Shown: positions 1 through 64,000 of the stretch, one piece after another
How positions within the stretch are numbered: position 1 is the stretch's first letter
Layout of the letters: every line of letters starts with the position of its first letter
NCBI RefSeq assembly: GCF_022379125.1
Contig: NC_061519.1
Location: 24,047,101-24,111,100 of the forward strand
Source: Scophthalmus maximus
Taxonomy: Eukaryota
Length of the DNA stretch: 64,000 nucleotides
Direction: 5' to 3'
Program-made: the position numbers and the translations under genes
The notes under the pieces: generated by a model
The model's database searches: none
Seen by the model: the letters and a program-made list of their open reading frames with translations, nothing else
What the model was told of the DNA's origin: nothing

Positions 1-352
1 TCAGTATTGGTTTCACAAATAACAAAAAATAATAATTTGGCTCATCAGCACCACATTACCATTTGTATCAGGAGTTTGAAAAGATGCTAGAAACTGGGTC
101 TATTCCGAAGAAAAAAACACATGGACAGTATGAGGAAGATCTTTTTCCCGAGATATAACTATAATTTTCTCTCATTACATTATGACTTTGTTGTTGTAAT
201 ATTCTTGAAATGTCTTCAATATGGTCCTAATACTGCATCTCACAATGACAATAAAGGAATAGTGGAGTGGAGGGAGTCGTCATATTGTCTCTTCTACAAA
301 GGATTCTTCTCCCCGTCCGATGGATGAAACTTTGACTACATTGGTCACATAC

Positions 353-507
353 TTTATCTGCGACACACAGACCTTGTACTCGTGACTGCCGGAGTCCAGC
401 GGCTGCAGTTTGCACTGGAGCGAGCAGTACTGTCTGTCCAGAGGATGTTCGTCACTGCCTTCACTGGACTGGACCATCTTCACTGCTATCTGGATGTCAC
501 TCAGCGC
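353..507 (-). CDS. parp2: parp2 coding exon 11; 3' boundary uncertain (donor GTATGT at 352, or weaker GTCTGT near 381)
   Basis: Translation ALSDIQIAVKMVQSSEGSDEHPLDRQYCSLQCKLQPLDSGSHEYKVCVSQI; human has ALGDIEIAIKLVKTELQSPEHPLDQHYRNLHCALRPLDHESYEFKVISQY. Confidence 0.75.
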
Positions 508-606
508 CTGTAAAAGAAAGAAAAAAAACCCTGAAATAATATAATATTCATCATAGTATGGACACATATTCACGCAAAGACAAAGATAATAATTGTAGAC
601 TCAAAC

Positions 607-670
607 CTCCAGCAGGGCAATTTTTGCCTTCAGCTCCTCCTCTGAGTGGATGATCGGGGGAGTTTTCAAC
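607..670 (-). CDS. parp2: parp2 coding exon 10
   Basis: Translation LKTPPIIHSEEELKAKIALLE; human has LRTPPLIRTQKELSEKIQLLE. Confidence 0.85.
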
Positions 671-758
671 CTGAATAATTATATCTTTTAATAATTACAT
701 CAAGGTAGAGACAATGTCATCACTCGCGCATTAAGTTTCCACGTATTCCTTAATTTAC

Positions 759-897
759 CCAAAGTCGTGAGGGATGCGGGTGTAGAACTGGTTGCACGCC
801 TCCAGCAGCTCCCGACTGCTGCCCTTCTTCTTCAAACACGCCTCGATCTTCTTCAGCGCGGCGTAGCCTGCGCGGATCTGCTCCGTAGTCAGTTTGC
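759..897 (-). CDS. parp2: parp2 coding exon 9 (regulatory domain)
   Basis: Translation GKLTTEQIRAGYAALKKIEACLKKKGSSRELLEACNQFYTRIPHDFG; acceptor CACCTGCAG|; donor GG|GTAAAT. Confidence 0.9.
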
Positions 898-1103
898 CTG
901 CAGGTGAAGGAAGAAATACTGAGTTCTCGCAATATGAAGCACAACAGTGAAAGGTATTGAAAACACAGACCACAGTCAGTTGGAACATCTTGGCTACACA
1001 TGCTCTAAAATCAAAATCAAATCCAATGAAATGTGGGAAGGTTAGCAGTACAAAATGAATAATCGCACATTTTTTCCTGCGAGATTGATTCCGTCAGACT
1101 CAC

Positions 1104-1251
1104 CGAGAGGAGCTTTCCGGGTGTCGTACTTCATCTCCAGCACACACTCCTCCATGGCTTTCAGGTCACAGATGAGCTCGAGGAGAGACTGGATCTTCAC
1201 ATTCAGCTTGGAGGTCTTCTTTGTGGGTACAGTGCTCACCGTGGACTCCTC
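1104..1251 (-). CDS. parp2: parp2 coding exon 8
   Basis: Translation EESTVSTVPTKKTSKLNVKIQSLLELICDLKAMEECVLEMKYDTRKAPL; donor G|GTGAGT. Confidence 0.85.
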
Positions 1252-1351
1252 CTGGAACAGTGAAATACATAATCATATATAGCACATATCTTCAATTCAA
1301 TCAGGAGTCCTGTCTTAGGGGAGACACTGTACATTAGTTGTTGGCTCGTAC

Positions 1352-1454
1352 CTTTTCCTTTGCACTGTAGTCCATGAAAACCATGTCATATTTTCCAGCC
1401 ACTTTCTCAAAACTCGCCCGCTGTTCCCACGCGTTCTTGGTCTTGTCCAAGAAC
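1352..1454 (-). CDS. parp2: parp2 coding exon 7
   Basis: Translation FLDKTKNAWEQRASFEKVAGKYDMVFMDYSAKEK; donor G|GTACGA. Confidence 0.85.
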
Positions 1455-1552
1455 CTGTGTCAAAAACAAGTGTCACAATCTATCAAACCTCTTTCCATGT
1501 GAGACACCTGGACCTTTTCAAAAAAAAAAAAAAATCAAAGACACTAGCTCAC

Positions 1553-1628
1553 TTCTTCATGAAGAAATTTTTGGCTTTCAGCAGATCTCCACCGCACGCT
1601 GTGAGGCTGCTCTGACCCACTTTGCCCA
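1553..1628 (-). CDS. parp2: parp2 coding exon 6
   Basis: Translation VGKVGQSSLTACGGDLLKAKNFFMKK; human has VGKMGQHSLVACSGNLNKAKEIFQKK. Confidence 0.85.
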
Positions 1629-1774
1629 CTGATGAACCAAAGAGAGAAACCACACAAATCACAGAATTGTAGTTTTTTTTTGTAAAGAGCTAATGTGTGT
1701 TCATTTGCTGGATCAATACAAAACCTTTCCATTTATACAAAATGCAAGGAATCCTCAGTACATGTTAAACTCAC

Positions 1775-1871
1775 CTCTGCCCCATCTCATCCACACACTG
1801 TAAACCTTGGAGATGTCGTCTTCCAGCAGCTGGATCAGGTAGTACTTGTTGTTGTTAAACTGGAGATTTGT
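1775..1871 (-). CDS. parp2: parp2 coding exon 5 (WGR domain)
   Basis: Translation TNLQFNNNKYYLIQLLEDDISKVYSVWMRWGR; donor G|GTGAGT. Confidence 0.9.
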
Positions 1872-2369
1872 CTGCAAAATGAGGCTAAAAATTAATTTCA
1901 CATTTCCACAAATCAAAATATAATCCATGTGTTGGTTTTACATCCTGCACTCGGTTTCCATTTTTTCGGATATCATTTAAAGAAATAGTGTCGGAGCATC
2001 AGAGTCACATGTCATGAATACACTTTGCAAAGCAGGTGGAAAAATAGTCCGAATGTTACGGGATTCATGAGGCTTAGTGGAATCAATTTTGTTGTAAATA
2101 AAATATAAAACCATGGTGAATAATTGTCATTTTATCTCTGAAATGATTTTTACTACTTAAGCCAATCAGCACTACTCACTGTGGAAAACAGACTGTTGCT
2201 TTTAGTCTGATGACTAAAAAAAAATCCTCGTATATAACCTGTTACTACCTGGCATAAAACTGATTCTGATTCTGAAAAAAAATTTCCAACTCTTTTATCT
2301 GTCTTAATTCATTTGCCTGATCCATTAAATTTAAATTTTATAATTTGATGTTGTTAAATTTAATTTTAC

Positions 2370-2420
2370 CTGGTTTAACATCACGTCGTAAACATCTTTT
2401 CCTTCACTGTAAACATGAGC
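2370..2420 (-). CDS. parp2: parp2 coding exon 4
   Basis: Translation AHVYSEGKDVYDVMLNQ; acceptor CTCTTGCAG|; donor CAG|GTAAAA. Confidence 0.85.
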
Positions 2421-2498
2421 CTGCAAGAGAAAGGAAAGAATGAGTGATATTAAAAGTGGCAACAGACAATAGACCGTAACTTCTCATTACAACTGCAC

Positions 2499-2569
2499 CT
2501 TTCCAAGTTTGGCTTTGCATTCAGGGTCGACCGGAGCTTTGCCCTTCATGAGCACCGTCCTCACAACCT
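2499..2569 (-). CDS. parp2: parp2 coding exon 3
   Basis: Translation VVRTVLMKGKAPVDPECKAKLGK; human PARP2 has LLKGKAPVDPECTAKVGK. Confidence 0.85.
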
Positions 2570-3071
2570 CTGCACAGCATCCAAAGATCATGAACAAGGA
2601 ATAAGAAAAATATTGTTGAATCAGGTTATATTCTAAGTCCAGCAATACTTGTGTTGAATGAGTCGTAAAGTCATTTGCAAATTGCAATTTCCACTGTAAC
2701 CATCGTGTGGTTGATTTTAGGAGATGAGATATTTTATACATTTTCTAAAACCGCGTTTCGAACAAAAAGACGTTTATCCTTCAAGAATAGTCTACTCTTG
2801 TGATTCACAACGTCATTATAATGAATCAATGTATTGCAGTTAATAGTTTTATTTAATATCAGTTTTAATACCATTGATTTCCACGGAGCTGAGAAGTGGT
2901 GTGTGTCCTGTTAACCAGTAAAATCTAAAATGTGTTTCGAAACACAAAAAACACTTAATGAGGTTCCCAGATGTCCTGCTCTGTTTGTCCCCACTGCATT
3001 AAAAACAAAATTCATATTATAAATGTATTACATATACAACATACAGTTTATGATTATTAGAGGGATGTTAC

Positions 3072-3230
3072 CTTCGGTTTTTATTTCTTCTTTGGGCGTT
3101 GCTTTGCTTTTCTGCCTCCTCTTCTTCGCTGCAGGTTGCACCTCTGTCTTCTCCTCTTCCTCCTCTTCCTCCTTCACTTGAACCGGCTGCCCACTGAGCG
3201 CAGTCGAGTCGCCGGCTTCGTTCGAACTCT
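3072..3230 (-). CDS. parp2: parp2 coding exon 2
   Basis: Acceptor TTTTTCTCCCCCTCTGTCCAG|; translation SSNEAGDSTALSGQPVQVKEEEEEEEKTEVQPAAKKRRQKSKATPKEEIKTE; donor G|GTAACA. Confidence 0.75.
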
Positions 3231-3790
3231 CTGGACAGAGGGGGAGAAAAAGAAGAAAACTTTAAACTCATTCACAGATACAAATATATAATGGGGGAAA
3301 AAAACAGAACAAAAAAACAATATTCACTTTGTATTTTGAATGCAGTTTATGATACTGTTACTATGACTACAACTGCCACTATCACACGAAAAGTTCCAAG
3401 TAGAGAAAATCTAATGAAATAAGAGTTGGGAAAAACTGTGACTCTTTCTTTGAAAGTTGGATTTGTTGACTACAGGCGACAAGAAAACGCCCAACATGAG
3501 TCAGTAGCTGCTTTCAATCGGACTTTCAGTCTGAAGTCCAAACCTTTTTTCTGAATTTTCCGGGGGGCTGTATGTGAGGATGCTCAAGCTTATCCTGCCA
3601 GCCCCTAGTAGAATATCTGAGTGAGCCCATGTGAGACTACAGCAAAAAAAAATCTCTGGAAGATTCACGGCGAGCAAGCGTGCGGGCGCTCTACCCCAGG
3701 CGCCAACCCTCGCCCGGATGTTACGGAAATCTTTCTGCTATTGTGAATGCATGTGACTCGGACAATCTCCAGCTCAGATATTCCATAACA

Positions 3791-3800
3791 ACACAGACAC

Positions 3801-3833
<33 letters not shown>

Positions 3834-3834
3834 G
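3791..3834. repeat. (CA)n microsatellite
   Basis: read directly. Confidence 0.9.
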
Positions 3835-4053
3835 ACCAAGTTTTACTGTCTGAGAGCAGATCTTCCTCTTGTATTTTGTAACAGGATTAATCTGGACCAT
3901 CTTCTTCAGGTCGACTTCGTAGGCCGACCCAGATCCCGGCGTCAGAGTGACCGAGGTTCTTCCCGAAGAGACGGCGGAGTCCAGCAAGGCGCAGTCAGAG
4001 GGCGAGTACGGTTCCCACTGTCCTTCATCCCCTTGCCACTGCCACACTGATCG

Positions 4054-4058
<5 letters not shown>

Positions 4059-4128
<70 letters not shown>
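4059..4128. repeat. (GA)35 microsatellite
   Basis: read directly. Confidence 0.95.
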
Positions 4129-4130
<2 letters not shown>

Positions 4131-4785
4131 GTACTGACATGTTTTCATTTTTGGATATGTTAAGTGCGGCCTGTCTGTAACCTGCGAACTTCCTGACTGA
4201 ATTTATTTTGCTGCCTTTTAGAATTTAAATATGTCTAAGCTTTTTGGAAGTACTAAAATGAAATAAATTGAACTACATCTACTGTTATATGGATCTATTT
4301 TAAGTGACTAATATATGACTATATTAGCTGATATAATTAGATTAATACTAATGCACTAATGTGTGAGCAGCATTTTACTGTTGTAGCAACTTTTAACTAC
4401 TTTCATTTGAAAATTCAGTTTCGTTAATAAGACGTTAGTAAGAGATAAATCTGCGAGGTTGTGAAGTGATGATTTCTCATAGTTTTGCTTACAGTTGTTT
4501 TGTTTTTTTTAATCTTACATTGGAGCAGCTTTATTCAACTTCAATCCTGTTGAAAAGTGCTGTGTGAATAAATCTATTACTGTTCATAATAATAAGTGAA
4601 AAAGAAAGAGAAAAACAAAGCTGCATATATATACATAATGTCCTTTTTTGGTGAAATACTGGACAATTTGACCTCTTTGGGTCTGAAATATCTATTTTTA
4701 TAAAATCATTTGAGACATTAAGGTGGAAAATCTCTTTGGTGGACGTTAGAAAAATGTTAAATTCTGAAAATGTGACCCGCAGACG

Positions 4786-4793
4786 TGTGTGGA

Positions 4794-4838
<45 letters not shown>
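4786..4838. repeat. (GT)n microsatellite
   Basis: read directly. Confidence 0.9.
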
Positions 4839-4839
<1 letters not shown>

Positions 4840-5116
4840 GCCCAGGCTTTAGTCTTGAGCCATGTTTGGTATTCTATAGGATGATCATATTTTACTCTTA
4901 ATCTAGTGTAAACTAACGTGTTAAATCAATGTAGTGGAGCATTGGAAAGTGGCATAAAATGAAATGTGTCGGTACATCATAATTACACAGCACCTGAGTA
5001 ACTGCACACAGCTATTTAACCAACACAAGCATTATTTAGATGCATCTTATGAACAGGTATTAAGCTATAATATTCAGAAACAGTGATATTACATCTTACA
5101 TCCCTTTAGCAGGAGG

Positions 5117-5117
5117 G

Positions 5118-5154
<37 letters not shown>
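5117..5154. repeat. (GTT)12 microsatellite
   Basis: read directly. Confidence 0.9.
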
Positions 5155-5375
5155 ATATTTTGTGCATGTGTTGACGTGCTTGACCAACCCTGCCAGGCTT
5201 GTAACAGGTCTTGCTAATTACAAGGATAACAACAACAATAATGAAGTATACTGTTCCCCGAAAGCTCAGTCAAATCCTTATTAATAACCGTGTGTAACAT
5301 AAATCCTCCGGGTTCTGTTCAGACATGCTGCTACGTCGTCAGCTAGCTGCCTCGTCCGTCCGGCGGCATACGAAC

Positions 5376-5454
5376 CTGTTTTGGACGGAACTTCTTCTTC
5401 ATTTAATGCGTCTGCCCCCTGACTTTTATTGCTCGACGCCCTTGTTCGCCTCAT
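5376..5454 (-). CDS. parp2: parp2 coding exon 1 (start codon 5452-5454)
   Basis: Minus-strand translation MRRTRASSNKSQGADALNEEEVPSKT; Kozak context ACCATGA; donor CAG|GTTCGT. Confidence 0.75.
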
Positions 5455-6011
5455 GGTGGTTTTGTGGGGGGGGAAAGAAGAAATGATAACGAGCTGGTGT
5501 CCGTATAAAACAGGGACCGAAGCCACAACGAGCAACGCGGTAAACTTCAAACTTTATTAACCCACCGCCGCTTCCGCCAAAGATCGTCTAGTCAGCAGAT
5601 GATGCGCTCCGTTTGTTGAAAGACTTAAACACACATATTTAACGTGACATTTAAATCAAAAACATTGTAACTTTAGCTTTAGCTTTCACTCGGTTTAATC
5701 CTTATAATCGTCATGTGAAAAATAAGTAGGTACGGAAAGCCAGTAAGTAAGTATAAGACATCCATCGGAAGGCGTCGACAGTGCACGACAAATACGCACA
5801 GAGTGAGCACTCTTTTGCATGTGCCCTTAAATCGGGAACACAGCTTCGGTTTGTCAAGAGTTCCGCCTCAAACTGCGGTCGGACTTATTTTGTTGAAGGA
5901 CTGGATGGAGGCAAATGTGGCGGTGCTCCGTCCGCGCCCCGTCGCGGTGACTGATCACAGTTTAACATTTAAAGAAATCTTTTTTAAATATACAGTACCG
6001 ACACCGGAGAC
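5455..6011. promoter_or_regulatory. shared bidirectional promoter between divergent parp2 and mettl17 start codons
   Basis: About 557 bp separate ATG(parp2, 5454, minus) from ATG(mettl17, 6012, plus). The interval is CpG-containing and has no long ORF. Confidence 0.6.
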
Positions 6012-6080
6012 ATGGCGTCACGGAGCTACAGTGTCCGGGTCCTCTGTCAGAGGGCCGGGGTCGCGAGGATGACGTTCAGG
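6012..6080 (+). CDS. mettl17: mettl17 exon 1
   Basis: Translation MASRSYSVRVLCQRAGVARMTFR; donor AGG|GTGAGT. Confidence 0.8.
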
Positions 6081-6554
6081 GTGAGTGAAGTTTGTGGATG
6101 TCATTGAACGTAGCATTTGTACCGTGGAGGGGTCACGCAACAGGAACTGAGGCAAATAAACACTTTGCTATGAAACTCAAAATTCTTACTTGTTCAATTA
6201 TCAAATTCCCCATCTGCTAATTCCCAGGCTTTCTTGTAAATATGCATATTCATGTCCTTTTTTTTTCCTGCAACAAAAAAACAAACAAACAATCTAAATG
6301 AATTATTTGTTTGTTGAATAGAATTAGAATCAAAATCAGTTTTATTGCCAGGTAACGGGTAACTGGTTACATACGAGGAACTTTTTGGGGTGTTATCACG
6401 GTGCATGTAGCAGTTAACATATATAAACAGAATTAGAAAAAGAATATAGAATAAAATTAAAATAAAATACACACTATTTTCAATAAATTTACAATAAATA
6501 TCGGGGTCACAGATGGTTAAATGTGAGTGTGGTGGATTACGGTAATATAACGTG

Positions 6555-6795
6555 TTATGTCCATGGGGAAGGAAGGGAGGTGTCACTGGGGGTCCCGGGC
6601 CTTGTTGATGAGGCTTTACAGACATCAACCTCTTGCCGGAGGGGAGCATTTCAAAAAGTTTGTGTCCGGGGTGGGAGGGGTCGGCTATGATCTTTCCTGC
6701 ATGCTTGAGAGTCCTGGAGGCGTGCAGGTCCTGGAGGGACGGCAGGTTGCAGCCAATCACCCTTTCGGCACAGCACATTATACGCTGCAGTCTGC
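6555..6795 (-). mobile_element. fragment of a fish LINE (3' end of the RT ORF) inside mettl17 intron 1
   Basis: Minus-frame translation AERVIGCNLPSLQDLHASRTLKHAGKIIADPSHPGHKLFEMLPSGKRL resembles the widespread teleost LINE ORF2 C-terminus (..SSHPAHGLFSLLPSGRRYRSL..). It is degenerate after this motif. Confidence 0.45.
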
Positions 6796-7090
6796 TTTTG
6801 TCCTTTGCAGCAGCATGTATTATATATAGTAATATGTAATTTATATGGGAATAGGAATATACATCTGGACCTTGTGAATTTCCTGTAAATCCAAAGTTGA
6901 AAATGTAGATGACCTATTTTTTTAAATCACTAATAAAATGTGCTTAGTTCGATGACAGATTTAAAATAAAATACCAAAAGTCTTGGCTCTGAATGCATCA
7001 AATGCTTCTTCTTGTCTGTCCAACTAAGACCAGTTGGTTACCGTGAACTCACCAGAATTAAAGGAGTGTTGTTGTTGTTGTTATCCTCAG

Positions 7091-7232
7091 GGAATGATTG
7101 CAGCTGCACAACCACAGGCCGAGGTCGATTTCCTCAAAGGAGAACCACACAGGAAACACCCCGGTGTCACCAACCTGAAAGCTCTGCGCCTGCCCGAGGA
7201 ACTCCAGACAGCAGCACGGACCATTATCCAGA
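7091..7232 (+). CDS. mettl17: mettl17 exon 2
   Basis: Acceptor ttatcctcag|; translation GMIAAAQPQAEVDFLKGEPHRKHPGVTNLKALRLPEELQTAARTIIQ; donor A|GTAGGT. Confidence 0.85.
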
Positions 7233-7337
7233 GTAGGTTTGTCAGTTGACGATTATGCCAAGTAGTTGTGTGGCTTCGCCGGTCTTGAAATGAACATTGT
7301 AAAAAAACAAACAGCTTTAATCTGTCCACCATCGCAG

Positions 7338-7487
7338 GTGCTCAGGTGGCTCAGCTGACCGACCGCTCTCACAGCCTCACAAACTTCCTGTGGAGCAGGA
7401 AACGAGCGGTTGAGGACGCGACTCTGAGAAAGGCCGCCGTGAGTCTGGAGAGGGAACTATGGAAGAAGGCGATAGAGAAGGGAGGCG
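7338..7487 (+). CDS. mettl17: mettl17 exon 3
   Basis: Translation SAQVAQLTDRSHSLTNFLWSRKRAVEDATLRKAAVSLERELWKKAIEKGG; donor G|GTGAGT. Confidence 0.85.
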
Positions 7488-7594
7488 GTGAGTGCGACGT
7501 ACTGCATAAAACAAAAGTAGAGATGCGTCAACTGTAAAGAGAGTGTGTGATGTGATGCAGCTGGAGAAAGAGTAAACTGGCTTTACATTTACAG

Positions 7595-7682
7595 ATATAG
7601 ACGAGGAGGCACTGGAGGACCGCATCAAGAAAAAAGTGCTATCGGAGCTCCGGAGAACAACTTATCGCTGGACTCACATGAA
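7595..7682 (+). CDS. mettl17: mettl17 exon 4
   Basis: Translation DIDEEALEDRIKKKVLSELRRTTYRWTHM; donor AA|GTGAGT. Confidence 0.85.
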
Positions 7683-7894
7683 GTGAGTTTACCCCCCCCC
7701 CCCCCTTTTGTTATCAAATATTTCTATCTTTTGATTTATGGGAATTTTTTTAATTATTATTGTTATTATGGGTATGTTCATAAATGCTCTACATTAATAA
7801 AATCTACTTATTTCAAAGTGGAGAAATAGCTTGTCCCAACTCACGCACACAAATATACAGGTCTGATACGTGTAAGTTTTAAAACTTTAAACCT

Positions 7895-8098
7895 TTAAAG
7901 GGGCAGTAATCGTTCTAAAGCAAAACACGCATTGTAAAAAAATCTACGGATATTTCCTCGCGGTCCACTAGATGTCGGTTCTGTATGTCTCCCATAACGG
8001 GAGGTCGCAGGTTTGCGGCACCCGACCAGAGCACGAAAAATCACAGCGACAATGAGGGGAAACAAGCTTTCTCCATAATCGCTTACTGGCCCCTTTAA
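7895..8098. mobile_element. MITE family A copy 1: TTAA-flanked terminal inverted repeats AAAGGGGCAGT ... ACTGGCCCCTTTAA
   Basis: ttaaaggggcagtaatcg ... cttactggcccctttaa, in mettl17 intron 4. The same termini occur at 35592 and 41276. Confidence 0.6.
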
Positions 8099-8225
8099 TA
8101 GCCGCAAGGTACATTTGCAACTGATGTTTTAGTTCACATTGATTGTTGAGTTTAGGAACTTTGGTCCTGTTTCGTGTCTGTGGTGTAGACAAGTTTAGAC
8201 GGGGAACTGTCTGTCTGTGTTTCAG

Positions 8226-8307
8226 GTACGATGAGGAGTTCGGCGTCGTGTACATGGCGGCTCGCCTGGCCGGCGGCTACGCAGCAATGAGGAGAGCTCT
8301 CAATGAG
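8226..8307 (+). CDS. mettl17: mettl17 exon 5
   Basis: Translation KYDEEFGVVYMAARLAGGYAAMRRALNE; human has [21 protein letters not shown]. Confidence 0.9.
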
Positions 8308-8442
8308 GTATGAGCAAGTGTTTAATAAAAATGTTTTACACCTAGAAAAATGCCCAAAAAATGTTCTGATTTCTGAGGATTACGACGACTTAATTTTTTT
8401 TATGGGTGAAATAAGTTTTTCATTTTTTCCCTGTCATTCTAG

Positions 8443-8516
8443 ATCAAGAAGAGGGATCCCTCCTTTGCCCCACAGTCTCTTCTGGATTTCGGTTCAGGGC
8501 TGGGAACAGTTGTCTG
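8443..8516 (+). CDS. mettl17: mettl17 exon 6 (SAM-binding motif I)
   Basis: Translation IKKRDPSFAPQSLLDFGSGLGTVV; human has [24 protein letters not shown]. Confidence 0.9.
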
Positions 8517-8649
8517 GTTGGTTTACAGCACCAATGCAACACAAAGATAATTTTTGATGTAATTTAAAAGACTGTACATTCACTCTCTATCTTTCTCTCT
8601 CATTGTCTCTCTCTCTGTCTCTCTCCCTTTCTCTCTCTCTCTCCGGCAG

Positions 8650-8744
8650 GGCGTCACACTCGTACTGGGCCGACTCTTTGAAGGAGATGGTTTGTGTCGA
8701 CAGCTCGGGGCCGATGAACACTCTGGCAGAACGACTTCTCAAAG
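8650..8744 (+). CDS. mettl17: mettl17 exon 7
   Basis: Translation WASHSYWADSLKEMVCVDSSGPMNTLAERLLK; human has [31 protein letters not shown]. Confidence 0.9.
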
Positions 8745-8873
8745 GTTCATGTGCACAAAAACACGATATTTAATTTAGATAGGTCGCAGTTTTCTTAAGT
8801 TTTCTTTTCTTTTTTTCTTTTGTCAAATAGCTCATCAGACAATCTAAGTATGTTTTTGTGTTTGGCTGCGCAG

Positions 8874-8944
8874 GCGCCGATGAAAAGGCTCAACCTCACA
8901 TCAAACAAGTCTATTTCAGACAGTTCCTCCCGGTCTCTCCTAAG
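8874..8944 (+). CDS. mettl17: mettl17 exon 8
   Basis: Translation [24 protein letters not shown]; donor AAG|GTAAGA. Confidence 0.9.
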
Positions 8945-9099
8945 GTAAGACCCTCCTCTATTTGTAAATTCAGCTGCAGAGAAGCACATTCTGTTTTCAG
9001 ATGTCGGGGAATAACAGTTTCTTCAAATATATATTTATAATCCATCCTTTCAATTTTGAGTTTCAAAAAAAAGATTAAAACTCGGATTATTGTCGTATA

Positions 9100-9480
9100 T
9101 GCAAGAACCTTTCTTTCATTCTTTATTTATTTTATTTACTCTCTATATTTCTTTCTTTTACTTACTTTCTTTCTTTTTCTCTTCTTCTTACTTTCATTCT
9201 TTCTATCTTTCTTTCTTTCTTTCTTTCTATCTTTCTTCCTACGTTTCTGTCTTTTTCTGACTCACATTCTTTCTTCCTATCCTCCTATCTTTCTTTTTTC
9301 TAGCTTTCTTTCTTCCTATCTTTCTATCTTTTTCTGACTTACAATCTTTTGTTCTATCTTCCTTCCTATCTTTCTATCTTTTTCTTTCTTAGTTTCTTTC
9401 TATCCTTTCCTTACTTTCTTTCTTTCTTTCTTTATTTTTCATACTTTCTTTTTCTTACTTTCTTTCTTTCTTTCTTTTTT
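9100..9480. repeat. (CTTT)n / TTTC-rich low-complexity tract in mettl17 intron 8
   Basis: About 380 bp of ctttctttctttc units; it generates the spurious ORFs 9056..9337 and 9349..9546. Confidence 0.9.
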
Positions 9481-9590
9481 TGTCTTGAAACATCAATAGT
9501 TCGTCTACAAACACAATCACCCAGATGCATCTTAAGTAATATTTAGCGGAAGGATGAGGAGACGTGATACTGCTGCGTTTCTACTTTCAG

Positions 9591-9698
9591 GTGCAGTTTG
9601 ACTTGGTGGCCGCAGCGTTTACCCTGTCGGAGATTTCAGGTGTGAAGGATCGAGAAGAAGCTGTGTTCACTCTGTGGAGAAAGACCGGCTCATATCTG
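9591..9698 (+). CDS. mettl17: mettl17 exon 9
   Basis: Translation [36 protein letters not shown]; human has [36 protein letters not shown]. Confidence 0.9.
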
Positions 9699-9885
9699 GT
9701 TGGTGGAAATAATGATCAAACTGACTTCTGACAACATCATTTTTCTTATGATGATCCATTGGATTGTATGTTGGGGTCCTGTAATCATTGCACCATATCT
9801 GAATATATATGCACAGTATATATATATATACTCTATTGAAGATAAATTTATCTTATTTAATATGTAATCCTTTTTTTTCTTATAG

Positions 9886-9954
9886 GTGCTGGTGGAAAAT
9901 GGGACCAAAGAGGGACATCAGCTTCTTATGGAGGCCAGAGACACGTTATTAATG
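9886..9954 (+). CDS. mettl17: mettl17 exon 10
   Basis: Translation [23 protein letters not shown]; human has [23 protein letters not shown]. Confidence 0.9.
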
Positions 9955-10088
9955 GTTTGTAAAGTAGATGAGAAAGAACTTTTTAGAATCCTCATGAGGG
10001 ATTTCTTTTGTAAATGTTGACGTGTAGATGATTTGACACAGATAAGAATGTGGAAGCAGACTGACAACTTACAGCTCTCCCTCTCCAG

Positions 10089-10139
10089 AAACAAGAGACG
10101 ACGGTCCACGACTCCAGACCAGCGTCGGTGTTCGCTCCA
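10089..10139 (+). CDS. mettl17: mettl17 exon 11
   Basis: Translation KQETTVHDSRPASVFAP; donor CCA|GTACGT. Confidence 0.85.
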
Positions 10140-10244
10140 GTACGTTTTTTGAAAATCCCCGCTGGTTATTTTTTTTTAAACCAGATGTCAGTCAGTCAGT
10201 GTCACAGCTTTAACTGGAGCTTCTTTTCCCATTGTTTTTCTTAG

Positions 10245-10337
10245 TGTCCCCATGAACTGACGTGTCCCAAACTGGCCCAAAAGATGGTCGTCCCCTGCAA
10301 CTTCCAGCAGCTGTACCACCCTCTGCCTCTGCCCGGG
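10245..10337 (+). CDS. mettl17: mettl17 exon 12
   Basis: Translation CPHELTCPKLAQKMVVPCNFQQLYHPLPLPG; human has [28 protein letters not shown]. Confidence 0.9.
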
Positions 10338-10559
10338 GTGAGACCCAACTCTGGATCACGTGTCTCGCTACAGTCACGCATGACTTTTGTTACAAAAGAA
10401 AGCATGAAAGTTCTCGAGGGAAAATAAATGATTGCCAAAATAATTCCTCACTCAAAGGCCCTCTCTGTAATATCAGTTACAGAGAGAAGGCAGAAAATAT
10501 AAACTAATACCATCTGAATTTCTACTTTTAAACTGACAAAATTAATAAATGTCTTTCTC

Positions 10560-10560
<1 letters not shown>

Positions 10561-10592
<32 letters not shown>
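10561..10592. repeat. poly-C homopolymer (32 nt) that forms the polypyrimidine tract of mettl17 intron 12
   Basis: c(32) immediately followed by ag|CACAATGAG. Confidence 0.9.
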
Positions 10593-10594
10593 AG

Positions 10595-10794
10595 CACAAT
10601 GAGTGTCGGACGGAGAAGTTCAGCTACCTGATTGTGACTCGCGGTGAACCGGCAGAGCCTGCGCCAGACGGCACGGTGGACTGGGCCCGGCTGGTCGCAC
10701 CGGTGCTGCGCAGAGCCAGACACGTCCACTGTCGGACGTGCAGCTCCGACGGGCAACTCCACCACATGGTGGTGACGGCTCGAAAACACAGCAG
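10595..10794 (+). CDS. mettl17: mettl17 exon 13; the acceptor AG is preceded by a 32-nt poly-C run
   Basis: Translation HNECRTEKFSYLIVTRGEPAEPAPDGTVDWARLVAPVLRRARHVHCRTCSSDGQLHHMVVTARKHS; donor AG|GTGAAG. Confidence 0.9.
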
Positions 10795-11688
10795 GTGAAG
10801 ACGCCGCATCACACTGTGGTACTGTCACACTCGTCAGCAGCAGCGAGGTTCAAGAACTCCGTATGACAATATGAAGGGTCGTCAATTTAAAGTTTTTGGG
10901 TTAAAACAAGGGTATTTTAATTTTTTCTTTCCAGAGCAGAAGATTTTCTTCTTTTCACACATAAAAAAAACTGTCTCCTGAATGTATTGAAAATGTATTT
11001 GGTTACGTGAATTGTTCAATCGTTTCATAGTTGTACTGGTAACAGCCTATATCCAACAGTTCTTCTTTTTTTTTTCAAAAACATGGGGAGCAGCTGAATT
11101 TGTTCTAATCATTAGGGCCTGTCACAATAATTACGTTATCGACTTATCGTACGATAAATGGATTTGAACTCAATCATTTTCATTGACCTCAATAACAGCC
11201 ATCGTGTCTACATGCTTGTTTGCTGACTTAAGAAGGAATGTTAACAACAGTCCAGCAAAGTCTTGCTGCTTCTGTGTTCTCATCTCGCCTCGTTTTACAA
11301 TCTAAAAAAATGTCAGAAAATATGGATTTCTTAGCATTTGTCTAAAGGCACCACGTCTTCAAATTGCTTGTTTTGCCTGAGGCCTAAACGCAAGGTTAAA
11401 CTTTGGATAACATATTTCTCTCAGCAGCGACACACATCGTGTAGGACCTGCATAGGCAGCAACCAAGCTCACATGATTCAGTATCAAAAAAATGGTCTTA
11501 AAATGACGATAATATTGTGTATCGCAATTATTTCTGTGACAATATATCGTGCGACAAAAGGCAGTTATCATGACAGGCCTACTCACCATTCACTTCTGTT
11601 TCAAAATGTATTCTCTTGAGATATTGAAGTGAGGTAAAAAAAAAAAATGTTCGCTACTGACGACCGCCTTTCATTTTTCTTTCATCAG

Positions 11689-11785
11689 AGACGTGTATCG
11701 CTGCGCTCGGAGCAGCGAATGGGGCGATCGCCTGCCGATCGTCCCGACAGCGGAGGAAGACGAGCACAGTGATTCCGAGGGATGA
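11689..11785 (+). CDS. mettl17: mettl17 exon 14 (stop TGA 11783-11785)
   Basis: Translation RDVYRCARSSEWGDRLPIVPTAEEDEHSDSEG*; human has [21 protein letters not shown]. Confidence 0.9.
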
Positions 11786-11950
11786 TGAGTCAACCAGGAT
11801 GAGGCATGTCCTTTTCGTTAGACGTCTGCAAATAATGGAATGCACCCTAAAACTGACATGAATAAGACTGCTGTCCAAGGAATCGTCAGCTGTTTTTCCT
11901 TATGGGAACTCACTGAACAGCTACTGTGTGCTTATCAGGATTGCATCAAT

Positions 11951-11956
11951 AAAAAA
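11951..11956 (+). promoter_or_regulatory. AATAAA polyadenylation signal, likely mettl17 3' end
   Basis: caATAAAaaaaaac lies about 166 nt downstream of the mettl17 stop codon. Confidence 0.5.
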
Positions 11957-13008
11957 AAACATTTGTTCTGTCATGCTGTACTTTACCATCTTATTGTTCA
12001 CCACCTTCAACAAACCAGGGTCACTTTTTTTTGTAAAGCACATGCTGTAATTTTGGACATTAAAGCGGCAACAGACAGCGATGGCGCCCCTAGTGGTTTC
12101 CTAGAGGTACTTTTTCCTCAGAGCTCCTAAGGAAGTTGTCATCAGATAATGCGAGGAGAAAGCATCGTGGTTAACTCAACGCCAGCAGCCGGGCTACTGT
12201 CCAAAGCAGCAATTAACCATAAAAATCTAAATTTGAAAAAAAAAAACCTTTGTAAGAATAAGAAAAACAAACTACATATGGTTTAATTCGTGGAGCTTCT
12301 CTCCACAGAGTGAATGTCTGTCTGAGGTTCAATCGTTTTATCTTTTTCTTTCACTCTCCATCTGTTTTTTGTTCCTCCATCAACAGGATTAATTTTTTTT
12401 CTTGCAAGGTTACACAATGACAAGCTTAAGCCAAACAGTTGTCAATTTTGGCTTTAATGTGAAGGGTAGGCTGTCCCAAAATTGAAAAAGAGGCCATGTA
12501 GGTATGTTTCATGTGTCATCTTCAGAGCTCAATATCATCCCTTTACTGAAAGAATCCCAAAATCCAAAAGATCCACCGATTTACATTTTCACTTTTTCTT
12601 GCTCAAATGAAGTCACTAAAGTGTGTTCATGTGGTTTGTCGACAAACTGGAGAAGCAAAAGATTGAAAGCCTGAAGACGTCCTGCTCCGTCAGACAAATT
12701 TCAACAGAAAAAAAATCTGATCCCAGTGCAGGATGATATCACATCTGACTTTAGAGGCGTCTACTGTGTCTCAGGTGCTGGGATCCATTTTCAATACGAA
12801 GTCTCCCAAGAAAAGAAAACCTGCAGTTTGTAAAACCTGATTCAAACGCACCTTTCAAGCAGCTTATGAATCTGATGAATGTGAGCTTTACAGAAATATG
12901 TCACCTCAGTTACAGTTGTTCTTTATATTCTCTCCATATAAGACACAGTAAATATTAAGGCATAATTACACAGATAATTTAAGCCACCACACATTCTTCC
13001 AAAATCTC

Positions 13009-13439
13009 TTAACTCCCAACAATCTCCTTCAGGGCTGAGGTCAAGTCCGGGAACTTGTACTGAAATCCGGCCTCTAAAGTCCTCTGTGGTCTGACCTTCT
13101 GTCCCTGGGTGAGGACCACCGCCCTCTCGGAGCCCATCAGGCCGTTCATGACGAAGCCTGGCACGGGAAAGATGGTGGGCCGCCGCAGAAGTCGGCCGAG
13201 CTCCTTAGTGAACTCGTAGTTGGTGTTCAGCGCGGGTGCGACTCCGTTCAACACTTGCTGTGAAGATGAGGGAGCGGCGGTGGGCGGCGGCTCCAGGGCG
13301 TGGGCGACAATTCCTGCCAGGTCTGAGACGTGGATCCAGGGGAACGGCTGCCTCCCTGAGCCCAGGGTGCCCCCGAGGCCGAGCCAGAAGGGCAGCAGCA
13401 TCTGCTTCATGGCGCCACCGTCACGACCCAGCACGGCCC
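13009..13439 (-). CDS. sdr39u1: sdr39u1 coding exon 6 (stop TAA at 13009-13011)
   Basis: Translation GAVLGRDGGAMKQMLLPFWLGLGGTLGSGRQPFPWIHVSDLAGIVAHALE...LKEIVGS*. Confidence 0.9.
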
Positions 13440-13548
13440 CTGGTGGAGAGAGGGGGGAAGAACAGGGGGAACGTCATCTTCATGCTTTTGGTCAAGAAAG
13501 TTCTTGACGGATCCACATGGTCTGTGATGAAATATGAAGGTTTATTAC

Positions 13549-13701
13549 CAGGTCTGATGACAACTTGTCTGGTGGTCTGTGCCACACTCTCAGGCAGAAT
13601 TGCTGAGGCCTCCCACTCTTTGACAAGCCTGGAGAGGAGGTCGAATGGTGTCCACTCACTGTCTTCTGTGTACTCGGCTGTCAGACTGGGTTTGTAACAA
13701 G
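13549..13701 (-). CDS. sdr39u1: sdr39u1 coding exon 5
   Basis: Translation ACYKPSLTAEYTEDSEWTPFDLLSRLVKEWEASAILPESVAQTTRQVVIRP; donor G|GTAATA. Confidence 0.9.
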
Positions 13702-13805
13702 CTGTGGACAGAGAGACGACAGTAAATGTCCCGAGTCTAATCCGGTCGGATTGTCTAATCAGCCTCGAACCCCGATCAGCAATTTTTTTCTGTCACCAGA
13801 CTTAC

Positions 13806-13927
13806 CGACACCTGATACCAGCACCCAGGAGTGAGGAGGACTGGGGGAAGCGGCGATGGCTTGAGCCAGAGCTTTTGTCGTGTCGATGCGACTTGAGAAC
13901 AAATCTTTTTTATAGCTTTCGTTCCAC
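13806..13927 (-). CDS. sdr39u1: sdr39u1 coding exon 4
   Basis: Translation WNESYKKDLFSSRIDTTKALAQAIAASPSPPHSWVLVSGV; donor G|GTAAGT. Confidence 0.9.
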
Positions 13928-14299
13928 CTGAAACCACAGACGGGTTGAGACGTTAAAGTGACTGACACAGTAACTCTGAACGGCACCGTTAATGGACCAC
14001 AACACTTAGTTAAATTCCAACCAAGAGAGTTAAACTATTTGTGTTAGATCCTGAGAAATCCACAGACATGATTCACATTAGATGTTTAGAGCTGAAAAGA
14101 TGCTTTTTATTTGTTGGTTTCTGCTTCTCAGATGTGAGGAATCTATTTCTTCATCATGATACAGTGTGATAATAAATATATATACTTGGATTTTGAACTG
14201 TTAGTCAGATAAATGGCAACTTTACATTGGTCAACTTGGGATGTGCGAAATTATTTAAAAATTATTTGAAGTTGTAGCACAAGTTAATTTGCTGCTCAC

Positions 14300-14382
14300 C
14301 ATCGCAGTGGGTTCATGAGATTTTCTCCAGCCAAGTTGACGGCGCCCTCACATGGTGGGAGGCCATGAGACTCCAACTCACC
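14300..14382 (-). CDS. sdr39u1: sdr39u1 coding exon 3
   Basis: Translation GELESHGLPPCEGAVNLAGENLMNPLRW; human has DELAASGLPSCDAAVNLAGENILNPLRRW. Confidence 0.85.
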
Positions 14383-14584
14383 CTACAAGGAGCACAGATG
14401 AAGAAAAGAACAGTGAATATCTGCAATGTGGTGGAAAGCAGCCATTAATAGGTAGGTCAGTTAAAAAAAAACATGTGCATCTCAGTGTCATGGCAACCAG
14501 TGCGGCTGCAGGAATGAAGGAGATGCAGCCCCACCTCCTTTCCCTGCTCTTTTACTATTATTGTACATTAAACAAAGATCATAC

Positions 14585-14691
14585 CCATGTTATTTTCCCT
14601 GGACCGGGCTGGCGAGATATCACTGTGACCTCGTGACCTTTGTCTCTGAGCAGACGAGTGAGCTCGCGGCCCACAAAGCCAGATCCCCCTC
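14585..14691 (-). CDS. sdr39u1: sdr39u1 coding exon 2
   Basis: Acceptor TCTTTCATCGTAG|; translation GGSGFVGRELTRLLRDKGHEVTVISRQPGPGKITW; donor TGG|GTATGA. Confidence 0.85.
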
Positions 14692-15615
14692 CTACGATGA
14701 AAGACAACACAAAGAAGAGAGATGTACAGAGAATCCATCAGTTATCGGCTACAAATTAATCTAGAAAAGAGAGAAATGGTGACTCTGTTTGCCCTGATGT
14801 TACAAATATTAATAGATATATTATCAAAGGGGCATTGAACCAGGAGCAACTGGACTTGGTTGTAAGTTCTTGAAGACATTTCACCTCTCAACCAAGAGGC
14901 TTCTACCGTTCTAACTAAGTTGTGGTGAAACACAGGTATGAGTTTGTTACTTAATAGGTAAGGTGTAAGTATTAGTAGTATTAATATTAGTAGTAGTATT
15001 AGTAGCTCCTGATTCAACATCCTCAGATAACTAATACCTGGAAAATGGCACTATTTTTGTAAATATACATTTTAAAACTTTTTCAAAAACACTTCTTTTG
15101 CACATTCTCTGAACAGAACTTTTGGAACTTATTATGTCACTTGGTTTAGAAATTGCTGCTACTGACTTTGTCATTGTATTTTAGTTTTTTATTTCTGTTT
15201 TTATTTATTGTTCTGATAAATGCAAGGGTAGGAAACCATACATAATTAAATTGAACTAAGTATAATGAAAATAAAGAAAATTCTATTCTATTCTAGATGA
15301 CTGAGAATTTCCACAGACATAAGTAAATATAAAACATACCTTATAAGTTACCATCAGGTACAGTAAGATAAAAACTAATACAGCCCTATAAAAAAAATGT
15401 CCTGTAATGCAGTAATAAATCCTATCTTCATGAAGGTCAGCTTAGCTGTAACTGTTCTGATTAAACTTAATGATGATTGAGGAAATCGTTTGTGGAACTG
15501 TTTGATATTATTCATAGAAGTGTTTCTGTTATTTAGCCAAGCCACGTTTCCGTTAAACGGAGCTGACAAAAAGTTTAAATAAAGTTATTTTGACATTGAA
15601 AGCACGGGTTGCAGC

Positions 15616-15625
15616 GCGCATGCGC
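15616..15625. promoter_or_regulatory. perfect NRF1 palindrome GCGCATGCGC in sdr39u1 intron 1, close to its promoter
   Basis: cagcGCGCATGCGCact read directly; it lies about 300 bp downstream of the sdr39u1 start codon on the minus strand. Confidence 0.5.
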
Positions 15626-15922
15626 ACTACACTACGCTTACAAAACAGCACTCTTGTGCGTTACTTTAGCAAACGTAGCTTTGTGCAGGCTAACAATAAA
15701 ACCGCGCAGTTTCTCTAGGTGTTGATCGCGACACGAAGCCTACTTGTAGGTTATTCTGTCAGTTTCAAGACGAACATAATGCAAATGTAACTTACAGGCG
15801 CATGACTCAAATGTCTGTCTTTATACCTGCAATGCTAACAGCAGCTAACAACTAGCTGCTAGTGACATGACCTTTACGAACAAAACCAAAAACATGAATA
15901 TATGACAATAAAACATACGTAC

Positions 15923-15938
15923 CTATTAAGACTCTCAT
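15923..15938 (-). CDS. sdr39u1: sdr39u1 coding exon 1 (16 nt: ATGAGAGTCTTAATAG)
   Basis: Translation MRVLI plus G. Donor G|GTACGT; its phase matches the exon 2 acceptor. Human begins MRVLVGGGTGF. Confidence 0.6.
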
Positions 15939-16789
15939 AGTCACCGAATTGGCGATTTAATAACTGACCGTTGATCTACACCGTGTCTGTCTGACTCCAC
16001 CGCTCTGTATTATAAGGCAGTGAGATGGTTTCAGTCTTTCTTTCTTTTTTGGACCAATGGGGGTTCCGTACTTGTACCAGCAGTTACGTCATTTTGTAGT
16101 TTTTTAAATGAGCTCTGGGAATAGATGGTTTGGTAAAAAGAAACAGGTGCTGTTAAATCACGGGTTTATTAAAAGCACAGCAGCCGCTTATCTAAGTAGT
16201 TCTATAAAAAAAAATCATGGTGCAGACATGAAATAATACATTTTGCACGTCTTTATTAATGTGTGTCTCTCTGTAGTCTGTCTAGTGTTGTGTGTCTTTG
16301 AAAGTATGTTTCTTTCTTTTCTTTGTGTATTTTTTCCTCTTTTTGTGTCCCTCTGTGCTTCTTCTGCCTTTCCTCCGAGCCATTTTGTGTCAAGTCAGGA
16401 TGACGAATTTGAAAATAGGGTACAACAACGACAACAACAACAAAAACAACTACAACAACACAAAAGACTGGGTCGTTGTTTAATGAATCTTTTTCTTTCA
16501 ATCTCATAATATTTGTTTTGTCAGATTCCCCCCCCCCCCCCACATTATAATAACATTTAATTGATTATCTATAGATGTTAATTAGAAAGAACAGTGTCAC
16601 TCTTGCTGCTGAAGAATTTCCTGATATGGATTTTACAAATATATATATATATATATATATTTATTTATTTATTTTTTAAAATAATCAATAAATATTTATA
16701 CTGTCGACAGAAATGAAAGTCCACTGATGCATTACATATTCGTCACACAGGTGTTATGTTATGTTATGTTATGTTGCGTATCCGCTCTT

Positions 16790-17110
16790 TTATTGTGCAG
16801 CACCAGACCCGGAAGCGCTCAGACAAACACGTGGTTTTGATAAAGAGATAAATTGCGCCGCGGCGTCATTAGCGACCTCTTTCTTCCTGGTCGCGCTGAT
16901 GGAGGTCGTGTGTCGGCGGGCGGAGGCGACCGAACCTCCCCGACGTGTCAGGTTTGTCTCACAGCATCTCGCCGTTCACGTCGCAAGTTAGTGTTTCAGT
17001 ATCTGTGGCCGTTGGTTAGTTTTGTTTTGTTTGTTTGCGGTTGTTTTGGCCGCACGGTGTTTCCGTTGTTCGCCTCAGACCTCGTGGTTGATCACAGCTG
17101 GAGAAGTTAC
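16790..17110 (+). promoter_or_regulatory. CpG-island promoter with ETS (CCGGAAG, 16809-16815) and E-box (CACGTG, 16828-16833) sites
   Basis: Dense CpG (gcgccgcggcg, ggcgggcggaggcgaccg). No convincing coding frame. GT-AG exons of a noncoding or 5'UTR type follow downstream on the plus strand. Confidence 0.5.
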
Positions 17111-18210
17111 AGGCGGAATCCCAGTGGAGGGAAAGTTGGTAGACTTAATAACGACTAATATTATTGTCCTGATGAAGCCTCAGGTGGTTTAGGACTTTTT
17201 ATTATCAATATTATTTTTATTATAGCTTTAATTTGTGGAACATCACTTTGAACATTCACTCTGATGTTGTTCTTAAGTGCGATTTGGCTCTTGTGAAATA
17301 TGACATAATTTCACCTGCTTTTTGGATTTTATGTAATTGTTTAGCTGAAACTGAGAAGTTGAGATTGCTTTTGTTTTTTAATTTCCTGGACCTGATAACT
17401 CTGACCACGTGACAAAGGGACAATGGCTACATCCTGTTAGTTTTTTGGTTTTTCTTCCCCCCACATGGTTACAAGCCAAACAGGAAACCACTGGTTTAAT
17501 CTTTTAACTTAACATTATATTGTCTCTGGGAAATTTATTGACTGTGGCTGCAATGGAAATTAAGTGAAAGTCTTTTTCCTCTGGAGTAGTCTCATTATGC
17601 AGAATATCCCATTTTAAAATTAATTCATTGGTCATTAATCGGAAAATAATCAACTGTTTTGATAAGAGACTACAATTTGAGTCATTCTCACAAACCCCAA
17701 TGAAATACTGTTTTAGTTACTCGATCATGAAACTCTCCTGTGTTTCTGTATAAATTAGGTTTTATTTATAGAAAATTCCACATTTGTTGGGTTTTTGACT
17801 GTTGGTCAGACATGGTGGAGTGGATTTTTTTTAAGTTGATTAATTTATGAAAATAATCTGCATAACAAATGATGACCTAGTGTGCTTGTGTTTAGATTTT
17901 GCTATTTGAGTCACATTATTGATAAATCAATGTGTGCGACATGTTGCCTTTTCCCTTGGGGATATATATTGACCTGATACAATATCTGTATCTCTGTTAA
18001 ACCTTTGGACGCTGCCACGCTTCTTTGTTATCGCGACGCCACTTTTTATTCCGTCAAACCTTCATGATGATTTGCATGTGAGTCCGTGTTTCACCTGAAC
18101 CTCATGATTATTCTTTCACTGCGCTGATGGGTTTGACGACGCAGACGACGGTCGTGTGCTTTAACGTGTAGTAAGTTGAGACACTAACCTGGTCAATGTT
18201 TGCTTATGAT

Positions 18211-18249
18211 TTCAGAGCCGGGGGCCTGGACGAGATCTGAACTGATGAG
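18211..18249 (+). ncRNA. candidate spliced noncoding or 5'UTR exon
   Basis: Acceptor tgatttcag|AGCCGGGGGCC...GATGAG|gtaagt donor. All three frames contain stops. Confidence 0.35.
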
Positions 18250-18342
18250 ATGAGGTAAGTTCACTGAAACATGAAAGTAGCACATTATCACTTAAAACAC
18301 ACTTTATGCTTATTATTTATTCACCTCGTTTTCTTCTACAGG

Positions 18343-18390
18343 TTATGGGACACGGGACAAACTGAGAACTCTGCTGCGTTGCTTTAGAAG
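18343..18390 (+). ncRNA. candidate spliced noncoding or 5'UTR exon
   Basis: Acceptor tcttctacag|GTTATGGGACACGGG...TTTAGAAG|gtgaaa donor. No ORF can run from exon 18211-18249 through this one. Confidence 0.35.
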
Positions 18391-20180
18391 GTGAAACTAA
18401 GCTGCATAATATTTCTACTTGATCACTGTTCATAGTTGTAGGTCAATCTCAAACCCTGACTATATATGCATATAGTCAAAATCCCTATTTTAAAATATGT
18501 ATTTCTTAATTGATTCTATAAGTGCTCTGCTGAAATATTTACATTTATGATGTCATCAGTTTTAATTGAGAAGATCATGGTGTATTGGACTTCTATAATA
18601 GTCAGATCCAGTCCAAAACACAATCTTTTTCCCCGAACGTGTAATTAGAATTTTCCGATTTCCAACCATTTTGCCAAAAGTGAACATGGTCTTGTGACGA
18701 GGTATGAACTGTAAAAATCCATCTGTCGAATAAAGATGAATCTATTAAACTGCTTGATGTTGACTTCATTTTTCAATCTGAAGTAAAGTGGAGAAAAAGA
18801 TGTCGGGTTTTATCATTGCGTGGATATTGTTGACTTGTAAGTCTTAAGAAGAAAGCCAAAGTAAGACTTGACGGTTGACAAAAGTTCAGTTAAAATTTAT
18901 ATTGATTTGTTTATACTGGAATTTCCCAGCTTGGGATCAATGAAGAACATCTATCGTCTCGATCAGTGCTGATACCAGATAACATTCACACTTTGAAAAG
19001 CTGGATTTTAACTACATTCAAAGATTAAAAAACCTTTTTGGAATTTTATTAGATTTTTTTTAGGAAAAGTACAAAATATTTTGTGTAACTGAAAACATAG
19101 AAAGGAGGCATTCAACTTCTCAAAAAATAGCAGTATAAAAAAAATCTCAGTACATTGCTTAAAATGCAATATGTTAGTGCATAACAGTTTTAGAATTGAC
19201 TGAAACATGATATATGTATATCTATATGTACATCAGCGAAAAATACTGTTTACAATTGTCATGGGGAAAAACCTGCTTTAAGTGACAAAATCAAAACGTT
19301 AAATGACAAGCTGCATCTCGTTGAGTTGACAAATACAATCAATTTTTTAAAAATGGGATGAGGCGTCTCGTCCTTTAGTTTCCGTGTAGGGTTTTCATAT
19401 TTGACACTACCAGTCTATGTAGAGAACTGACGGCTTATGTCCGTAAAGTTGGTTCAAGGCTTTAACAACAACGCAGAGTCCAACTTCAGAGATTTCAAAG
19501 AGAAAATTGTGTATTTTACATTCATATTTTTGAGTTCTCCATAAGGAGGAAACATGTTATTTATCATCATACTGATGTATTTGGTGTGATTTGAAGATGT
19601 ACAGTAAATCTCTCCACTGAGCTACAATCAGGCTCTTAAGAAATCCTTTCATTTATCTAAAGGGCCAATTTATGGTTTTATATCAAGAATATCGTATTTG
19701 TTTGTCTACAATTATAGCTTCTGGTTATAATTGGTGGCTGCTGTATAAACATAGATTATAATATAGATAAACAGTTTTAATGTTAAAAGTTATATTTGTG
19801 GTCAACTTCTGTACCAAAAATATTGTAGCTGCCTAAAACAAGTGTTACTACCATTTATGAATTTGTTTTAGCATAAACTAAATGCTCATTTTGAGGGAAG
19901 TTTTTACAAGAACTTGAGTTTTTCTCAGTGCATTTTCTCCCCAAGAAAATTACATTACTGTACTGAACATCTTTTATCCCTTTTTCATGTGTCATTCCCT
20001 GTCAAACAAAACAAAAAGTATTTACAGGTCAGGCATACTAACAAATAATTTCTTCCTGTCAAACTTAAGTTTCAACAAGTGATTTGGTTTTGTCTATTTT
20101 TCTTTGAACACAAAGTCCGGCTCAAATGCTGCTTTAACCAAAATCCCACCCGCCTGGCGTAGTTGTGCACGTCGTCGGCC

Positions 20181-20448
20181 TCATCTCCCGTTCTGCACAG
20201 AGTGACCACCCGCGCTGTTTGTGGAGTTGAGATTGCCGGTTTCCACCGAGTCTTTCCCCGCGGAGCGACTCTTTTTGTTCCCCGACTGGTCGGAGGATAT
20301 TCCCTCAAAGAGCTTGGCCATGAAGGCGAATCCGTTCTTCCTGATGTAGGACTTCCCCGCGAAGGTGTAGAGGATGGGATTGGCGCAGCTGCTGATGAAG
20401 GCCAGCGCTGATGTGACCGCACGACTGGACTTGGAGATGTGGTCCAAC
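20181..20448 (-). CDS. ltb4r: ltb4r coding exon 3 (TM7 and C-tail, stop TGA 20181-20183)
   Basis: Acceptor TTCACCTGCAG|; translation LDHISKSSRAVTSALAFISSCANPILYTFAGKSYIRKNGFAFMAKLFEGISSDQSGNKKSRSAGKDSVETGNLNSTNSAGGHSVQNGR*. Confidence 0.85.
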
Positions 20449-21378
20449 CTGCAGGTGAACACATGAGTAGACACTTCAATTACTGAACACTTTCAGTGGT
20501 ATAACGGGTTTCAATGCTGAATCCTGCTGAGTATATTAATACTCAACATACACAATGGTCATATTTTATGTATCTTAGCATCATTTTATACATGTATATT
20601 TACACTTTACAATAAAGTTGGATCTAACCGAATATTATACCACAGCTACAGTAAAACATTTATATTTAAGGATTGGAAAAATGTCACGACTACAGAGACA
20701 CAGAATAATTACAAACTCACAAAACAAGTACTGGGAGACAGTGATAAAGAGAACTGGAAATTACTGGACATTTATAAGGAGACAAAAATGACAAAAGTGG
20801 GACAAAAGACATAACCAGACACTAAATGACGACAAAGGAATTTGGCTCCAATTTAAAAAAGCTTCAGTTTTCACAATGTTGGCAACTGAAAGTAAAATGT
20901 ATTGCACCATGATACCAATCTCCTGATATGGTTTCCAATAGATCAAAGGTCAAACAATCCTTGAAACCAAGACCTTTTCTTATTTTCATATCGACCATAT
21001 TCTGTTTGTTTTTTGTCAGAAATATTTAAGCTGTGTGTCAAGCTATGACGTGAATGGCCACTGTATTGCTCTTACAGTAAACGTTCCACGTTATAACGTG
21101 ATACTTTATTGTTATAACAATGAACTTTTTACTTTATAACAGTAAACTTTCAAGTTATAACGTGATACTGACTCATTTAAGTTTTGTCAATATTATTATT
21201 ATCAATATATATATATATATTTGTTTGAGAGGGTTTGGGGAAATGGTCAAAACATTTTGTTACTCACATATCTCTCTTGGTTGAATCCACCGGGTACAAC
21301 TCAGCTGCGACCTATTGGACGTAACAAAACAAAAAAAAGGGTCACATTGGGTCACTGATCCGAAGAAGCAGAAAAAAC

Positions 21379-21620
21379 GTGAGCAGATGATCTCGCGTGG
21401 CGACCGATTCCTCCCACACCTGCACCATGTTGACGACGTGGTACGGCAGCCAGAAGGCGCCGAACATCACCACGATGGCCAGGATGAGCTTCTCGCTGCG
21501 GATGGTTCGCCGGAACTTGGTCTGCCTGAGGCGCCGCAGGATGAGCACGTAGCTGGTTATGATGATTGCGTAAGGGACGATGAATCCCGCCACTGTCTCG
21601 AAGGCGTACTGAAACTGTAC
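21379..21620 (-). CDS. ltb4r: ltb4r coding exon 2 (TM5-TM6)
   Basis: Acceptor CCCTGCGTGCAG|; translation VQFQYAFETVAGFIVPYAIIITSYVLILRRLRQTKFRRTIRSEKLILAIVVMFGAFWLPYHVVNMVQVWEESVATRDHLL; the donor is a weak AC|GTTTTT. Confidence 0.75.
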
Positions 21621-21827
21621 CTGCACGCAGGGAGGACAGGGAAAAAAACAAATCATGGATAATAATTGCATGGGCCTCGGCGGACGTGCATGGATCTGTC
21701 CAAACAAGGCAGAGCGAGATGAGAGCTGTAGTCAGATTCAAAGTTTCCAGCTCTTGGTTCAGGGAATTAGCTGAAAACTCAAAACCATTCGGGTTTTACA
21801 CTTTCGTTCAAAGATGATTAACTGATT

Positions 21828-21850
21828 CCCCCCCCCCCCCCCCCCCCCCC
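21828..21850. repeat. poly-C homopolymer (about 23-25 nt) in ltb4r intron 1
   Basis: read directly. Confidence 0.9.
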
Positions 21851-22133
21851 ATTTTATCGCCTGAACAAGTTGCACACACCAGCGTGCTTCAAGAGGAAGT
21901 CCTTCACTTACTTCCTTGTCCATCCTGGCTTCAAATCAAGAGCTTCCGAGGTTTTGGTAATCGGTGTTATGTAATTATGTATTTTGTAATTTGCTCTTTA
22001 CTCTGACTCGCTGCTCCTTACGACACTTTTGGTCATTTTTCCATATCTGAGCTCATCTTATTTGTTTTGGTCCAGAGAGCAGTTACATCAATAGCAGACG
22101 ATAAAGATAATTGTCGGTCGGATCTTGACTTAC

Positions 22134-22712
22134 ATGGCGAGGAAGAGTGTGATTGGGCGCACACACCAGTCTCATCTTATTCCTTTCGTCGCTGTCTATT
22201 CTCACGTCGCGAAACACTAGCGAGGGGATCGAGATGACCATCACCAGCGCCCACGTGCCAACGATCACCCTCCGCACGATCCTCCTGCTCCCGAGGGACG
22301 ACAGTCTCCTGGGGAACACGACCGCCACCAGCCGGTGCACGCTCATCAGCGTGATCAGGAAGATGGACGCGTACATGTTGACGTTGCACAGGTAGAACAG
22401 GCCTTTGCACATGGCGTCGCCGAAGACCCACGTCTGCTTGGCCAGGTAGACGACGAAGAAGAGGGTGAGGATCATGAGGAAGCCGTCGGCGCACGCCAGG
22501 TTGAGGATGAGGATGGTGGTGACCGAGCGTCGCCGGATGCGAGCCAGGATGCTCCAGACGATGAAGAAGTTGCCGGGGACGCCCAGGAGGAAGACCAGGC
22601 CGAGGATGAGGGCGCCGGAGGCCGTGGAGAAGTCATTGCTCACAACGCTGTCGTCCTCGGGGTTCGTGTTGTTCACAGTGGAAGATGAGACAGTCTGACT
22701 GAAGTTGGTCAT
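22134..22712 (-). CDS. ltb4r: ltb4r coding exon 1 (TM1-TM4, start codon 22710-22712)
   Basis: Translation MTNFSQTVSS...LGVPGNFFIVWSILARIRRRSVTTILILNLACADGFLMILTLFFVVYLAKQTWVFGDAMCKGLFYLCNVNMYASIFLITLMSVHRLVAVVFP...CAPNHTLPRH; donor CAT|GTAAGT. Confidence 0.9.
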
Positions 22713-23146
22713 GCTCGGTCCCGACTGTGATCCTGCGGACGAGACACAAAGCTAGGGACTGCATTCATGGCATTGTTGATTGTTAATAAGTGATAAATGC
22801 TTTCTTTCATGGACGAATTATAAGCAAATCATAAAAAAAAAGGTTGCCAGGTTGTGGAAAATCCTCCAGCATGACAATTATTTTCTTGTCGTTTTACCTC
22901 TTCAAATCAAATCCTCGGTGAGTCATTTTTTGAATTTTCTGGCGACATCTGGTGGTAAAGTTGCAAACCGCAAACCAACCGAGGAGCCGACAGGGGACAC
23001 TTTATGGTGTCGCGCCGCCGATTCCATTTCCGGTTTCCTGCAGCACTGACAATTCTGGAACCGTTTTGTGCAACAGCCGTATTCAACACGACGTAGCAAA
23101 CGTGGCGACTCACACGGAGGTCGGGTCCACCTCACGTAATTGTATG

Positions 23147-23240
23147 TAACTCATTCAGAGTTGACGAAGAAACATCGATTCTTTGTTGCAGGTGATTATA
23201 CATATACGAACACGGTATATTCAATATCTGTGAATGAGTT
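23147..23240. mobile_element. about 100-bp MITE family C copy 1 (termini AACTCATTCAGAG / CTGTGAATGAGTT)
   Basis: taactcattcagagttgacgaagaaacatcgattctttgttgcaggtgattatacatata...ctgtgaatgagttc. Confidence 0.45.
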
Positions 23241-24329
23241 CTTCTAAATATTACACACTGCAGCTTTGAGCGTACGTGAGCAGATGTTTCAGCTTCCGTC
23301 ACTTTCTCCTGGGTGGTGGTTTTTCCAAAATCCGCACTTTCCGACAAATACCCTAACCGTTCCTCAGCACTGTGCCTATAGCTGTGTCGACGGCTCGAGT
23401 GAAAACTGCCTTCACATACGACACTTGCTCTTTCGAGCACAAAAACAAAATCCCTTTCCGAAAGGAAATCGTTGTGAATGATGAAAAGATGGAAAGAAGG
23501 ACATTATCCACAAGCCGAGGGCCTCGACCGTGAGATCTCCGATCGCGCCTACATGTCAAAGACGGTGCACCAGTTACTGAAGATACAGAGAAACATTTGT
23601 TCACCAATAGCACACGGGTGGATCACTGAACCAGAGGGTGGCCGCCTCCCTGACGCACCCTCTAAAGTATTCGCATCCAGACCCTGTAGCGGACGTAGAG
23701 GCAGCGTGCTAAAACACGCCGAACGTCAGCAGCACCGCGTCGCAAACACAGAGGAGGACTTCAACACGGTCTTCTCTTTTCTTCTAGACCTCCTGTTGGT
23801 TGGGGGCCGTTTATTTCAATGTCAAGTACAGAAACAAACAAACATGGAACACATGTGAAGATTTCCAAGCACATATTTCTGTGTTCTATGTGCCTTTCCT
23901 CTCAGTGAGAATGTATTTCTTTCTTCTAGCTGTGCTTTAGCACATCTTCAAGCAAGGTCATGTGGGCCGTTGGGCGGTTTGTGCTTCGTTAAAGGCTTTC
24001 ACAACACGCAACCCCTCATGCCGTTGTTGGACAGTCCCGTCGTGACCTCGAGACGGTCGGGTCGGACTCCATTGGTTTCTCAACGCGGTCTTGATTGACT
24101 CTCCCTTCCCCTCGTCTGTCTCGCTGCCTCGGAGTCTTTCTCACTGTCCGCCGACATCCACCGGTTCCACAGAACTCGGAGGCCACAGAAGGTTAAACCT
24201 TTGTGGCACATCGCTGCATATGCATCCCTGACTTGCACGTGGCGATCACGACGGATATGTGAAAGATGAGAGACGAATTTGAAGTCCTTGTCTCCTGATC
24301 AAGTCATAATCCCCTTGCCCTCGTCCCAC

Positions 24330-24337
24330 TGACGTCA
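24330..24337. promoter_or_regulatory. palindromic CRE (TGACGTCA) in a GC-rich block 1.6 kb upstream of the ltb4r start codon
   Basis: Sequence cccacTGACGTCAgttg; the flanking 23.9-24.5 kb region is CpG-containing with no coding frame. Confidence 0.3.
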
Positions 24338-24895
24338 GTTGTTGTTTATTTCCCCCCCGAATCGCTTCACGAGAGAGCGGACGAGTGAACGAAATCCATC
24401 AATGCCACACTTGAAAGCACCGCGCCTCAGGAAATATCGTGTTTTCATGTCATTGACATGTTCCGCTGGAGAAAAACAATGGCGGTACTGTAAACCGTCT
24501 GTCAGAATTAGGAAAAAAAAATTATCAAAAAGCCGCAATTTCAAACCCAATGTTGCAACGGACAAATATTCTTTTGGTAATGGACAAAGTGCCCAAATAG
24601 GGGAAGGACGGTAAAGGAAGATGCAACAGAAACTGATGTATAAGAATAAAGACAAGGTACTCCTGCTGCAAAGTTTTTTTTGACAATTTCGAGCAATAAC
24701 CCAGGCAACCTGAGCAAATTATTGGAGACTCGTATTAAAACTGAAAACTCTCCAAATCACTTCATCTCCTGCCAGACACTCTGTTTGCTTCAGCTCGTGG
24801 TCCACCGGGACATTGAAATAATGAAACCACGGTTTGTAATAAATCTGCCGCGTGTAAATAATCAAGACGGGATGAGTAAATAATAACGTTAAGAT

Positions 24896-25033
24896 GGAAA
24901 AAGAGAACAAGAGAAGTAGGGCAGATGGAAGCAAAACATTGTGGAGAGATGGAAGACACACGAATATGGAAAAAGAGAACAAGAGAAGGAGGGCAGATGG
25001 AAGCAAAAACCTTGTGGAGAGATGGAAGACACA
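24896..25033. repeat. tandem duplication, 2 x about 66 bp
   Basis: ggaaaaagagaacaagagaagtagggcagatggaagcaaaacattgtggagagatggaagacaca repeats with a few substitutions. Confidence 0.6.
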
Positions 25034-28000
25034 AATGTGATGAGGGGTTAAGACCGACTGACCTCTTCTTCTAGGACGGGGTGTCGTTCCTTCTCCGCGG
25101 TGTGTGTCAGATTCAAATATCCCCCTGGTGTTGCTCTACCGCTCCGTCCGTCTCCCACGGCGTCTCTTCTTTTTTCCCCCCTCGCATCTGTGATCTGGGC
25201 CCATAGTGCACTGATTCATGTCCTGCCCTCGCAGGCTGCAACACGCCGAGCGAGGGAGGGAGGGAGGGGGCAGCGGAGGCGCGTCCTCTCGCTCTATAGA
25301 CGAGCATCCTGAAGAAGAAGAAAAGTGACTCTGCGCAGTGGCATATGCATAATCAATATGTTAAGTACATTGAACACGGTGTACACATGATGGCTTTTTA
25401 TTTTTGTTTAAACAAATACGAATTCTTCCTCATCCTAATTTTTCGTGTCCAGAAGCACTTTTCACTCTGTGAGTCAGTCGTTGTTGCATCAGAATCACAA
25501 ATACTTTCATTAAATCACGGGGGGGGGGGGGGTTGTGTAACCTGAGGGGAAGGGATGAATGATTCAGAGGGTTTACACAAGCTCTGTCTGGGCTGTGTCC
25601 TAAGATGCAGGGTGCAAGCACACAGGGAAAAAAAAGAGAAAGAACAAAAGTCACGTTCACTAGTTGACACAAGCCTCTGACTCTGACAGGAATGTGAGAT
25701 GAGGTAGAAGCCCCGAAGCTGCCGCTGGCGCTCAGCGGCCGAGGGCAGGAGCAGCTTTTCGAAACACCTTCGTCCTTCCTGGGGAAGGTCTGCAAGAACG
25801 TGAAGGACCCTGGCCCACGCCTCGTTCACAGCGACGTCATGTCTCGGCACCAACGCAGCGTCACACTTACACACGTACACACGCCGGAGATTGACAGGGA
25901 TCTGTGTCCGACGCTGATCTGTGAAGCTGCAGCCAGAAAATCCAGTGGAGTGTTCTCCAAACTCTTTGTAATGGTCTGACTATACACAAAGTTTCCTTCA
26001 AACAGGGGTGTGTACGGGGCCACAGGCTTTTATGCTAACGCCCCTGGTTGCTATAGAAACATGTAAAAAATAAATAAATAAAGAAAAGTCGTTGCCTTGT
26101 TTGCTGGAGGCCGCTGGAGCTCCACGCCGGGCGGGAAGCACGAGATGAGAACGAAAAATCGTATTGTTTTTTTAGTTTTTTTCTTCCATATCTTATAGAT
26201 TTTAATTTAGATGCGAATGTTTCTCAGATGTGTCCCCTCTGAGCTGCTGAATGATTTCATGAACTCTTTTCTGAAACGTATTTTCGGTGTGTTATGAGAT
26301 GGCGGGCCATTATTCGAAGCACAAGTGTACTTTTGTCAATTCTTTTTTTTTTTTACTATTCACAGGGCATTTGTCAGTATCTCCATAACTTCAACAACTC
26401 ACGTGAAGGCGGAAGGGCTTTCCCGCCGGTGCTCCGTGTGAGAGAGAATATGAACAAAGTCACGTGACTGGGGGCAGAGGTCATCGCTGACGTTATGGTG
26501 GATGAAATGATTGAACACAAGATTGGATGATATGGCAATTTGGTTAGATTTAACTTTACTAATGATGGGCTCATCGTATTGATGCAGCCAACACAGCAAA
26601 AAAAGAAAAAGTTTATTTAGAGGCAGCACAGCCAAACGGGCGTCCTTAGATGTGACCCCTGTGAAAGGGTGTGTGGAGCCACCGAGGTCCTCCATCACGT
26701 CCACAGGGCCCACGAGTTCCATCCTTACATCAGCGTCTGGAGGTCAGAGACACAATCGTTTAATTGTGGTCTGTTTGGTTTCATGTGTTTTGGGGCTTTT
26801 TTGTGAGATTAACAATATTCATATATTTTTTGTCTTCGAGTGCGCAAAAGCAGGCTGATTGAATCCTTTTCTTTGGACCAAACTTTCTGATTGAACGTGG
26901 GTTTAACAGTCCTGTCACGGGCCAAGGATGAGGGATTTTTGTTGTTTCAATGTCAGAGCATTCAATTTATTCATCGCTATTGGTACATTACGAGAGGTTC
27001 AAGTAATATATGACCAAAAAAAAGTGCTTCCCAAAAATATCGCTTACCCCTCCAGTAATTATAAGCAGTTGAATAAGGGGTGGGAATTAATAAGCTTTGG
27101 CTTCCTCCTGCTCCTTTTCGGACATATATGATTTATTTAGCCATAAATATTGTTTATGACACTTTATAAACATTTAGTTTGTTTTTTTTGTATGCAGTGT
27201 CACACTTGCTCTTTTATTTGAATTTGTTCAAAAGAAAGTAGGAAATGTGACTCAAGGTTCATAAGGTTTTTCTTATGTTGATGCTTTCGTGTGTAAAATT
27301 GTCTGGACACTGATCAATATATCTTAAATCGTTGATGCGATGAGAGCTGAACACTAAATCGTGGTTCCAGTGGTTGGTGTTGCTGTCATTGTTTTGATTT
27401 GGCTCAACTGCTATTTTTGTTCAGCAATGTCCTGAATGAAGTTGGGTCACAATATTTTTCGATTTTGCAGCCACATGATGAATCTACCAGACTTCTCGGG
27501 CTTTGGACAGTTTGTCCCCAAGGTTAAAACAAAACAGTGAGAAGCAGTGTTCAGTTTTTCCACACCCCACATTACTGTATCGTTCTGCCTTTTATTTAAT
27601 TAAATTTGTGGCTGTTTAAAAAAAAAATATATATATATATATATATATTCCATTTCTTACAATATAAATCTCACTGCATTTAACCTTTTATTTTAATTTT
27701 ATTAGACTTTAGCCTTTCAAATTGTATATATTTCATCCGTCGTTAGGCACTTTTTGTGTGCAACATTTGTTGTAGTTCCTTGCTTGTCCAGTAGGTGTCA
27801 TGAAGAGAACGTGGGAAAGCACAAATGGGGGAAGTGGCGAACAGTCACAGGTGTGTTGCATACTGGAGTAACACGGTCACGTGGAGAAGACCGGACATTT
27901 GGCCATTGTTTAAATATATATAAGTCGTTTAAGTTATACAAGTTTACAACACCAGTGTAAGCCTCAGCTCTGAAATAATTCCCCTGCCCATAATGTGTCA

Positions 28001-28227
28001 AATGTTGTTTACTGTCTCTTTTGCTGTCGTTTGATAAAGAAACTTTGGGCGGAACCATGTCTCCTGCTATTTATTGTAACGAACCCGAATGACTTTGGGG
28101 TTGTTAGTACAGGTCTGAGGTAAGTGTTACAACCCCCCATGTCTTATCTTGGATCCTCTACAGAAGAGTATTAGGGCCAAGCATGAGGGGGAAGATTTAT
28201 TTTTTTAATGAGGGGGGGGGGGGGGGG

Positions 28228-28735
28228 ATTTTTTTATGATTCAACATTTCGAGAATAAAGTCGAAATAGCCCTGAACGACCGTGTTGTTGTTCCAGCTCA
28301 GCTGTCGCACATCCACGTTAACTAACGTTAGCAAAGCTACGCTAGCTCCGGTAACATCACGCCTCTCAAAATTCATGAACGGTTGTTTGTTTGCAATTGA
28401 ACGTTATCGTGTCAGGACACACGCTGGCGTTCATGTGCAAACACTCGTTGTCATCGCATCGTTTCTTTCAGATTCAGCCTGTCAATTATAATAATAGCGC
28501 AACTTTACAACTTGGTTAGCAGTTAGCGTTAGCTTAGCAAACTGGCTAGCAAAACGCCAACATCCGGTTGGTTGGAGCTGTGGAAAAGTGCTTCCGGGTC
28601 ACAATTTTCAACTTTATTCTCGAAGTAGTATTTTGTCCTTATTCTCGATATTTTGACTTTATTCTCGATATAGTTTTTCAACTTTACTGTCGACATTTTG
28701 ACTTTATTCTCGAAATTTAAATGACTGCCCCTAAC
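28228..28735. mobile_element. composite nonautonomous element: inverted termini TTTCGAGAATAAAGTCGAAA / TTTGACTTTATTCTCGAAA, internal tandem 19-20-nt subrepeats and a gctagc/gttagc core
   Basis: Left terminus atttcgagaataaagtcgaaatag (28237-28262). Right side carries 4 tandem units of tttgactttattctcga(a/t)a (28607-28720). It is flanked by poly-G (28213-28227). Confidence 0.45.
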
Positions 28736-31674
28736 ACACTTCCGTACTTCCGTATACTTCTATTTGGATCACCCTTTACTTGTCACTATGGTAACAACAC
28801 TGTTTTTGTCGTCCATGTTTTCTGAGCCTTGTAATTGTAATTTAAAGAAATTCAGGCAGATCACTTGAAATCCACGTTTTTCTTACTACGATCACATTTG
28901 ACCTGTGAAAAGGAAAGTGTGTTTATGCCTTTTAATAGTTGTTTTACAATACAAAATGCCAATTTCCCTTTTATTTTGCGGTTAGCATACTGGCGCTAGC
29001 ATTAGCGCGTTAGCTAGTTAGCTATCTATGTCTAACTTGGCCTGTTCAGTTCATGTGAGCACACGCAGACTTTTTTTGATGTGTTGTTGAGTGTTTATTG
29101 AACATTGAACTTGTTTATGGGGATATGATTATGCGTTACTGATGCAAGTTTATTTTTCTTCATTGCAGTTTTCACTCTGTCTATTGAACTCCTTTTGGAT
29201 TAAAGTTGATGGACGACAACTACTCTCCTCAGTCGTCAATGGAGGACTGCATAGCTGCGTCTGGGAAGCGGTGAGGGCAGAACAGTCTATATTAACAATA
29301 TGAAGATCTTAACAGACAGAGTGAATGTTGATGTGATTTGAATACACCAAATAAATACATTAAAAATTGTACAGTTCCAAATCGCCACACCATGAAAACC
29401 AAGAATATGATATACACAGTAAAAAGAAAAATCTTCATACATCTTCTTTTTTTTTTTTTTACATCAAAAAGTAGGGATTATTGTGTGACTATGGAAGCAA
29501 AACAGACTCGCAGCTCTGGCACTGCGGGGCCTCCAAGTAAGAGGAGTGGCAACCAACTGGCTGCTCTGGCTCCATCAGAGGCGGCGGCGATGCGGGGCCT
29601 CTTTCTATTTGCTAAATAGAAGTCAAATGTTAATCTGCTAAACAGGACAGAATAGAGAACGACTTCTGTCTTTTCTCCTCCTCACATAAACTGGAAATCC
29701 AGCAGGTCTTCCTGTGTGTCGAGCCCATCCATCACATCGCAGCAGCCCCTTTAAACAATTCTCTCGCCGTCCAACGCTGCAGTTTCCCCCAACTCCCCCC
29801 TACTGAACTTTCCAGTTCTACAACTGCTCCTGGGCCTGAACTACTGAGGATGTGCAGTCAGTACAGACGTGTTCCTCGGAGTCAAGATCAAGTTCAACCA
29901 GTAACAGAGGGATTCGCCGGTCCTGCAATTTGAAAAACTCACGAAAACATTAAAGAAATCTCTTATTTTTTGAATAGAGATTTAGATAAAGTCAAAGGCG
30001 GCTAAATCTGAAAGTGAATCCCTTTCTCCCCATTGTGGCTCTTCATCCTGCCAAAGCCAACACTATTCACACCAAAAGATGTTTTGAAAACAGAGCGGAT
30101 GAATCCGACCCCACGTTCAAGAATGGAGGAGGAAACTTAACTTTCCAAAACAATCGCATATATATATACGTATGTCTGTTCATATACAGACGAGGGGCTG
30201 TGAAAGCCAACTTTCTGTCACCTCTAACTTTCTTTGTTTTCATTTCTCTCTGACCTATCCCATAATAGGCTGCAGATGCTGCGACGAACATGTGTTATTT
30301 GTCAGACGACTGCGATTTTTGAAATGTTTAAATATCAAAATGGTGATTTTAATCCAAAATGTCGAAAGCAGCAGCACAGGAATCACTCTTCACCTGAGTA
30401 ATGTGGCATTTATGAGACGAAATATGATCGCTTTATTTAAAAAAAAATTTCTTTAGTTGTTTGACATAAAATGCACGTGGCGGTAAATTGAAGGTTCAGC
30501 TGGAGGTGATAGGGCAGAGGGGACAAAGAAAGCTGAGACTCAGACTGTAAACCAGGCGGCAATGTACATTTTTGTTTTCTGTCAAACAACAAAACTGAAG
30601 AAAAGTTTTAGCCATTTTCCAATTTATTTTTCTTTTTTTGTTTTGTCTTTTTCTCCCCCTTCCAAATTACTTGAAAAAGCTAAAAGGGTCGAACGAGGAA
30701 TCATAGAGCCAAGATGGCGGCGCACATGAGTGCAGCGGCTCTTTCTTTTCCAGGCTTTTTTGAGTGTTCTCTGATGTGCGAAGGCTTTGTGCTTTGCCAA
30801 GCAGGGGACATCTGCAGCTGTCAGGAATTGATCAAACCATGGAACTATGGCACTTTATATCCATTTGTTTTGTCTCATATTGCTCTTATCTCTGTGATGT
30901 ATTGTAGTGTAGTGTTATTTTTTCAACTTTATCATTTTAGATCTTAATGCGCCTTCCAGGTCACGGGCACAGTTCCTGTAATCTCCACTGGCTCATTCTC
31001 GTTTTCATCCAATCATAACCAGACACACACTTCTCTTGAAGCGAGCGTCGTGGCCCGTCAAAACCACAGTCAAATAAACGTCCACTCATAGTTCACTCAG
31101 CAAAAACGAGTGACCTGTGAGTGACCTCTCTCATCTCTGGGGAGTTTCAGAAGGTAACAAGATTTTTCAGATGTTAGCAACTCGAGAGCCGTCGTTGGAA
31201 GGGTGCTGGAGACGTTCGAAGATCCGACACTGATACCTTCAGTTTGGACGTGGTCTTGGACGTGAATTCGTGGGGTAATAATCAAAGCCAATAGCAAACT
31301 AAAGAGCAGCTGGCCGCCGCCCAAAAACGAAAAAAACTCCTTTTAAACCACTGGTATATAATAATTCGAACACAATTCACCCACTGAATATGTTATAATC
31401 TTCTAATGTCATTGTGGGATTTATTGATGGTGGTGACGGGTTTGGGCCTGAAGAATCTTGCATCAGTCCTGTTGGTAGCACTTTTTTTTCCCTCTCCCCA
31501 ACCAGACATGCAACATCTTGAGATGAGTCCCAGACCCGAGGCCTAACCACACAACCCCAGGAGGACGACGGGGAGAGCGAAACAAGCCCCCAGTTACTCG
31601 CCAGTATATCATGTGCCGGACGATTGTGAGAACCAGAGGAGGGCGAGGAAGGAGGATAGAGGGAAGAGGAGGGG

Positions 31675-31728
31675 TCGGAGGAGGAGGAGGAGGAGGAGGA
31701 GGAGGAGGAGGAGGAGGAGGAGGAGGAA
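31675..31728. repeat. (GGA)18 microsatellite
   Basis: read directly. Confidence 0.9.
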
Positions 31729-32100
31729 TTAGGAGAGAGACAGAGAGAGAGAGTGTGTTTATTGAAGTTTTTCGTCTCCTAACTCAGACAGAGAGCAGAC
31801 TGCAGAGGATAATGAGAAACAGATCTGTGGTGGGGAGAGAGAGAAAAGAGGGGAGGGGAGACTGGAGAGAAGGAGGGACGAGGAGGAGTCGGTGGGGAGA
31901 TGAGAGGAGGGAGGAGGAGTGGGGTTAAAAAAGGGAAGAAAAAAAGAGGAAAGGGGAGGAGAGGGAGCAGTGACAGCCCAAAAAAGGGGGGTAATGTGTT
32001 CATCACCACAGGAAATAGGCCCTTCTTATATGCAAGTAACTGACAGTAAGCGTCACAGCCCTGGTGGCCCTGCGGACGGACCGGCCTACAACGGAGACGG

Positions 32101-32156
32101 CATGAGTCCTTCTCATGAGTCCTGCTCATGAGTCCTTCTCATGAGTCCTGCTCATG
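32101..32156. repeat. 12-nt tandem repeat (catgagtcctkct) x 4.5
   Basis: read directly. Confidence 0.85.
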
Positions 32157-32317
32157 GTTGGGGGAACAATAATATACATGTATAGTTTTGGGAAAACCCC
32201 AAATGTGTGAAACAATTATTGATTCTGAGGATGACGTGAAGACAAATCCATAGGAAATTTAATGTTTGGATGCTGTGGAATAAGAGAGAACAGAAGTTTA
32301 AATTAAGTAAATGTTAA

Positions 32318-32780
32318 GTGAGTTTGGCTAAAAGAGAAACCTCCAGAGTGAGCGAGGAGGGGGCAGAGGAGGGAGAGGAGAGAGAGAGGGAGGAGGAGGG
32401 GGCGAGAGGAGGGAGAGAGAGAGGGAGGAGGAGGGGGGAGGGAGAGGAGAGAGAGAGGGAGGAGGAGGGGGCGAGAGGAGAGAGAGGGAGGAGGAGGAGG
32501 GGGGAGGGAGAGGAGAGAGAGAGGGAGGAGGAGGGGGCGAGAGGAGTGAGAGGGAGGAGGAGGAGGGGGCAGAGGAGGGAGAGGAGAGAGAGGGAGGAGG
32601 AGGAGGGGGGAGGGAGAGGGAGGAGGAGGGGGCAGAGGAGGGAGAGGAGAGAGAGGGAGGAGGAGGAGGGGGCCAGAGGAGAGAGGGAGGAGGAGGAGCA
32701 GGAGGGGGCGAGAGGAGAGAGAGAGGGAGAGGAGGGAGAGAGGAAGGAGGAGGGGGCGAGAGGAGGGAGGGTGGCGGTCA
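32318..32780. repeat. purine-only GA/GGA-rich tract of about 460 bp with roughly 60-bp periodicity
   Basis: Plus strand is almost exclusively G and A (gggaggaggagggggcgagaggagggagagagagaggg...). It generates mirror-image 186- and 188-aa low-complexity ORFs on both strands. Confidence 0.9.
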
Positions 32781-33360
32781 TGACTGACAGGCAGAACATC
32801 CTATGGGGAAAGAGTAACGGACCAACTGGAGCTGGGAAACCCACCCAGAGGCAATTAAGGGTAAAGGACGACAAAAATATTTGATAAACTTTTTCTCTCC
32901 CCCCTCCATCCCCCTCCCTCTGTCTCGAAGAAGAGGGACACGCTACAGGGACGATGACGATGATGATGATGATGGCGATGGAGCTGGAAGGAAGGAGGCG
33001 ACTTTATCTGGGAGTCATGTCGTTTCGGGAAAAGACTGTGATATCTCCCGAGCTGAGGATTTGATTTTGGACCGCAAGGCATCAAGTGTGGAGCGGGGAA
33101 GGAGGAGGAGGAGGAGGGGGGAGAAGAAGAAAGAAAAAGAAAAGTTGCAAAGATCCGATCACGTCAAGCAGATCGTGTGGAAGCAGCGTGGAGAAGTTGC
33201 CGGAGTTTGACACGGACGAAACCCTCCAAGGCGCGGAGACGTACTGCGCAATGCGCCGCGCGTAAAGACAAGGACTTTGGATAAAAGCTCTTTTTTCTCT
33301 CTCTTTTCTTCAAGAGACACAGAAGTCGCAGGGGTTGATAAGCGGGAGATAAGGGTGTAG

Positions 33361-33430
33361 ATCCCCCCCCCCCCCCCCCCCCCCCGTGTGTCTGCGTCTC
33401 TGCGTCTCTGTCCCCTGCTGCCGGAGGGCG
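33361..33430 (+). promoter_or_regulatory. nfatc4 proximal promoter / 5'UTR with a 25-nt poly-C run 46 bp before the ATG
   Basis: agatccccccccccccccccccccccccgtgtgtctgcgtctctg lies directly upstream of the CpG-island first exon. Confidence 0.45.
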
Positions 33431-33626
33431 ATGGGGGCCGCGCCGGGCTCGGGCTGGGAGGAGGGCGAGTTCGAGTTCAAGCTGGTGTTCGAGGAGGAGC
33501 CGCCGCCGCGGCCGAGCCAGGGGCCGTCGCCGGTGCGCACAGCCGAGCCGGAGAGCTCCGGTGCCGCGGAGGACCGCGAGGGCGCCCTGCTGCGCCTGGA
33601 GCCGGCCAGCGGCAACAGCAGCCTGG
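33431..33626 (+). CDS. nfatc4: nfatc4 coding exon 1
   Basis: Translation MGAAPGSGWEEGEFEFKLVFEEEPPPRPSQGPSPVRTAEPESSGAAEDREGALLRLEPASGNSSL. It sits inside a CpG island. The donor CTGG|GTCAGA is weak, so the 3' boundary is tentative. Confidence 0.7.
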
Positions 33627-33729
33627 GTCAGACGCGCCTCTCGGATTGGATGAATGTGTCTTGACGTGAAGCTCTCGAGTGACCGGGCGATGAAACTTCT
33701 GCGTGACTGTGTGTTGCAACGAGGGGCCT

Positions 33730-33939
33730 TCGTCCGCGTGTGTGTGTGCGTGCGTGTGTTTGTGTGTCTGAACTTGCATGTGTGTATGTGTGTGTGTGTG
33801 TGTGCGTGCGTGCGTGTGAACTTGCATGTGTTCTGTGCGTGCGTGTGTGTGTGTTAGTGTGTTTGAGAACTTGCATGTGTTCTGTGCGTGCCTCTTACTG
33901 CAAGAATGTGAGCACAAGTATATTTTTATTGTGTGTTTG

Positions 33940-33973
<34 letters not shown>

Positions 33974-34016
33974 ATGCAATTTGCCCTGTGCACATTACTT
34001 TTTCCTTGTTAGTGCA

Positions 34017-34062
<46 letters not shown>

Positions 34063-34075
34063 CGGCACCAAACGC
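33730..34075. repeat. cluster of (GT)n microsatellites in nfatc4 intron 1, then (CA)n at 34184-34220
   Basis: Several (GT)10-21 blocks are separated by short unique spacers. Confidence 0.9.
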
Positions 34076-34181
34076 AATGTGTTTCTAATCAGCTGTGCGT
34101 GTGAGTAGAGTTAACAGTTGCCATCTGGGTAGGAACCTCAACCTCTGTGTACTGAACCTCCATCTCCCATATTTTTCACTA

Positions 34182-34222
<41 letters not shown>

Positions 34223-35141
34223 CATGTCCTCACGTCCACCCTCTCGTTTGTTTCCCACCCTCACTGGCATACAAGTTGTATCACCACACCCAAGGCATGA
34301 AACTGAATTGCAGGAGGAAGGAGAGCGTTCCCTCACCCTGGGTGATTCAGTTTTTCACTTGTCAGATCATAAACCTTCACAAACGTTGATCCGAGTCTCG
34401 TGGCATCTCCCCCCACAAACACTGTGACACCACACCTGATATTAGATGGTACGTCCCCGGGCCTATATTCTCCACATCTATCGGAATAACATGCAAACGA
34501 AATATAGCAATGAGGACTTGACCACCTTGGTTATTGGCTGCATGTGTGAGCAGTTAAACTAAACTATAACTTTTAGAAGCCTGGAAGGATATATAGAAAT
34601 ATTCTGGATTTTATAATAATCCCACTTTTTCTTTCGTGAAATCTAAAAAATCTGCATGCAAATCACTGGAATCAAATTTTTGTCCGAGGCAGCATGAGGC
34701 CAGGGATTGTGGCTCGAAAAAACACCCACTTGGCAACAACGCTCCGACTTAATGAAGGTTAATTTATAGCAGAAACACCCAATTTTAAAACAACAGTAAC
34801 AAAAGCAAAATGTGTTTCATGTCACGGTTAGATACGCAATCGTCTTTGTAAGGTCGGCGTTGGCCCGAGAGACAGATTCAACAGTAATGAAGGAGAAATA
34901 AAAACTCAGGACACAGAGACTTCAAACTGTGTTCATCATCACCAGCTGTCTGGTAAACTTTGGTAGGAGCATTTCTAAGATTTAAAAAATTTGATTTTGT
35001 CCTCCATCCGTACGTGAGATGACTGAATTTCAGCAAGTCAAACTTTTTGTCTACCACTAGTCTCCTAAAGACTAAGGACACAGAATAAACAACACATTGG
35101 ACTTGAGAGACTTCTCCACGTGTCACGTGATCAGAGCTGCA

Positions 35142-35505
35142 ACAGCGAATCGATTGATCGATGAGTAACTCGATTAGTCGACCACTAAATTAATCGCCAA
35201 CTGTGTTGATAATCGATTCATCGGTTCGTTCAAGACGTTTTTATGATACAAAAAGTCAAAATCCTCTGATTTCAGCTACTTGAATGTGAATATTTCCTGG
35301 TTTCTTTGTGCCTTTATGACAGTAAACTGATTATCTTTGGTGTGTGGACAAAGCAAAACATCATCTTGGGGGTTTGGGGAAACATGATCAACATTTTTCA
35401 CCATTTTATGACATTTTACGGACCAAACAACTGATCAATTAATGGAGAAAAAAAAATATACAGATTAATCGATAATGAAAATAATTAGTTAGTTGCATCC
35501 CTACG
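35142..35505. mobile_element. MITE family B copy 1 (termini CAGAGCTGCAAC ... GTTGCA.CCCTA)
   Basis: cagagctgcaacagcgaatcgattgatcg ... taattagttagttgcatccctacg. Internal repeated aatcgattaatcg motifs. Confidence 0.55.
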
Positions 35506-35591
35506 TGAGATGTGTTTAAGAAAGCAAAGAAACAAACAAAAAAAAAACGTGCCAATCCTCTGCTGGTCTGTATTTGAACGTGTAAATGATC

Positions 35592-35770
35592 TTAAAGGGG
35601 CAGTCAGCGATTCTGAAGCGATACACGTTTTGTAAAAAAAATCAGCAAATATTTTCTCACCGTTCGTTAGCTGTCGCTGTTGTGTGTGCGCCAGAAATAA
35701 ATCGGGGGTTTTATGGCGGCAGCCCAGGCTCCGTAAAACAAAAAAAAATAGTGCTCACTGCCCCTTTAAC
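35592..35770. mobile_element. MITE family A copy 2
   Basis: cttaaaggggcagtcagcgatt ... gctcactgcccctttaac, in nfatc4 intron 1. Confidence 0.6.
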
Positions 35771-38349
35771 AGGAAAGACTGAAGAATAGATGAAATTAGC
35801 TATTAATACACAATATTTCTTTTTCCTGATTGTTGAGCTTGTGAATCATCTCACCACAGCTCATCAGATTTATCCCTCGAGCACTCGAGGGGTCCTGACC
35901 TCCAGGTCAATCTGCTTCCATCACTGCAATCAACATCTGCATTTTTACTTATTCAGAAAGAAAACACAAACATCTGAAAATCATTTGGCAAGGTTTTATA
36001 AAAACTTGATGGATTTCACCGTGATGCATCTCAACTTGTAAACACACAATCTTCTGTGTAAAATTGTACGTTTCCGTCACTGTTTAGTTTTGAATCTTTG
36101 ACAAATGACGCAAACTTAGTTTTTTGTTTTTATCTTTTCTTGCGACGTGTGGCTTCTTACACCTCCTGCATAATGTTCAAACTATTTGTTTGTATTAATA
36201 ATACTGTATATACGTGCAAACGTAACTACAACAGAAAAAGTCAGCAACTTCTAATTATCGCTCGTTCGACGAATGTCAAGATGAGGCGTCCCACTACTGT
36301 ATGATTAATCGTAGCCAGCAGCAGAATTAAAAGCTGCTTCGAAGCTGAAGATCATTTCTTTTTTTTTACCGACCGGTTTTTATGACATGGACACACTCCT
36401 CAATTTCATTATAGAACCCTGTAGTGTCATATGGGGATGTAGATAATCAGATTATGCCCATTTCAAAATGCCTCAGATTCATTTTTCCTCCCTCCGTGGG
36501 GGTTGGCAACCATTGACTGGAACATCTCTCTCTCTCTTGTTCTGATTTTTTTGAGGTTCAACTCAGGACACACAATAAAATATTACCGTGCACTCGATTT
36601 GTTCGACTTTAGATGAGATTTTATTGTGCTCAGCGAGTGTTTAGGTAACTTGTCTTGGCTCCAACCCCGCTGGTCGGTGTACACACTGGTCTAAAATCTT
36701 GGTTTTTCGAGTGAAAAGCCGTCCACCAGCGGAGGAGTGGCCTCGGCGCTGCAGCTTTAATCACTTGGAAATATTCTTTGTTGCCAGGAAACATTTGAAG
36801 AGGGTTTTTTTTTCACAACCAACTCTTAATTTGCTGGCAGTTGCTATTGTGTGTCCGCGTTGCCCCAAATTTTTTTTGCCGGCATGGGCCTGCCGCCATG
36901 CGCTGCAGCGCAACAATGACCAATTTGGAGCCTCGCTCATTACAGGGTAAACTACCGTTTGGCTCCGTGTGGAGGCCGACCGCACGACGCTGGGGAAGTG
37001 TTGTGGCGAGGACGCTGGTTTCCAGCGGTTGTGGTTATTTGGTTGTTTGCAATCCATGAACTTTTTGTTGAGAAAGTTGAAAGGGAACCTAGAGAAGCCC
37101 CCAAATCATCTTCATCACTGTCCAGTGAAGAGCAGCAGGGGTTGGCTTTGCGAGATTTGACACAGATGTAAACTTCATGATTTGGTTAGGATTGAAATTT
37201 TTGAAGTGATTTGGCACATTTACTTTGATGTGAGTCAAGGTTTTTATACATCAGAATGAACTCTTTGAGATCATACGAAGCACAAAAGCTCCCCCTTAAT
37301 AAGAATGTAAGGTTTGTCCTCTCTGGGCTCCGGTAGAAACATTGAGGTGCGACTTGGCGTCTGTACATACAATGTTCATGTACACGGCTCGTTCTGAGGC
37401 GATAAGAACAAAAGTATACTTAGTTTCAGGTGATAATAAACTGATGAAAATATTTTTATGAATATGACATTTGATATCTGTCCATAGATCCCACTAAATC
37501 CTTCACACTGGTCCTTTAATATCCATATCATTCAAAATATGGCATCATAACCTAATGTTATTTATTCAACATTTTTGTTGTTTGTAATAATCAAATGAGA
37601 AATGCAGTGTGAATTTGTAGTGGTGCTGTTAGGCAGACTTTATAACCTTTTGACAGAAGGCTAACGGTTTCCCCCGTTTCCAGCCTTTGTGCTAAGCTAA
37701 GCTAACCGGCTTCTGGCTCTGGCGTCATATTCACATTAAAGTGACAACAATGAAACACTTCCTGCTTTTTTCCACTTGGTAACAATTACTGACTATAAAA
37801 AAGTCAGACTATAAAGTAAAATGAATGTGTAGATTACGCAAAAATGTAGCTTTACTTTCCACAAATTTGTGTTTACAATATTTTTTGATTGATATCTAAG
37901 GAGTCTTTTTGAAAGTGCCACATATAAAAGAACAAAGAACAGCCGGTTTTCCAGGACTAACTGTCATCGCATGGTTGTGGAAAAAGATCAGTGCGAGGTC
38001 ACATGACCCCCAGAACCCACAACATGTGATATGAAATGAAGGGTGTTTGAAGAAGGAAAATTTGAGGGGTTTTTTTTCTTCTCTTACGGTAAAGCAGCCA
38101 GAAAATAAATAGCTGCCTTGTGGAAGTAAAGGTGAATATTAGGGTATTACAATTTACACTTTTTGTTAGCGGCCTTTGAATATTTATTTATTTATAATTT
38201 TTTGTGAATTACACCAAGATCTGTCCACAGATATTATACAAATCAGAAACTGCCCTCCAGTATATTCAGTCTGCTCTCTGAACCTGAACTGTTCCCTCTC
38301 TTCATTTTCTAAATCATATATATATATAAACATATATATATATATGTAT

Positions 38350-38377
38350 ACACACACACACACACACACACACACAG
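38350..38377. repeat. (CA)14 microsatellite, about 65 bp before nfatc4 exon 2
   Basis: read directly. Confidence 0.9.
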
Positions 38378-38442
38378 CCAGTGTTGGTGTTGTCCATGTT
38401 TCCTCAAATTCAACTGTCGTTTTCTTTGTTCATTATTTTCAG

Positions 38443-38609
38443 TAACAGACAACCACTCGGCTTCCTCTCATGCAGTTCACCCAATCTGCATCCCCAGCCC
38501 GCCTCCCTCGGCCAGTCAGCGGGCCGGGATGCATTCCCCGCCTCCGAGAAGGGCCCAGGTCAGGGAGTTCAGCGGGACCTACGAGAGCCTGCCAGCGCGC
38601 TCTGTGCAG
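38443..38609 (+). CDS. nfatc4: nfatc4 coding exon 2
   Basis: Acceptor tcgttttctttgttcattattttcag|; translation TDNHSASSHAVHPICIPSPPPSASQRAGMHSPPPRRAQVREFSGTYESLPARSVQ; human has IGIPRPPPPRPGMHSPPPRPAPSPGTWESQPARSVR; donor CAG|GTGAGA. Confidence 0.8.
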
Positions 38610-39203
38610 GTGAGACAACCTGTTCACACACCCTGTTATACTCAAACTGTTTGAACGTAAAACCACTTTATAGTTTTGCTTGAAATGTGCAGCTGTTCAG
38701 TGGCTTCATCATGCAGCAGCAGTTCCTGTTCCCAGTCGCATTAATTCATGATCATAATTTAAATGATTTAAAGTATTGAGGCAGCTAAATGCCGGCTGAT
38801 AGAATGTCCCTTTTACTTTTTGTTTAGACCACTGACAATGAACTGTGACAGATCTGCAACTATTGATGTCTTTCGTTTGCCGTTCGTTGGTTTCTTTAGT
38901 CTATGTTAGAAAACAGTAAATCATGTCTTGCACAATGTTCAAGAGCCCGAGGTGACGTTTAATGCCTTTTTTTTTCCAAACGACCGTCCAAATCCAAAAG
39001 GTTCAAGTAATGAAATACAGGAAAGAAGTAAAATCCTTAATCCGAGAAGCTGGGAAAAAAGCTGAAATATTTAGCATTTTGGCTTGATGGATAATTTGGA
39101 CAATTATGTGATGATTAAATCTTTTGTCATTTCCTGTCTTTTGATTGAGAGACGACACTAGGAGAATAAAGTATTCCCTCCCTCGCTCTGATCTTCCGTT
39201 CAG

Positions 39204-39719
39204 GTTTCAGAGTCTCGTGTGGTCGAGTGTCCAAGCATCCAGATAACCACCATCTCCCCGGAAGACGACGCAGCACCCACCATTTCCAGCTACTGGGACA
39301 TGGGTGGCGGCGGCGGTGGGTGGGACCGAGAACGCCTCTACCTCCCCCTGCTGGACCCCTTTTCCTACCGTGAAAGATGCCCGGGCTCCCTCAGCCCCAG
39401 CCCCGCCTCCAGCCCCTCCTCCCGCGGCTGGCTCAGCCCCGCCTCCAGCTGCGACTCCCTGCTGGTCGAGGAGGACGAGCTCAACGAGGCCGCCATCAAT
39501 TTGGGGCTCTCGCCGTCGTCAAGGCCCACTTCCCCCGGGGGTAAAAAGCGCAGAAACTCCCCTCTGGCCTCCCCCTGCACCTCGCGGAGGGGCAGTTACT
39601 CAGAGGAACTGCAGGGTTACAACCTGGAGGGCGGAGACTCCAACCCTCAGTCGCAAGCTCCGCCCGGCAGCTGTGAGCTCAGCATCCCGCAGAAAACCAG
39701 GAAGACGTCATTGGAGCAG
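39204..39719 (+). CDS. nfatc4: nfatc4 coding exon 3 (regulatory domain: PxIxIT site, SP repeats, NLS)
   Basis: Translation VSESRVVECPSIQITTISPEDDAAPTISSYWDMGGGGGGWDRERLYLPLLDPFSYRERCPGSLSPSPASSPSSRGWLSPASSCDSLLVEEDELNEAAINLGLSPSSRPTSPGGKKRRNSPLASPCTSRRGSYSEELQGYNLEGGDSNPQSQAPPGSCELSIPQKTRKTSLEQ; donor CAG|GTAAAG. Confidence 0.88.
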
Positions 39720-39793
39720 GTAAAGACGCCCGTTTGGTTTTTGTGGCGAAGTATGTCAATTGCGGCGGTGAACGTCACTGTTTTGTCGTCCAG

Positions 39794-39969
39794 CTGTCGT
39801 CCAGGGAGGTGGATCAGGAGCAGGCTCCGGGCCACAGCTCCCCCTGCCCGCCGCCAGAGAGCCAGCAGACCAGGAGAGAGCCCCCTCCGCTGGGCATGGA
39901 CTACCTCTCTGTGCCCCCTGCCCTGGCCTGGGGCCGGACCCGGGCCAGTGCCCACAGCCCTCTGTTCAG
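39794..39969 (+). CDS. nfatc4: nfatc4 coding exon 4 (follows a 74-nt intron)
   Basis: Translation LSSREVDQEQAPGHSSPCPPPESQQTRREPPPLGMDYLSVPPALAWGRTRASAHSPLF; human has MDYLAVPSPLAWSKARIGGHSPIFR; donor AG|GTGAGG. Confidence 0.85.
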
Positions 39970-40235
39970 GTGAGGACACGCGTAGGCAACATCTACTCTA
40001 CTGGTACGACAAAGATTTATATTCATTCAACCAAATGATAAGACAGATTTCAAAAGCTGATCCTTTCACTGACAGCGTGCTGTGTCACGCACCTGTCATG
40101 TTTGCATGTGTAAATTACATGTAAATCTCATTTATTCCTCCACGAAATAGTTATTCACATGCGTCTGCTGTGCCTCTCAGCACTCACCGAGTAAAAAAAA
40201 AACCCTCGGTCTAATAATTGTCCAACCCGACGCAG

Positions 40236-40398
40236 GTCCAACGCGCTGCCGCCACTCGACTGGCCGCTGCCGTCCCAGTTCGACCAGTACGAGCTGCGCA
40301 TCGACGTGCAGCCGCGCCCACACCACAGAGCCCACTACGAGACCGAGGGCAGCAGAGGAGCCGTCAAGGCTGCGCCGGCGGGACATCCTGTCGTCAAG
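40236..40398 (+). CDS. nfatc4: nfatc4 coding exon 5 (start of the Rel homology region)
   Basis: Translation [55 protein letters not shown]; donor AAG|GTGAAG. Confidence 0.92.
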
Positions 40399-40589
40399 GT
40401 GAAGCGCAAACCTTGCAGTAACACACGGGACAGAGAAACAAAATTACATTCACTTTAATTTCAAATCAAGCTTACTTATAAATAATTCTGGAACCAAAAG
40501 TCTTCACACGGAGGTTGCGGCTCACTGCTGTTGACCTCCTCATGCCGGTCGGATCTTAAACCTCTGACACTGAGTCTCTCTCCTCACAG

Positions 40590-40690
40590 CTGTGTGGATA
40601 CACGGAGAGGAAACCGCTCTCTCTGCAGGTTTTCGTTGGAACAGCTGACGACAGATCCATCCGGCCGCATCCTTTCTATCAGATACACAG
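40590..40690 (+). CDS. nfatc4: nfatc4 coding exon 6
   Basis: Translation [33 protein letters not shown]; donor AG|GTACTG. Confidence 0.9.
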
Positions 40691-41099
40691 GTACTGAATC
40701 GCTTTTCAGCAAGTCAAACTTCTTTCCGAGTGTCCCTCTGTCGAGACACAACATAGTGTATATCAACGGGACGCATCGTGTGATCACTGTGGCTGCATCT
40801 ACCACCAGCTGCTTTTTGTGCTGTTTGAGTTGGATGCTTTTTTTGCAGCAGTCATTGTCAGTGTCAGAAGAAAAGCATCAAGAGTTTGTTAGATTCTTCT
40901 TCTCATCTTGTATCTTGGGGCATCTGTGAGATATTCTGTGAGCATCAACAGGATGTAATTAGTTTGTATTTGAAAATATTCAACGGATCTGGACAGTTCC
41001 GTTTCCAATGTGGATGTAATTTGGCTTTGGAGGAATTTGGATGTCTCTTTACTGGATTCAATCAAATGTAGCAACAATAAATAAAATAGCAGAATAGCA

Positions 41100-41170
41100 G
41101 TGCATATCACCCGGGCGCGAACATGGTCACCTTGAGCAGCAGGCCCTGGTTCGACTCCCGAGTGGTTGGA
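41100..41170. repeat. tRNA-derived SINE-like fragment
   Basis: gcaggccctggttcgactcccgagtggttgg contains a B-box GGTTCGAnTCC. Confidence 0.35.
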
Positions 41171-41275
41171 CCCTTAACCGCGTGTCTCTCACCTTGTTTC
41201 CTGTCTCTCCTTCAAAATTTCACAATACACATACATAAGTTTAAGGGCTGCAGCTATTGATTAAGTTAAAGGGGC

Positions 41276-41663
41276 AGTAAGCGATTTTTAATCCTGATAC
41301 ACTTCTGGTAAAATTCAGCAAATATTTCCTTGCGGTCAACTAGCTGTCCGTTCTGTGTGTGCGCTGAAAAAAGATCCATGTTTTTTCGGCTCAGTCCTGG
41401 CTCTGTAAATCGAAAACAAAAGAAATGGGCACAGTTTGTAAATATCACTTGCACCACGCCTTAAGGGACTAGCTGGTGCTAGAGACAACCTTTCTCCAAA
41501 ATAGCTCACTGCCCCTTTAAGAGACGTGCTGGCGTCAACCGCTACGGTTTTAGCGTGTCCGAGTCCCATACCCAAGGTCGCGGGTTTGAACCCCAATCAC
41601 TGCGTTCAGAAAATCAACATTGAACAATCTTTCTCCAAAATAGCTTAATGCCCCTTTGATTAA
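41276..41663. mobile_element. MITE family A copy 3: a duplicated 3' terminus enclosing a tRNA-like module (41521-41625)
   Basis: ttaaaggggcagtaagcgatt ... ctttctccaaaatagctcactgcccctttaa, then ggtcgcgggtttgaacccc (B-box-like), then a second ctttctccaaaatagcttaatgcccctttga. Confidence 0.5.
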
Positions 41664-41909
41664 AGATTAATCTATCAGTTATTTTTTATCTATAAAATAT
41701 GTGGGGGGAAAAAAGGCCATCACACTTCCCAGACCCCAAAGAGACAAGTTTGTTTTGTTGTAAAACCAGCAGCTACAGTCGAGGGGCTTTAACCATCACA
41801 TGATCACCGGCCTCGACCATCTCAGGGCTGCGATTCGTGGATTTAAAAACAACAACCATCAACCTGTAACTGGAGGCGTGTGACGTTTAGCCTGTTTCTG
41901 TCCCGGCAG

Positions 41910-42011
41910 GGTGACGGGGAAGATGGTGGGCACTGCCAGTCATGAGAGCGTTCAGGCCGGGACCAAGCTGCTGGACATCCCCCTCAACCCAGAGAACAAC
42001 ATGACTGCACT
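41910..42011 (+). CDS. nfatc4: nfatc4 coding exon 7
   Basis: Translation [34 protein letters not shown]; donor CT|GTGAGT. Confidence 0.9.
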
Positions 42012-42871
42012 GTGAGTAAATGTTTCCTCCACATGCCCACAAATTAAGTTCTTCTCTTTTTTATAATCCAATTTCCAAAGCAATTTTTTAAGGCCAGTAC
42101 AGCACACTATATGTTTGAGGCTAATTATTCAGATTCCTTTTTACTGGGCCAGTGTGGCTTAACGTCAACCGCTTAGCCATGGTGGAAAGTACAATTTTGC
42201 ATTTTCTGCAACTTTATACTTGTACTCCACCTCATTTTAAGCGAAAACATTATGTTTTTTAACCCCACAATGTTTTATTTGACATGTTGAGCCCTTTGTA
42301 GATTAAGACTCTAATATTTGGATTTTGTAAGATTTTTCATAAAAAGAACAGATGTTATATATGTATTAAGACCGTAAGATTGTTTGACATTAATTAACAC
42401 AATGTGGTTTGTTAGCTGCTCAAGTAAAGAATGGTTTTCTCTCTAAATTTCCCAGATTTCTTTTGTTTAAAATAATTGCAATTATTAAAAATTTTATATC
42501 AGGGAAAAAAATCCAAAATATGAATATACATTTATGTATCAGCACCATTCTTTCTCCTTCTGTCCTTCTTATCTCTCCCATTAATCATCTCATGACCCCT
42601 CAGATTTATGCTGTGACCCTTGGAGGGGCCCAATCGGCCAAACTGCTCACACACTGATCACGCATCGATGTTAACCATCAAATAATGTCAGATATAATAA
42701 TATATGACATTTTATCTCACAACAATTCCTTGACAGTTCAAGTTGAAAAATAAAACTGAGTAGTGTTTTCTTCCACCGCTCCTGCCGATAACCAGCGTGC
42801 AAAGTACCAAACCTCGACCGAGCGGCGGAGCCTTCCCTGGATAAATGTAAATGTAAACTCTTCTGTCGTAG

Positions 42872-43059
42872 CATCGACTGCGCCGGGATCCTGAAGCTGA
42901 GGAACTCGGACATCGAGCTGAGAAAAGGGGAAACGGACGTCGGCAGGAAGAACACGCGCGTTCGCTTGGTGTTTCGTACCCACCTCCCTCTGGCGCCCCC
43001 TGTGGCGCCGCCTGGCCGGGTCCTGGCTCTGCAGGCTGCCTCGCTGCCCATCGAATGCT
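42872..43059 (+). CDS. nfatc4: nfatc4 coding exon 8
   Basis: Translation [63 protein letters not shown]; donor T|GTGAGT. Confidence 0.92.
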
Positions 43060-43597
43060 GTGAGTCGATGGTCACATGTTCGTTTTTCAACTTTCGTACA
43101 ATCTTGACATTTTTATACATTGTTAGAAAGCTTTCCTGATTCTGTCTGTGTAAAACATTTTAGGATTCTCATGTCACTGCATTCACCGTTGATACAGAAT
43201 TGGTTATGGCTGCAGAAAGTTTTCCACAGGAGAGACACTATTGGAGGCCTCATATTCCAATTTTTATACGAAAAAAATGTCTTCAATATTCTTTTTCCAT
43301 GTTTTTATGCCCCTGAAAACTTGGTTCAGTATCTCATATACTCATTCTGACTTTTTGGTTGTACATTTTAAGTGTTGATTTTCAAAGCAACACCAGAGAT
43401 GTGACTGACCTCTAAATGTTTGAAGAACAGCAACCTCTTTTATTTTGGCTACATTTTTTTTCAGTCGAGGGGAGCAACAAAACAAATAGTCGAGCAATTG
43501 TTTCCGTTCTACTGCAAACAGGCTGTAGATTATGATGATATTTACCGGTACTGAAGATGTTTAATTTGCCAGATTCTTTTCTCCCTCCCTCCCTCAG

Positions 43598-43738
43598 CCC
43601 AGCGTTCGGCCCAGGAGCTGCCCGTCATCGAGTCCGTCAGTCTCACTTCCTGCTGTGTGGAGGGCGGAGAGGAACTTCTGCTGAGTGGCACCAACTTCCT
43701 GCCGATCTCCAGGGTTCTTTTCATGGAGAGGGGGACAG
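43598..43738 (+). CDS. nfatc4: nfatc4 coding exon 9
   Basis: Translation SQRSAQELPVIESVSLTSCCVEGGEELLLSGTNFLPISRVLFMERGT; donor G|GTAAAT. A one-base indexing discrepancy in this interval between my reading and the ORF track means the start may be 43597. Confidence 0.85.
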
Positions 43739-44114
43739 GTAAATGTCCGCAGGGGGGGACGCGTGAACAACTTCCGATGCTGCTCTTAATTGAAGGTAGC
43801 CAGTATTTAGATGAGGACAATAATGTGGTTGTGAATGTGGAATTTCTAAAGCGATAAATACGATTAGAGTTCAGAAACTGTCTTAACAAGCATTTAAATT
43901 AATTTCAGTAAGGGAGAAAAAGTAAGTAATTCAAGAAGCAAAGTCATTCAATGAAAAAAAACAACAGGATGAATAATAGTTGTTCTATTTATTATCTTTG
44001 AATAGACGAGTAGTGTAGTTTGGGATCAATAGTGTCTGCATCAGATTTTTTAAATAAATACACGACGTGGGAAAATGTTTAAACTGTGTGTGTGACATAT
44101 TCTGGAACTATGTT

Positions 44115-44210
44115 TAACTCATTCAAAGTTGACGAAAAACATTGGTTCTTTGTTGCCAGGTGATTATACATATATGAACACATGGTTATGGACAATATGT
44201 TCAATTTTCC
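44115..44210. mobile_element. MITE family C copy 2 (3' end diverged)
   Basis: taactcattcaaagttgacgaaaaacattggttctttgttgccaggtgattatacatatatgaacac. Confidence 0.45.
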
Positions 44211-44535
44211 CACTGTAGCTCTAAACAAATATTGAAGTTTCAGGAACGGGAAGAGGAGTGAGTTTTACAAACAATATTTAATCTGGTAGATAATAGTCAT
44301 GTTGGAAAAATAAAAAACCTCCTACGTACTGTATATTTGCAGTCAAAAATCAGAAGCCTCATTTCCTAGGCCTCCAGTTTAAAAAAATGATGAATTGAGG
44401 TTAAGATTTGAATCATTTGTCAGAGGAAACTGATTTAAAAGCAAAAGCAACCGAAGCTTTGACGTCAGACATTAACTGTGATCTAGTGAGAGCAAGTAAA
44501 TGATATTCATTAGACGGACTGTGGGTTTGTTTAAG

Positions 44536-44568
44536 TGTGTGTGTGTACGTGTGTGTACGTGTTTGTTT

Positions 44569-44600
<32 letters not shown>
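44536..44600. repeat. (GT)n microsatellite (interrupted)
   Basis: read directly. Confidence 0.9.
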
Positions 44601-44601
<1 letters not shown>

Positions 44602-44651
44602 AGCGTGCATCTGGTTTACACTTTATTCTACCGTATGTTCTTATCTATCAG

Positions 44652-44707
44652 ATGGTAAATTGCAGTGGGAGGAGGAGGCTCATGTCGACCGTGACAACAG
44701 CAACGAG
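44652..44707 (+). CDS. nfatc4: nfatc4 coding exon 10
   Basis: Translation DGKLQWEEEAHVDRDNSNE; human has DGKLQWEEEATVNRLQSNE. Confidence 0.9.
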
Positions 44708-44876
44708 GTAAATTCGTGTAATGTGTAAAAAAAAAAAAGAAGAAGAAAACTACAGAACTTTTTAAGCTCCAGTTTGAAATGAACAGATGGAGCTAAAAGC
44801 TTCTGATGAACGTGTTTCCGGTCGTGCCCTGTGTCGTGTCCACACCCTCTTTTCTTTTCTTTTTTTTACCTCGTAG

Positions 44877-45003
44877 TGTTTGTTGTGCGTGAGAGTTCCC
44901 GCCTACAGCGACCTGTCCGTCAGTCGGCCCGTGTCGGTCAGCCTGTACGTCTCCAACGGGAAGAGGAAGAGAAGCAGCACTCACTGCTTCAAGTATCTGC
45001 CCA
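44877..45003 (+). CDS. nfatc4: nfatc4 coding exon 11
   Basis: Translation CLLCVRVPAYSDLSVSRPVSVSLYVSNGKRKRSSTHCFKYLP; donor A|GTGAGT. Confidence 0.9.
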
Positions 45004-45778
45004 GTGAGTTTCCTCCCTTCTCACCTGATTCTGCTCGCAGCTCATGTGTCATGGTGGATTTCAGATTTGGGAGACAAAGTCGAAAGGTTGATTTTCCTCC
45101 TGTGGTGACAGAACCATCTCTGACCTTTAGACACCTGAACAGTATGATTTTTTTATGTACATTCACAGGAATTAGTGATGAATTTACTCACGTATTGACA
45201 TGTAACATCAAATATATTGTTATGTAAATACAATACATTATAACATGCATATTTATTTATTTATTTTAGAATATACCGTTTTTTAAGTTTATTTCTTATA
45301 ATTGCACTTCCTGAACTGTACCTCAATATTTTCTGGGTACCGTTGCAATTGTTCAAAGCATCCAAACGTGAAATGTGAAACTTGGACAGATGTGATGATC
45401 ACTGTGTTCAATATTAATTTGATTTAATCGTAATTGTAGAGCATATTTTGTCAAACTAAAAAATGGTACATGTTCATATTCCCAAAACGAAGGTATTAAC
45501 AAAAAGTAAGCACGTTATGAGGAATCATATTTGCAGTCATGTTAAGAAACTAAAACAAATGACAGCCTTAATTCTGTGAGGAAATATTTTCTCATTTTCA
45601 TTAGATTCATAGAAATGTTTCGAAATCTGTTCCTCTCTGGAATATCTCAATCCAACATTTATTTACAGAATACTCGGCTTACTCTTTTTTTTTTATTAAT
45701 GAGAAAAAATATATAAACAATATTAAATTTTACTAAAACTCAATGTAAACACATATTGTTTTCTGTTTTTCCCCGGAG

Positions 45779-46498
45779 TAATGTTTAAAGAGGAGGACCC
45801 TCTGCTGCCCCGGCCCTCTGTGCTGCCACTGGACAGGGGGACCGTGTGTTCTGTCGAGGGCCAGCTCAGGATGGACGGGGGCTTCCACGTGAGGGCCGAC
45901 ACTGGGGCCGATGATCAAGGTCTGGGCTTCCACTTGCCCCCCTACCCATCCACCTACTCTCCTCCCTGCCCCATGAGCTACCACGAGGAGTACTGCTCTA
46001 AGCCCGATGGCGCGCTGGAGGAGCCCGGTGGATCCAGGGCGGCGCTCTCCGAGCGTCACCCCAGCTTCGAGAACCTGGAGCTGGGCTTCACCGAGCTCCT
46101 TCCCCCCCTGTACCCCCGCGGGCCACAGCCGCCCTCCCCTTCTCCTTCCCCGTGGCTGGACTCACCCTACCTGTCCTCCTCACCCTCTCCCTCCCACTCC
46201 TCCTCTCTCAGCCCGTTCCCAGCCAGCAGTCCTATCTCAACCTCCCCTCTGCCTCACATCGCCACCTCCCCTTACCCCCAGTACTCCGCTTATCCTCAGG
46301 AGATGTGTCCCTCCCCTCCCTCCAACCCCAGTCCCTATCAGGACATGTACCCGGCGCCTTACTCCCATTACGACGGCTGGGATCCCCAGGGCCGGGTGGT
46401 GGGGATGGGACACGGTGGAGAGAGGGATGCCAAGATCCAGGAGTGCCCCCTGGAGTTTACCAGCTCAATGTCTATGCACCACATTACCTTTGAAGAAG
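45779..46498 (+). CDS. nfatc4: nfatc4 coding exon 12 (C-terminal Pro/Ser-rich transactivation region)
   Basis: Translation IMFKEEDPLLPRPSVLPLDRG...SPSPSPWLDSPYLSSSPSPSHSSSLSPFPASSP...HHITFEE; human has VICKEEPLPDSS...; donor G|GTGAGT. Confidence 0.85.
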
Positions 46499-47364
46499 GT
46501 GAGTAACAGTTACGGACCTCCGTGTTGAGGAGTGTGTCTGCGTGTTTCTGCGTGGGTGCTATGTATGGATACGTGGGATACGTGAGTGTGTAGATTGGTG
46601 AGATTGTAAAAAGTTTGATGACAGAAAAAATGGCTGAACTAATGGTTACAGTTTGTGCAAAAGCTTTTTATTCTAATTTGGTTTTCCGCCGTTATTTTGT
46701 AGTTGGCAGTCTAGAGAAGGGGAACAAGGGTCTGACATGCAGCAGACGTCACAAAGGTCCTGAAATCTGGGCAACGGTGTCATAGTGAAAAAACTGTGTT
46801 GTTTTTTTTACATCAACACATAATATAAACAACTGTTTTTGATAAACAATCTGTGTTATGGATAAACAGTTTCTACGTTACCAAGAGAGTAGATGAGGTA
46901 AATACTATCAGCTCATATTATCTTGACCCTTTGTGGCGAACTCTAAAAGATTCATGCTCGTACGGCCAAGTGATGAAGAACTGTGAGTTGTGAACTAGGC
47001 TGCAAAACATTTCATCTGCAGAGTTTCAGGCCAGAATAACATCATTTAACTGTTTCCCTTGTGTTATGTTAGTGTCTTAGATTTATTTATATGTATCTAC
47101 GATTGTCTTGATCTGAAAATGTTGCCTTAATATTTGTATCAGGGCATCATAGCGAAGAGATGGATGTAGGAAAAGTGTTTCAGATGCTGCTTTCCAGCTT
47201 TCCAAATAAATGAGTATAAAATTACTTGGTTATTACTTACAGGTTTATTACCCTTTTGTCGTAGCGCTGCGCGAGTTTCTGCAGGTACGAGTGACAGTGA
47301 GTGCATCAGGTGGACAGGCGGGTGGAAGGGCTTCACTGACTTATTCTCTCTCCTCCCGCCACAG

Positions 47365-47435
47365 TGTCGGAGTTCATCGGCGAGGACATCCAGTCCTACC
47401 AGTCGGCCTCGCAGATGGACAACCAGCCCAACTGA
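47365..47435 (+). CDS. nfatc4: nfatc4 coding exon 13 (stop TGA 47433-47435)
   Basis: Acceptor tctctctcctcccgccacag|; translation VSEFIGEDIQSYQSASQMDNQPN*; human has EEVSEIIGRDLSG. Confidence 0.8.
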
Positions 47436-50400
47436 GCGAGCCGATGACCAGCAGCAATTGAAATCCTCTCTATGCACTCGGTGTTCGGATGCGTCGCTCC
47501 GGTCGCGCGTGGCGCCGACAGGGGAACTTGGATCACCAGGACGCCGTTGTAATTATGACCACATGCCGCTGTTACAGTTTTATAAAGGGAAACTAATGTT
47601 TTTTGACATGTTTTCATTATAAATTATACAAGAAAGTGTTTTGGATTTATGTGTTTTTTTATTGTGACGAAACAAACAAGGCGCTCAGACAAGGTGAATC
47701 TAGTGACTGAGGGGAAAAAGGCTTTAGATGGTTAAATAAGATATGATAAAAGACACAGTATATTTTCTTTGTTTAAAGATGTGCAATTATTTCTGTATCC
47801 CCTGACAGTGTCTGTATTTTAAGATCCGTTCTGCAGTGCCCATTTCTCTTGGGATCCCCTGGCAGTGATTTCTGAATATCTAAATGTTCGTTCAGAAAGA
47901 TTTCGGCGACCAATATCTTACAGAAACTTGATCTCATGTCCGTAGATTGTTCTGTGGCTCGCGTAAAAGTTCAAGTGTTGAGACAAAAAGGATAGTTGTC
48001 CCCCGTGAGGGGACGACGTGACCAGGCTGCGACTGTTAACGCTGTTTGACAGGTTTGTATGAGCAATAGTTTGTTAGATCCTCTCGAAGGGAAGCAGAGT
48101 GGGTATCGTCCTGAAGAACACCGCCACCTGCGGGGACGCGGGACCGGGGCGCCTTCGACTGTCCTAAATCAGCAGCTGTTTGAGATATTCGTCTTTCTGC
48201 TGTAAAACTTCACAGGTCCGATGTTCTTCTGTTTGTGCTTTCTCCAAGAAAGGAGTGTGGCTCCAAGACATATCCACAAAAAAAGTCTTTCATTATTCCA
48301 AAAAACAAGGACGGCAATGAAAACGCACCCAACCTAACCTAAAAGGACGTTTACGTAGCATTCTGTTTTCTCGACAGGTTTATGGGTCTATATGCTTCGC
48401 CACCACCATAAATGGGAATGTTGGGAGGTTGAGACCAAAACAGACTTGAAGATTAAAGGGGGAGATGTCGTTGGTGAGGACGAGCTTTAAAAGATGAGCT
48501 TAGCGGTGGGAATCTGAGGCCGTAACTCCTCCATGACATTGACATTTTCCACCTCCAGCTCCTACTTCTCTCTCTGGCTGCGGTTCGGGGAAGTTCGCGA
48601 GACACATGGCGAGTTCAGTTGGGAGCCTCCGTGACCGCCCCGCGAGGCTTCGGCGCCGCGAGTCACGCTCAGCCATTCATACGGCGCTTCTCCATCATGC
48701 AGCGACCCTCAAGGCGCAGACTGAAGGACCAACCACCGATCTTTAGATAAGTGAGCGACAGCCGCTCGTGGCAAAAGGAAAGGAACGGGAAGCTCCTTTG
48801 CAAACTAATGACCAAACTTCACGAACAGCGAAGGGGGGGGGGGGGGTGTTTGCTTGTGCCTGACAACAGCACAAAGGAACACCACATCTAAAACCCTTGG
48901 GCATTAATATAGTGTCTTGCACTAGATTTAGGGAATTTGCTCCCATTGGGCCACAAGGGCCTTGGTGTCGTGCGGGGCGGCGATGGAAGGTGACGGACCA
49001 GGTTTGACGTTCCACTTCATCCCCAAGGTGTTGCACTGAAGTTCAGGGTTCGGGTTTGTCTGACGGGAGACGGACGTCGCCGCAGAGTTAGAAGCAAAGC
49101 CAGAATCAAAGTTCGCACATACTCTTGGCCATTTTAATGTAAGTAAAGTAAAGTGTAGTTTGGATGATTCTCATATACTAGTTATTAATGCTTGAAAGTA
49201 GTTGATTCTTTGATGGGCTCTCTTGGACTGTCTTATTGCAGCTCTGAGAAACACTCAACTTTGTCATGTTACCATCTGTAAGCATAGTTTCCCAGCCTAT
49301 GAATAGACCAGCAAGGTCACGCTGACTTCAAACAAGGAAATGACGTACTAAATATTAAATCAAGAGATTTACTGCGCCGACAAATCCTGTTTTGAACGCT
49401 TTTTTTTTTTTTTTCCCCCGTACCTAGGTTTGACCACCTTTATCCTGCCGGATGACTCCCACTGGTCCCTGACGTCGTCATTTCTCGCTTTTCGCATGGA
49501 GGAACACATTGTTCCCCTCCATCCACATATTGAAACATGAAATCACTCCCACGTTCACCAGGGGGAGGTAGAAGCTCAAACATAAGACAGAGAGACCTAG
49601 GGGAGGGTCGGTCTGACTGACACATCCAGGTTCAGACAACAGCTGCTCGCATTCGGTATAGTTAAAGACCATTATGTCAAAACCGAGCCACAGTCACCGG
49701 AAAGCCCGAGTCCCAGGCGAGCAGACTAACTATAGGATGGCGGAGGCGTGTGGAAGCAGGGCTGCTGGTGCAGAACGTGAACAGACTCAAACTGACACGG
49801 CTCGTGTTCAGAGGAAGCTGCATCCGTTTCCCAGCGCCTGAGAAGCTCACAAATGGGTTTGTCTTAGACTGTGCAAAAGAGAGTCACGCAAACCAGGAGC
49901 GAGCATGTGCTTTCATCAGGGGGTCACGTACGCCTGAGGCCGGGCGCCGTGTCTAGTCGTCAAAACCCCTGCGCCGCGCACATGACCCCTCCCCAGTCAA
50001 ACCACACCACGTTTCTTCACACTGATCAGCACTTCCCACCGTGAATGGACCGAACTATATTGTCCGAGGTTCCTCTTTCCGACATGCAGACACAGGGATG
50101 ATCGTTTGCTGGTGCTACGGTCGTCCCCTCGAGTGACGCCGTGCCCAGATTGGTCACCGTGTTCCCACTTGAATTTTTTAAAAAAATGACCCAATTCCTC
50201 GTGGGAACTGTTCAGACGAGTCTTCTCAGGCACCAGGCGAGGTCATCTCATCTATGGCGAGACGAAAACAATCATCGAGCAGCTCACGTCTCTGTGGAGG
50301 TGTCGTGGACGCGGGGAGGTGTCGACATTACTCTAAACTAAATCCACTGCAGAGACCGGGGACGGGCCGAACACTGTGAACCCGTTGACCTGTGGAGCGA

Positions 50401-51291
50401 ACCGGAAGTCTCCTCAACGTTATAATATACCTTACAGTAAATACTTCTGCTTAAGACCTCCACGGTTTTCCGTCTTCCTTATTCAGCATCCACCCCATCG
50501 ACTATTCCATTTTAGCTGATAAATTATTCCATTTCAATATTGAGGTTACAGTCGACGATTGGTAATGTAATGTAGGAGTTGCAAAGACCCAATGACGGAG
50601 GCAAATGATGAGGCCAGTGGGGGTTTCAAACATTTTCCTCCGCCTTCTGACGGAAAACTCTCAATACTAAATGTCCAACGTATGAAGCGTACAATCCAAT
50701 CAAACATGAACTCCCGTTTTTCTGAAAAAACGCCAGCAAACCTGTTGCAGCTGGTGAACCTCAGGTCCGAGGTTGTGGATGCCAGAAGGGGGCGGGTGTG
50801 TCCACGGCAACTCTTCGGGGTGAACACGCTAAAGTACATCTGAAGGCCGCAATAGTCCCCGCGTTCCCCAGTTCGTCCAGTTACCCCCCGTCACCTGAGG
50901 CTTCCGTTCAGCTTCCTCTGTGTTTCCCTGAACCTGTTGAGTTTGGATCGGCTGTCCAAAGTTCCTCATTGCGTCGGAACCACACTTTGAACTGAGGCAG
51001 CGAGCTGCAGCACAGCCACGGGTCAGTGTGAGGTCAAAAGGAAACGGTATTACTTCACATGTCACGACGACAAACGGCTTTGCACAGCTGTTTGTCGTCG
51101 TGACTCACGGGTCGGAAAGAGACGGGGCCAGAGATCGGACTGGGGCCTTTTCCAAGCACTCGGCACATCTGTGCGTCCGTGGTAACCACGGTTGTGTGTC
51201 CTGTGTTGTCATTCGAGTGCCCGTTGTTCCACACGCTCTCTTGGCAGCGTTGAGAACAACACATCCGCTTCAAGAGTGGAAACACACCATG

Positions 51292-51292
<1 letters not shown>

Positions 51293-51336
<44 letters not shown>
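51293..51336. repeat. (GT)22 microsatellite
   Basis: read directly. Confidence 0.9.
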
Positions 51337-51338
<2 letters not shown>

Positions 51339-52214
51339 ACAGAGTTCATTCTGTGGCCTCTTTCATTTTAGATTCCACCAAGCTATTGTTGAGCGGATTA
51401 TCTTTAAACTCTTTGTTCTGTTCATGGCTCGTGGTGGGAAGGCCAAGATTAGTAGCTCAAGGAGAGAAGGAAGACCCGTCCCCGCTGTGTGTGACGGTGC
51501 ATAACAGGAGCAACGCTTGTGGGAGACGACGTAAAAACCAACAAGAGGTTCAGTTTACTTTTAAGCAGCCAGGGAGAAAGGCAGACAGCAAACGATTTTC
51601 ACTGTGACAGGGAAACTCTGAAAGATGGGATCCTGTCTTGACTCAGCTAAAGTGGTTCGCAGCACATGAATAAGTACTGTACCTACTGTATATACACAAC
51701 CTAAAATCTTTCAACAATAAGCCACAACATACTGTCACATTTTGCACAAACATACGGGCTCATGAACGTCACCTGATCTCTGTGAAGGAGCCCATGATTT
51801 TTTTTCAATTCAAATTTCAATCTGCAACAGGTCTCGCACGACTCTACTTCCTAAATCTTACATCGTGTAAGAAGAGAAGAAAAAACACCAGTATGTGTGT
51901 CATTAATTAACTCCAACTTCAGCGGCTGGGTTTGCTGTCGGAACCACATTCCCATGGCAGGAGGCGCTTCCTTAAAAAAAAGGGAAAAGGCCTGACTACT
52001 GTCAGGAAGGGGAGGAGGTGTGGAAAGTTAAAAAAAAAAAAAAAAGAATGTGGTGAGCGATAAAGTAAACACCCGAGTATAAATAGTGTGTGCATTGAGC
52101 AGATGATGATTTATTGTCAGTTTACTTTCCGGTCAAACAAGCAGCTTGCTCTTGTTTGAACGAGAAATGGTATGAAGGTTTTTTAAAATGTACATATATA
52201 TATATAAAAACTAA

Positions 52215-52216
<2 letters not shown>

Positions 52217-52262
<46 letters not shown>
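52217..52262. repeat. (AT)23 microsatellite
   Basis: read directly. Confidence 0.9.
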
Positions 52263-52264
<2 letters not shown>

Positions 52265-54624
52265 TTAGTTTGTTCAGTTCCAGTCAATTGGTCATTTCGG
52301 GCTTTTGAGTTTGGATGTTTTTTTTCCTGTGCTGCTATGACAACGGGAGAGGAGAGGGGCGGGGGAGTTTGAAGGGGGGGATGTGACGAGGGGTCAGTCT
52401 GCAGACTGCAATACAGGGGCGTGTTCTTTTTTTATATATACAATATACAATAGACAGTGTAAAAAAATGGACGCAGTGCCTGAAGCCTGCATTCCCTGGA
52501 ATGACCAGCAGAGGGCGACTCCACTGGTTGTTGTTGTGTTTGAAAAAGTTGATGCAGATGAATTGCGAAGACGGGAGAGACCGTAGATGTCTTGAGCAGA
52601 AATATTCATCACGGGAGATAAAATGTCCGAGGGGATTTCTTGTTTCATACAAAGATCATAAAAGCGTCAGTGCACGATGTCTCTCTGTTTTTTTTAACTC
52701 TCAGAATCATGTCGTCATTAGACAGACATGGCGCCTTAGAATCAGGATGTTTTGACGCCCAGGGACGGTGACCTGACCTGCCAGAGATAAGACGACCTCG
52801 CACCGGTAAGGGGAGAGAATTTTCCACCACAGTAAACAGTTTATTGTCTCAATCGCAAGTTTCAACTCTTCTTCGATACAACATGATGTTCATCTTGTGA
52901 GTCTTTTCTCATTTAGAGTGAAATAGACCATGGAGCACGGTGGGGCGTGACTGGCAGCGGGTACAGTCCAATCGATGCATGGCTGCAGGTGTTGGGTCGA
53001 CGTGCAGTCGACGAGCTCTCAGCCAGGGCTGTCCAACGGGTGAGGTCGCGGCGTGTCACCGCTTCGCCTCCATCTTCTCTCTCGCTCCTGCTGATCTGTG
53101 AACTTGTGGCCCTGCAAAGTTACATGTGTTTGTTGTTTGTTTTTTTTTAAATCATTCGCATTTTTATTAATGATAGGATTATTGATTGATATGGCTCACA
53201 GCATAATGGCAATGCCAATAGGCCGATGTCTAGCATGCCCACATTTGGTGCATGAAATACGCAGTAGAAGTATTTTCACACATTAAAATCCACCCAATAG
53301 TCTTTGAGGTATTTCCCTCAAAGTGGTGAACAGACCAACCAACGACTAGCGGCCTGCCTCGAGCCGCGCCCCAATACTGTGGTTAAATAACTCAAAACAT
53401 ATCTTTCATCAAACCAGAGCGATACAATAATACAAAACACACGTCTTGTTTACCATGCGGTTTTATTGAAACCCTGGGTGATGTTTTTATGTCTATACTT
53501 AACACTGATGTGGCAAGCACACATGAAACATGAACAGTGCAATACAAAAAAAGAGGAAAATTATGGAATATAACAACGACGCGAGAGGGAGAGGACCTTG
53601 TTCTCTTTCTCTGCACATTTCTTCTTGGTTTTTTTCTACAGCAGAACCAAACCCAAAGACCCGATCAACAACGTGTGACTTTAGTGATGTGAGTTTGGTG
53701 CTGCAGATGCATTGATATAAGGCGACTTTGAACACACAGAAAATACAAATATTAAGTGCACTTTTAAGCATACGCGTTGTTTTTTTAATCCACAATATGC
53801 ATATGGTATACTATATATTCTGGCCATAAGATTGTAGCTAGCAGATGCCGATAACAGGAGAAAAAAAGCCAGCCCATAGCATTCATCTTAACATCATGTA
53901 AACTATTTTTGCACAACTTCAAGTCAAGTTAAAAAGAATATTGGAGCCGTGTAAAAGGCACTGCCGAAGGAAAGAACCGGGACAGCTGCACCGCGTCCTG
54001 TCAAACCATCGAGGCAATCCATGACTCAGATGAGAACAAATTGAAAAAAGAACAAAACAGAAATTTTACTTTCTTAGATTTCCAATTGTACGGCATTTCA
54101 ATATTTTGGATCTGTACAGCTATTCACTTTTTCGTCTACGTCAAACAAATGCCCGTCAGTTATTTCATAGCCAATATCCAATTTAAGACAATCTCAGTGC
54201 GGGGCAATGACATATACATCATGCAAATTAAAACTATAAAATGAATACACCACCGTTTACTTTTGGTTTGTCATCGTTCGTCCTCACAGAACCATGTTTA
54301 CGGGAACAAAGTATTTTGGGTTGTATCGCTGTTAAGAGTCCTGTTCTGGAGATTCTGTTCATATCTTAGTCAGACATCGCAAACGTCCCTGTATACATGA
54401 CATGAGTATGATCGGCCATTAGAAGCGATAAAAAGGGTGATTTAACATCTTTGGTGATATCAGCATGCTCCAAGAAAACACATTCAGGTCTCTAATAATC
54501 AAGTTGACAGTCTGTTTAGGTCACAATGTTTGACATTTACATGTTCCCACACATGAAAAAAGAAGTTATTTAAGGGGAATATTGTTGTACGTGTAAACAT
54601 GGCCATTGACCTCAACCTCTCTTA

Positions 54625-54625
<1 letters not shown>

Positions 54626-54654
<29 letters not shown>
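54626..54654. repeat. poly-C homopolymer (about 29 nt)
   Basis: read directly. Confidence 0.9.
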
Positions 54655-54656
<2 letters not shown>

Positions 54657-54957
54657 TCTCTCTCTACGGTCAGATTACTGGCAGTATGCTTCACACAAAA
54701 TAAAATTTTCGCACGTCTGCGAGTGGGTTTCGGGGCCAAAAAAGCGACGACAACAAAGCGTTAAGAGTCGGCTACGTGAACTCGTCTTTGAAAAGACCTG
54801 ATGCCCCCTCATGTGACGCACCCTCGGCCGACCGTTACACAGCTACCGTGGGGACACTTCTTGATCTCGCAGCATTTCGTTCTACTAAATAAAAATTAAA
54901 AAATCAAAGTCTTTAATTTTTCAGAGCTGTTTGACGGACTTTAGAATAAAAAAAAAT

Positions 54958-54964
54958 TTATTTA
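54958..54964 (-). promoter_or_regulatory. AAATAAA poly(A) signal on the minus strand about 70 nt past the myadm-like stop
   Basis: Plus-strand tttattt at about 54958-54964. Confidence 0.4.
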
Positions 54965-55028
54965 AAAAAAGCCAACAAATTCTATTTGATTTGGAGCATA
55001 CTGCTGGCCTGACATCCCGTCTCTCTCC

Positions 55029-55910
55029 TCAGGCGCTGACGAACACCAGGCGGGTGGAGTAGACCAGGTCGATGAGGTACAGGATGAAGTTGAGGCCGGT
55101 GAGCACGGACACGGCTATGAGCTTGTCCCATATACACAGCCCCAGCGCGTTGGAGCAATTGTACGGCCTCTGTTTTGTTCCGCCGTGCTTGGGGTCAAAG
55201 TTGAAGATGGGCCAGATGATGGTCGCCGACAGATAGAGAACCACGGCCAGCAGGGCGTAGGCCGACAGGAAGCGGGCGAACGGGAAGGGGAGGCAGCCGG
55301 TGCACTCGCCGATGCAGAGCAGGATGATGGCCGCCGACAGGATGAAGCAGATGCAGTAGACGGACATGCAGTACTTGAGCGCATCGTGGCGGTCGTACAG
55401 CACCGGGTCGCTGATGAAGACAAAGATGATGCAGGCCACGAAGGTCTCGCAGACTTTCAGCAGGCCGGGGGCCGTGGCCATGTAGCCGGCCACCTCGCCC
55501 GGACGCGCCTTGCTGATGCTCACTTCGCTGATGTAGGCGATGGTGGCCAGGCAGGAGAAGACGGTCGACACGATGCGGAAGTCGCGGACGTCGCTGGGGC
55601 CCGTGGACCCCTTGAGGAAGTAGAGGGGGAAGATGATGGAGGCGGACAGGCAGAGCAGCGCGGAGTAGCAGGCGAACGTGATGGGGAAGTTCTTCCAGGA
55701 GACGGGGGCTCGGGCCTGCAGGCCGAACAGCTCCACCAGGACGACGAGCAGGGTCCCGGCGAAGCTGAAGGCCCAGCAGAAGATGCACCAGTCTCCGGTG
55801 CCGTGGTGGAGTCTGCCGCCGTGCACCGCCACGGAGAAGGCCACGCAGGCGAAGACCATGGCTGCCAGCCGCGTCCACAGGAGCGGACTGGAGTGGAGGA
55901 CTATGGCCAT
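55029..55910 (-). CDS. myadm: myadm-like (myeloid-associated differentiation marker family), intronless CDS with two MARVEL domains
   Basis: Translation [31 protein letters not shown]...[27 protein letters not shown]...[33 protein letters not shown]...LVFVSA*. This aligns along its whole length with human MYADM ([23 protein letters not shown]; [33 protein letters not shown]). Kozak context CCCATCATGG. The long ORF 55029..56450 extends upstream of the likely true start. Confidence 0.85.
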
Positions 55911-57282
55911 GATGGGAGACGGAGTGGGTGACGAGAGACTCTTTTTCTTCCTTTCCTTTTGGGGCGTCACCTTCCTCAGATGCGTACAGACAGAACTGCA
56001 AGGAGAAAAAGGACAACGAAGAGAGTCAGCGCGGCACATTTCACGGTGTAATGTCGTTTCTGCTGAGGTGCAATGTGCGGCCACGTGAGGGCAACAGCTT
56101 GCAATTCGAACGGGCCGCGTACTCCTACACACCACGGTCCGGCCAAACAATGGCGTTATTGTATTTCGATGAGAGGCTGAAACAAGTGAAACCCACGAAA
56201 ACACAATTTCTAACCGCAAATAATGACTGCACTGTGATCGCACTCGCCGCAGCACATTTACATCTGGTAAACACTCCGTCCCCTGTTTCCCCCGTCTGGC
56301 GAGTTTCGTCCCCGAGTTCCCATCAAGACTCCAGACTTCTTTATTATCGACAGCATTCCTGCGCTGAGTGCAGACCGCTCCGCTCTGACATTCCTCCGCG
56401 CTCGAGGCCTCGTCGGCGGGCGTGGCGCCGCAGCCTCCACTCACGCCCATAAATGCGTCTGTCGTCGCGCTCTAAAAATGACCCTCCTCGCTTGCTCCAC
56501 GCCGGAGGGGGGGCCGGGGGGCCTCGTCCACACTGCACAGAGAAACTGGAATCTCAACAGGCCTTTTAAAATGTGACGCGGCTCGACCTTGAATTCTGAC
56601 CTTTGTCACAGAAACAGACCCGTGAGTCTATTTCATCTCATTTATTTTTTACTGCCTATTAATTCAACTTTTCATTCTTCGGTGAAGGATTTTTTAGCTT
56701 CCGTCTCAAGTTACACAGTCGACCCTTTTGGAGCTCACACTGGAAAATGTTTTTTTCCGCTTTGTGAGATGAGAGCGAGCGTCGACGTCACACATTACCA
56801 AGGGCCAAAAAGTAACACTGAGAGAGAGAGAGAGCGTCCAGTCCTGAAACCAAGCACTCTGGTGATACTAAAATATTTGAATCATTAATGGATGACCCCC
56901 CCCTTGGGTTCCGTTCATCTATTAATGGTCGACCTCCGTCAGACATCCACAGTCACGCGAAGTCGTCTGAAAGATTTTAGCTGCTGTTAAAAAAAATTGT
57001 GACAAAATGACGCCAAACTCAACTTTTATTTTGATGACACGCTTTCAGATCTTGGTGGGAGGGCGGCAGAGGCTATGTAAGGGGAGAAGAAAGGTAAAAA
57101 GAGGGGGTGTGGGGTGGGGGTAGGGTGAAAGATGGATATACTGTACATGGATGATAACAAAGTAATCTTGGGGGGATTGCAAGGACCAAGGTAATGGATA
57201 CTGCAGATCCCACAGGTAGTGAGACGTGTGGGGGAATGAGTACTGAAAAACAAAATGATACTTCTGCAGCACGTGTGTGTGC

Positions 57283-57319
<37 letters not shown>

Positions 57320-58840
57320 AACAAGGCCTGATGAGGAAGAGTGTTCCTCAATGATGTGACCGTTCACTTTATTTCACACTTGTACAGTGTATGTCTGCAC
57401 GAATGGCAAAGTCGAGGGCAGAGGGGGCAGCGCCCTGGGGTTCAAAGGTCAACGTCAGCGATGACGTGATCTCTGAGATCTAGAGATGCGACTGTCTACA
57501 TGGAGGGGGGCCCGTCTCTCGGGGTCCGAGCGACTGAGACTGAATTCTCTGACATCAAACAAATGGTTTTTCTTGGCCACCGAACAAGACGGACATTTTC
57601 ACAGTGCAGGAACACCCCGACCACACAGTCCGTCCTCCCGCCCTCTCCCCCCTGACCCCCCGCCGCCCACTTGGCTCCGCGTGCGCTGCACTATCTGTTC
57701 CCGGTTTGCTCTGGCAGTCAGTTATAAACAAGGAGAAAAGACCGGTTTACATTAGGCCCATTAAACACCTATGAAAAACCACCGAGGCCGGGGAGGGGGG
57801 GGGGAAATGCTGGGCCGCGGGCGAGGAATGGGAAAAAACCCCCCCCCTGCAAACCCTGAAACTCCTTCAGGATGACTCACCCGGAGCCCAGAGGGAGGGA
57901 GAGGAGTGAGAAGAGGGAGGGACACGGGGGAAGCCCTGTGCCTCGGCCGCTGGACGACACACAGTTTAAACACAGTGATGGAGTGGAATAGCAAACGGGT
58001 GAGTCACCGCCGGGCCCCGCTCTTTCACCACTCGTCTCTCTCCCCTCCTCCCTTGTTCCGTGTAAGATTTTCCGAACGTGCTGATGTGTTCCAGATGTGC
58101 TGCAGTCTGGCCGCTGCTGAACAACTGGCAACTTTGTCATATTTGCCAAGTCCTCTGCTTTCCTCGCCCCTCTTTTCCTTCGCTTCCTTCCCTCCTCGCA
58201 GTTTCTTTTGGTGACTACTCCCTCTCTTTTCCATCAGTCGCCCCCCCCCCAGCTCAATACTCCCACTCCAGCGTTAAAGTCAGGGTACCAATTATGCCTC
58301 GCGTAAACCACTCAAAATAAACGTAAACGGAGGGTCGTAATGGAAAAATCTATCGCGCCACTGTGCTGCCGCCATTACTGTGCTGCTTATGGAATCGAGT
58401 CAGGAAAGAAATGGGGCGGTGGGGGGGGGGAGACAAGAAGAAACAAGAGCTCATTGTGGAAAATGAGAGTCTTTTCGCGGCACAACCATGGAAAACACGA
58501 CAGGGTCACACAAACGGGGGGCACCTCCCCACAGGGAAGAGTCGCTGAAAATAGGTTCACACATCACGGCCTGCAGCAGGACAGCAAACAGGATGTGACT
58601 CCATCGCGCCCCTTTGCACAGTCACTCAAACAGCACGCACACACACACACACACACACACGCGCATCATGAGACCGAGATGTTCGGGGAAACAAGTGTTT
58701 GTCTCAGGCCGAGCGGTCTTGTGCGCTTGTTTGGTTGTCATGATGACACAACATCACTAACTCGATTTCACCCATAATCCACTTACGAGGGGACGCATGG
58801 GTCGAAGCACAAGATGGGCTCTGTTGGCAGACCATCTCGA

Positions 58841-58842
<2 letters not shown>

Positions 58843-58886
<44 letters not shown>

Positions 58887-58903
58887 TCTGTGTGTGTGTG
58901 TGT
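58843..58903. repeat. (GT)30 microsatellite
   Basis: read directly. Confidence 0.9.
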
Positions 58904-59347
58904 TCGTGAAGGATTTGTAGCTTAAGTTTATTAAGTTTCGACTATTGTGTGTTTTCCGAAGGCTGCGGCAAAAACATCCCCTTTTCACCCTTTTTTGACC
59001 TTTTTCAGACCAAAAGAAATCCCAAATATTCAGCATTTTCCCTGAATCTCTGAGCTGCTGATGACACACACACACACACACACCCCTGATTGATTTGTAA
59101 GGGGCTTTTTTTCGAGGCAGACTGACTCACGGAGAGTGAAACTTGACACAGCTCCTGAGTGGAGCTTGTCGGTGATAGTAGAAGAAAAATGATGAAATCA
59201 GCGTCGTCACAAGTGACACAAGGCAAATAAAAAAAAACAAGGGATAGTAACTGTCCCCAATGAAGCCTGACAGCTGATGTTCTAGGTTCTTGCAGCGGTT
59301 CATTCATTGACAGTGGGGGTGGGTGTGCCGCCTGCCGCACCCTGCTC

Positions 59348-59350
59348 CCA

Positions 59351-59407
<57 letters not shown>

Positions 59408-59435
59408 ACACACACACACACCACACCACACCACA

Positions 59436-59468
<33 letters not shown>

Positions 59469-59470
59469 AC
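59348..59470. repeat. long interrupted (CA)n microsatellite, about 120 bp
   Basis: read directly; it generates the His/Thr-rich spurious ORFs 59307..59498 and 59323..59565. Confidence 0.9.
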
Positions 59471-60427
59471 ACCACCACACCAAACTGCAGCTTTCTAAAC
59501 ACAAACTGACACAAACACAATTTTGTCGACGACACCAACTTGTGAAAACACCACGCAGTTGTTGAGTGTCTCAGACTTACACACCACGGAAATATTATTG
59601 TAGAGCATACTTTTGTAATATTATTATCATTATAAAAGCATAATAAAGTTGCTATAAACTCACTTAGGAGCAACTTTTGGAAGTTTTTCTCCAACTCTCA
59701 TCTCCTTTTTCTTATTTTTTTATTATAGGCACCTTCTCAACGATGTCAGAAGAAATGCTCTTTTTTCCAACATGTAAAAAAACGATAAACCCTCTCTCGC
59801 TGCTGAGGGAATGACTTCTGATGCTATCACTCGTTTCCCCCCAGCAGCTGCGCAGGTACAAGCAAGATGCAACAAGTTGCCGCGGAGGACATTTTCCTTG
59901 CACAAGCAGACAGAAGCTCCCAATATAAGAGCCGCAGGAGCACCACAGTTCATCCGGAACCATCCACCGGTCTGGTTACCTTGTGAGTGTCTCTTTGCCC
60001 GCAGCTGCTGTCTGTTCTCCGGGACGTCCAGCGGCAGAGAGTCGTAGGTTTGCGTCTCCTCAGCTCACTGACTGGATTAACTACAGCAGCTCGGAGGAGC
60101 GGCTCCCCGCCCAGCAAACCAAATTAGGCATCAAATGTCTGCACCGTTATGTCGGACTTCCCTTACTCCTCCTCCTCCTCCCTGCTACTACACCCCCGGT
60201 GTGTAGTGCTGTGCTGCAGATGATCATCACTCTTTCACAATCTTCTTTATGGATTGTATACACGTTCACCGTGTGGCAGGAAGGGAACTTTCATGAATCT
60301 GAAGTTAACGTCGTTATTTTAATAAATCTGTCCTGTGTGTGAAGAACCACACAAGAGGACTTTATCTTTATGAATGAACATATGGAGTTAACTTTATCTT
60401 GGTGATGGAACAGTAAAGTTGATAGTA

Positions 60428-60776
60428 CAGAGCTGCAACTGATAATCGATTGATCGCTTAGTGATCGATTACTAAATTGTCGCCAACTGTTTTGATAATC
60501 GATTAATCGGTTCAAGTTCTAGTTTTATGAAGAAAAAAAGGCAATATTTTGTGATTTCATCTTCTTAAATGTGAATATTTTCTGGTTTCTTTGCTGCTCT
60601 GTGACAGTAAAACTAAATATCTTTGGTGTGTGGACAAGACGAAACATCATCGTGGAATTTTGGGAAACATGATCAACATTTTTCACCATTTAATGGACCA
60701 AACAGCTAATCGATTAATCGAGAAAATAATCGACAGATTAATCGATTATTAAAAGAATCGTTAGTTGCAGCCCTAG
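60428..60776. mobile_element. MITE family B copy 2
   Basis: cagagctgcaactgataatcgattgatcg ... aatcgttagttgcagccctag; about 85 percent identical to copy 1. Confidence 0.6.
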
Positions 60777-62048
60777 CTAATAGTCAGGGCCGGCTCCTGT
60801 GAGGAGCGTGTGCCAAGATTATTTGTATATGTTACTTGGCAACCGCAGCGGTTGCCCCTGACAACCATATTTATTGACTGAGAGTTGTAAAGTGACATGT
60901 TTCCTGGCTGTTACAAAAGAAAAAACCCCCAACCAACTGAAACTTGTCAAGGGAGAGAAATTTGCTTTCACATGCACATTCTTACAAGATTGCTTTCATT
61001 TGTTTAAACTGCTCAAGTTTCATTCCACCATTACAATCTAAGGGTGGGCTATACTGCCACAGACTGGACTGGTACACTGTGTGTGTTTGTGTCAAAAAAA
61101 AGAAAGAACAAGATTCTATTCTATTCTATTATCGAGCATGTGTTAGTAAAAACGTTACTTAAAATCATAATGTATTTGAGACAATAATTCATAAGTATGA
61201 ATGGTTTAGCATCTCAATGGTTTTTAGTCTCAAAAAACAGTTTATGCACTGTATTAATTTTAGTAAAGGAAGAAGGACAAACAAAGAGAAAATACTAATA
61301 TTCAAAGTAAAAGTCCTGTATTCATAATTATGAGTAAAAAAAAAATGGACATAAACCCTGAGCATAAATGAAATAGATGAAAACAGACCTCAAACTAAAA
61401 TATAAGATGTGGAAAACACTTTCAAATCCCCATATTTAGCATTTATATGTTAAAAAAAATTAAAATGCTCATAACACATTATAATATAGTTGTAGGCAGC
61501 TATGGGGATATTTGTAAAGAGTTTATTAATGCTATCCCATGGAGACACGTATATTTGATATTATTACACGTTCCAGCTCAATAGGAGCTATAGTTGTGGA
61601 CTATGAACATTTCAGGTTGTGTTCAGGTTGAGTGGGACACTACAGCTTGTGGACGGCTCGCTGTGTGTGAGTGTTGACCGCCACTCACAACAACTGCTCT
61701 TGTGTTATTGCTAAATGCCCTGTGGACCATATACAGACTGGACTGGTGAAAAGTAGCAGCTGTGCTATTAGTTTAAAAACTGTCTCAGCCCAGAAACAAT
61801 TCATAGTTGAGCAGCATTCATGTTCAGAAGTGATTCAGAAGGAAAACAATAACCTAAATTCTGAGTCCCTATAGCAACGAGTCAATGAATCAAAACACAA
61901 AGAGAGTAATGATGATATGACTAAGGCAAAGTATGTGAAAGTACAGTGGTAGTTCATGTTTGTATTATTTATACTTTAGGATATGACATGCATGCTGCCA
62001 GGATGAGGAAAACGAGAAGTGAAAGAGTAGATGGGAAAAAATTACAGA

Positions 62049-62051
<3 letters not shown>

Positions 62052-62100
<49 letters not shown>
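62052..62100. repeat. (TA)24 microsatellite
   Basis: read directly. Confidence 0.9.
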
Positions 62101-62104
<4 letters not shown>

Positions 62105-62915
62105 TGTAAACGCTGAAGTAGAGTGTTATCAAGTCTTATATCATAATTAAGAAATCAGCAGCTGGTTGAATGTTATTCTAGTGACTGTCTACTGTCTTTT
62201 TGTGTAGTTTTTACCACTGCCACCAGATGTCGCCAGTCGCGAACACTCTAACAACATCAGAAGTGTTCTCCTGTTCAGTTGACATTTCCCCAAAAATTTG
62301 CAGTAAAGTTTGGGATAATTTGATAGATTATTTTGTCCCCAGTAAAATTAAAGAGAGTCCTTTTAAAATATTACACTATCCATACAATACATTTTCTCAT
62401 ATATTTTAAACTTGTACTCATCCAAGTAAATGTTGGACTCAAATCTCTTTATTAGTCTGGGAAACATATAAACTCTTGGTCCTCATCAAGGACGATTTGG
62501 TTTTATATTTTTAAGTCGAGTCTGACTAATTAAGTTAATAACGAGATATAATTGCTGATATAACCTCCTAAGAAATGTTATGGAAAACATTGCTTGATAG
62601 ATGAGTTATTCTTTTTTTCTTCTTTTGCCTTATTGATATCTGTAAACATAATTTCTGCATGTATTGTTTGGGGGCATAATGTAAGTGTATATATATATAT
62701 ATATATATTTAAATAATAAGTTAAATAAATATTCTAGCAAAATTCTTCATTCACAAATGTAAATTTTAGGAAAACAAACATTAATTTTTTTCCTTAAAGA
62801 TGTGGAACAATATTTAAAACTATTAATCTATCTGATTACAAAAAGTCATCTTTAAACCAGTGCTGTTGTTTTTTATTGATTATTATTATCATTATTATTA
62901 TTTTTGTCTCGATCC

Positions 62916-62916
<1 letters not shown>

Positions 62917-62950
<34 letters not shown>
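62917..62950. repeat. (GT)17 microsatellite
   Basis: read directly. Confidence 0.9.
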
Positions 62951-62955
<5 letters not shown>

Positions 62956-63228
62956 CGTATATGATTATGATACATCCATGGTCTCAATAGGAGGTTCAAT
63001 TTTCATTATCTTTGAGGTTTTTTTTATCTATGTATATTATTTTATTATAATTTTACAACTGATCGTTTGTAATACTGTGGGAATTTTGAGCCATATTGTT
63101 TGTATATGGATTTTGTTAAATTAAAATTAAAGACTTACATTGGCGGCGCCATTTTGGTCATTACGCTAAAAGGATTTCGTCAGCAGCGGTGCTTCCATTG
63201 CACACTCTTCTGTCAGTCATCTGTTAAA

Positions 63229-63354
63229 CCCGCCCCATTTCATAAGAAAACGGTTGTGATTGGCTCAACCAGTTTCTGTGGGGACGAATGGGAGCAGCAG
63301 AAACCAGCGGTACAGTCACCGAGAGCGAATAATAAACCCGAGCTCTCCGATTGG
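63229..63354 (+). promoter_or_regulatory. TATA-less promoter: GC box (cccgcccc, 63229-63236) and two inverted CCAAT boxes (gattgg at 63258-63263 and 63349-63354)
   Basis: Motifs read directly, 100-230 bp upstream of ATG 63455. Confidence 0.5.
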
Positions 63355-63454
63355 TCCGGTCGGTTTCCACCACCGAGTGCCGAGTTTCCGCGACATTTTT
63401 CGTCAGTTTACGGAAAAAGCTGCTCAGCCGCTCAGCTGATCGGAGGAGAACATC

Positions 63455-63518
63455 ATGGCGTCGGGAACAGGAGAGTCGTCCTCTGGACACGACGCAGACT
63501 TGGACGAGTTGTTGGACA
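63455..63518 (+). CDS. first coding exon of a gene continuing beyond the window; possibly pex19-like
   Basis: Translation MASGTGESSSGHDADLDELLD; donor ACA|GTAAGT. The acidic ADLDELLD(S) resembles the PEX19 N-terminus (ADRELEELLES-ALDDFDK). Only 21 residues are available. Confidence 0.5.
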
Positions 63519-63830
63519 GTAAGTCCTCACATGAACTCCACATGTCGCCGACATTAGCAACGGGTTGTTCTGGGTCTAACAGGGCCTCTGTGTGGCACCG
63601 GGACCCCCGCCTCCCTCTCGGTGTGGTTAGCTTGTGTGCTCGCACGTTCAGCCAAGCGGTTCGAACACAACATGTGTCTTTGCCCTTGAATCAATTTAAA
63701 TGGGAGATGGTTCGATACACAGTTTGTCTGATGTAATAAAAACCAGACGATCCTTTCTGCACGTTGCTGCAACATGATGCAGTCGCCATGTGGCTGCGAG
63801 CAGCGGTGGAGGACGTAGTGATGCAACGGT

Positions 63831-64000
63831 TAACCGATTAATCGACCAACTAAATCAATCGCCAAGTATTTTGATTATCGATTAATCGTTTTTTTGGATT
63901 TTTATATATAGAAACGTTTTTTTCTTTTTGTGTCTTTGCTCCTCTATGAGAGTAAAACCAAATCTCTTTGTTGTGTGCGGACAAAACAAAACATCATCTT
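63831..64000. mobile_element. MITE family B copy 3 (5'-truncated; runs off the window end)
   Basis: atgcaacggttaaccgattaatcgaccaactaaatcaatcgccaagtattttgattatcgattaatcg... Confidence 0.5.

What the first reader, a model, noticed from the sequence alone, without database searches (positions are those of the whole stretch)
5376..6080. parp2 and mettl17 are head-to-head with only about 557 bp between start codons; no RNase P RNA gene where human has RPPH1
In human, PARP2 shares a bidirectional promoter with the RNase P RNA gene RPPH1. Here the divergent partner is the protein-coding mettl17. I see no H1/RNase P RNA conserved regions (such as the GGGAAGGTCTGAGA-type CR-I block) in 5455-6011. Either the bidirectional partner differs in this lineage, or rpph1 lies elsewhere. 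The shared 557-bp interval should drive both genes. NRF1 or ETS motifs there would be expected, but I did not verify them.
Basis: partly seen in the sequence, partly recalled or inferred. Interest (0 to 1): 0.5.

Follow-up and report, generated by a model that had tools for sequence, protein, structure and literature searches.

The report
Ordinary parp2–mettl17 head-to-head promoter
In this turbot sequence the DNA-repair gene parp2 and the mitochondrial-ribosome gene mettl17 start back-to-back from one short CpG-rich stretch with no RNase P RNA gene nearby; the pairing is also present in a shark, a sturgeon and a caecilian, so it is probably the ancestral state and the human PARP2–RPPH1 arrangement the later change.

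Summary
The window is turbot (Scophthalmus maximus). The parp2 ATG is at 5454 (minus strand), the mettl17 ATG at 6012 (plus strand), and exactly 557 bp lie between them. Assembled cDNAs place the 5' ends at 5547 and 5910, so the untranscribed gap is at most 362 bp. It sits inside a ~900-bp stretch that is not CpG-depleted.

No RNase P RNA is present. Rfam RF00009 gives nothing in the interval at E<=10 or in the whole 64 kb at E<=1. Halibut, fugu and smelt loci are also negative at the gathering score. The same model scores 216 and 198 bits on sturgeon and anole loci, so the method works.

The same parp2/mettl17 head-to-head pair occurs in halibut, fugu, smelt, sturgeon, catshark and a caecilian. 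In the anole, as published for human and mouse, RPPH1 lies upstream of PARP2 and METTL17 is not adjacent. The fish pairing is therefore probably ancestral and the amniote one derived. In sturgeon a complete RPPH1 gene sits in mettl17 intron 1, 2.3 kb from parp2.

The interval has no NRF1, ZNF143, Sp1 or CCAAT motifs. It has four ETS cores and two promoter-proximal blocks conserved among teleosts. This is an ordinary bidirectional promoter of low interest. Promoter sharing is inferred, not shown.

The parts
5376..5547 (-). parp2 exon 1. Coding part 5376-5454 (MRRTRASSNKSQGADALNEEEVPSKT, ATG at 5452-5454). 5'UTR 5455-5547.
   Evidence: Spliced cDNA contig L007 (Logan, SRR12588624) maps 1-174 to 5547-5376 and continues in exon 2 at 4049. 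The translation matches turbot PARP2 P0121. The N-terminus MRRTR(A/S)S is shared with halibut and smelt.
5536..5597 (.). parp2-proximal block around the parp2 cDNA 5' end. It contains an ETS-type core, GCTTCCG at 5570-5576 (CGGAAGC on the parp2 strand).
   Evidence: Local alignment to the halibut interval gives z=9.5, with 0 of 200 shuffles reaching it. It is not significant against fugu, smelt, sturgeon or shark. The ETS core aligns with AGGAAGT in halibut.
5600..5830 (.). AT-rich, non-conserved spacer between the two promoter-proximal blocks.
   Evidence: No alignment above shuffles to any species, z<=1.8. No Rfam hit and no PSE/TATA pair. The near-octamer TTTTGCAT at 5813-5820 is not positionally conserved, and such matches are at chance level (2 observed, 0.58 expected, p=0.13).
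5833..5909 (.). mettl17-proximal conserved block, ending at the mettl17 cDNA 5' end. Sequence: GGGAACA..CTTCGG..GGTTCCGC..TCGGACTTATTTTGTTGAAGGAC. It includes a reversed ETS core, TTCCG, at 5861-5865. It is the probable mettl17 core promoter and TSS region.
   Evidence: Local alignment gives halibut z=19.3, fugu z=7.1 and smelt z=2.6 (5 of 200 shuffles). Sturgeon and shark are not significant. The alignment is shown.
5910..6080 (+). mettl17 exon 1. 5'UTR 5910-6011. Coding part 6012-6080 (MASRSYSVRVLCQRAGVARMTFR), followed by a GTGAGT donor.
   Evidence: cDNA contigs L002 and L003 start at 5910 and 5924 and splice on to 13 further exons ending at 12018. The translation equals P0001.
5200..6100 (.). 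CpG-non-depleted (CpG-island-like) stretch. It covers both first exons and the interval between them.
   Evidence: In 200-bp windows the CpG observed/expected ratio is 1.0-1.6 from 5200 to 5900 and 0.90 at 6000. The flanks are 0.0-0.8 and the whole window is 0.74. The interval alone has o/e 1.24 at 45% GC.
6081..7086 (+). mettl17 intron 1. This is the position that holds RPPH1 in sturgeon; it is empty here.
   Evidence: Exon borders come from the cDNA mapping. No RNaseP hit. In sturgeon, RPPH1 at L008 7427-7740 lies between mettl17 exon 1 (ATG at 9081) and exon 2 (6772-6602).

Best explanation
The interval is an ordinary pol II bidirectional promoter region that serves two housekeeping-type genes, parp2 and mettl17.

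Shown:
- The two genes are divergent. Their mRNA 5' ends lie at most 362 bp apart, inside one ~900-bp stretch that is not CpG-depleted.
- There is no RNase P RNA gene, no other Rfam RNA and no type-3 pol III promoter in the interval or in mettl17 intron 1.
- The same head-to-head pair exists in four other ray-finned fishes, a shark and a caecilian.

Inferred:
- Transcription starts from two TATA-less core promoters, one at each edge of the gap. Each is marked by a block conserved among teleosts that carries an ETS-type GGAA core. The parp2 block is around 5540-5597 and the mettl17 block is 5833-5909.
- The two promoters share one open chromatin region, so the genes are probably co-expressed.
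- The PARP2/METTL17 pairing is ancestral to jawed vertebrates. Amniotes lost it and ended up with RPPH1 as PARP2's divergent neighbour. Teleosts keep rpph1 somewhere outside this locus.
For: - Gene identities, start codons and the 557-bp gap.
- cDNA 5' ends at 5547 and 5910.
- CpG profile.
- No RNase P RNA in the window or in turbot L001, halibut, smelt and fugu loci. Positive controls of 216 and 198 bits.
- No PSE+TATA pair in 5300-7100.
- Head-to-head pair, with CDS gaps: halibut 507 bp, smelt 280 bp, fugu 481 bp; sturgeon 919 bp, catshark 4.5 kb, caecilian 571 bp.
- The anole has RPPH1 upstream of PARP2, TEP1 downstream and no METTL17 adjacent.
- Human and mouse PARP2-RPPH1 bidirectional promoter: PMC3082894 and Ame et al. 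2001, cited.
- Conserved blocks. ETS cores enriched, 4 against 1.0 expected.
Against: - No TSS-resolution data exist. RNA-seq contig ends only bound the TSSs.
- The two conserved blocks are about 240 bp apart with an unconserved spacer. The two promoters could therefore be functionally independent.
- The ETS enrichment is weak (p about 0.02, several motifs tested), and only two of the four sites are positionally conserved.
- The parp2-side block is conserved only with halibut.
- The polarity argument rests on one species each for shark, chondrostean, amphibian and squamate. A second cartilaginous fish (the stingray Hypanus) shows no gene call within 10 kb upstream of PARP2, in a very expanded locus with no DNA returned.
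- No early-branching teleost, gar, frog, bird or mammal locus could be fetched.
Confidence: 0.85

Rival explanations
1. Two independent promoters that merely lie side by side. Each gene is driven only by its own proximal block, and nothing in the interval acts on both.
For: There are two separately conserved blocks at the two edges and a ~230-bp AT-rich spacer with no detectable conservation. The ZNF143 site that acts in both directions in the human PARP2-RPPH1 promoter is absent.
Against: The whole region is one continuous CpG-non-depleted stretch. In smelt the complete ATG-to-ATG distance is only 280 bp, which leaves no room for two separated promoters. The pairing is kept in lineages as distant as shark, sturgeon, teleosts and a caecilian, which is easier to understand if separating the genes is harmful.
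Confidence: 0.3
2. A strongly diverged RNase P RNA, or another small pol III RNA gene, is hidden in the interval or in mettl17 intron 1 and escapes the covariance model.
For: RPPH1 lies next to PARP2 in amniotes and inside mettl17 intron 1 in sturgeon. Octamer-like motifs occur in the turbot (TTTTGCAT) and fugu (ATTTGCAT) intervals.
Against: - RF00009 gives nothing at E<=10 on 4800-6800 with lax filters, or at E<=1 on the full window. The same model finds sturgeon and anole genes at about 200 bits although they are only 63% identical to each other.
- There are no CR-I or CR-V blocks and no PSE+TATA pair.
- The middle of the interval is not conserved even with halibut.
- The octamer-like motifs are at chance frequency and are not aligned between species.
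- Zebrafish RNase P RNA is a conventional 307-nt gene (bioRxiv 10.1101/869651).
Confidence: 0.03
3. The turbot interval keeps leftovers of a former RPPH1 distal enhancer (octamer and ETS sites), now re-used by the two protein-coding genes. On this view teleost ancestors had RPPH1 here and lost it.
For: Sturgeon has RPPH1 2.3 kb from the parp2 ATG. Near-octamers are present in the turbot and fugu intervals. SNORD126, whose human copy lies in CCNB1IP1 (PMC8148486), which by my recollection is next to RPPH1-PARP2 in human, is still about 12 kb from parp2 in turbot.
Against: The octamer-like matches are not above chance and are not positionally conserved. There is no SBS and no PSE relic. The catshark has the gene pair without any RPPH1 within 10 kb, so RPPH1 may never have been in the interval itself.
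Confidence: 0.1

Closest known systems
Human and mouse PARP2-RPPH1 bidirectional promoter (Ame et al. 2001, J Biol Chem 276:11092; Myslinski et al. 2001; Anno et al. 2011, PMC3082894)
   Same: The same gene, PARP2, starts divergently from a very short interval shared with a neighbour. The region is compact and TATA-less on the PARP2 side.
   Different: The partner here is a pol II protein-coding gene (mettl17), not the pol III RNase P RNA gene. The single ZNF143/Staf site that drives both directions in human, the octamer, the PSE and the TATA box are all absent. The turbot gap (<=362 bp between cDNA ends) is, from my recollection of the human locus, wider than the human one; I did not check this.
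Generic vertebrate CpG-island bidirectional promoters: head-to-head gene pairs with TSSs less than 1 kb apart, about 10% of human genes (as defined in PMC3082894)
   Same: Divergent genes, cDNA 5' ends <=362 bp apart, a CpG-non-depleted stretch spanning both first exons, ETS-type GGAA cores, no consensus TATA at the expected distance, both genes broadly housekeeping, and an arrangement conserved across species.
   Different: Nothing essential. GC content is low (45%) compared with mammalian CpG islands. My understanding is that this is usual for teleosts; I did not check it. NRF1, Sp1, CCAAT and ZNF143 motifs, which I recall as frequent in mammalian bidirectional promoters, are not present.
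Sturgeon (Acipenser ruthenus) PARP2 / METTL17 / RPPH1 locus, L008
   Same: The same head-to-head PARP2/METTL17 pair, with a similar mettl17 exon 1 peptide and exon 2.
   Different: In sturgeon, mettl17 intron 1 holds a complete RNase P RNA gene on the PARP2 strand. It scores 216 bits and has a PSE at -68, TATATA at -33 and a T8 terminator. The turbot intron 1 (6081-7086) has none. The intergenic sequences are not alignable.

Membership tests
Nuclear RNase P RNA gene (RPPH1; Rfam RF00009 RNaseP_nuc) | Covariance-model match at or above the gathering score of 28 bits | tested here: not met
   No match in the window at the gathering score, at E<=10 in 4800-6800 or at E<=1 in 1-64000. Controls scored 216.4 bits (sturgeon) and 198 bits (anole).
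Nuclear RNase P RNA gene (RPPH1; Rfam RF00009 RNaseP_nuc) | Conserved regions CR-I (GGGAAGGTCTGAGA) and CR-V (AATTCAGACTA) in one ~300-nt unit | tested here: not met
   None in 5300-7100. The only CR-I-like 14-mer is at 25782 with 2 mismatches (about 0.4 expected by chance) and has no CR-V nearby. nhmmer with a sturgeon+anole profile found nothing.
Nuclear RNase P RNA gene (RPPH1; Rfam RF00009 RNaseP_nuc) | Type-3 pol III external promoter: PSE near -55 to -68 and a TATA box near -30 | tested here: not met
   The PSE+TATA scan recovers the sturgeon and anole promoters and gives no pair in 5300-7100. The scan has low specificity, so only the negative result is informative.
Bidirectional pol II promoter (head-to-head pair, TSSs less than 1 kb apart) | Two genes on opposite strands with 5' ends less than 1 kb apart | tested here: met
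   cDNA contigs end at 5547 (parp2, minus strand) and 5910 (mettl17, plus strand), leaving a 362-bp gap. The start codons are 557 bp apart.
Bidirectional pol II promoter (head-to-head pair, TSSs less than 1 kb apart) | CpG-island-type sequence spanning both starts | tested here: met
   In 200-bp windows CpG o/e is 1.0-1.6 from 5200 to 5900 and 0.90 at 6000. The flanks are 0.0-0.8 and the window as a whole is 0.74.
Bidirectional pol II promoter (head-to-head pair, TSSs less than 1 kb apart) | A cis element whose loss lowers transcription in both directions, or co-regulation of the two genes | not testable with these tools
   This needs reporter or deletion assays, CAGE and expression series.
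ZNF143/Staf-dependent bidirectional promoters (the class of human PARP2-RPPH1, PMC3082894) | A Staf binding site, TTCCCANAATGCANNGCG, with or without the ACTACA extension | tested here: not met
   No match with up to 4 mismatches in the turbot, halibut or fugu intervals. There is one 4-mismatch match in smelt.
PARP2 orthologue | WGR + PARP regulatory + PARP catalytic domains, and best matches named PARP2 | tested here: met
   For P0121, Pfam gives WGR 2.5e-23, PARP_reg 7.8e-46, PARP 3.6e-76, plus WWE 6.7e-17. All top hits are named PARP2. The window holds exons 1-12 of the cDNA; the 3' part is cut off by the window start.
METTL17 orthologue (Rsm22 family) | Rsm22 domain over most of the protein, and best matches named METTL17 | tested here: met
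   Pfam PF09243 at 1.4e-58, covering profile positions 5-275 of 275. The named hits in the list are METTL17 or methyltransferase-like 17.

The most novel reading that the evidence does not exclude
RPPH1 was already tied to the PARP2/METTL17 pair in the bony-vertebrate ancestor, nested in METTL17 intron 1 a couple of kb from PARP2 as in today's sturgeon.

On this reading the well-known amniote pol II/pol III PARP2-RPPH1 bidirectional promoter arose when METTL17 (with SDR39U1) was moved away and RPPH1 was left, inverted, against PARP2. Teleosts instead kept the protein-coding pair and lost or relocated RPPH1.

The conserved SNORD126 about 12 kb away, whose human copy sits in CCNB1IP1 (which I recall as lying beside RPPH1-PARP2), would be the remaining landmark of the old neighbourhood.
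Probability: 0.3. Interest if true: 0.4.

Novelty: new member of a known kind. Interest (0 to 1): 0.2.

Why it matters
It matters little for turbot biology. This is a standard CpG-type head-to-head promoter, and both genes are already annotated in public turbot assemblies.

The modest value is comparative. It shows that the textbook human PARP2-RPPH1 shared promoter, widely used as the compact bidirectional H1 promoter in vectors, is a derived amniote arrangement. It replaced an older PARP2-METTL17 pairing that is shared by a shark, a sturgeon, teleosts and a caecilian.

It also points to sturgeon, where RPPH1 sits in mettl17 intron 1, as a possible intermediate for how a pol III gene came to share a promoter with a pol II gene.

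Tried and rejected
- A hidden or degenerate RNase P RNA was rejected. Three Rfam passes on the window, two on other teleost loci, blastn, nhmmer, CR-I/CR-V motif searches and a PSE+TATA scan were all negative. Two strong positive controls worked.
- A CR-I-like 14-mer at window 25782 was rejected. It has 2 mismatches, about 0.4 are expected by chance, and a lax Rfam pass over 17400-26400 found no RNaseP.
- The octamer as an RPPH1 enhancer relic was rejected. It is at chance level and not positionally conserved.
- NRF1, ZNF143, Sp1, CCAAT, YY1, CRE and E-box motifs are absent or at chance level.
- The ccnb1ip1 coding sequence as host of the SNORD126-like snoRNA was not found by tblastn. I used a human sequence written from memory, so this is a weak negative.
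- Look-ups that gave nothing usable: opossum PARP2 and flounder PARP2 were not on record. The caecilian and stingray loci came without DNA because the genes are too long.
- The search of 50%-identity representatives gave unnamed, distant sequences. It was useful only for building a mixed profile that pulled in shark, sturgeon, caecilian, squamate and marsupial PARP2.
- I found no paper that discusses a parp2-mettl17 pair and none that gives the zebrafish parp2 position. Zebrafish rpph1 is reported on chromosome 2 at 37.83 Mb, with two further copies (bioRxiv 10.1101/869651). I could not check whether that is near zebrafish parp2.
- tRNA scan of the window: none.

Full report
**Source and genes**

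The window is turbot (Scophthalmus maximus). It is 98-99.5% identical to assembly GCA_003186165.1 (locus L001).

On the plus strand, an ATG at 6012 opens exon 1 (MASRSYSVRVLCQRAGVARMTFR, donor GTGAGT at 6081). Thirteen further exons follow, and the cDNA mapping ends at 12018. The concatenated exons match Pfam Rsm22 at 1.4e-58. They are 94% identical to the annotated turbot METTL17 (P0001); the differences are my rough exon borders.

On the minus strand, an ATG at 5454 opens MRRTRASSNKSQGADALNEEEVPSKT. Further exons at 370-4049 match human PARP2 and turbot PARP2 (P0121, 647 aa). The 3' end of parp2 runs off the window start.

The other turbot assembly has 558 bp. The limits of the finding, 5376 and 6080, are the donor ends of the two first exons.

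**Transcript ends**

Exact-protein look-ups returned spliced contigs assembled from public RNA-seq runs. The parp2 contig L007 starts at window 5547 and is collinear through exon 1 to 5376 before splicing to 4049. The mettl17 contigs L002 and L003 start at 5910 and 5924.

These ends are minimum extents, not mapped TSSs. They show that about 195 bp of the 557 is 5'UTR and that the untranscribed gap is at most 362 bp (5548-5909). This meets the usual operational definition of a bidirectional promoter, which is TSSs less than 1 kb apart, as used in PMC3082894.

In 200-bp windows the CpG observed/expected ratio is 1.0-1.6 from about 5200 to 5900 and 0.90 at 6000. It is 0.0-0.8 in the flanks and 0.74 for the whole window. 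One CpG-island-like stretch therefore covers both first exons and the gap.

**RNase P RNA**

- Rfam 15 over the whole window at gathering scores gives 0 hits.
- The 2-kb stretch 4800-6800 at E<=10 with lax filters gives only chance matches. Several are caused by a (GTT)n/(CAA)n microsatellite pair.
- The whole window at E<=1 gives no RNaseP match.
- The turbot L001, halibut, smelt and fugu loci give none at the gathering score. Halibut and smelt give none at E<=1 either.
- blastn and an nhmmer profile made from the sturgeon and anole genes find nothing above chance.
- A PSE+TATA scan finds no pair in 5300-7100.
- There are no tRNA genes in the window.

The method works. RF00009 scores 216.4 bits (E 2e-65, full length) in the sturgeon locus and 198 bits in the anole locus. 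Those two genes are only 63% identical to each other.

**Neighbours of parp2 in other vertebrates**

With mettl17 or PARP2 orthologues as handles, I fetched loci with 10-kb flanks.

| Species | Upstream of PARP2 | CDS-to-CDS gap | RPPH1 |
|---|---|---|---|
| Pacific halibut | mettl17, head-to-head | 507 bp | none |
| Rainbow smelt | mettl17, head-to-head | 280 bp | none |
| Fugu (Takifugu flavidus) | mettl17, head-to-head | 481 bp | none |
| Sterlet sturgeon | mettl17, head-to-head | 919 bp | in mettl17 intron 1 |
| Small-spotted catshark | mettl17, head-to-head | 4.5 kb | none |
| Caecilian (Rhinatrema) | mettl17, head-to-head | 571 bp | unknown, no DNA returned |
| Anolis sagrei | no METTL17; a MACPF gene, then a 7.5-kb gap | not applicable | 4.8 kb upstream, divergent |
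| Stingray (Hypanus) | no gene call within 10 kb, very expanded locus | not applicable | unknown, no DNA returned |

In the teleosts the same downstream neighbour follows mettl17: an sdr39u1-like gene with Epimerase and DUF1731 domains. In the anole, TEP1 lies downstream of PARP2. By my recollection that is also the human layout.

The anole RPPH1 (L010 4907-5230) has octamer motifs about 230 bp upstream of it. For human and mouse, the PARP2-RPPH1 shared promoter and its single ZNF143 site are documented in PMC3082894 and in Ame et al. 2001 (cited).

By parsimony, the PARP2/METTL17 pairing is the ancestral jawed-vertebrate state and the amniote arrangement is derived. The sampling is thin. It is one species per non-teleost lineage, and no gar, early teleost, frog, bird or mammal DNA could be fetched.

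**Sturgeon intermediate**

In the sterlet, RNase P RNA lies at L008 7427-7740, on the PARP2 strand. That is inside mettl17 intron 1, between the exon 1 ATG at 9081 and exon 2 at 6772-6602, and 2.3 kb from the PARP2 ATG.

It looks functional. It has CR-I (GGGGAAGGTCTGAGA), a PSE-like TCACCACACGTGCAAAATA at -68, TATATA at -33 and a T8 terminator. The corresponding turbot intron (6081-7086) is empty.

This suggests, but does not prove, that RPPH1 was linked to this gene pair before amniotes arose.

**Content of the interval**

A MAFFT alignment of the intervals and local-alignment scores against 200 shuffles define three parts.

- **parp2-side block (5536-5597).** It is conserved with halibut only (z=9.5). 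It holds an ETS-type core, GCTTCCG, at 5570-5576, which aligns with AGGAAGT in halibut.
- **AT-rich spacer (5600-5830).** It shows no detectable conservation (z<=1.8).
- **mettl17-side block (5833-5909).** It is conserved with halibut (z=19.3) and fugu (z=7.1), and marginally with smelt (z=2.6). Its sequence is GGGAACA..CTTCGG..GGTTCCGC..TCGGACTTATTTTGTTGAAGGAC. It ends exactly at the cDNA start, so it probably contains the true mettl17 TSS.

Neither block aligns with sturgeon or shark. The gene arrangement is therefore far older than any recognisable promoter sequence.

The motif scan gave these results:

- There are no NRF1, ZNF143 SBS, Sp1, CCAAT, E-box or full CRE motifs.
- CGGAA occurs four times against 1.0 expected (p about 0.02). 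Two of these sites lie in the conserved blocks.
- Near-octamers are at chance level (p=0.13) and are not aligned between species.

**Mechanism**

The best-supported reading is two TATA-less, ETS-type core promoters. They lie back to back, roughly 300-360 bp apart, inside one CpG-island-like open region.

The positions, the CpG profile, the conserved blocks and the conserved pairing are shown. Which factors bind, and whether any element acts on both genes, is inferred and needs experiments.

The main rival is independent side-by-side promoters. The unconserved spacer favours it. The 280-bp total gap in smelt and the very long persistence of the pairing argue against it.

**Comparison and novelty**

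This works like any vertebrate CpG-type bidirectional promoter. It is not a member of the RPPH1 or type-3 pol III class, since the covariance-model match, the conserved regions and the PSE/TATA pair all fail. It is also not in the ZNF143-dependent class of the human PARP2 promoter, because it has no SBS.

Both genes are already annotated side by side in public turbot assemblies. I found no paper that discusses the pair.

I rate it a new member of a known kind, of low interest. The only mildly new point is the evolutionary polarity and the sturgeon arrangement.

**Limits**

- I could not locate turbot rpph1 because no fish genome is searchable here.
- Zebrafish rpph1 is reported on chromosome 2 at 37.83 Mb (bioRxiv 10.1101/869651). 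I could not establish where zebrafish parp2 lies.
- The positions of METTL17, SDR39U1, CCNB1IP1 and TEP1 relative to PARP2 on human 14q11-q12 are from my own recollection. They are not tool results.

Noticed in passing
window 18056-18134 (+): A box C/D snoRNA matches Rfam SNORD126 below its gathering score (39.6 bits against 55; E 1.4e-5 in a 9-kb search). It has C, D' and D boxes, a terminal stem and a 13-nt block, AGUCCGUGUUUCA, identical to the consensus. It is conserved at the same place, beyond sdr39u1 and on the mettl17 strand, in halibut, fugu and smelt (two copies in smelt). Human SNORD126 lies in an intron of CCNB1IP1 (PMC8148486), a gene I recall as lying next to RPPH1-PARP2. I found no ccnb1ip1 coding exons in the window, so the fish host gene is unknown.
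   Followed up: partly
window 3837-4049 (-), parp2 exon 2: Turbot PARP2 carries an N-terminal WWE domain (aa 27-90, Pfam E 6.7e-17). Human PARP2, using a sequence written from memory, has none. PARP2 of sturgeon, sharks, a caecilian, squamates and marsupials carries WWE hits as well (two in sturgeon and the caecilian), and many unnamed distant PARP2-like proteins also align over the WWE region. Absence in human PARP2 therefore looks like a loss after the marsupial split. I did not check placental mammals beyond the remembered human sequence, or the literature.
   Followed up: partly
L008 7427-7740 (+) (sterlet sturgeon): A full-length RNase P RNA gene (216 bits) with a PSE, a TATA box and a T8 terminator lies inside mettl17 intron 1. 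It is antisense to mettl17 and 2.3 kb upstream of PARP2 on the PARP2 strand.
   Followed up: yes
L010 4907-5230 (-) (Anolis sagrei): RNase P RNA (198 bits) lies divergent from PARP2 but 4.8 kb from its start codon, with octamer motifs about 230 bp upstream of the RNA gene. Either the anole PARP2 has an unannotated 5' non-coding exon near RPPH1, or the two are not promoter-sharing in squamates.
   Followed up: no
window 5117-5155 and 5225-5240: A (GTT)13 microsatellite and a nearby (CAA)n run in parp2 intron 1 form an imperfect inverted repeat. They cause spurious low-score miRNA and CrcZ matches in Rfam.
   Followed up: yes
window 23842-23891 (+): There is a weak SNORD121A-like match (33.1 bits, gathering score 44, E 0.004 in a 9-kb search) with a 31-nt internal deletion relative to the model. 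It has no blastn match (E<=0.01) in the other loci fetched. It is probably chance or a degenerate copy.
   Followed up: partly
window ~12300-16000 (-), 22086-22751 (-), 40195-43854 (+), 55032-56471 (-): Other genes in the window are an sdr39u1-like gene (DUF1731 ORF at 13012-13473), a rhodopsin-type GPCR, NFAT-like Rel-homology exons (weak Pfam hits; the sequence [27 protein letters not shown] is typical of NFATc) and a MARVEL-domain gene. As far as I recall, SDR39U1 and NFATC4 also lie together on human 14q12.
   Followed up: partly
window ~32300-33900, both strands: Long open frames of Glu/Arg/Gly-rich or Pro/Ser/Leu-rich low-complexity repeats are open on both strands. An AT-rich palindrome at 52208-52283 gives symmetric mir-1277-like hits on both strands. 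Both look like simple repeats rather than genes.
   Followed up: no
L005 5244-5297, 6332-6385 (-), 1228-1281 (+), 17436-17489 (-) (rainbow smelt): Several UnaL2 LINE 3' elements lie in and around the smelt parp2 gene. Two are above the Rfam gathering score.
   Followed up: no

Follow-up and report, generated by a model that had tools for sequence, protein, structure and literature searches.

The analysed window, 64 kb of the turbot genome, contains a parp2-like gene (minus strand), mettl17 (plus strand), sdr39u1 (minus strand) and a gene for a rhodopsin-type GPCR (minus strand), in an order that is the same at five other percomorph loci. It also holds an NFAT-like gene (39192-46503, plus strand) with a CPSIQIT motif of calcineurin-docking type and a weak match to Rel-homology dimerisation/IPT, and the neighbourhood of parp2, mettl17, sdr39u1, GPCR and NFAT-like genes recalls the human 14q11-q12 gene set. 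A MARVEL-domain gene on the minus strand consists of two exons, 60109-59980 (exon 1) and 55997-53444 (exon 2), which encode 293 aa with a PF01284 domain.

The 14-exon, GT-AG model of mettl17 (Table 1) yields a product that matches annotated turbot METTL17 (AWP03688.1, XP_035489742.1) at 100% identity along its whole length, and on this basis the gene, the exon number and the acceptor that a preliminary description had named for the feature studied here, namely mettl17 exon 13, are right. Human METTL17 (PDB 8csp chain 7) was matched by phmmer with E=1.3e-134, and its residues C333, C339, C347 and C404 all aligned to cysteines. Four cysteines hold a [4Fe-4S] cluster in METTL17 (PMC11046306), and the fourth human ligand, C404, aligns with the RTC cysteine of RHVHCRTC in exon 13, the translation of which reads HNECRTEKF...RHVHCRTCSSDG...KHS(R). 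The peptide of exons 12 and 13 also matched Pfam Rsm22 (PF09243) with E=2.8e-15, and with both the Rsm22 domain and the four cysteine ligands present, the protein belongs to the METTL17/Rsm22 family. Exon 13 must be included because it holds the cysteine aligned with C404, and since it is 200 nt long, skipping it would shift the reading frame. Intron 12, which separates it from exon 12, has the GT and AG ends of a U2-type intron and keeps the frame across the junction.

As had been claimed, 32 consecutive C residues (10561-10592) directly abut the AG of mettl17 exon 13 at 10593-10594, and the exon begins at 10595. That AG is the first one downstream of an AG at 10492, with none between 10494 and 10592, which gives an AG-free zone of ~100 nt. 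The remark in the preliminary description on i-motif or G4 structures is a generic one. A G-rich pairing partner for the C run was considered and rejected, as the run is unpaired in both the MFE and the centroid predicted RNA folds; a search of the window against Rfam returned zero matches. Elsewhere in intron 12, a perfect 10-bp inverted repeat (ctctctgtaa / ttacagagag, 10461-10486) with a 6-nt loop is predicted to fold into a strong hairpin. Other mettl17 introns hold features of their own: a degenerate (CTTT)n microsatellite of ~95 units with 66% matches fills much of intron 8 (9109-9481), and a 239-codon open frame without a Pfam match lies on the minus strand of intron 1 (6197-6913), where the motif RIMCCAERVIGCNLPSL resembles what is presumably a common fish retroelement remnant.

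Table 1. Positions in the window of mettl17, of the elements around the intron 12 acceptor, and of the other long C and G tracts
Feature	Position	Strand	Remarks
mettl17 coding region	6012..11785	+	14 exons, every intron GT-AG, 462 aa
Exon 12	10245..10337	+	CPHELTCPKLAQKMVVPC...LPLPG; three Cys aligned with human C333, C339, C347
Intron 12	10338..10594	+	257 nt, GT-AG, gtgaga...ccag
Candidate branch point CTGAC	10533..10537	+	A at 10536, 58 nt from intron end; consensus match
Alternative branch candidates	TTAAT (A at 10545), CTAAT (A at 10507)	+	consensus match
U/C-mixed stretch (tctttctct)	10552..10560	+	just 5' of C run; candidate direct U2AF65 site, putative role
Perfect (C)32 homopolymer	10561..10592	+	final 32 nt of mettl17 intron 12 ahead of AG
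AG acceptor, intron 12	10593..10594	+	junction used in 9 transcript contigs
Exon 13	10595..10794	+	200 nt, phase 0 start; HNECRTEKF...RHVHCRTC...
C14	7692..7705	+	mettl17 intron 4, starts 10 nt after exon 4 donor (gtgagttta-C14)
C14	16528..16541	+	~0.6 kb upstream of sdr39u1
C23	21828..21850	+	intron 1 of minus-strand rhodopsin-type GPCR gene; G23 in that pre-mRNA
G14	25519..25532	+	no gene identified at position
G16	28212..28227	+	no gene identified at position
C23	33363..33385	+	GC-rich, repeat-rich stretch upstream of NFAT-like gene
G14	48833..48846	+	downstream of NFAT-like coding exons
C29	54626..54654	+	3'UTR of minus-strand MARVEL-domain gene; G run in mRNA

Acceptor use in transcripts and in other fish

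Nine contigs assembled from nine turbot sequencing runs (SRR12588625 to SRR12588649) each carry a complete 462-codon mettl17 open reading frame. One of them (L006) aligned to the window in 14 blocks that coincide with the exons of the model, 12 at 100% and 2 at 98-99% identity, which indicates that the contigs represent spliced mRNA. The junction between exons 12 and 13, CTCTGCCTCTGCCCGGG|CACAATGAGTGTCGGACGG, is exact in all nine, and the corresponding peptide ...LPLPG|HNECR... is common to these contigs and to all four turbot protein models. That the intron must be spliced, as the preliminary description had argued, is thus borne out by the exon 13 cysteine aligned with C404 and by the junction in every transcript; a different acceptor was also looked for in the RNA-seq data, and the nine contigs and four protein models all use the AG at 10593-94. 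Neither skipping of exon 13 nor use of a cryptic acceptor was seen in the nine assembled contigs, a type of data in which low-level skipping, intron retention or other mis-splicing is not quantifiable. Separately, the four turbot METTL17 models (P0109, P0229, P0230, P0231) diverge at the N-terminus, at exon 3/4 (GGDID vs GG--D), at exon 7/8 and at the C-terminus, and never at exon 12/13.

Orthologous loci were compared in six percomorphs, including Haplochromis burtoni, Larimichthys crocea, Pleuronectes platessa, Xiphias gladius and Solea senegalensis. The same acceptor codon, CAG|CACAA, starts exon 13 in all six, and each has a short T-rich tract at the acceptor (T14 in swordfish, T9 in a cichlid) without a C run. 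A comparison with related species had been proposed in the preliminary description, and its outcome is a conserved acceptor with a poly-C tract in turbot alone among the fish compared. Turbot and swordfish can be aligned over the upstream sequence of intron 12, the C32 run is collinear on either flank with the orthologous swordfish intron, and the swordfish block TCCGTATCAACC-T14-CTT is replaced in turbot by TCTTTCTCT-C32. Across ~112 kb of orthologous loci from the six fish, not one C or G run of at least 14 nt was found, and only four of 9-12 nt; in contrast, the first 22 kb of the turbot window alone hold four runs of at least 14 nt. The C14 tract of intron 4 (7692) is likewise absent from the orthologous site in the fish compared there (L002, Larimichthys, Pleuronectes and swordfish).

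Given the T9 to T14 tracts of the relatives, a systematic conversion of poly-T into poly-C was considered, and it was rejected because swordfish has no T run at the intron 4 site and because the C identity of the tracts is confirmed by independent data. The swordfish tract (L021, ~14505-14526) is itself a T14 homopolymer, so that this acceptor has a mononucleotide run in more than one lineage, with the usual base in the swordfish case. In the Haplochromis burtoni locus (L001), the 3' half of mettl17 and sdr39u1 are present twice, ~8.5 kb apart and with identical acceptor flanks (1-4294 / 5441-8655 and 10001-12869 / 14011-18513), which reflects either tandem duplication of recent date or a duplication in the assembly.

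Long C and G tracts in the window and in independent turbot data

The C14 word occurs in the window as 62 overlapping matches at 9 loci, compared to none in 100 dinucleotide-preserving shuffles. Lengths of C/G runs decay geometrically (ratio ~0.3) up to 8 nt, after which a second population appears, with runs of 14, 14, 14, 14, 16, 23, 23, 29 and 32 nt, and the histogram is bimodal with no run at 11-13 nt. Similar runs had been listed in the preliminary description, and all of these exist, although the coordinates of four were off by 1-4 nt (the true positions being 7692-7705, 33363-33385, 28212-28227 and 25519-25532) and two further tracts, the C14 at 16528-16541 and the G14 at 48833-48846, had been missed. 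A shared flanking element, as expected of a transposon origin, was dropped as an explanation, with no common sequence apparent by eye in the flanks of the nine tracts. The window is also generally rich in di- and tetranucleotide repeats, e.g. (AG)34 at 4061-4128. Upstream of the NFAT-like gene, at ~0.6 kb from the C23 at 33363, there is a purine-rich tandem repeat of GGAGG/GAGAG type (32345-32767) that has a 66/135-nt period, with six copies counted at 66 nt.

These tracts raise the question of whether the C32 run exists at all, or is instead an error of sequencing or assembly (through gap filling, faulty polishing or a spurious homopolymer) in an intron that really ends in a short T/C tract. 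We addressed it at four tract loci using data generated independently of the window: an older, independently built turbot assembly (GCA_003186165.1, locus L005), which is 98-99.5% identical to the window, for the tracts at 10561, 7692 and 16528, and transcript contigs for the one at 54626. At the C32 locus, the older assembly has a 52-N gap in place of window positions 10500-10587 and then resumes at the same place with cccccag|CACAATG. The C14 at 7692 appears there as C22 and the C14 at 16528 as C7. For the C29 at 54626, three short-read transcript contigs read (GA)n-G10-A-GG and two others end inside G15 and G12. Runs of A or T of 8-10 nt are mostly concordant between the two turbot assemblies.

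Since the tracts are seen in independent data with differing lengths, the loci are real and the lengths given for them are unreliable. The existence of the tracts and the identity of their base are confirmed by other technologies and individuals, and the possibility of an artefact class, which had been offered as an alternative to a mutational bias, fails in this respect; it keeps its force for the lengths, which disagree across data sets. An outright artefact at C32 could draw on these conflicting lengths, on their quantised appearance (14 nt four times, 23 nt twice, none at 11-13) and on the gap in the older assembly at the very site. However, the sequence on resumption of that assembly, the C22 and C7 at two sister loci, the transcript contigs that show or break inside the G run at a fourth and the collinearity of both C32 flanks with the swordfish intron make such an artefact very improbable, and together imply that only the length can be artefactual. 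In particular, "32" is not a trustworthy length, as at C32 itself the sole independent genomic assembly is a gap and the length comes from one assembly, and true hypervariability and homopolymer error cannot be separated here. The odd quantisation of four tracts at exactly 14 nt is a further warning on lengths, and an independent contig with the exact C32 allele, sought through the minus-strand open reading frame at 10448-10828, is not on record. Unrelated to these tracts, a 698-N gap at 16844-17541 of L005 (window 12711-13465) deletes the last exon of sdr39u1, which accounts for the truncated 162-aa sdr39u1 annotation and for the missing turbot SDR39U1 in the protein search.

Recognition of an acceptor behind a C homopolymer

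We consider that the C32 run is, in all likelihood, a genuine mononucleotide microsatellite specific to the turbot lineage, which expanded within the polypyrimidine tract of intron 12 and is tolerated by splicing. Under this explanation, expansion by slippage inside the tract would have replaced the T-rich sequence that the relatives keep, and the ancestral acceptor is still the one used in every available transcript. For the branch site, we infer from the consensus match at 10533, the best one in the AG-free zone, that U2 snRNP pairs at CUGAC with the A at 10536. Between this A and the AG, the sequence is 82% pyrimidine and AG-free, and the two elements of a U2-type 3' splice site, a branch site (by consensus match) and an AG-free pyrimidine stretch, are therefore both present. 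With this stretch pyrimidine-rich and AG-free, the first AG past the branch site (10593-94) would be the one chosen. Were the C run ~5 nt long, CTGAC would lie 31 nt from the intron end; as it stands, the run would act as a single-stranded pyrimidine spacer that lengthened the branch-to-AG distance from ~31 nt, a typical value, to ~58 nt.

A mammalian C-rich tract became stronger on C-to-U changes, and U2AF65 has a preference for U (PMC4797308), from which a pure C tract is expected to be weak. The absence of skipping and of cryptic acceptor use is thus accommodated, and not predicted, by a tolerated microsatellite. Recognition of the 3' splice site would probably proceed through U2AF65 bound to the UCUUUCUCU stretch and the first C residues. 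PCBP1/2 bind C-rich tracts, raise exon inclusion and co-precipitate U2AF65 and SF3B2 (PMC4797308), and PCBP1/2 and hnRNP K on the C run may bridge to U2AF65/U2, as in mammalian C-rich tracts. Either a U2AF site provided by the UCUUUCUCU stretch or help from PCBP-type proteins on the run could thus support use of the acceptor.

A stricter version holds that the C run is not a functional polypyrimidine tract at all, and that U2AF sits on the upstream UCUUUCUCU stretch only, the run being an inert linker through which the second catalytic step scans. The 9-nt U/C stretch directly 5' of the run, the consensus branch site 15 nt further upstream and the preference of U2AF65 for U (PMC4797308) are all consistent with it. 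On the other hand, U2AF35 normally touches the AG as the bound partner of U2AF65, an arrangement that sits awkwardly with 32 nt in between. We regard this version as unlikely, albeit worth keeping in mind, and note that it is a sub-variant of the spacer explanation from which the present evidence does not separate it.

Another alternative is that the C tract has been selected for a regulatory function, acting through PCBP-dependent inclusion of exon 13 or through a template-strand G-quadruplex as a transcription brake. In the former case, functional METTL17 and mitochondrial translation would depend on poly(C)-binding proteins. There are precedents in mammalian cassette exons that gain PCBP dependence from C-rich tracts (PMC4797308, PMC5829739), and exon 13 holds an essential Fe-S ligand (PMC11046306). 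However, exon 13 is constitutive in the nine transcripts and in all models, the tract is missing in every other fish examined, at least 9 similar tracts are scattered over introns, a UTR and stretches without an identified gene on both strands, and the lengths of the sister tracts vary freely. A constitutive exon next to lineage-specific, scattered and length-variable tracts fits a mutational process and not site-specific selection, and a selected regulatory role for C32 is accordingly unlikely, to a degree that we would put only a little above that of the outright artefact. Most likely, the C32 tract is neutral or slightly deleterious, and is tolerated without being selected.

Related tracts and wider meaning

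Among known systems, the nearest to the mettl17 acceptor in composition are the mammalian C-rich tracts bound by alphaCP/PCBP1/2 (PMC4797308), including that of CDK2 exon 5 (PMC5829739). They share with it a C-dominated tract immediately 5' of a used acceptor: the final 32 nt of the mettl17 tract lack a U-rich U2AF65 motif, and a C-rich motif stands beside the acceptor. Unlike the mammalian examples, in which short interrupted C-rich motifs accompany alternative cassette exons, the turbot tract is a perfect 32-nt homopolymer ahead of a constitutive exon. Exon 13 is not a cassette exon, being present in nine transcripts and four protein models and having a length at which skipping shifts the frame.

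In humans, homopolymer microsatellites inside such tracts are poly-T, as in CFTR intron 8 (T5/7/9), MRE11 (T11) and HSP110 (T17). Contraction of poly-T tracts within polypyrimidine tracts leads to exon skipping in mismatch-repair-deficient tumours (PMC11304650, PMC9957390). These microsatellites and the turbot run are alike in that a slippage-prone homopolymer forms the tract of a functional acceptor, and by length, the turbot tracts qualify as mononucleotide microsatellites (9 C14 loci vs 0 in 100 shuffles). They differ in that the base is C and not T, that the turbot run is two to three times longer, and that a length-dependent effect on splicing is documented for poly-T only.

As a population, the tracts of the turbot window resemble the poly-G/poly-C tracts of Caenorhabditis (Zhao et al. 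2007, PMC2211496), which are perfect homopolymers 18-32 nt long, far more frequent than chance predicts, and whose maintenance depends on the DOG-1/FANCJ helicase. The latter are mostly intronic or near genes, lie on either strand and are not conserved in position between species, and the two mettl17 tracts are similarly missing at orthologous sites. C. elegans has 396 tracts of at least 18 nt per 100 Mb, and human 200 per 3.3 Gb (PMC2211496). The turbot, by contrast, is a vertebrate, and its 4 tracts of at least 18 nt in 64 kb (~62 per Mb) correspond to ~15x the C. elegans density, as estimated from one window.

With respect to branch-site position, introns with distant branch points and extended AG-exclusion zones were reportedly described by Gooding et al. 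in 2006. Intron 12 is reminiscent of them in its AG-free zone of ~100 nt and in having its candidate branch point at 49-58 nt from the acceptor, although the distance in turbot is only moderately long and is made by a homopolymer, and not by a mixed U/C tract. The C32 run is, then, an extreme variant that joins C-rich tracts and homopolymer microsatellites, and not a new kind of element.

The acceptor nevertheless offers a natural demonstration that a vertebrate spliceosome uses an acceptor behind a pure, long C homopolymer. If the length of the run truly varies among fish, it would further provide an allelic series for tract composition, branch-to-AG distance and PCBP-assisted recruitment of U2AF. 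C32 alone is a curiosity, and more novelty lies in the unusual density of tracts; in our literature search on turbot poly-C/G tracts, no description was found. It is conceivable, if still somewhat doubtful, that the turbot genome as a whole is exceptionally rich in long, perfect and hypervariable poly-G/poly-C tracts, at tens per Mb, a genome-wide property that the one 64-kb window on which the density rests cannot establish. If so, the turbot density would stand about an order of magnitude above that of C. elegans and about a thousand times above the human figure (PMC2211496), with tracts in introns, in UTRs and directly against splice sites. Replication and repair in this vertebrate would then be unusually permissive of G/C homopolymers, or biased with respect to them, and the natural alleles of its tracts would form a series for testing to what extent pure C can stand in for a U-rich polypyrimidine tract.

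From a practical standpoint, short-read assemblies and transcript contigs break at these G/C tracts and represent them with inconsistent lengths, so that turbot genomics incurs gaps and indel errors from them. A high density of such tracts in a vertebrate, if confirmed genome-wide, would also bear on G-quadruplex stability and on mutational bias, and the long G run in the mRNA of the MARVEL-domain gene could possibly form an RNA G-quadruplex.

Follow-up and report, generated by a model that had tools for sequence, protein, structure and literature searches.

The minus strand of the window, which is the whole 64-kb stretch of DNA that was analysed, carries at positions 20181-22712 a GPCR gene that open reading frames and translation show to be real and intact. 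We regard it with high confidence as an intact teleost ltb4r2b orthologue, with a coding sequence split into four exons, one of which is a micro-exon of 44 nt. The four-exon structure itself is already known, in that it is present in public gene models of many fishes.

Structure of the receptor gene

The coding sequence consists of four exons of 579/201/44/268 nt on the minus strand, with three GT-AG introns of 513/108/819 nt and phases 0/0/2 between them. Splicing of 22712-22134 / 21620-21420 / 21311-21268 / 20448-20181 leaves the frame intact and gives a protein of 363 aa. In the order of transcription, the parts of the gene are as follows.

22134..22712, minus strand: coding exon 1, 579 nt, M1-H193 (ORF and translation)
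21621..22133, minus strand: intron 1, 513 nt, phase 0, GTAAGT...GTGCAG, separating H193 from V194 where ECL2 borders on TM5
21420..21620, minus strand: coding exon 2, 201 nt, V194-Q260, with TM5, ICL3 and TM6 including FWLPYHVVN
21312..21419, minus strand: intron 2, 108 nt, phase 0, GTGTGG...CCAATAG, between Q260 and V261 at the extracellular end of TM6
21268..21311, minus strand: coding micro-exon 3, 44 nt, V261-D274 and the first two bases of M275, in ECL3
20449..21267, minus strand: intron 3, 819 nt, phase 2, GTGAGT...CACCTGCAG, inside ECL3
20181..20448, minus strand: coding exon 4, 268 nt including the TGA at 20183-20181, from the last base of M275 to R363

Exon 1 starts with the ATG at 22712-22710 and covers the N-terminus, TM1-TM4 and ECL2 (tblastn self-match 99.5%), and exon 4 supplies the rest of ECL3, TM7 with the NPILY motif, helix 8 and the C-tail (tblastn match 100%). 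Between them, exon 2 ends at 21420 with a good donor, CAG/GTGTGG, directly 3' of AAC ATG GTG CAG, and the acceptor of intron 2 is pyrimidine-rich, with TTTTTTGTTTTGTTACGTCCAATAG immediately ahead of the micro-exon. The latter (boundaries CCAATAG/GTCGCA...AGATAT/GTGAGT) is read in an open frame, GTCGCAGCTGAG...AGAGATAT, up to a consensus donor, GTGAGT, and encodes the ECL3 peptide VAAELYPVDSTKRD. Since 44 is not a multiple of three, skipping of this exon would shift the frame and cost the receptor its TM7, so that on arithmetic grounds the micro-exon should be obligatory.

The two longer introns also contain simple sequence, namely a 23-nt poly-G run on the gene strand at 21828-21850 in intron 1, and a 21-nt tandem repeat (21090-21169) and an (AT)8 tract (21205-21220) in intron 3.

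In a preliminary description of the locus, the gene had been put together from three minus-strand segments, which are indeed present and, as translation confirms, join in frame into a stop-free protein of 362 aa. Its start (ATG at 22712) and stop (TGA at 20183-20181) are correct, as are the first intron (22133-21621, 513 nt, GTAAGT...GTGCAG), the position of which is kept in teleost orthologues, and the acceptor at 20449/20448 together with the last exon. The second intron, with a GTTTTT donor at 21378, is wrong, as 21419-21379 form part of the true intron 2, and recourse was had to this weak donor because the 44-nt micro-exon had been overlooked. What remains of the proposed interruption of the coding sequence is hence that it contains spliceosomal introns, unlike that of human BLT1, but their number is three and not two.

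Choice between the splice models

That the three-exon structure is nevertheless the right one, with exon 2 extended to 21379 and the GTTTTT donor joined to the acceptor at 20448 to give 362 aa, appears to us extremely improbable. It can point to its open frame without stops and to a TM6-TM7 spacing equal to that of human BLT1, but its donor, CAC/GTTTTT, is devoid of -1G, +3R, +4A and +5G. When all in-frame, stop-free GT/GC-AG combinations around the region were enumerated, which gave 246 models, and scored with an HMM built from 23 orthologues, the micro-exon model ranked first of the 246 with 672.9 bits. The three-exon model, at 651.7 bits and rank 15, lies 21 bits below it and belongs to the best single-intron models, which reach ~652 bits.

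The same choice is made by the orthologues. After TM6, all 19 aligned teleost orthologues carry the consensus VAAEWYP..S..RE.LDHI, into which the micro-exon peptide of the window, VAAELYPVDSTKRDM-LDHI, fits; the residues that the GTTTTT donor would add, VWEESVATRDHLLT, have a counterpart in none of these 19 sequences. The loop between TM6 and TM7 counts 31 residues in the corrected model as well as in all aligned teleost orthologues. The 30 residues that had been put forward as matching the human length were correctly counted for the model in question, but the match is coincidental. The 44-nt exon is, moreover, found in all four teleost orthologues that were mapped, which is a further point against the three-exon structure. 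The alignment with the human and guinea-pig BLT1 structures does not separate the two splice models from each other, as mammals and fish differ too much in ECL3.

An additional line of evidence is the Logan contig SRR11928264_44008 from a related fish, which has a length of 1329 nt and an uninterrupted orthologous ORF of 361 aa; this uninterrupted ORF is the one ground on which we take the contig to be, presumably, a spliced transcript. The support is cross-species, as the related fish shares 78% protein identity with the window protein. The contig aligns with the window in four collinear blocks (22715-22129, 21615-21417, 21313-21292 and 20451-20243), which end at the predicted splice junctions. 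The third block falls into the micro-exon and shows 91% identity, while the contig contains no sequence matching 21416-21379 of the window, and both observations argue against the three-exon structure.

Identity of the receptor

The protein belongs to the BLT family within the class A GPCRs. The Pfam profile 7tm_1 (PF00001) matches residues 47-302 with E=2.4e-48 and over all of its positions (1-260 of 260), and the closest solved structure is that of human BLT1 (7vkt, E=1.7e-69, query residues 26-341). The human and guinea-pig BLT1 structures together span E-values from 1.7e-69 to 6.5e-60, and the next family, CXCR3, follows at 9e-35. The early assignment to the LTB4R-like 7TM receptors has consequently held. 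A search of the protein database brought up hundreds of teleost sequences, most of them under the name 'leukotriene B4 receptor 2b'. Among the best 120 of these matches, identity ranges from 68 to 82% and nearly all entries are named either 'leukotriene B4 receptor 2b' or '1-like'; the closest ones, at 76-82% (top match 82%), bear the 2b name.

In a neighbour-joining tree with 100 bootstraps, the window protein falls into the 2b clade together with eel and Umbra (100%), and outside a BLT1 clade of fish, frog, alligator and vole sequences (94%). The BLT2 clade, for which the N-terminal half of P0300 as well as P0171 and P0139 served as representatives (located by means of a putative human BLT2 sequence, which was a lead only), is separate from the 2b clade. 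The BLT superclade as a whole receives 83% bootstrap support, and where the 2b clade attaches with respect to BLT1 and BLT2 receives no more than 66%.

The label ltb4r that the gene had been given does not survive this comparison. For an orthologue of BLT1 one could cite the best solved-structure match being human BLT1, an identity of ~38-42% to BLT1 proteins, a TM6-end intron in common with teleost blt1, and an identity of only ~35-37% between the 2b orthologues and what we take to be the human BLT2 sequence. Teleosts, however, possess separate, bona fide blt1 genes (P0137, P0393), and the window protein is only ~42% identical to them, as against 76-82% within the teleost ltb4r2b clade. The BLT1 clade of the tree leaves the window protein out, and the neighbouring genes, as far as the published zebrafish map allows a comparison, are those of blt2b on chromosome 2 and not those of blt1/blt2a on chromosome 7. 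We hence consider a BLT1 orthologue to be highly improbable and keep to the assignment as ltb4r2b.

Neighbouring genes

Two genes near the receptor gene bear on this assignment.

13012..14692, minus strand: sdr39u1 exons, downstream of the receptor gene and on the same strand (tblastn)
39219..46506, plus strand: NFATc-type gene, upstream of the receptor gene and on the opposite strand (Pfam and ORFs)

The sdr39u1 exons were found as five tblastn blocks with 51-100% identity, with the SDR39U1 part of P0065 as the query, and there is a Pfam DUF1731 match. The NFATc-type gene is marked by an RHD_dimer match (E=6.1e-08 at 44880-45227), which represents the Rel-homology dimerisation exon, and its ORFs include an SP-rich N-terminal and a Pro/Ser-rich C-terminal part; a Pfam scan of the ORFs 39219-40124, 45781-46506, 43657-43857 and 40531-40929 returned no domain match. 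For zebrafish, the legend of Fig. 3C in Okuno 2015 (PMC4349892) names nfatc4 and sdr39u1 in the map of the blt loci, and the paper assigns blt2b to chromosome 2 and both blt1 and blt2a to chromosome 7. The sdr39u1 and NFATc neighbours of the window match the zebrafish blt2b synteny as given there, and by analogy with the wording of that legend the NFATc-type gene is probably nfatc4 specifically.

Integrity of the gene

A search of the 64-kb window with tblastn found a single BLT-like gene. At the place of the E/DRY motif, the encoded protein reads VHR, with a His for the Asp. Such a replacement is unusual for a class A GPCR, and one could take this degenerate motif, together with the lack of any protein-database match of at least 90% identity (the top one being 82%), as a sign that the locus is a derived, partly processed or decaying BLT paralogue, i.e. 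a pseudogene, as the preliminary description had also considered. We give this next to no credence. The 363-codon ORF is intact and its splice sites are canonical, VHR is common to the aligned teleost orthologues (with LHR in gar), and the only BLT gene in the window sits in a conserved neighbourhood. The exon structure is that of the orthologues, and none of the three orthologous introns has been lost, contrary to what a processed copy would display. Furthermore, identities of 76-82% over many percomorph families with the TM motifs kept speak for purifying selection on what we continue to regard as an intact ltb4r2b.

Intron positions across homologues

Exon maps of homologous genes were produced with an exact splice mapper, for which the concatenated exons had to translate to the annotated protein.

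2b of Toxotes, Polymixia and medaka: four coding exons, exon 2 = 201 nt, exon 3 = 44 nt, phases 0/0/2
2b of eel (Anguilla): four coding exons, exon 2 = 201 nt, exon 3 = 44 nt, phases 0/0/2
2b of reedfish, paddlefish and spotted gar: two coding exons, one phase-0 intron at ...YHVVNIIQ/VAA...
BLT1 of Toxotes (P0393): three coding exons, one intron at YHIVNIIE/VIG (same site and phase) and one at PFYR/SNLK (phase 2)
'2b' of stingray (BLT2-like): one coding exon, no intron
BLT1 of frog (Pelobates): two coding exons of 36 nt and 1077 nt, with the 7TM region all in one exon

The residues at which introns interrupt the 2b genes of Toxotes, Polymixia, medaka and Anguilla are those of the window gene. 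The single intron of the reedfish, paddlefish and gar genes occupies the site of window intron 2, and the exact splice maps of the Erpetoichthys, Polyodon and Lepisosteus 2b genes contain neither intron 1 nor intron 3. Site and phase of intron 2 are hence found in all 7 mapped ray-finned 2b orthologues and also in the BLT1 gene of Toxotes. Outside the ray-finned fishes, the lone intron of frog (Pelobates) BLT1 follows a 12-codon N-terminal exon, and the ORF of human BLT1 is uninterrupted and lies in exon III (Kato et al., 2000, PMC2193224). Neither frog nor human BLT1 nor the stingray homologue examined has a phase-0 intron where TM6 ends.

In Dissostichus, the corresponding locus (L012) consists of a tandem array in a messy state, and its annotation (P0389) is fused. 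The 2a-like gene linked to blt1 in this fish suggests, as a lead only, that the intron-1 and intron-2 positions are present there but not that of intron 3.

These maps also bear on the remark that an intron gain in a normally single-exon GPCR is uncommon. One of the introns is common to all ray-finned fishes examined and to teleost blt1, and the other two are common to all teleosts examined, so that nothing in them is particular to the window gene.

Discussion

Concerning the order in which the introns appeared, intron 2 is the old one, as it unites the 2b genes of reedfish, paddlefish, gar and teleosts with teleost blt1 and, it would seem, with a teleost 2a-like gene. Its age is at least that of the crown ray-finned fishes. 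The micro-exon and the introns on which it depends, 1 and 3, would most parsimoniously represent gains on the teleost stem, since they are absent in three non-teleost ray-finned fishes and present from eel to percomorphs; this proposal has as its basis three non-teleost and five teleost genes. One could also imagine that introns 1 and 3 were instead lost three times independently, which is the less parsimonious course of events, and we hence prefer the gain on the teleost stem. The broader idea that the BLT genes of ray-finned fishes record a stepwise and datable intronisation of an otherwise single-exon chemoattractant GPCR is tentative, and we would at present rather doubt it than assert it.

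For the TM6 intron that is common to the fish BLT paralogues, three different reasons can be envisaged, namely that (i) it could be ancestral and have been erased in tetrapods and cartilaginous fishes; (ii) it could have been passed on by gene conversion between tandem paralogues; or (iii) blt1 and 2a/2b could be closer in origin than their names imply. If the last of these were true, zebrafish Blt2b would have come by its BLT2-like 12-HHT pharmacology through convergence. The intron history of ltb4r2b is not discussed in the literature that we found on ltb4r2b or on BLT gene structure, and one of these papers (PMC10637354) contains nothing on gene structure.

In terms of annotation, the lesson is that a 44-nt micro-exon is easily overlooked and that its place can be taken by a model that keeps the frame and looks plausible despite a weak donor, in the present case one that by coincidence even reproduced the human loop length. 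Once corrected, ltb4r2b is a routine orthologue with the standard structure and with nothing peculiar to this locus. The wider point is an evolutionary one, as a receptor family in which the human BLT1 ORF is intronless would have gained one and later two further coding introns in the ray-finned fishes. What is mildly novel here is confined to the stepwise history of the introns and to the occurrence of the TM6 intron in several fish BLT paralogues, and ltb4r2b can serve as a modest case study of intron gain, and does not represent a new kind of system.

Comparison with known receptors

Zebrafish Blt2b prefers 12-HHT over LTB4, as determined in Ca2+, cAMP and GTPgammaS assays (PMC4349892). By orthology, the receptor of the window would likewise be Gi/Gq-coupled, with 12-HHT and LTB4 as its ligands. 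Zebrafish Blt2b and the other teleost ltb4r2b proteins belong to the same orthogroup as the window gene by similarity and tree, and zebrafish blt2b, within what the published map covers, also has the same neighbours. Its four coding exons recur in ltb4r2b of eel, Polymixia, medaka and Toxotes, and what separates the teleost proteins from that of the window is species-level divergence only, the best match being 82% in a database from which the window protein itself is absent.

With human BLT1 (7vkt), the window protein has in common the receptor family, the 7TM fold, WLPYHVVN in TM6 and NPxLY in TM7, but the HRL of the window protein is replaced by DRS in human BLT1, the human ORF is without introns (PMC2193224) whereas the coding sequence of the window has three, and according to the neighbour-joining tree the window gene is not the orthologue of BLT1. 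Toxotes blt1 (P0393) has a phase-0 intron at the same extracellular end of TM6, as is evident from YHIVNIIE/VIG against YHVVNMVQ/VAA in the window, but it is only ~42% identical at the protein level, has no micro-exon and carries its other intron elsewhere and in phase 2. The closest counterparts outside the teleosts are the 'ltb4r2b' genes of reedfish (P0339), paddlefish (P0342) and spotted gar (P0347), which belong to the same clade and have the same TM6-end intron, but consist of two coding exons, without introns 1 and 3 and without the micro-exon. A bichir protein (P0130) is 54% identical to that of the window.

Exon structure across BLT genes

An intron at the end of TM6 is not confined to the ltb4r2b orthologues, as the junction at 3059/3361 of the Toxotes jaculatrix ltb4r (blt1) locus (L008) marks a phase-0 intron whose position is identical to that in the 2b genes. 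This intron was absent from the mapped gene structures of the frog BLT1 and stingray homologues. From our point of view, three origins can be imagined for the intron common to teleost blt1 and 2b, namely that it (i) may be ancestral; (ii) may have been gained in parallel; or (iii) may reflect gene conversion between the tandem paralogues.

A 2a-like gene, i.e., a blt1-linked BLT paralogue, adjoins the tandem blt1 copies in Dissostichus mawsoni (L012, 30684-30893 and 31369-31680). The edges of one of its exons, cag/VALQY...VNMVQ/gtatgt, appear to correspond to the positions of intron 1 and intron 2, and intron 3 is apparently missing since SPSQPSRLNLIWHK is contiguous. The protein annotated at this locus (P0389) represents blt1 fragments fused with the 2a-like gene.

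Two further database proteins look like public-annotation artefacts. The Polypterus senegalus 'LT4R1 protein, partial' (P0130) matches only as far as the intron 2 site, probably because this bichir model reads into the intron; at the same site, the reedfish orthologue carries an intron of 13.1 kb. In the 542-aa snailfish model (P0001, Pseudoliparis swirei), exons 2-4 are present in repeat.

Within the window gene, the following repeats lie inside introns:

21828-21850, intron 1: 23-nt run of a single base (plus strand poly-C, gene strand poly-G)
21090-21169, intron 3: 21-nt tandem repeat, 3.8 copies, containing GTTATAAC
21205-21220, intron 3: (AT)8 microsatellite

E/DRY motif

The window protein carries VHR-L at the E/DRY motif of class A receptors, with His for Asp (V125-H126-R127; 22340-22332, minus strand). 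As this His is almost invariant among the teleost orthologues aligned, the gar orthologue has LHR, and those of reedfish and paddlefish retain LDR, the D-to-H change seems to have originated in the gar-teleost ancestor. Signalling is retained in zebrafish Blt2b (PMC4349892).

Other features of the window

55029-56450, minus strand: single ORF of 473 aa with two MARVEL-domain matches (Pfam E=1.2e-22)
3721-4140, minus strand: ORF matching the WWE domain in Pfam (E=1.6e-17)
32314-32884, open on both strands: low-complexity repeat, rich in GC (0.565), GC skew 0.375 (strong G skew)

The first ORF is probably a single-exon MYADM-like gene. The WWE ORF is flanked by dinucleotide microsatellites, translated as SLSLSL... 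and CVCVCV.... The low-complexity repeat, with the translations EEGARGERGRRRR... and SSSLSLSSPSP..., is probably not a gene but an array of tandem or minisatellite repeats.

Candidate 5'UTR intron

The 5'UTR of the related-fish cDNA, a Logan contig with an orthologous ORF, did not align to the window. About 20 nt upstream of the ltb4r2b ATG, a good acceptor-like sequence (22733-22742, ctcgtccgcag/GATCAC) suggests a candidate 5'UTR intron in the window gene, which would resemble human LTB4R, where the 5'UTR likewise contains an intron.

Follow-up and report, generated by a model that had tools for sequence, protein, structure and literature searches.

A purine-rich minisatellite upstream of nfatc4 in turbot, derived in place from a motif present once in other fish

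Vertebrate genomes commonly carry purine-rich tandem repeats in the neighbourhood of promoters. The GA and GGA repeats found in such positions are born of slippage, and their copy number varies between individuals and between species. The NHE III1 of c-MYC is a proximal and functionally mapped element of about 30 bp, whose G-rich purine strand has the potential to form both H-DNA and G-quadruplexes (G4).

Human PKD1 contains in intron 21 a lineage-specific polypurine tract with consequences, the PyRE, which is missing from mouse Pkd1 (PMC11667243). The PyRE is 2.5 kb long and carries 23 perfect mirror repeats, and its triplex formation and replication stalling are supported by experiments. The formation of H-DNA requires a homopurine-homopyrimidine mirror repeat (PMC11667243; PMC12887540), and one change that breaks the symmetry is sufficient to abolish it (PMC11667243). 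The orientation of such sequences also matters, as a G-rich homopurine tract placed on the non-template strand blocks transcription in vitro (PMC3561996). At the Hox clusters, GA repeats associated with the GAGA factor ThPOK/ZBTB7B act as enhancer blockers, which have been defined by histone depletion, factor ChIP and enhancer-blocking assays (PMC3639804). Here we describe a GA-rich tract located upstream of the nfatc4 gene of the turbot (Scophthalmus maximus), and compare it with these systems.

Anatomy of the tract and identity of the adjacent gene

The tract (431 bp; G 281, A 134, C 13, T 3) is 96.3% purine on the plus strand, with G contributing 65% and A 31%, and its purine strand is the sense strand of nfatc4. 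The best segment with a purine content of at least 90% extends from 32354 to 32771 (418 bp), and the perfect purine runs within the tract are 38-68 nt long. The tract forms the purine maximum of the window, i.e. of the whole 64-kb stretch of DNA that was analysed (0.9725 over 400 bp, where the 99.9th percentile of the deviation from 0.5 is 0.451), with a binomial tail of about 1e-101. The original prediction described the region 32318-32780 as nearly all G and A; this is true of the tract itself, but its start had been placed about 27-35 bp too early, and the positions 32318-32344 are occupied by mixed sequence, which is conserved in other fish. The coordinates of the tract and of the neighbouring features are collected in Table 1.

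Table 1. Features of the region upstream of and including the start of turbot nfatc4 (positions in the window)
Feature	Position	Strand	Evidence and remarks
Conserved purine-rich non-coding block	31440..32080	+	About 75% identity among percomorph loci; holds ancestral 30-79-bp purine run
(GGA)17 microsatellite, exact	31677..31727	+	Inside degenerate GAG/GA repeat 31636-31753; (GGA)9 in L004
13/26-bp tandem repeat CATGAGTCCTKCT	32101..32156	+	4.3 copies here, 3.3 in second turbot assembly
Conserved left flank of ancestral seed (..TAAGTAAATGTTAAGTGAGTTTGGCTAAAAGAGAAACCTCCAGAGTGAGCGAGGA)	32296..32344	+	Aligned to L005, L006, L007, L008
GA-rich degenerate minisatellite	32345..32775	+	Base counts, TRF, unit cutting
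Conserved non-coding element directly 3' of tract (TCATGACTGACAGG...GGGAAACCCACCCAGAGGCAATTAAGGGTAAAGGACGACAAAAATATTTGATAAAC)	32776..32900	+	About 530-650 bp upstream of ATG
CpG-rich block: putative promoter/5'UTR and exon 1	about 32900..33830	.	GC 0.50-0.77, CpG obs/exp 0.66-1.21
50-nt perfect purine run including (GGA)5	33095..33144	+	Inside CpG-rich block
C23 homopolymer	33363..33385	+	45 nt between run and ATG 33431; N + about C14 in L004
nfatc4 exon 1, coding part (MGAAPGSGWEEGEFEFKLVFEEE...)	33431..33626	+	GT donor at 33627; ortholog Lates japonicus NFATc4

The internal organization of the tract was examined with TRF, which described it as 6.0 copies of a 66-bp period (83% match, score 516) and also reported a period of 135. 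Cutting at the runs of G5-6 divided the tract into 12 units of 23-48 bp each, the elementary unit being about 34 bp. The units open with G5-6, usually followed by C, and their consensus is approximately GGGGGC(G)AGAGGAG(G)GAGAGGAGAGAGAGGGAGGAGGA. The tract had been predicted to be periodic, which it is, and the proposed period of roughly 60 bp can be refined to a higher-order period of the 34-bp unit. The head-to-tail arrangement of copies with a unit size between 10 and 100 bp places the tract among minisatellites, as does its within-species length variation, the latter being judged from two turbot assemblies only, with assembly error possible.

The 3' end of the tract is located 655 bp upstream of the nfatc4 ATG and about 125 bp upstream of the CpG-rich block. 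The tract lies between a minus-strand LTB4R-like gene and the plus-strand nfatc4. Both long ORFs that had been reported across this region (32314..32874 on the minus strand and 32318..32884 on the plus strand) were found, and their interpretation as low-complexity artefacts was confirmed: a Pfam scan of the two gave no match, and five of the six frames are free of stops inside the tract because of its composition (lack of T, or of A). Searched against Rfam with gathering thresholds, the whole window gave no hits. Copies of the tract were also sought elsewhere in the window, where the only matches were to GA/GGA low-complexity sequence at 31635-31925 and 4060-4128. Origin of the tract as a dispersed or transposon-borne element was rejected, given that there are no dispersed copies in the window and that the flanks are colinear with those of the orthologs. 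The window also contains a (TTTC)n-like tract of about 400 bp, as well as (GA)34 at 4061-4128.

The identification of the downstream gene as nfatc4 proved correct. Its exon 1 MGAAPGSGWEEGEFEFKLVF matches proteins named NFATc4 in Lates japonicus and Sphenodon, and the exon-1 ORF shows 99% identity to a Scophthalmus maximus protein. Later exons of the gene begin at 38506 and 39211, a Pfam match to RHD_dimer is located at 44880-45227, and in a second turbot assembly (L004) an RHD_DNA_bind gene lies downstream. The upstream minus-strand neighbour is closest to leukotriene B4 receptor 1 (E 4e-33), and further upstream there is an SDR39U1-like ORF with DUF1731; on human 14q12, too, NFATC4 has these genes as neighbours. 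The N-terminus, the regulatory region, the Rel homology domain and the synteny all agree with this identification. One GenBank annotation divides nfatc4 into two gene models which, together with the spurious ORFs of the tract, is a warning for the annotation of this locus.

The predicted CpG-rich 5' end of nfatc4 was also supported, since every 200-bp interval between about 32900 and 33900 passes the CpG-island thresholds (length of at least 200 bp, GC of at least 0.5, obs/exp of at least 0.6). The contrast of this block with its surroundings is moderate, the CpG obs/exp of the entire window being already 0.74. A literature search for studies of fish nfatc4 promoters gave nothing relevant.

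The same region in other fish and in a second turbot assembly

The comparison set comprised 14 nfatc4 loci of fish other than turbot; judged by the protein of exon 1, they form eight groups. The loci used were those of Xenoophorus captivus (L002), Lates japonicus (L006) and Synaphobranchus kaupii (L016), and of the read-archive assemblies L005, L007-L014 and L017-L019. None of the 14 contains the expanded tract, not even those in which ltb4r and nfatc4 are arranged as in turbot, and the term turbot-specific is used here in the sense of absent in the sampled non-scophthalmid fish. A locus which is closer to turbot by exon-1 identity (L015, 88%) extends only 375 bp upstream, short of the site in question.

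In seven of the eight groups the position of the tract is taken by a single G-rich seed of about 50 bp, located at the 5' margin of a strongly conserved non-coding element (in Lates the seed reads GAGTGAGTGGGGAGGGGGGGAGAGGAGGGAGGCTGGAGGTTGGGCAGGGGGGATTCATGACTGACAG). The eel-lineage locus, that of Synaphobranchus kaupii, has kept only the core of the conserved element and has no seed. Upstream of exon 1 the percomorph loci are colinear with the window, in the form of blocks corresponding to 31440-32080, 32296-32375 and 32730-33090, followed by exon 1. In L002, L005-L014 and L017-L019 the alignments of the left flank end at 32373-32410 and those of the right flank start at 32716-32778, and the two alignments share 14-46 bp of the subject sequence in most of these loci. 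It follows from this overlap that one seed corresponds to the first as well as to the last unit of the turbot array, so that the unit present 12 times in turbot occurs once in the other species. The turbot array is thus lineage-specific and originated in place from a single-copy seed, of which the last 15 bp or so (TGGGCAGGGGGGATT) are missing in turbot.

Conservation in this region concerns the single-copy seed and its flanks, and does not extend to the array itself. Most columns of the approximately 125-bp element 32776-32900 are at least 90% conserved among the nine sequences covering it, and its core GGCAATTAAGGGTAAAGGACGA is kept at 87.7% in Synaphobranchus kaupii; the element is found about 500-600 bp from the ATG in all species. 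Within 2 kb upstream, the longest segment with at least 90% purine measures 418 and 369 bp in the two turbot assemblies versus 30-79 bp in seven other loci, where these runs form part of the conserved purine block of older origin, at about 820-980 bp upstream and away from the site of the tract. The original prediction proposed to examine whether a GA tract is conserved upstream of nfatc4 across fish; it is not, as the alignment shows at most one seed of about 50 bp. Absence from related genomes or haplotypes had been named in the original prediction as an observation that would speak against it; here the outcome is mixed, the tract being absent from 14 of 14 non-turbot loci but present in both turbot assemblies. 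The eel-lineage locus has a GA-rich tract of its own, of about 190 bp, in intron 1.

The second turbot assembly, GCA_006346445.1, was aligned to positions 27627-43700 of the window, with 98.7% identity. In both assemblies the tract occurs at the same place and with the same unit structure (369-418 bp), and in L004 it is about 34 bp shorter net (24, 8, 3 and 1 bp missing, 2 bp gained). Out of 66 mismatches in the 16 kb compared, 17 fall within the 431 bp of the tract, as do five of the 16 indel events; the density of mismatches is 3.9% inside the tract versus 0.31% outside, which represents a 13-fold difference. All indels of at least 3 bp across the 16 kb are located in tandem repeats. These observations bear out the proposal of a polymorphic site, as the tract, the GGA run and the C run all differ in length between the two assemblies. 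The differences may partly reflect sequencing or assembly error instead of polymorphism, because L004 has N's by homopolymers, and because non-B motifs have been studied for their effect on polymerisation speed and error rate in long-read sequencing (bioRxiv 10.1101/237461).

Two simple repeats in the vicinity of the tract had been noted before as (GGA)18 at 31675-31728 and as C25 at 33361-33385, 46 bp before the ATG. Both runs exist, with the lower copy numbers, the narrower spans and, in the case of the C run, the slightly different distance listed in Table 1. Neither is present in the orthologs checked, in which the position of the C run reads GATTGTATCACTGTATCCTGTCC. The window contains 12 poly-C/G runs of 10 nt or longer, the C run among them, against 0.025 expected by composition. 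These 12 runs were considered as a possible repeat family, which was rejected as they have no flanks in common, and their excess looks like a property of the genome or of the assembly and not like a feature of nfatc4. This, together with its turbot-specific occurrence, removes the grounds for regarding the C run as a special feature of the promoter. Moreover, a spliced, cDNA-like contig of another fish (L003) has a 5'UTR of at least 224 nt, which makes it probable that the C run (-45 to -68 from the ATG) is transcribed as part of the 5'UTR and does not belong to the promoter. The (GGA)17 and C23 runs are simple repeats that expanded independently in turbot, in the same general manner as the tract, which thus has several turbot-specific expansions around it within the same 2 kb.

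Origin of the array and its possible influence on nfatc4

Taken as a whole, the data are best explained by a turbot-lineage-specific, mutation-prone purine-rich minisatellite, which expanded in place and is neutral or only weakly and passively acting; we assign to this reading a probability of roughly 0.75. Its source is a short G-rich motif (about GGGGGnAGAGGAGGGAGG), found once in other teleosts at the 5' edge of the conserved element, at a distance of about 0.5-0.6 kb from the start codon of nfatc4 on its upstream side, and amplified in tandem at this very site. The amplification, for which replication slippage or unequal exchange is the likely mechanism, inserted about 370-400 bp between two conserved upstream blocks and replaced the missing end of the seed mentioned above. 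The differences between the two turbot assemblies suggest that the expansion is recent or still ongoing.

The array is absent outside turbot and varies between the turbot assemblies, and a conserved sequence-specific function is therefore unlikely. The most probable effect on nfatc4 would be none at all, or one that is weak and passive. Such an effect could be exerted through altered spacing, through the presence near the promoter of a stiff, G-rich stretch which is unfavourable to nucleosomes and prone to non-B structures, or through the multiplication of GAGA/MAZ-type sites. A cis-regulatory consequence of the expansion may nevertheless be envisaged, considering that the seed and both flanks are conserved and that the tract adjoins an element conserved throughout teleosts; the element 32776-32900 is more likely than the tract to be the real regulatory sequence. 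We regard as very doubtful the more far-reaching idea that the expansion and the loss of about 15 bp of the seed rewired nfatc4 regulation in turbot or scophthalmids, with the length alleles serving as a tunable “knob” on expression. If true, such a knob would operate by excluding nucleosomes, by forming G4 or triplexes, or by multiplying the binding sites of MAZ/GAGA type.

The alternatives to a largely passive minisatellite ascribe to the tract either an active role or no real existence. As a functional cis-regulatory GA array, it would be a nucleosome-excluding or insulator-like sequence bound by GAGA-type or G-rich-motif factors (ThPOK/ZBTB7B, MAZ, VEZF1), which would shield the nfatc4 promoter from the divergent ltb4r-like gene or keep this promoter open. 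The position of the tract between these two oppositely oriented genes, directly 5' of a conserved element and on the site of a seed that is itself conserved, fits such a role, and so does the presence of 14 GGGAGG motifs and of 46 overlapping GAGAG pentamers in 431 bp, a number which is trivial given the composition. By analogy, the histone-poor, GAGA-factor-associated GA-repeat enhancer blockers of the mouse Hox clusters (PMC3639804) might provide a precedent, and both H-DNA and G4 motifs have been reported to disfavour nucleosomes (PMC12887540, PMC11667243). We nevertheless consider this role unlikely, since none of the 14 non-turbot loci has the array, even where the ltb4r/nfatc4 arrangement is the same, it differs in length and sequence between the two turbot assemblies, and its expansion took out a part of the conserved seed. 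It is scarcely credible that the tract arose as an artefact of assembly or sequencing, or that it represents a low-complexity coding exon. Low-complexity sequence is error-prone, the assemblies differ in detail and long ORFs run along both strands; however, both assemblies agree on the place and the unit structure of the tract, whose ORFs owe their length to composition and have no Pfam match. A coding exon was also rejected on the grounds that the tract precedes the conserved start codon and does not appear in the spliced contig L003.

A further alternative is a non-B element, i.e. an intramolecular triplex and/or a G4 array, controlling transcription in a supercoil-dependent manner as in the c-MYC NHE III1. 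With 96.3% purine over 431 bp and perfect purine runs of up to 68 nt, the tract has one strand that is nearly all purine, as H-DNA demands. Perfect mirror arms, 10-12 nt long and separated by 1-8 nt, occur at about five centres (e.g. GAGGAGGGAGAG-A-GAGAGGGAGGAG); they reach the usual minimal threshold for such motifs, and arms of 12 nt are found once per unit in some of the units. The number of overlapping mirror matches (arm of at least 10 nt, spacer of at most 8 nt) is 16, versus a mean of 5.5 in shuffled sequences, of which 3% reach 16. In a gapped alignment the tract is 89% identical to its own reverse over 393 columns, about 6 SD above the shuffles, and this long-range symmetry reflects the periodic arrangement of roughly symmetric units. 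However, the longest perfect arm (12 nt) does not exceed what composition-matched shuffles give (mean 11.7), and the long arms without gaps are mostly at shuffle level; a single break of symmetry abolishes H-DNA (PMC11667243). The tract had been described as a long mirror repeat able to form triplexes; the first part of this description applies only when gaps are allowed, and the second is weakened accordingly by perfect arms of at most 12 nt. As formal H-motifs, the pure (GGA)17 and, at 4061-4128, (GA)34 surpass the tract. The H-DNA potential thus seems modest, a by-product of composition and not a sign of design.

Similar considerations apply to G4. The mean G4Hunter score of 1.56 places the tract among sequences classed as G4-forming (at least four runs of three or more G with short loops, or a score of at least 1.5), and it contains one PQS with loops of up to 7 nt (32605-32642) and four with loops of up to 12 nt; the single-copy seed of Lates has a canonical PQS as well. 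In G4-aware ViennaRNA folding, for which the DNA-set G4 parameters are approximate, the native order gave -209 versus -262 +/- 29 for the shuffles, i.e. the weaker structure. The idea of an optimised G4 array was rejected on this basis, and the G4 potential is best regarded as a by-product of 65% G, because shuffled sequences are predicted to fold more strongly than the native one. The G-rich strand is the non-template strand for nfatc4, the orientation associated with transcription blockage, and this would be relevant only if transcription entered the tract from upstream. Furthermore, interruptions of the (GGA)n type do not stop transcription in the way that pure GAA repeats do (PMC11667243), and the array is not conserved. 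A dedicated non-B element at this site is therefore highly improbable, and we return to the passive minisatellite as the preferred interpretation.

Relation to known systems

The tract adds one more example to a well-known class of sequences. As it stands it matters little, being a repeat of a common kind which is not conserved. It does, however, offer a clean example of a minisatellite whose single-copy ancestral seed is visible in related species, and, in a species used in aquaculture, it is likely to provide a marker of variable length at a distance of 0.65 kb from nfatc4.

Its closest relatives are the GA-rich and GGA repeats of vertebrate promoters, with which it shares a tandem, purine-only and length-variable structure in the neighbourhood of a CpG-rich promoter. 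Unlike these repeats, it is built of a long unit, about 34 bp, which forms higher-order periods of 66 and 135 bp, it is degenerate (83% match), and its ancestral single-copy seed can be identified in other species. The tract resembles the GA-repeat enhancer blockers of the Hox clusters in being intergenic and GA-rich, in separating differently oriented genes and in containing many GAGAG motifs (PMC3639804). The latter were defined by functional and chromatin assays, whereas the turbot array is known from its sequence and is not conserved.

With the PyRE of PKD1 intron 21 it has in common the character of a long composite tract of purine/pyrimidine bias, made of many short mirror repeats and capable in principle of forming both triplexes and G4. 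Lineage specificity is another shared feature, as mouse has no PyRE and other fish have no counterpart of the turbot tract, and both loci display local instability. In contrast to the intronic PyRE, the turbot tract is only 0.43 kb long, is located upstream of the gene and has perfect arms of only 12 nt. Like the NHE III1 of c-MYC, it presents a G-rich purine strand with H-DNA and G4 potential upstream of a promoter. What could be compared with NHE III1 at this locus, though, is only the conserved single-copy seed of other fish, and not the array into which this seed has grown in turbot.

Conserved non-coding sequence upstream of nfatc4

We identified a non-coding element adjoining the GA-rich minisatellite (the tract) which is highly conserved in every percomorph nfatc4 locus compared, and whose core, GGCAATTAAGGGTAAAGGACGA, is retained even in Synaphobranchus kaupii, a representative of the eel lineage. 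The element is located at a constant distance (~500-600 bp) from the nfatc4 ATG. Its sequence includes a kappaB/NFAT-like string, GGGAAACCC, as well as CAATTAAG and TGATAA. This element may be the true proximal regulatory element of nfatc4, or its TSS region.

A second conserved block shows ~75% identity across percomorphs and includes an ancestral purine run of 30-79 bp, recognisable in S. kaupii too. Because this run has been kept, the purine bias upstream of nfatc4 must be considered old, whereas the long tract is not. The S. kaupii locus also carries GA-rich sequences of its own, namely a tract of ~190 bp (opposite strand) in nfatc4 intron 1 and a stretch of ~75 bp immediately 3' of exon 1. 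The turbot tract is orthologous to neither of them.

Features and their positions (window coordinates unless a locus is named; L016, S. kaupii nfatc4 locus; L004, nfatc4 region of the second turbot assembly)
Feature	Position	Remarks
Conserved non-coding element	32776-32900	~125 bp, directly 3' of the tract
Second conserved non-coding block	31440-32080	purine-rich on sense strand
S. kaupii GA-rich sequences	L016 10607-10804 and 6161-6238	
Poly-C/G runs	7692, 10561, 16528, 21828, 25519, 28212, 33363, 48833, 54626, 57795, 58241, 58421	
(GT/TG)n microsatellites	33738-34061	nfatc4 intron 1
13/26-bp tandem repeat	32101-32156	CATGAGTCCTKCT
(TTTC)n-like tract	9100-9480	~400 bp
Perfect (GA)34	4061-4128	
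WWE-domain ORF	3721-4140	minus strand
MARVEL-domain ORF	55029-56450	minus strand
Additional nfatc4 coding exon	38506-38612	
Split nfatc4 models	L004 10001-10234 and 15063-20234	

Homopolymer runs and other repeats

Homopolymer runs of C or G, 10-32 nt long, occur 12 times in the 64 kb, where base composition predicts 0.025, and no flanks common to these 12 runs were found. Three of them could be compared between the two turbot assemblies and all three were unequal in length (G14 vs an N-gap plus G20, G16 vs G11, and C23 vs N plus C14); in the second assembly N's adjoin two of the three. The runs represent either a genuine genome-wide class of poly-C/G microsatellites in turbot, or a weakness of sequencing or assembly.

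The assemblies also differ in the 13/26-bp tandem repeat (4.3 copies vs 3.3 in the second assembly) and in one of the intron 1 microsatellites, which is shorter by 30 bp in the latter. A degenerate (TTTC)n-like tract (86% pyrimidine on the plus strand) is a second long purine/pyrimidine-biased tract, and such tracts are therefore not rare in the window. The best formal H-DNA mirror repeat of the window is the perfect (GA)34 (arms of up to 33 nt), which adjoins the edge of the WWE-domain ORF.

Coding sequences and gene models

A MARVEL membrane domain (E 1e-22) was detected in a single uninterrupted ORF of 473 aa. In nfatc4, we found an additional coding exon that separates exon 1 from the large exon of the regulatory domain; it is used in L003, a spliced, cDNA-like contig from another fish. 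In GenBank, nfatc4 of the other turbot assembly is annotated as two separate models, a "hypothetical protein" of 77 aa that corresponds to exon 1 and an RHD protein of 809 aa; the same annotation contains a doubtful 113-aa model, whose end corresponds to window position 33210.
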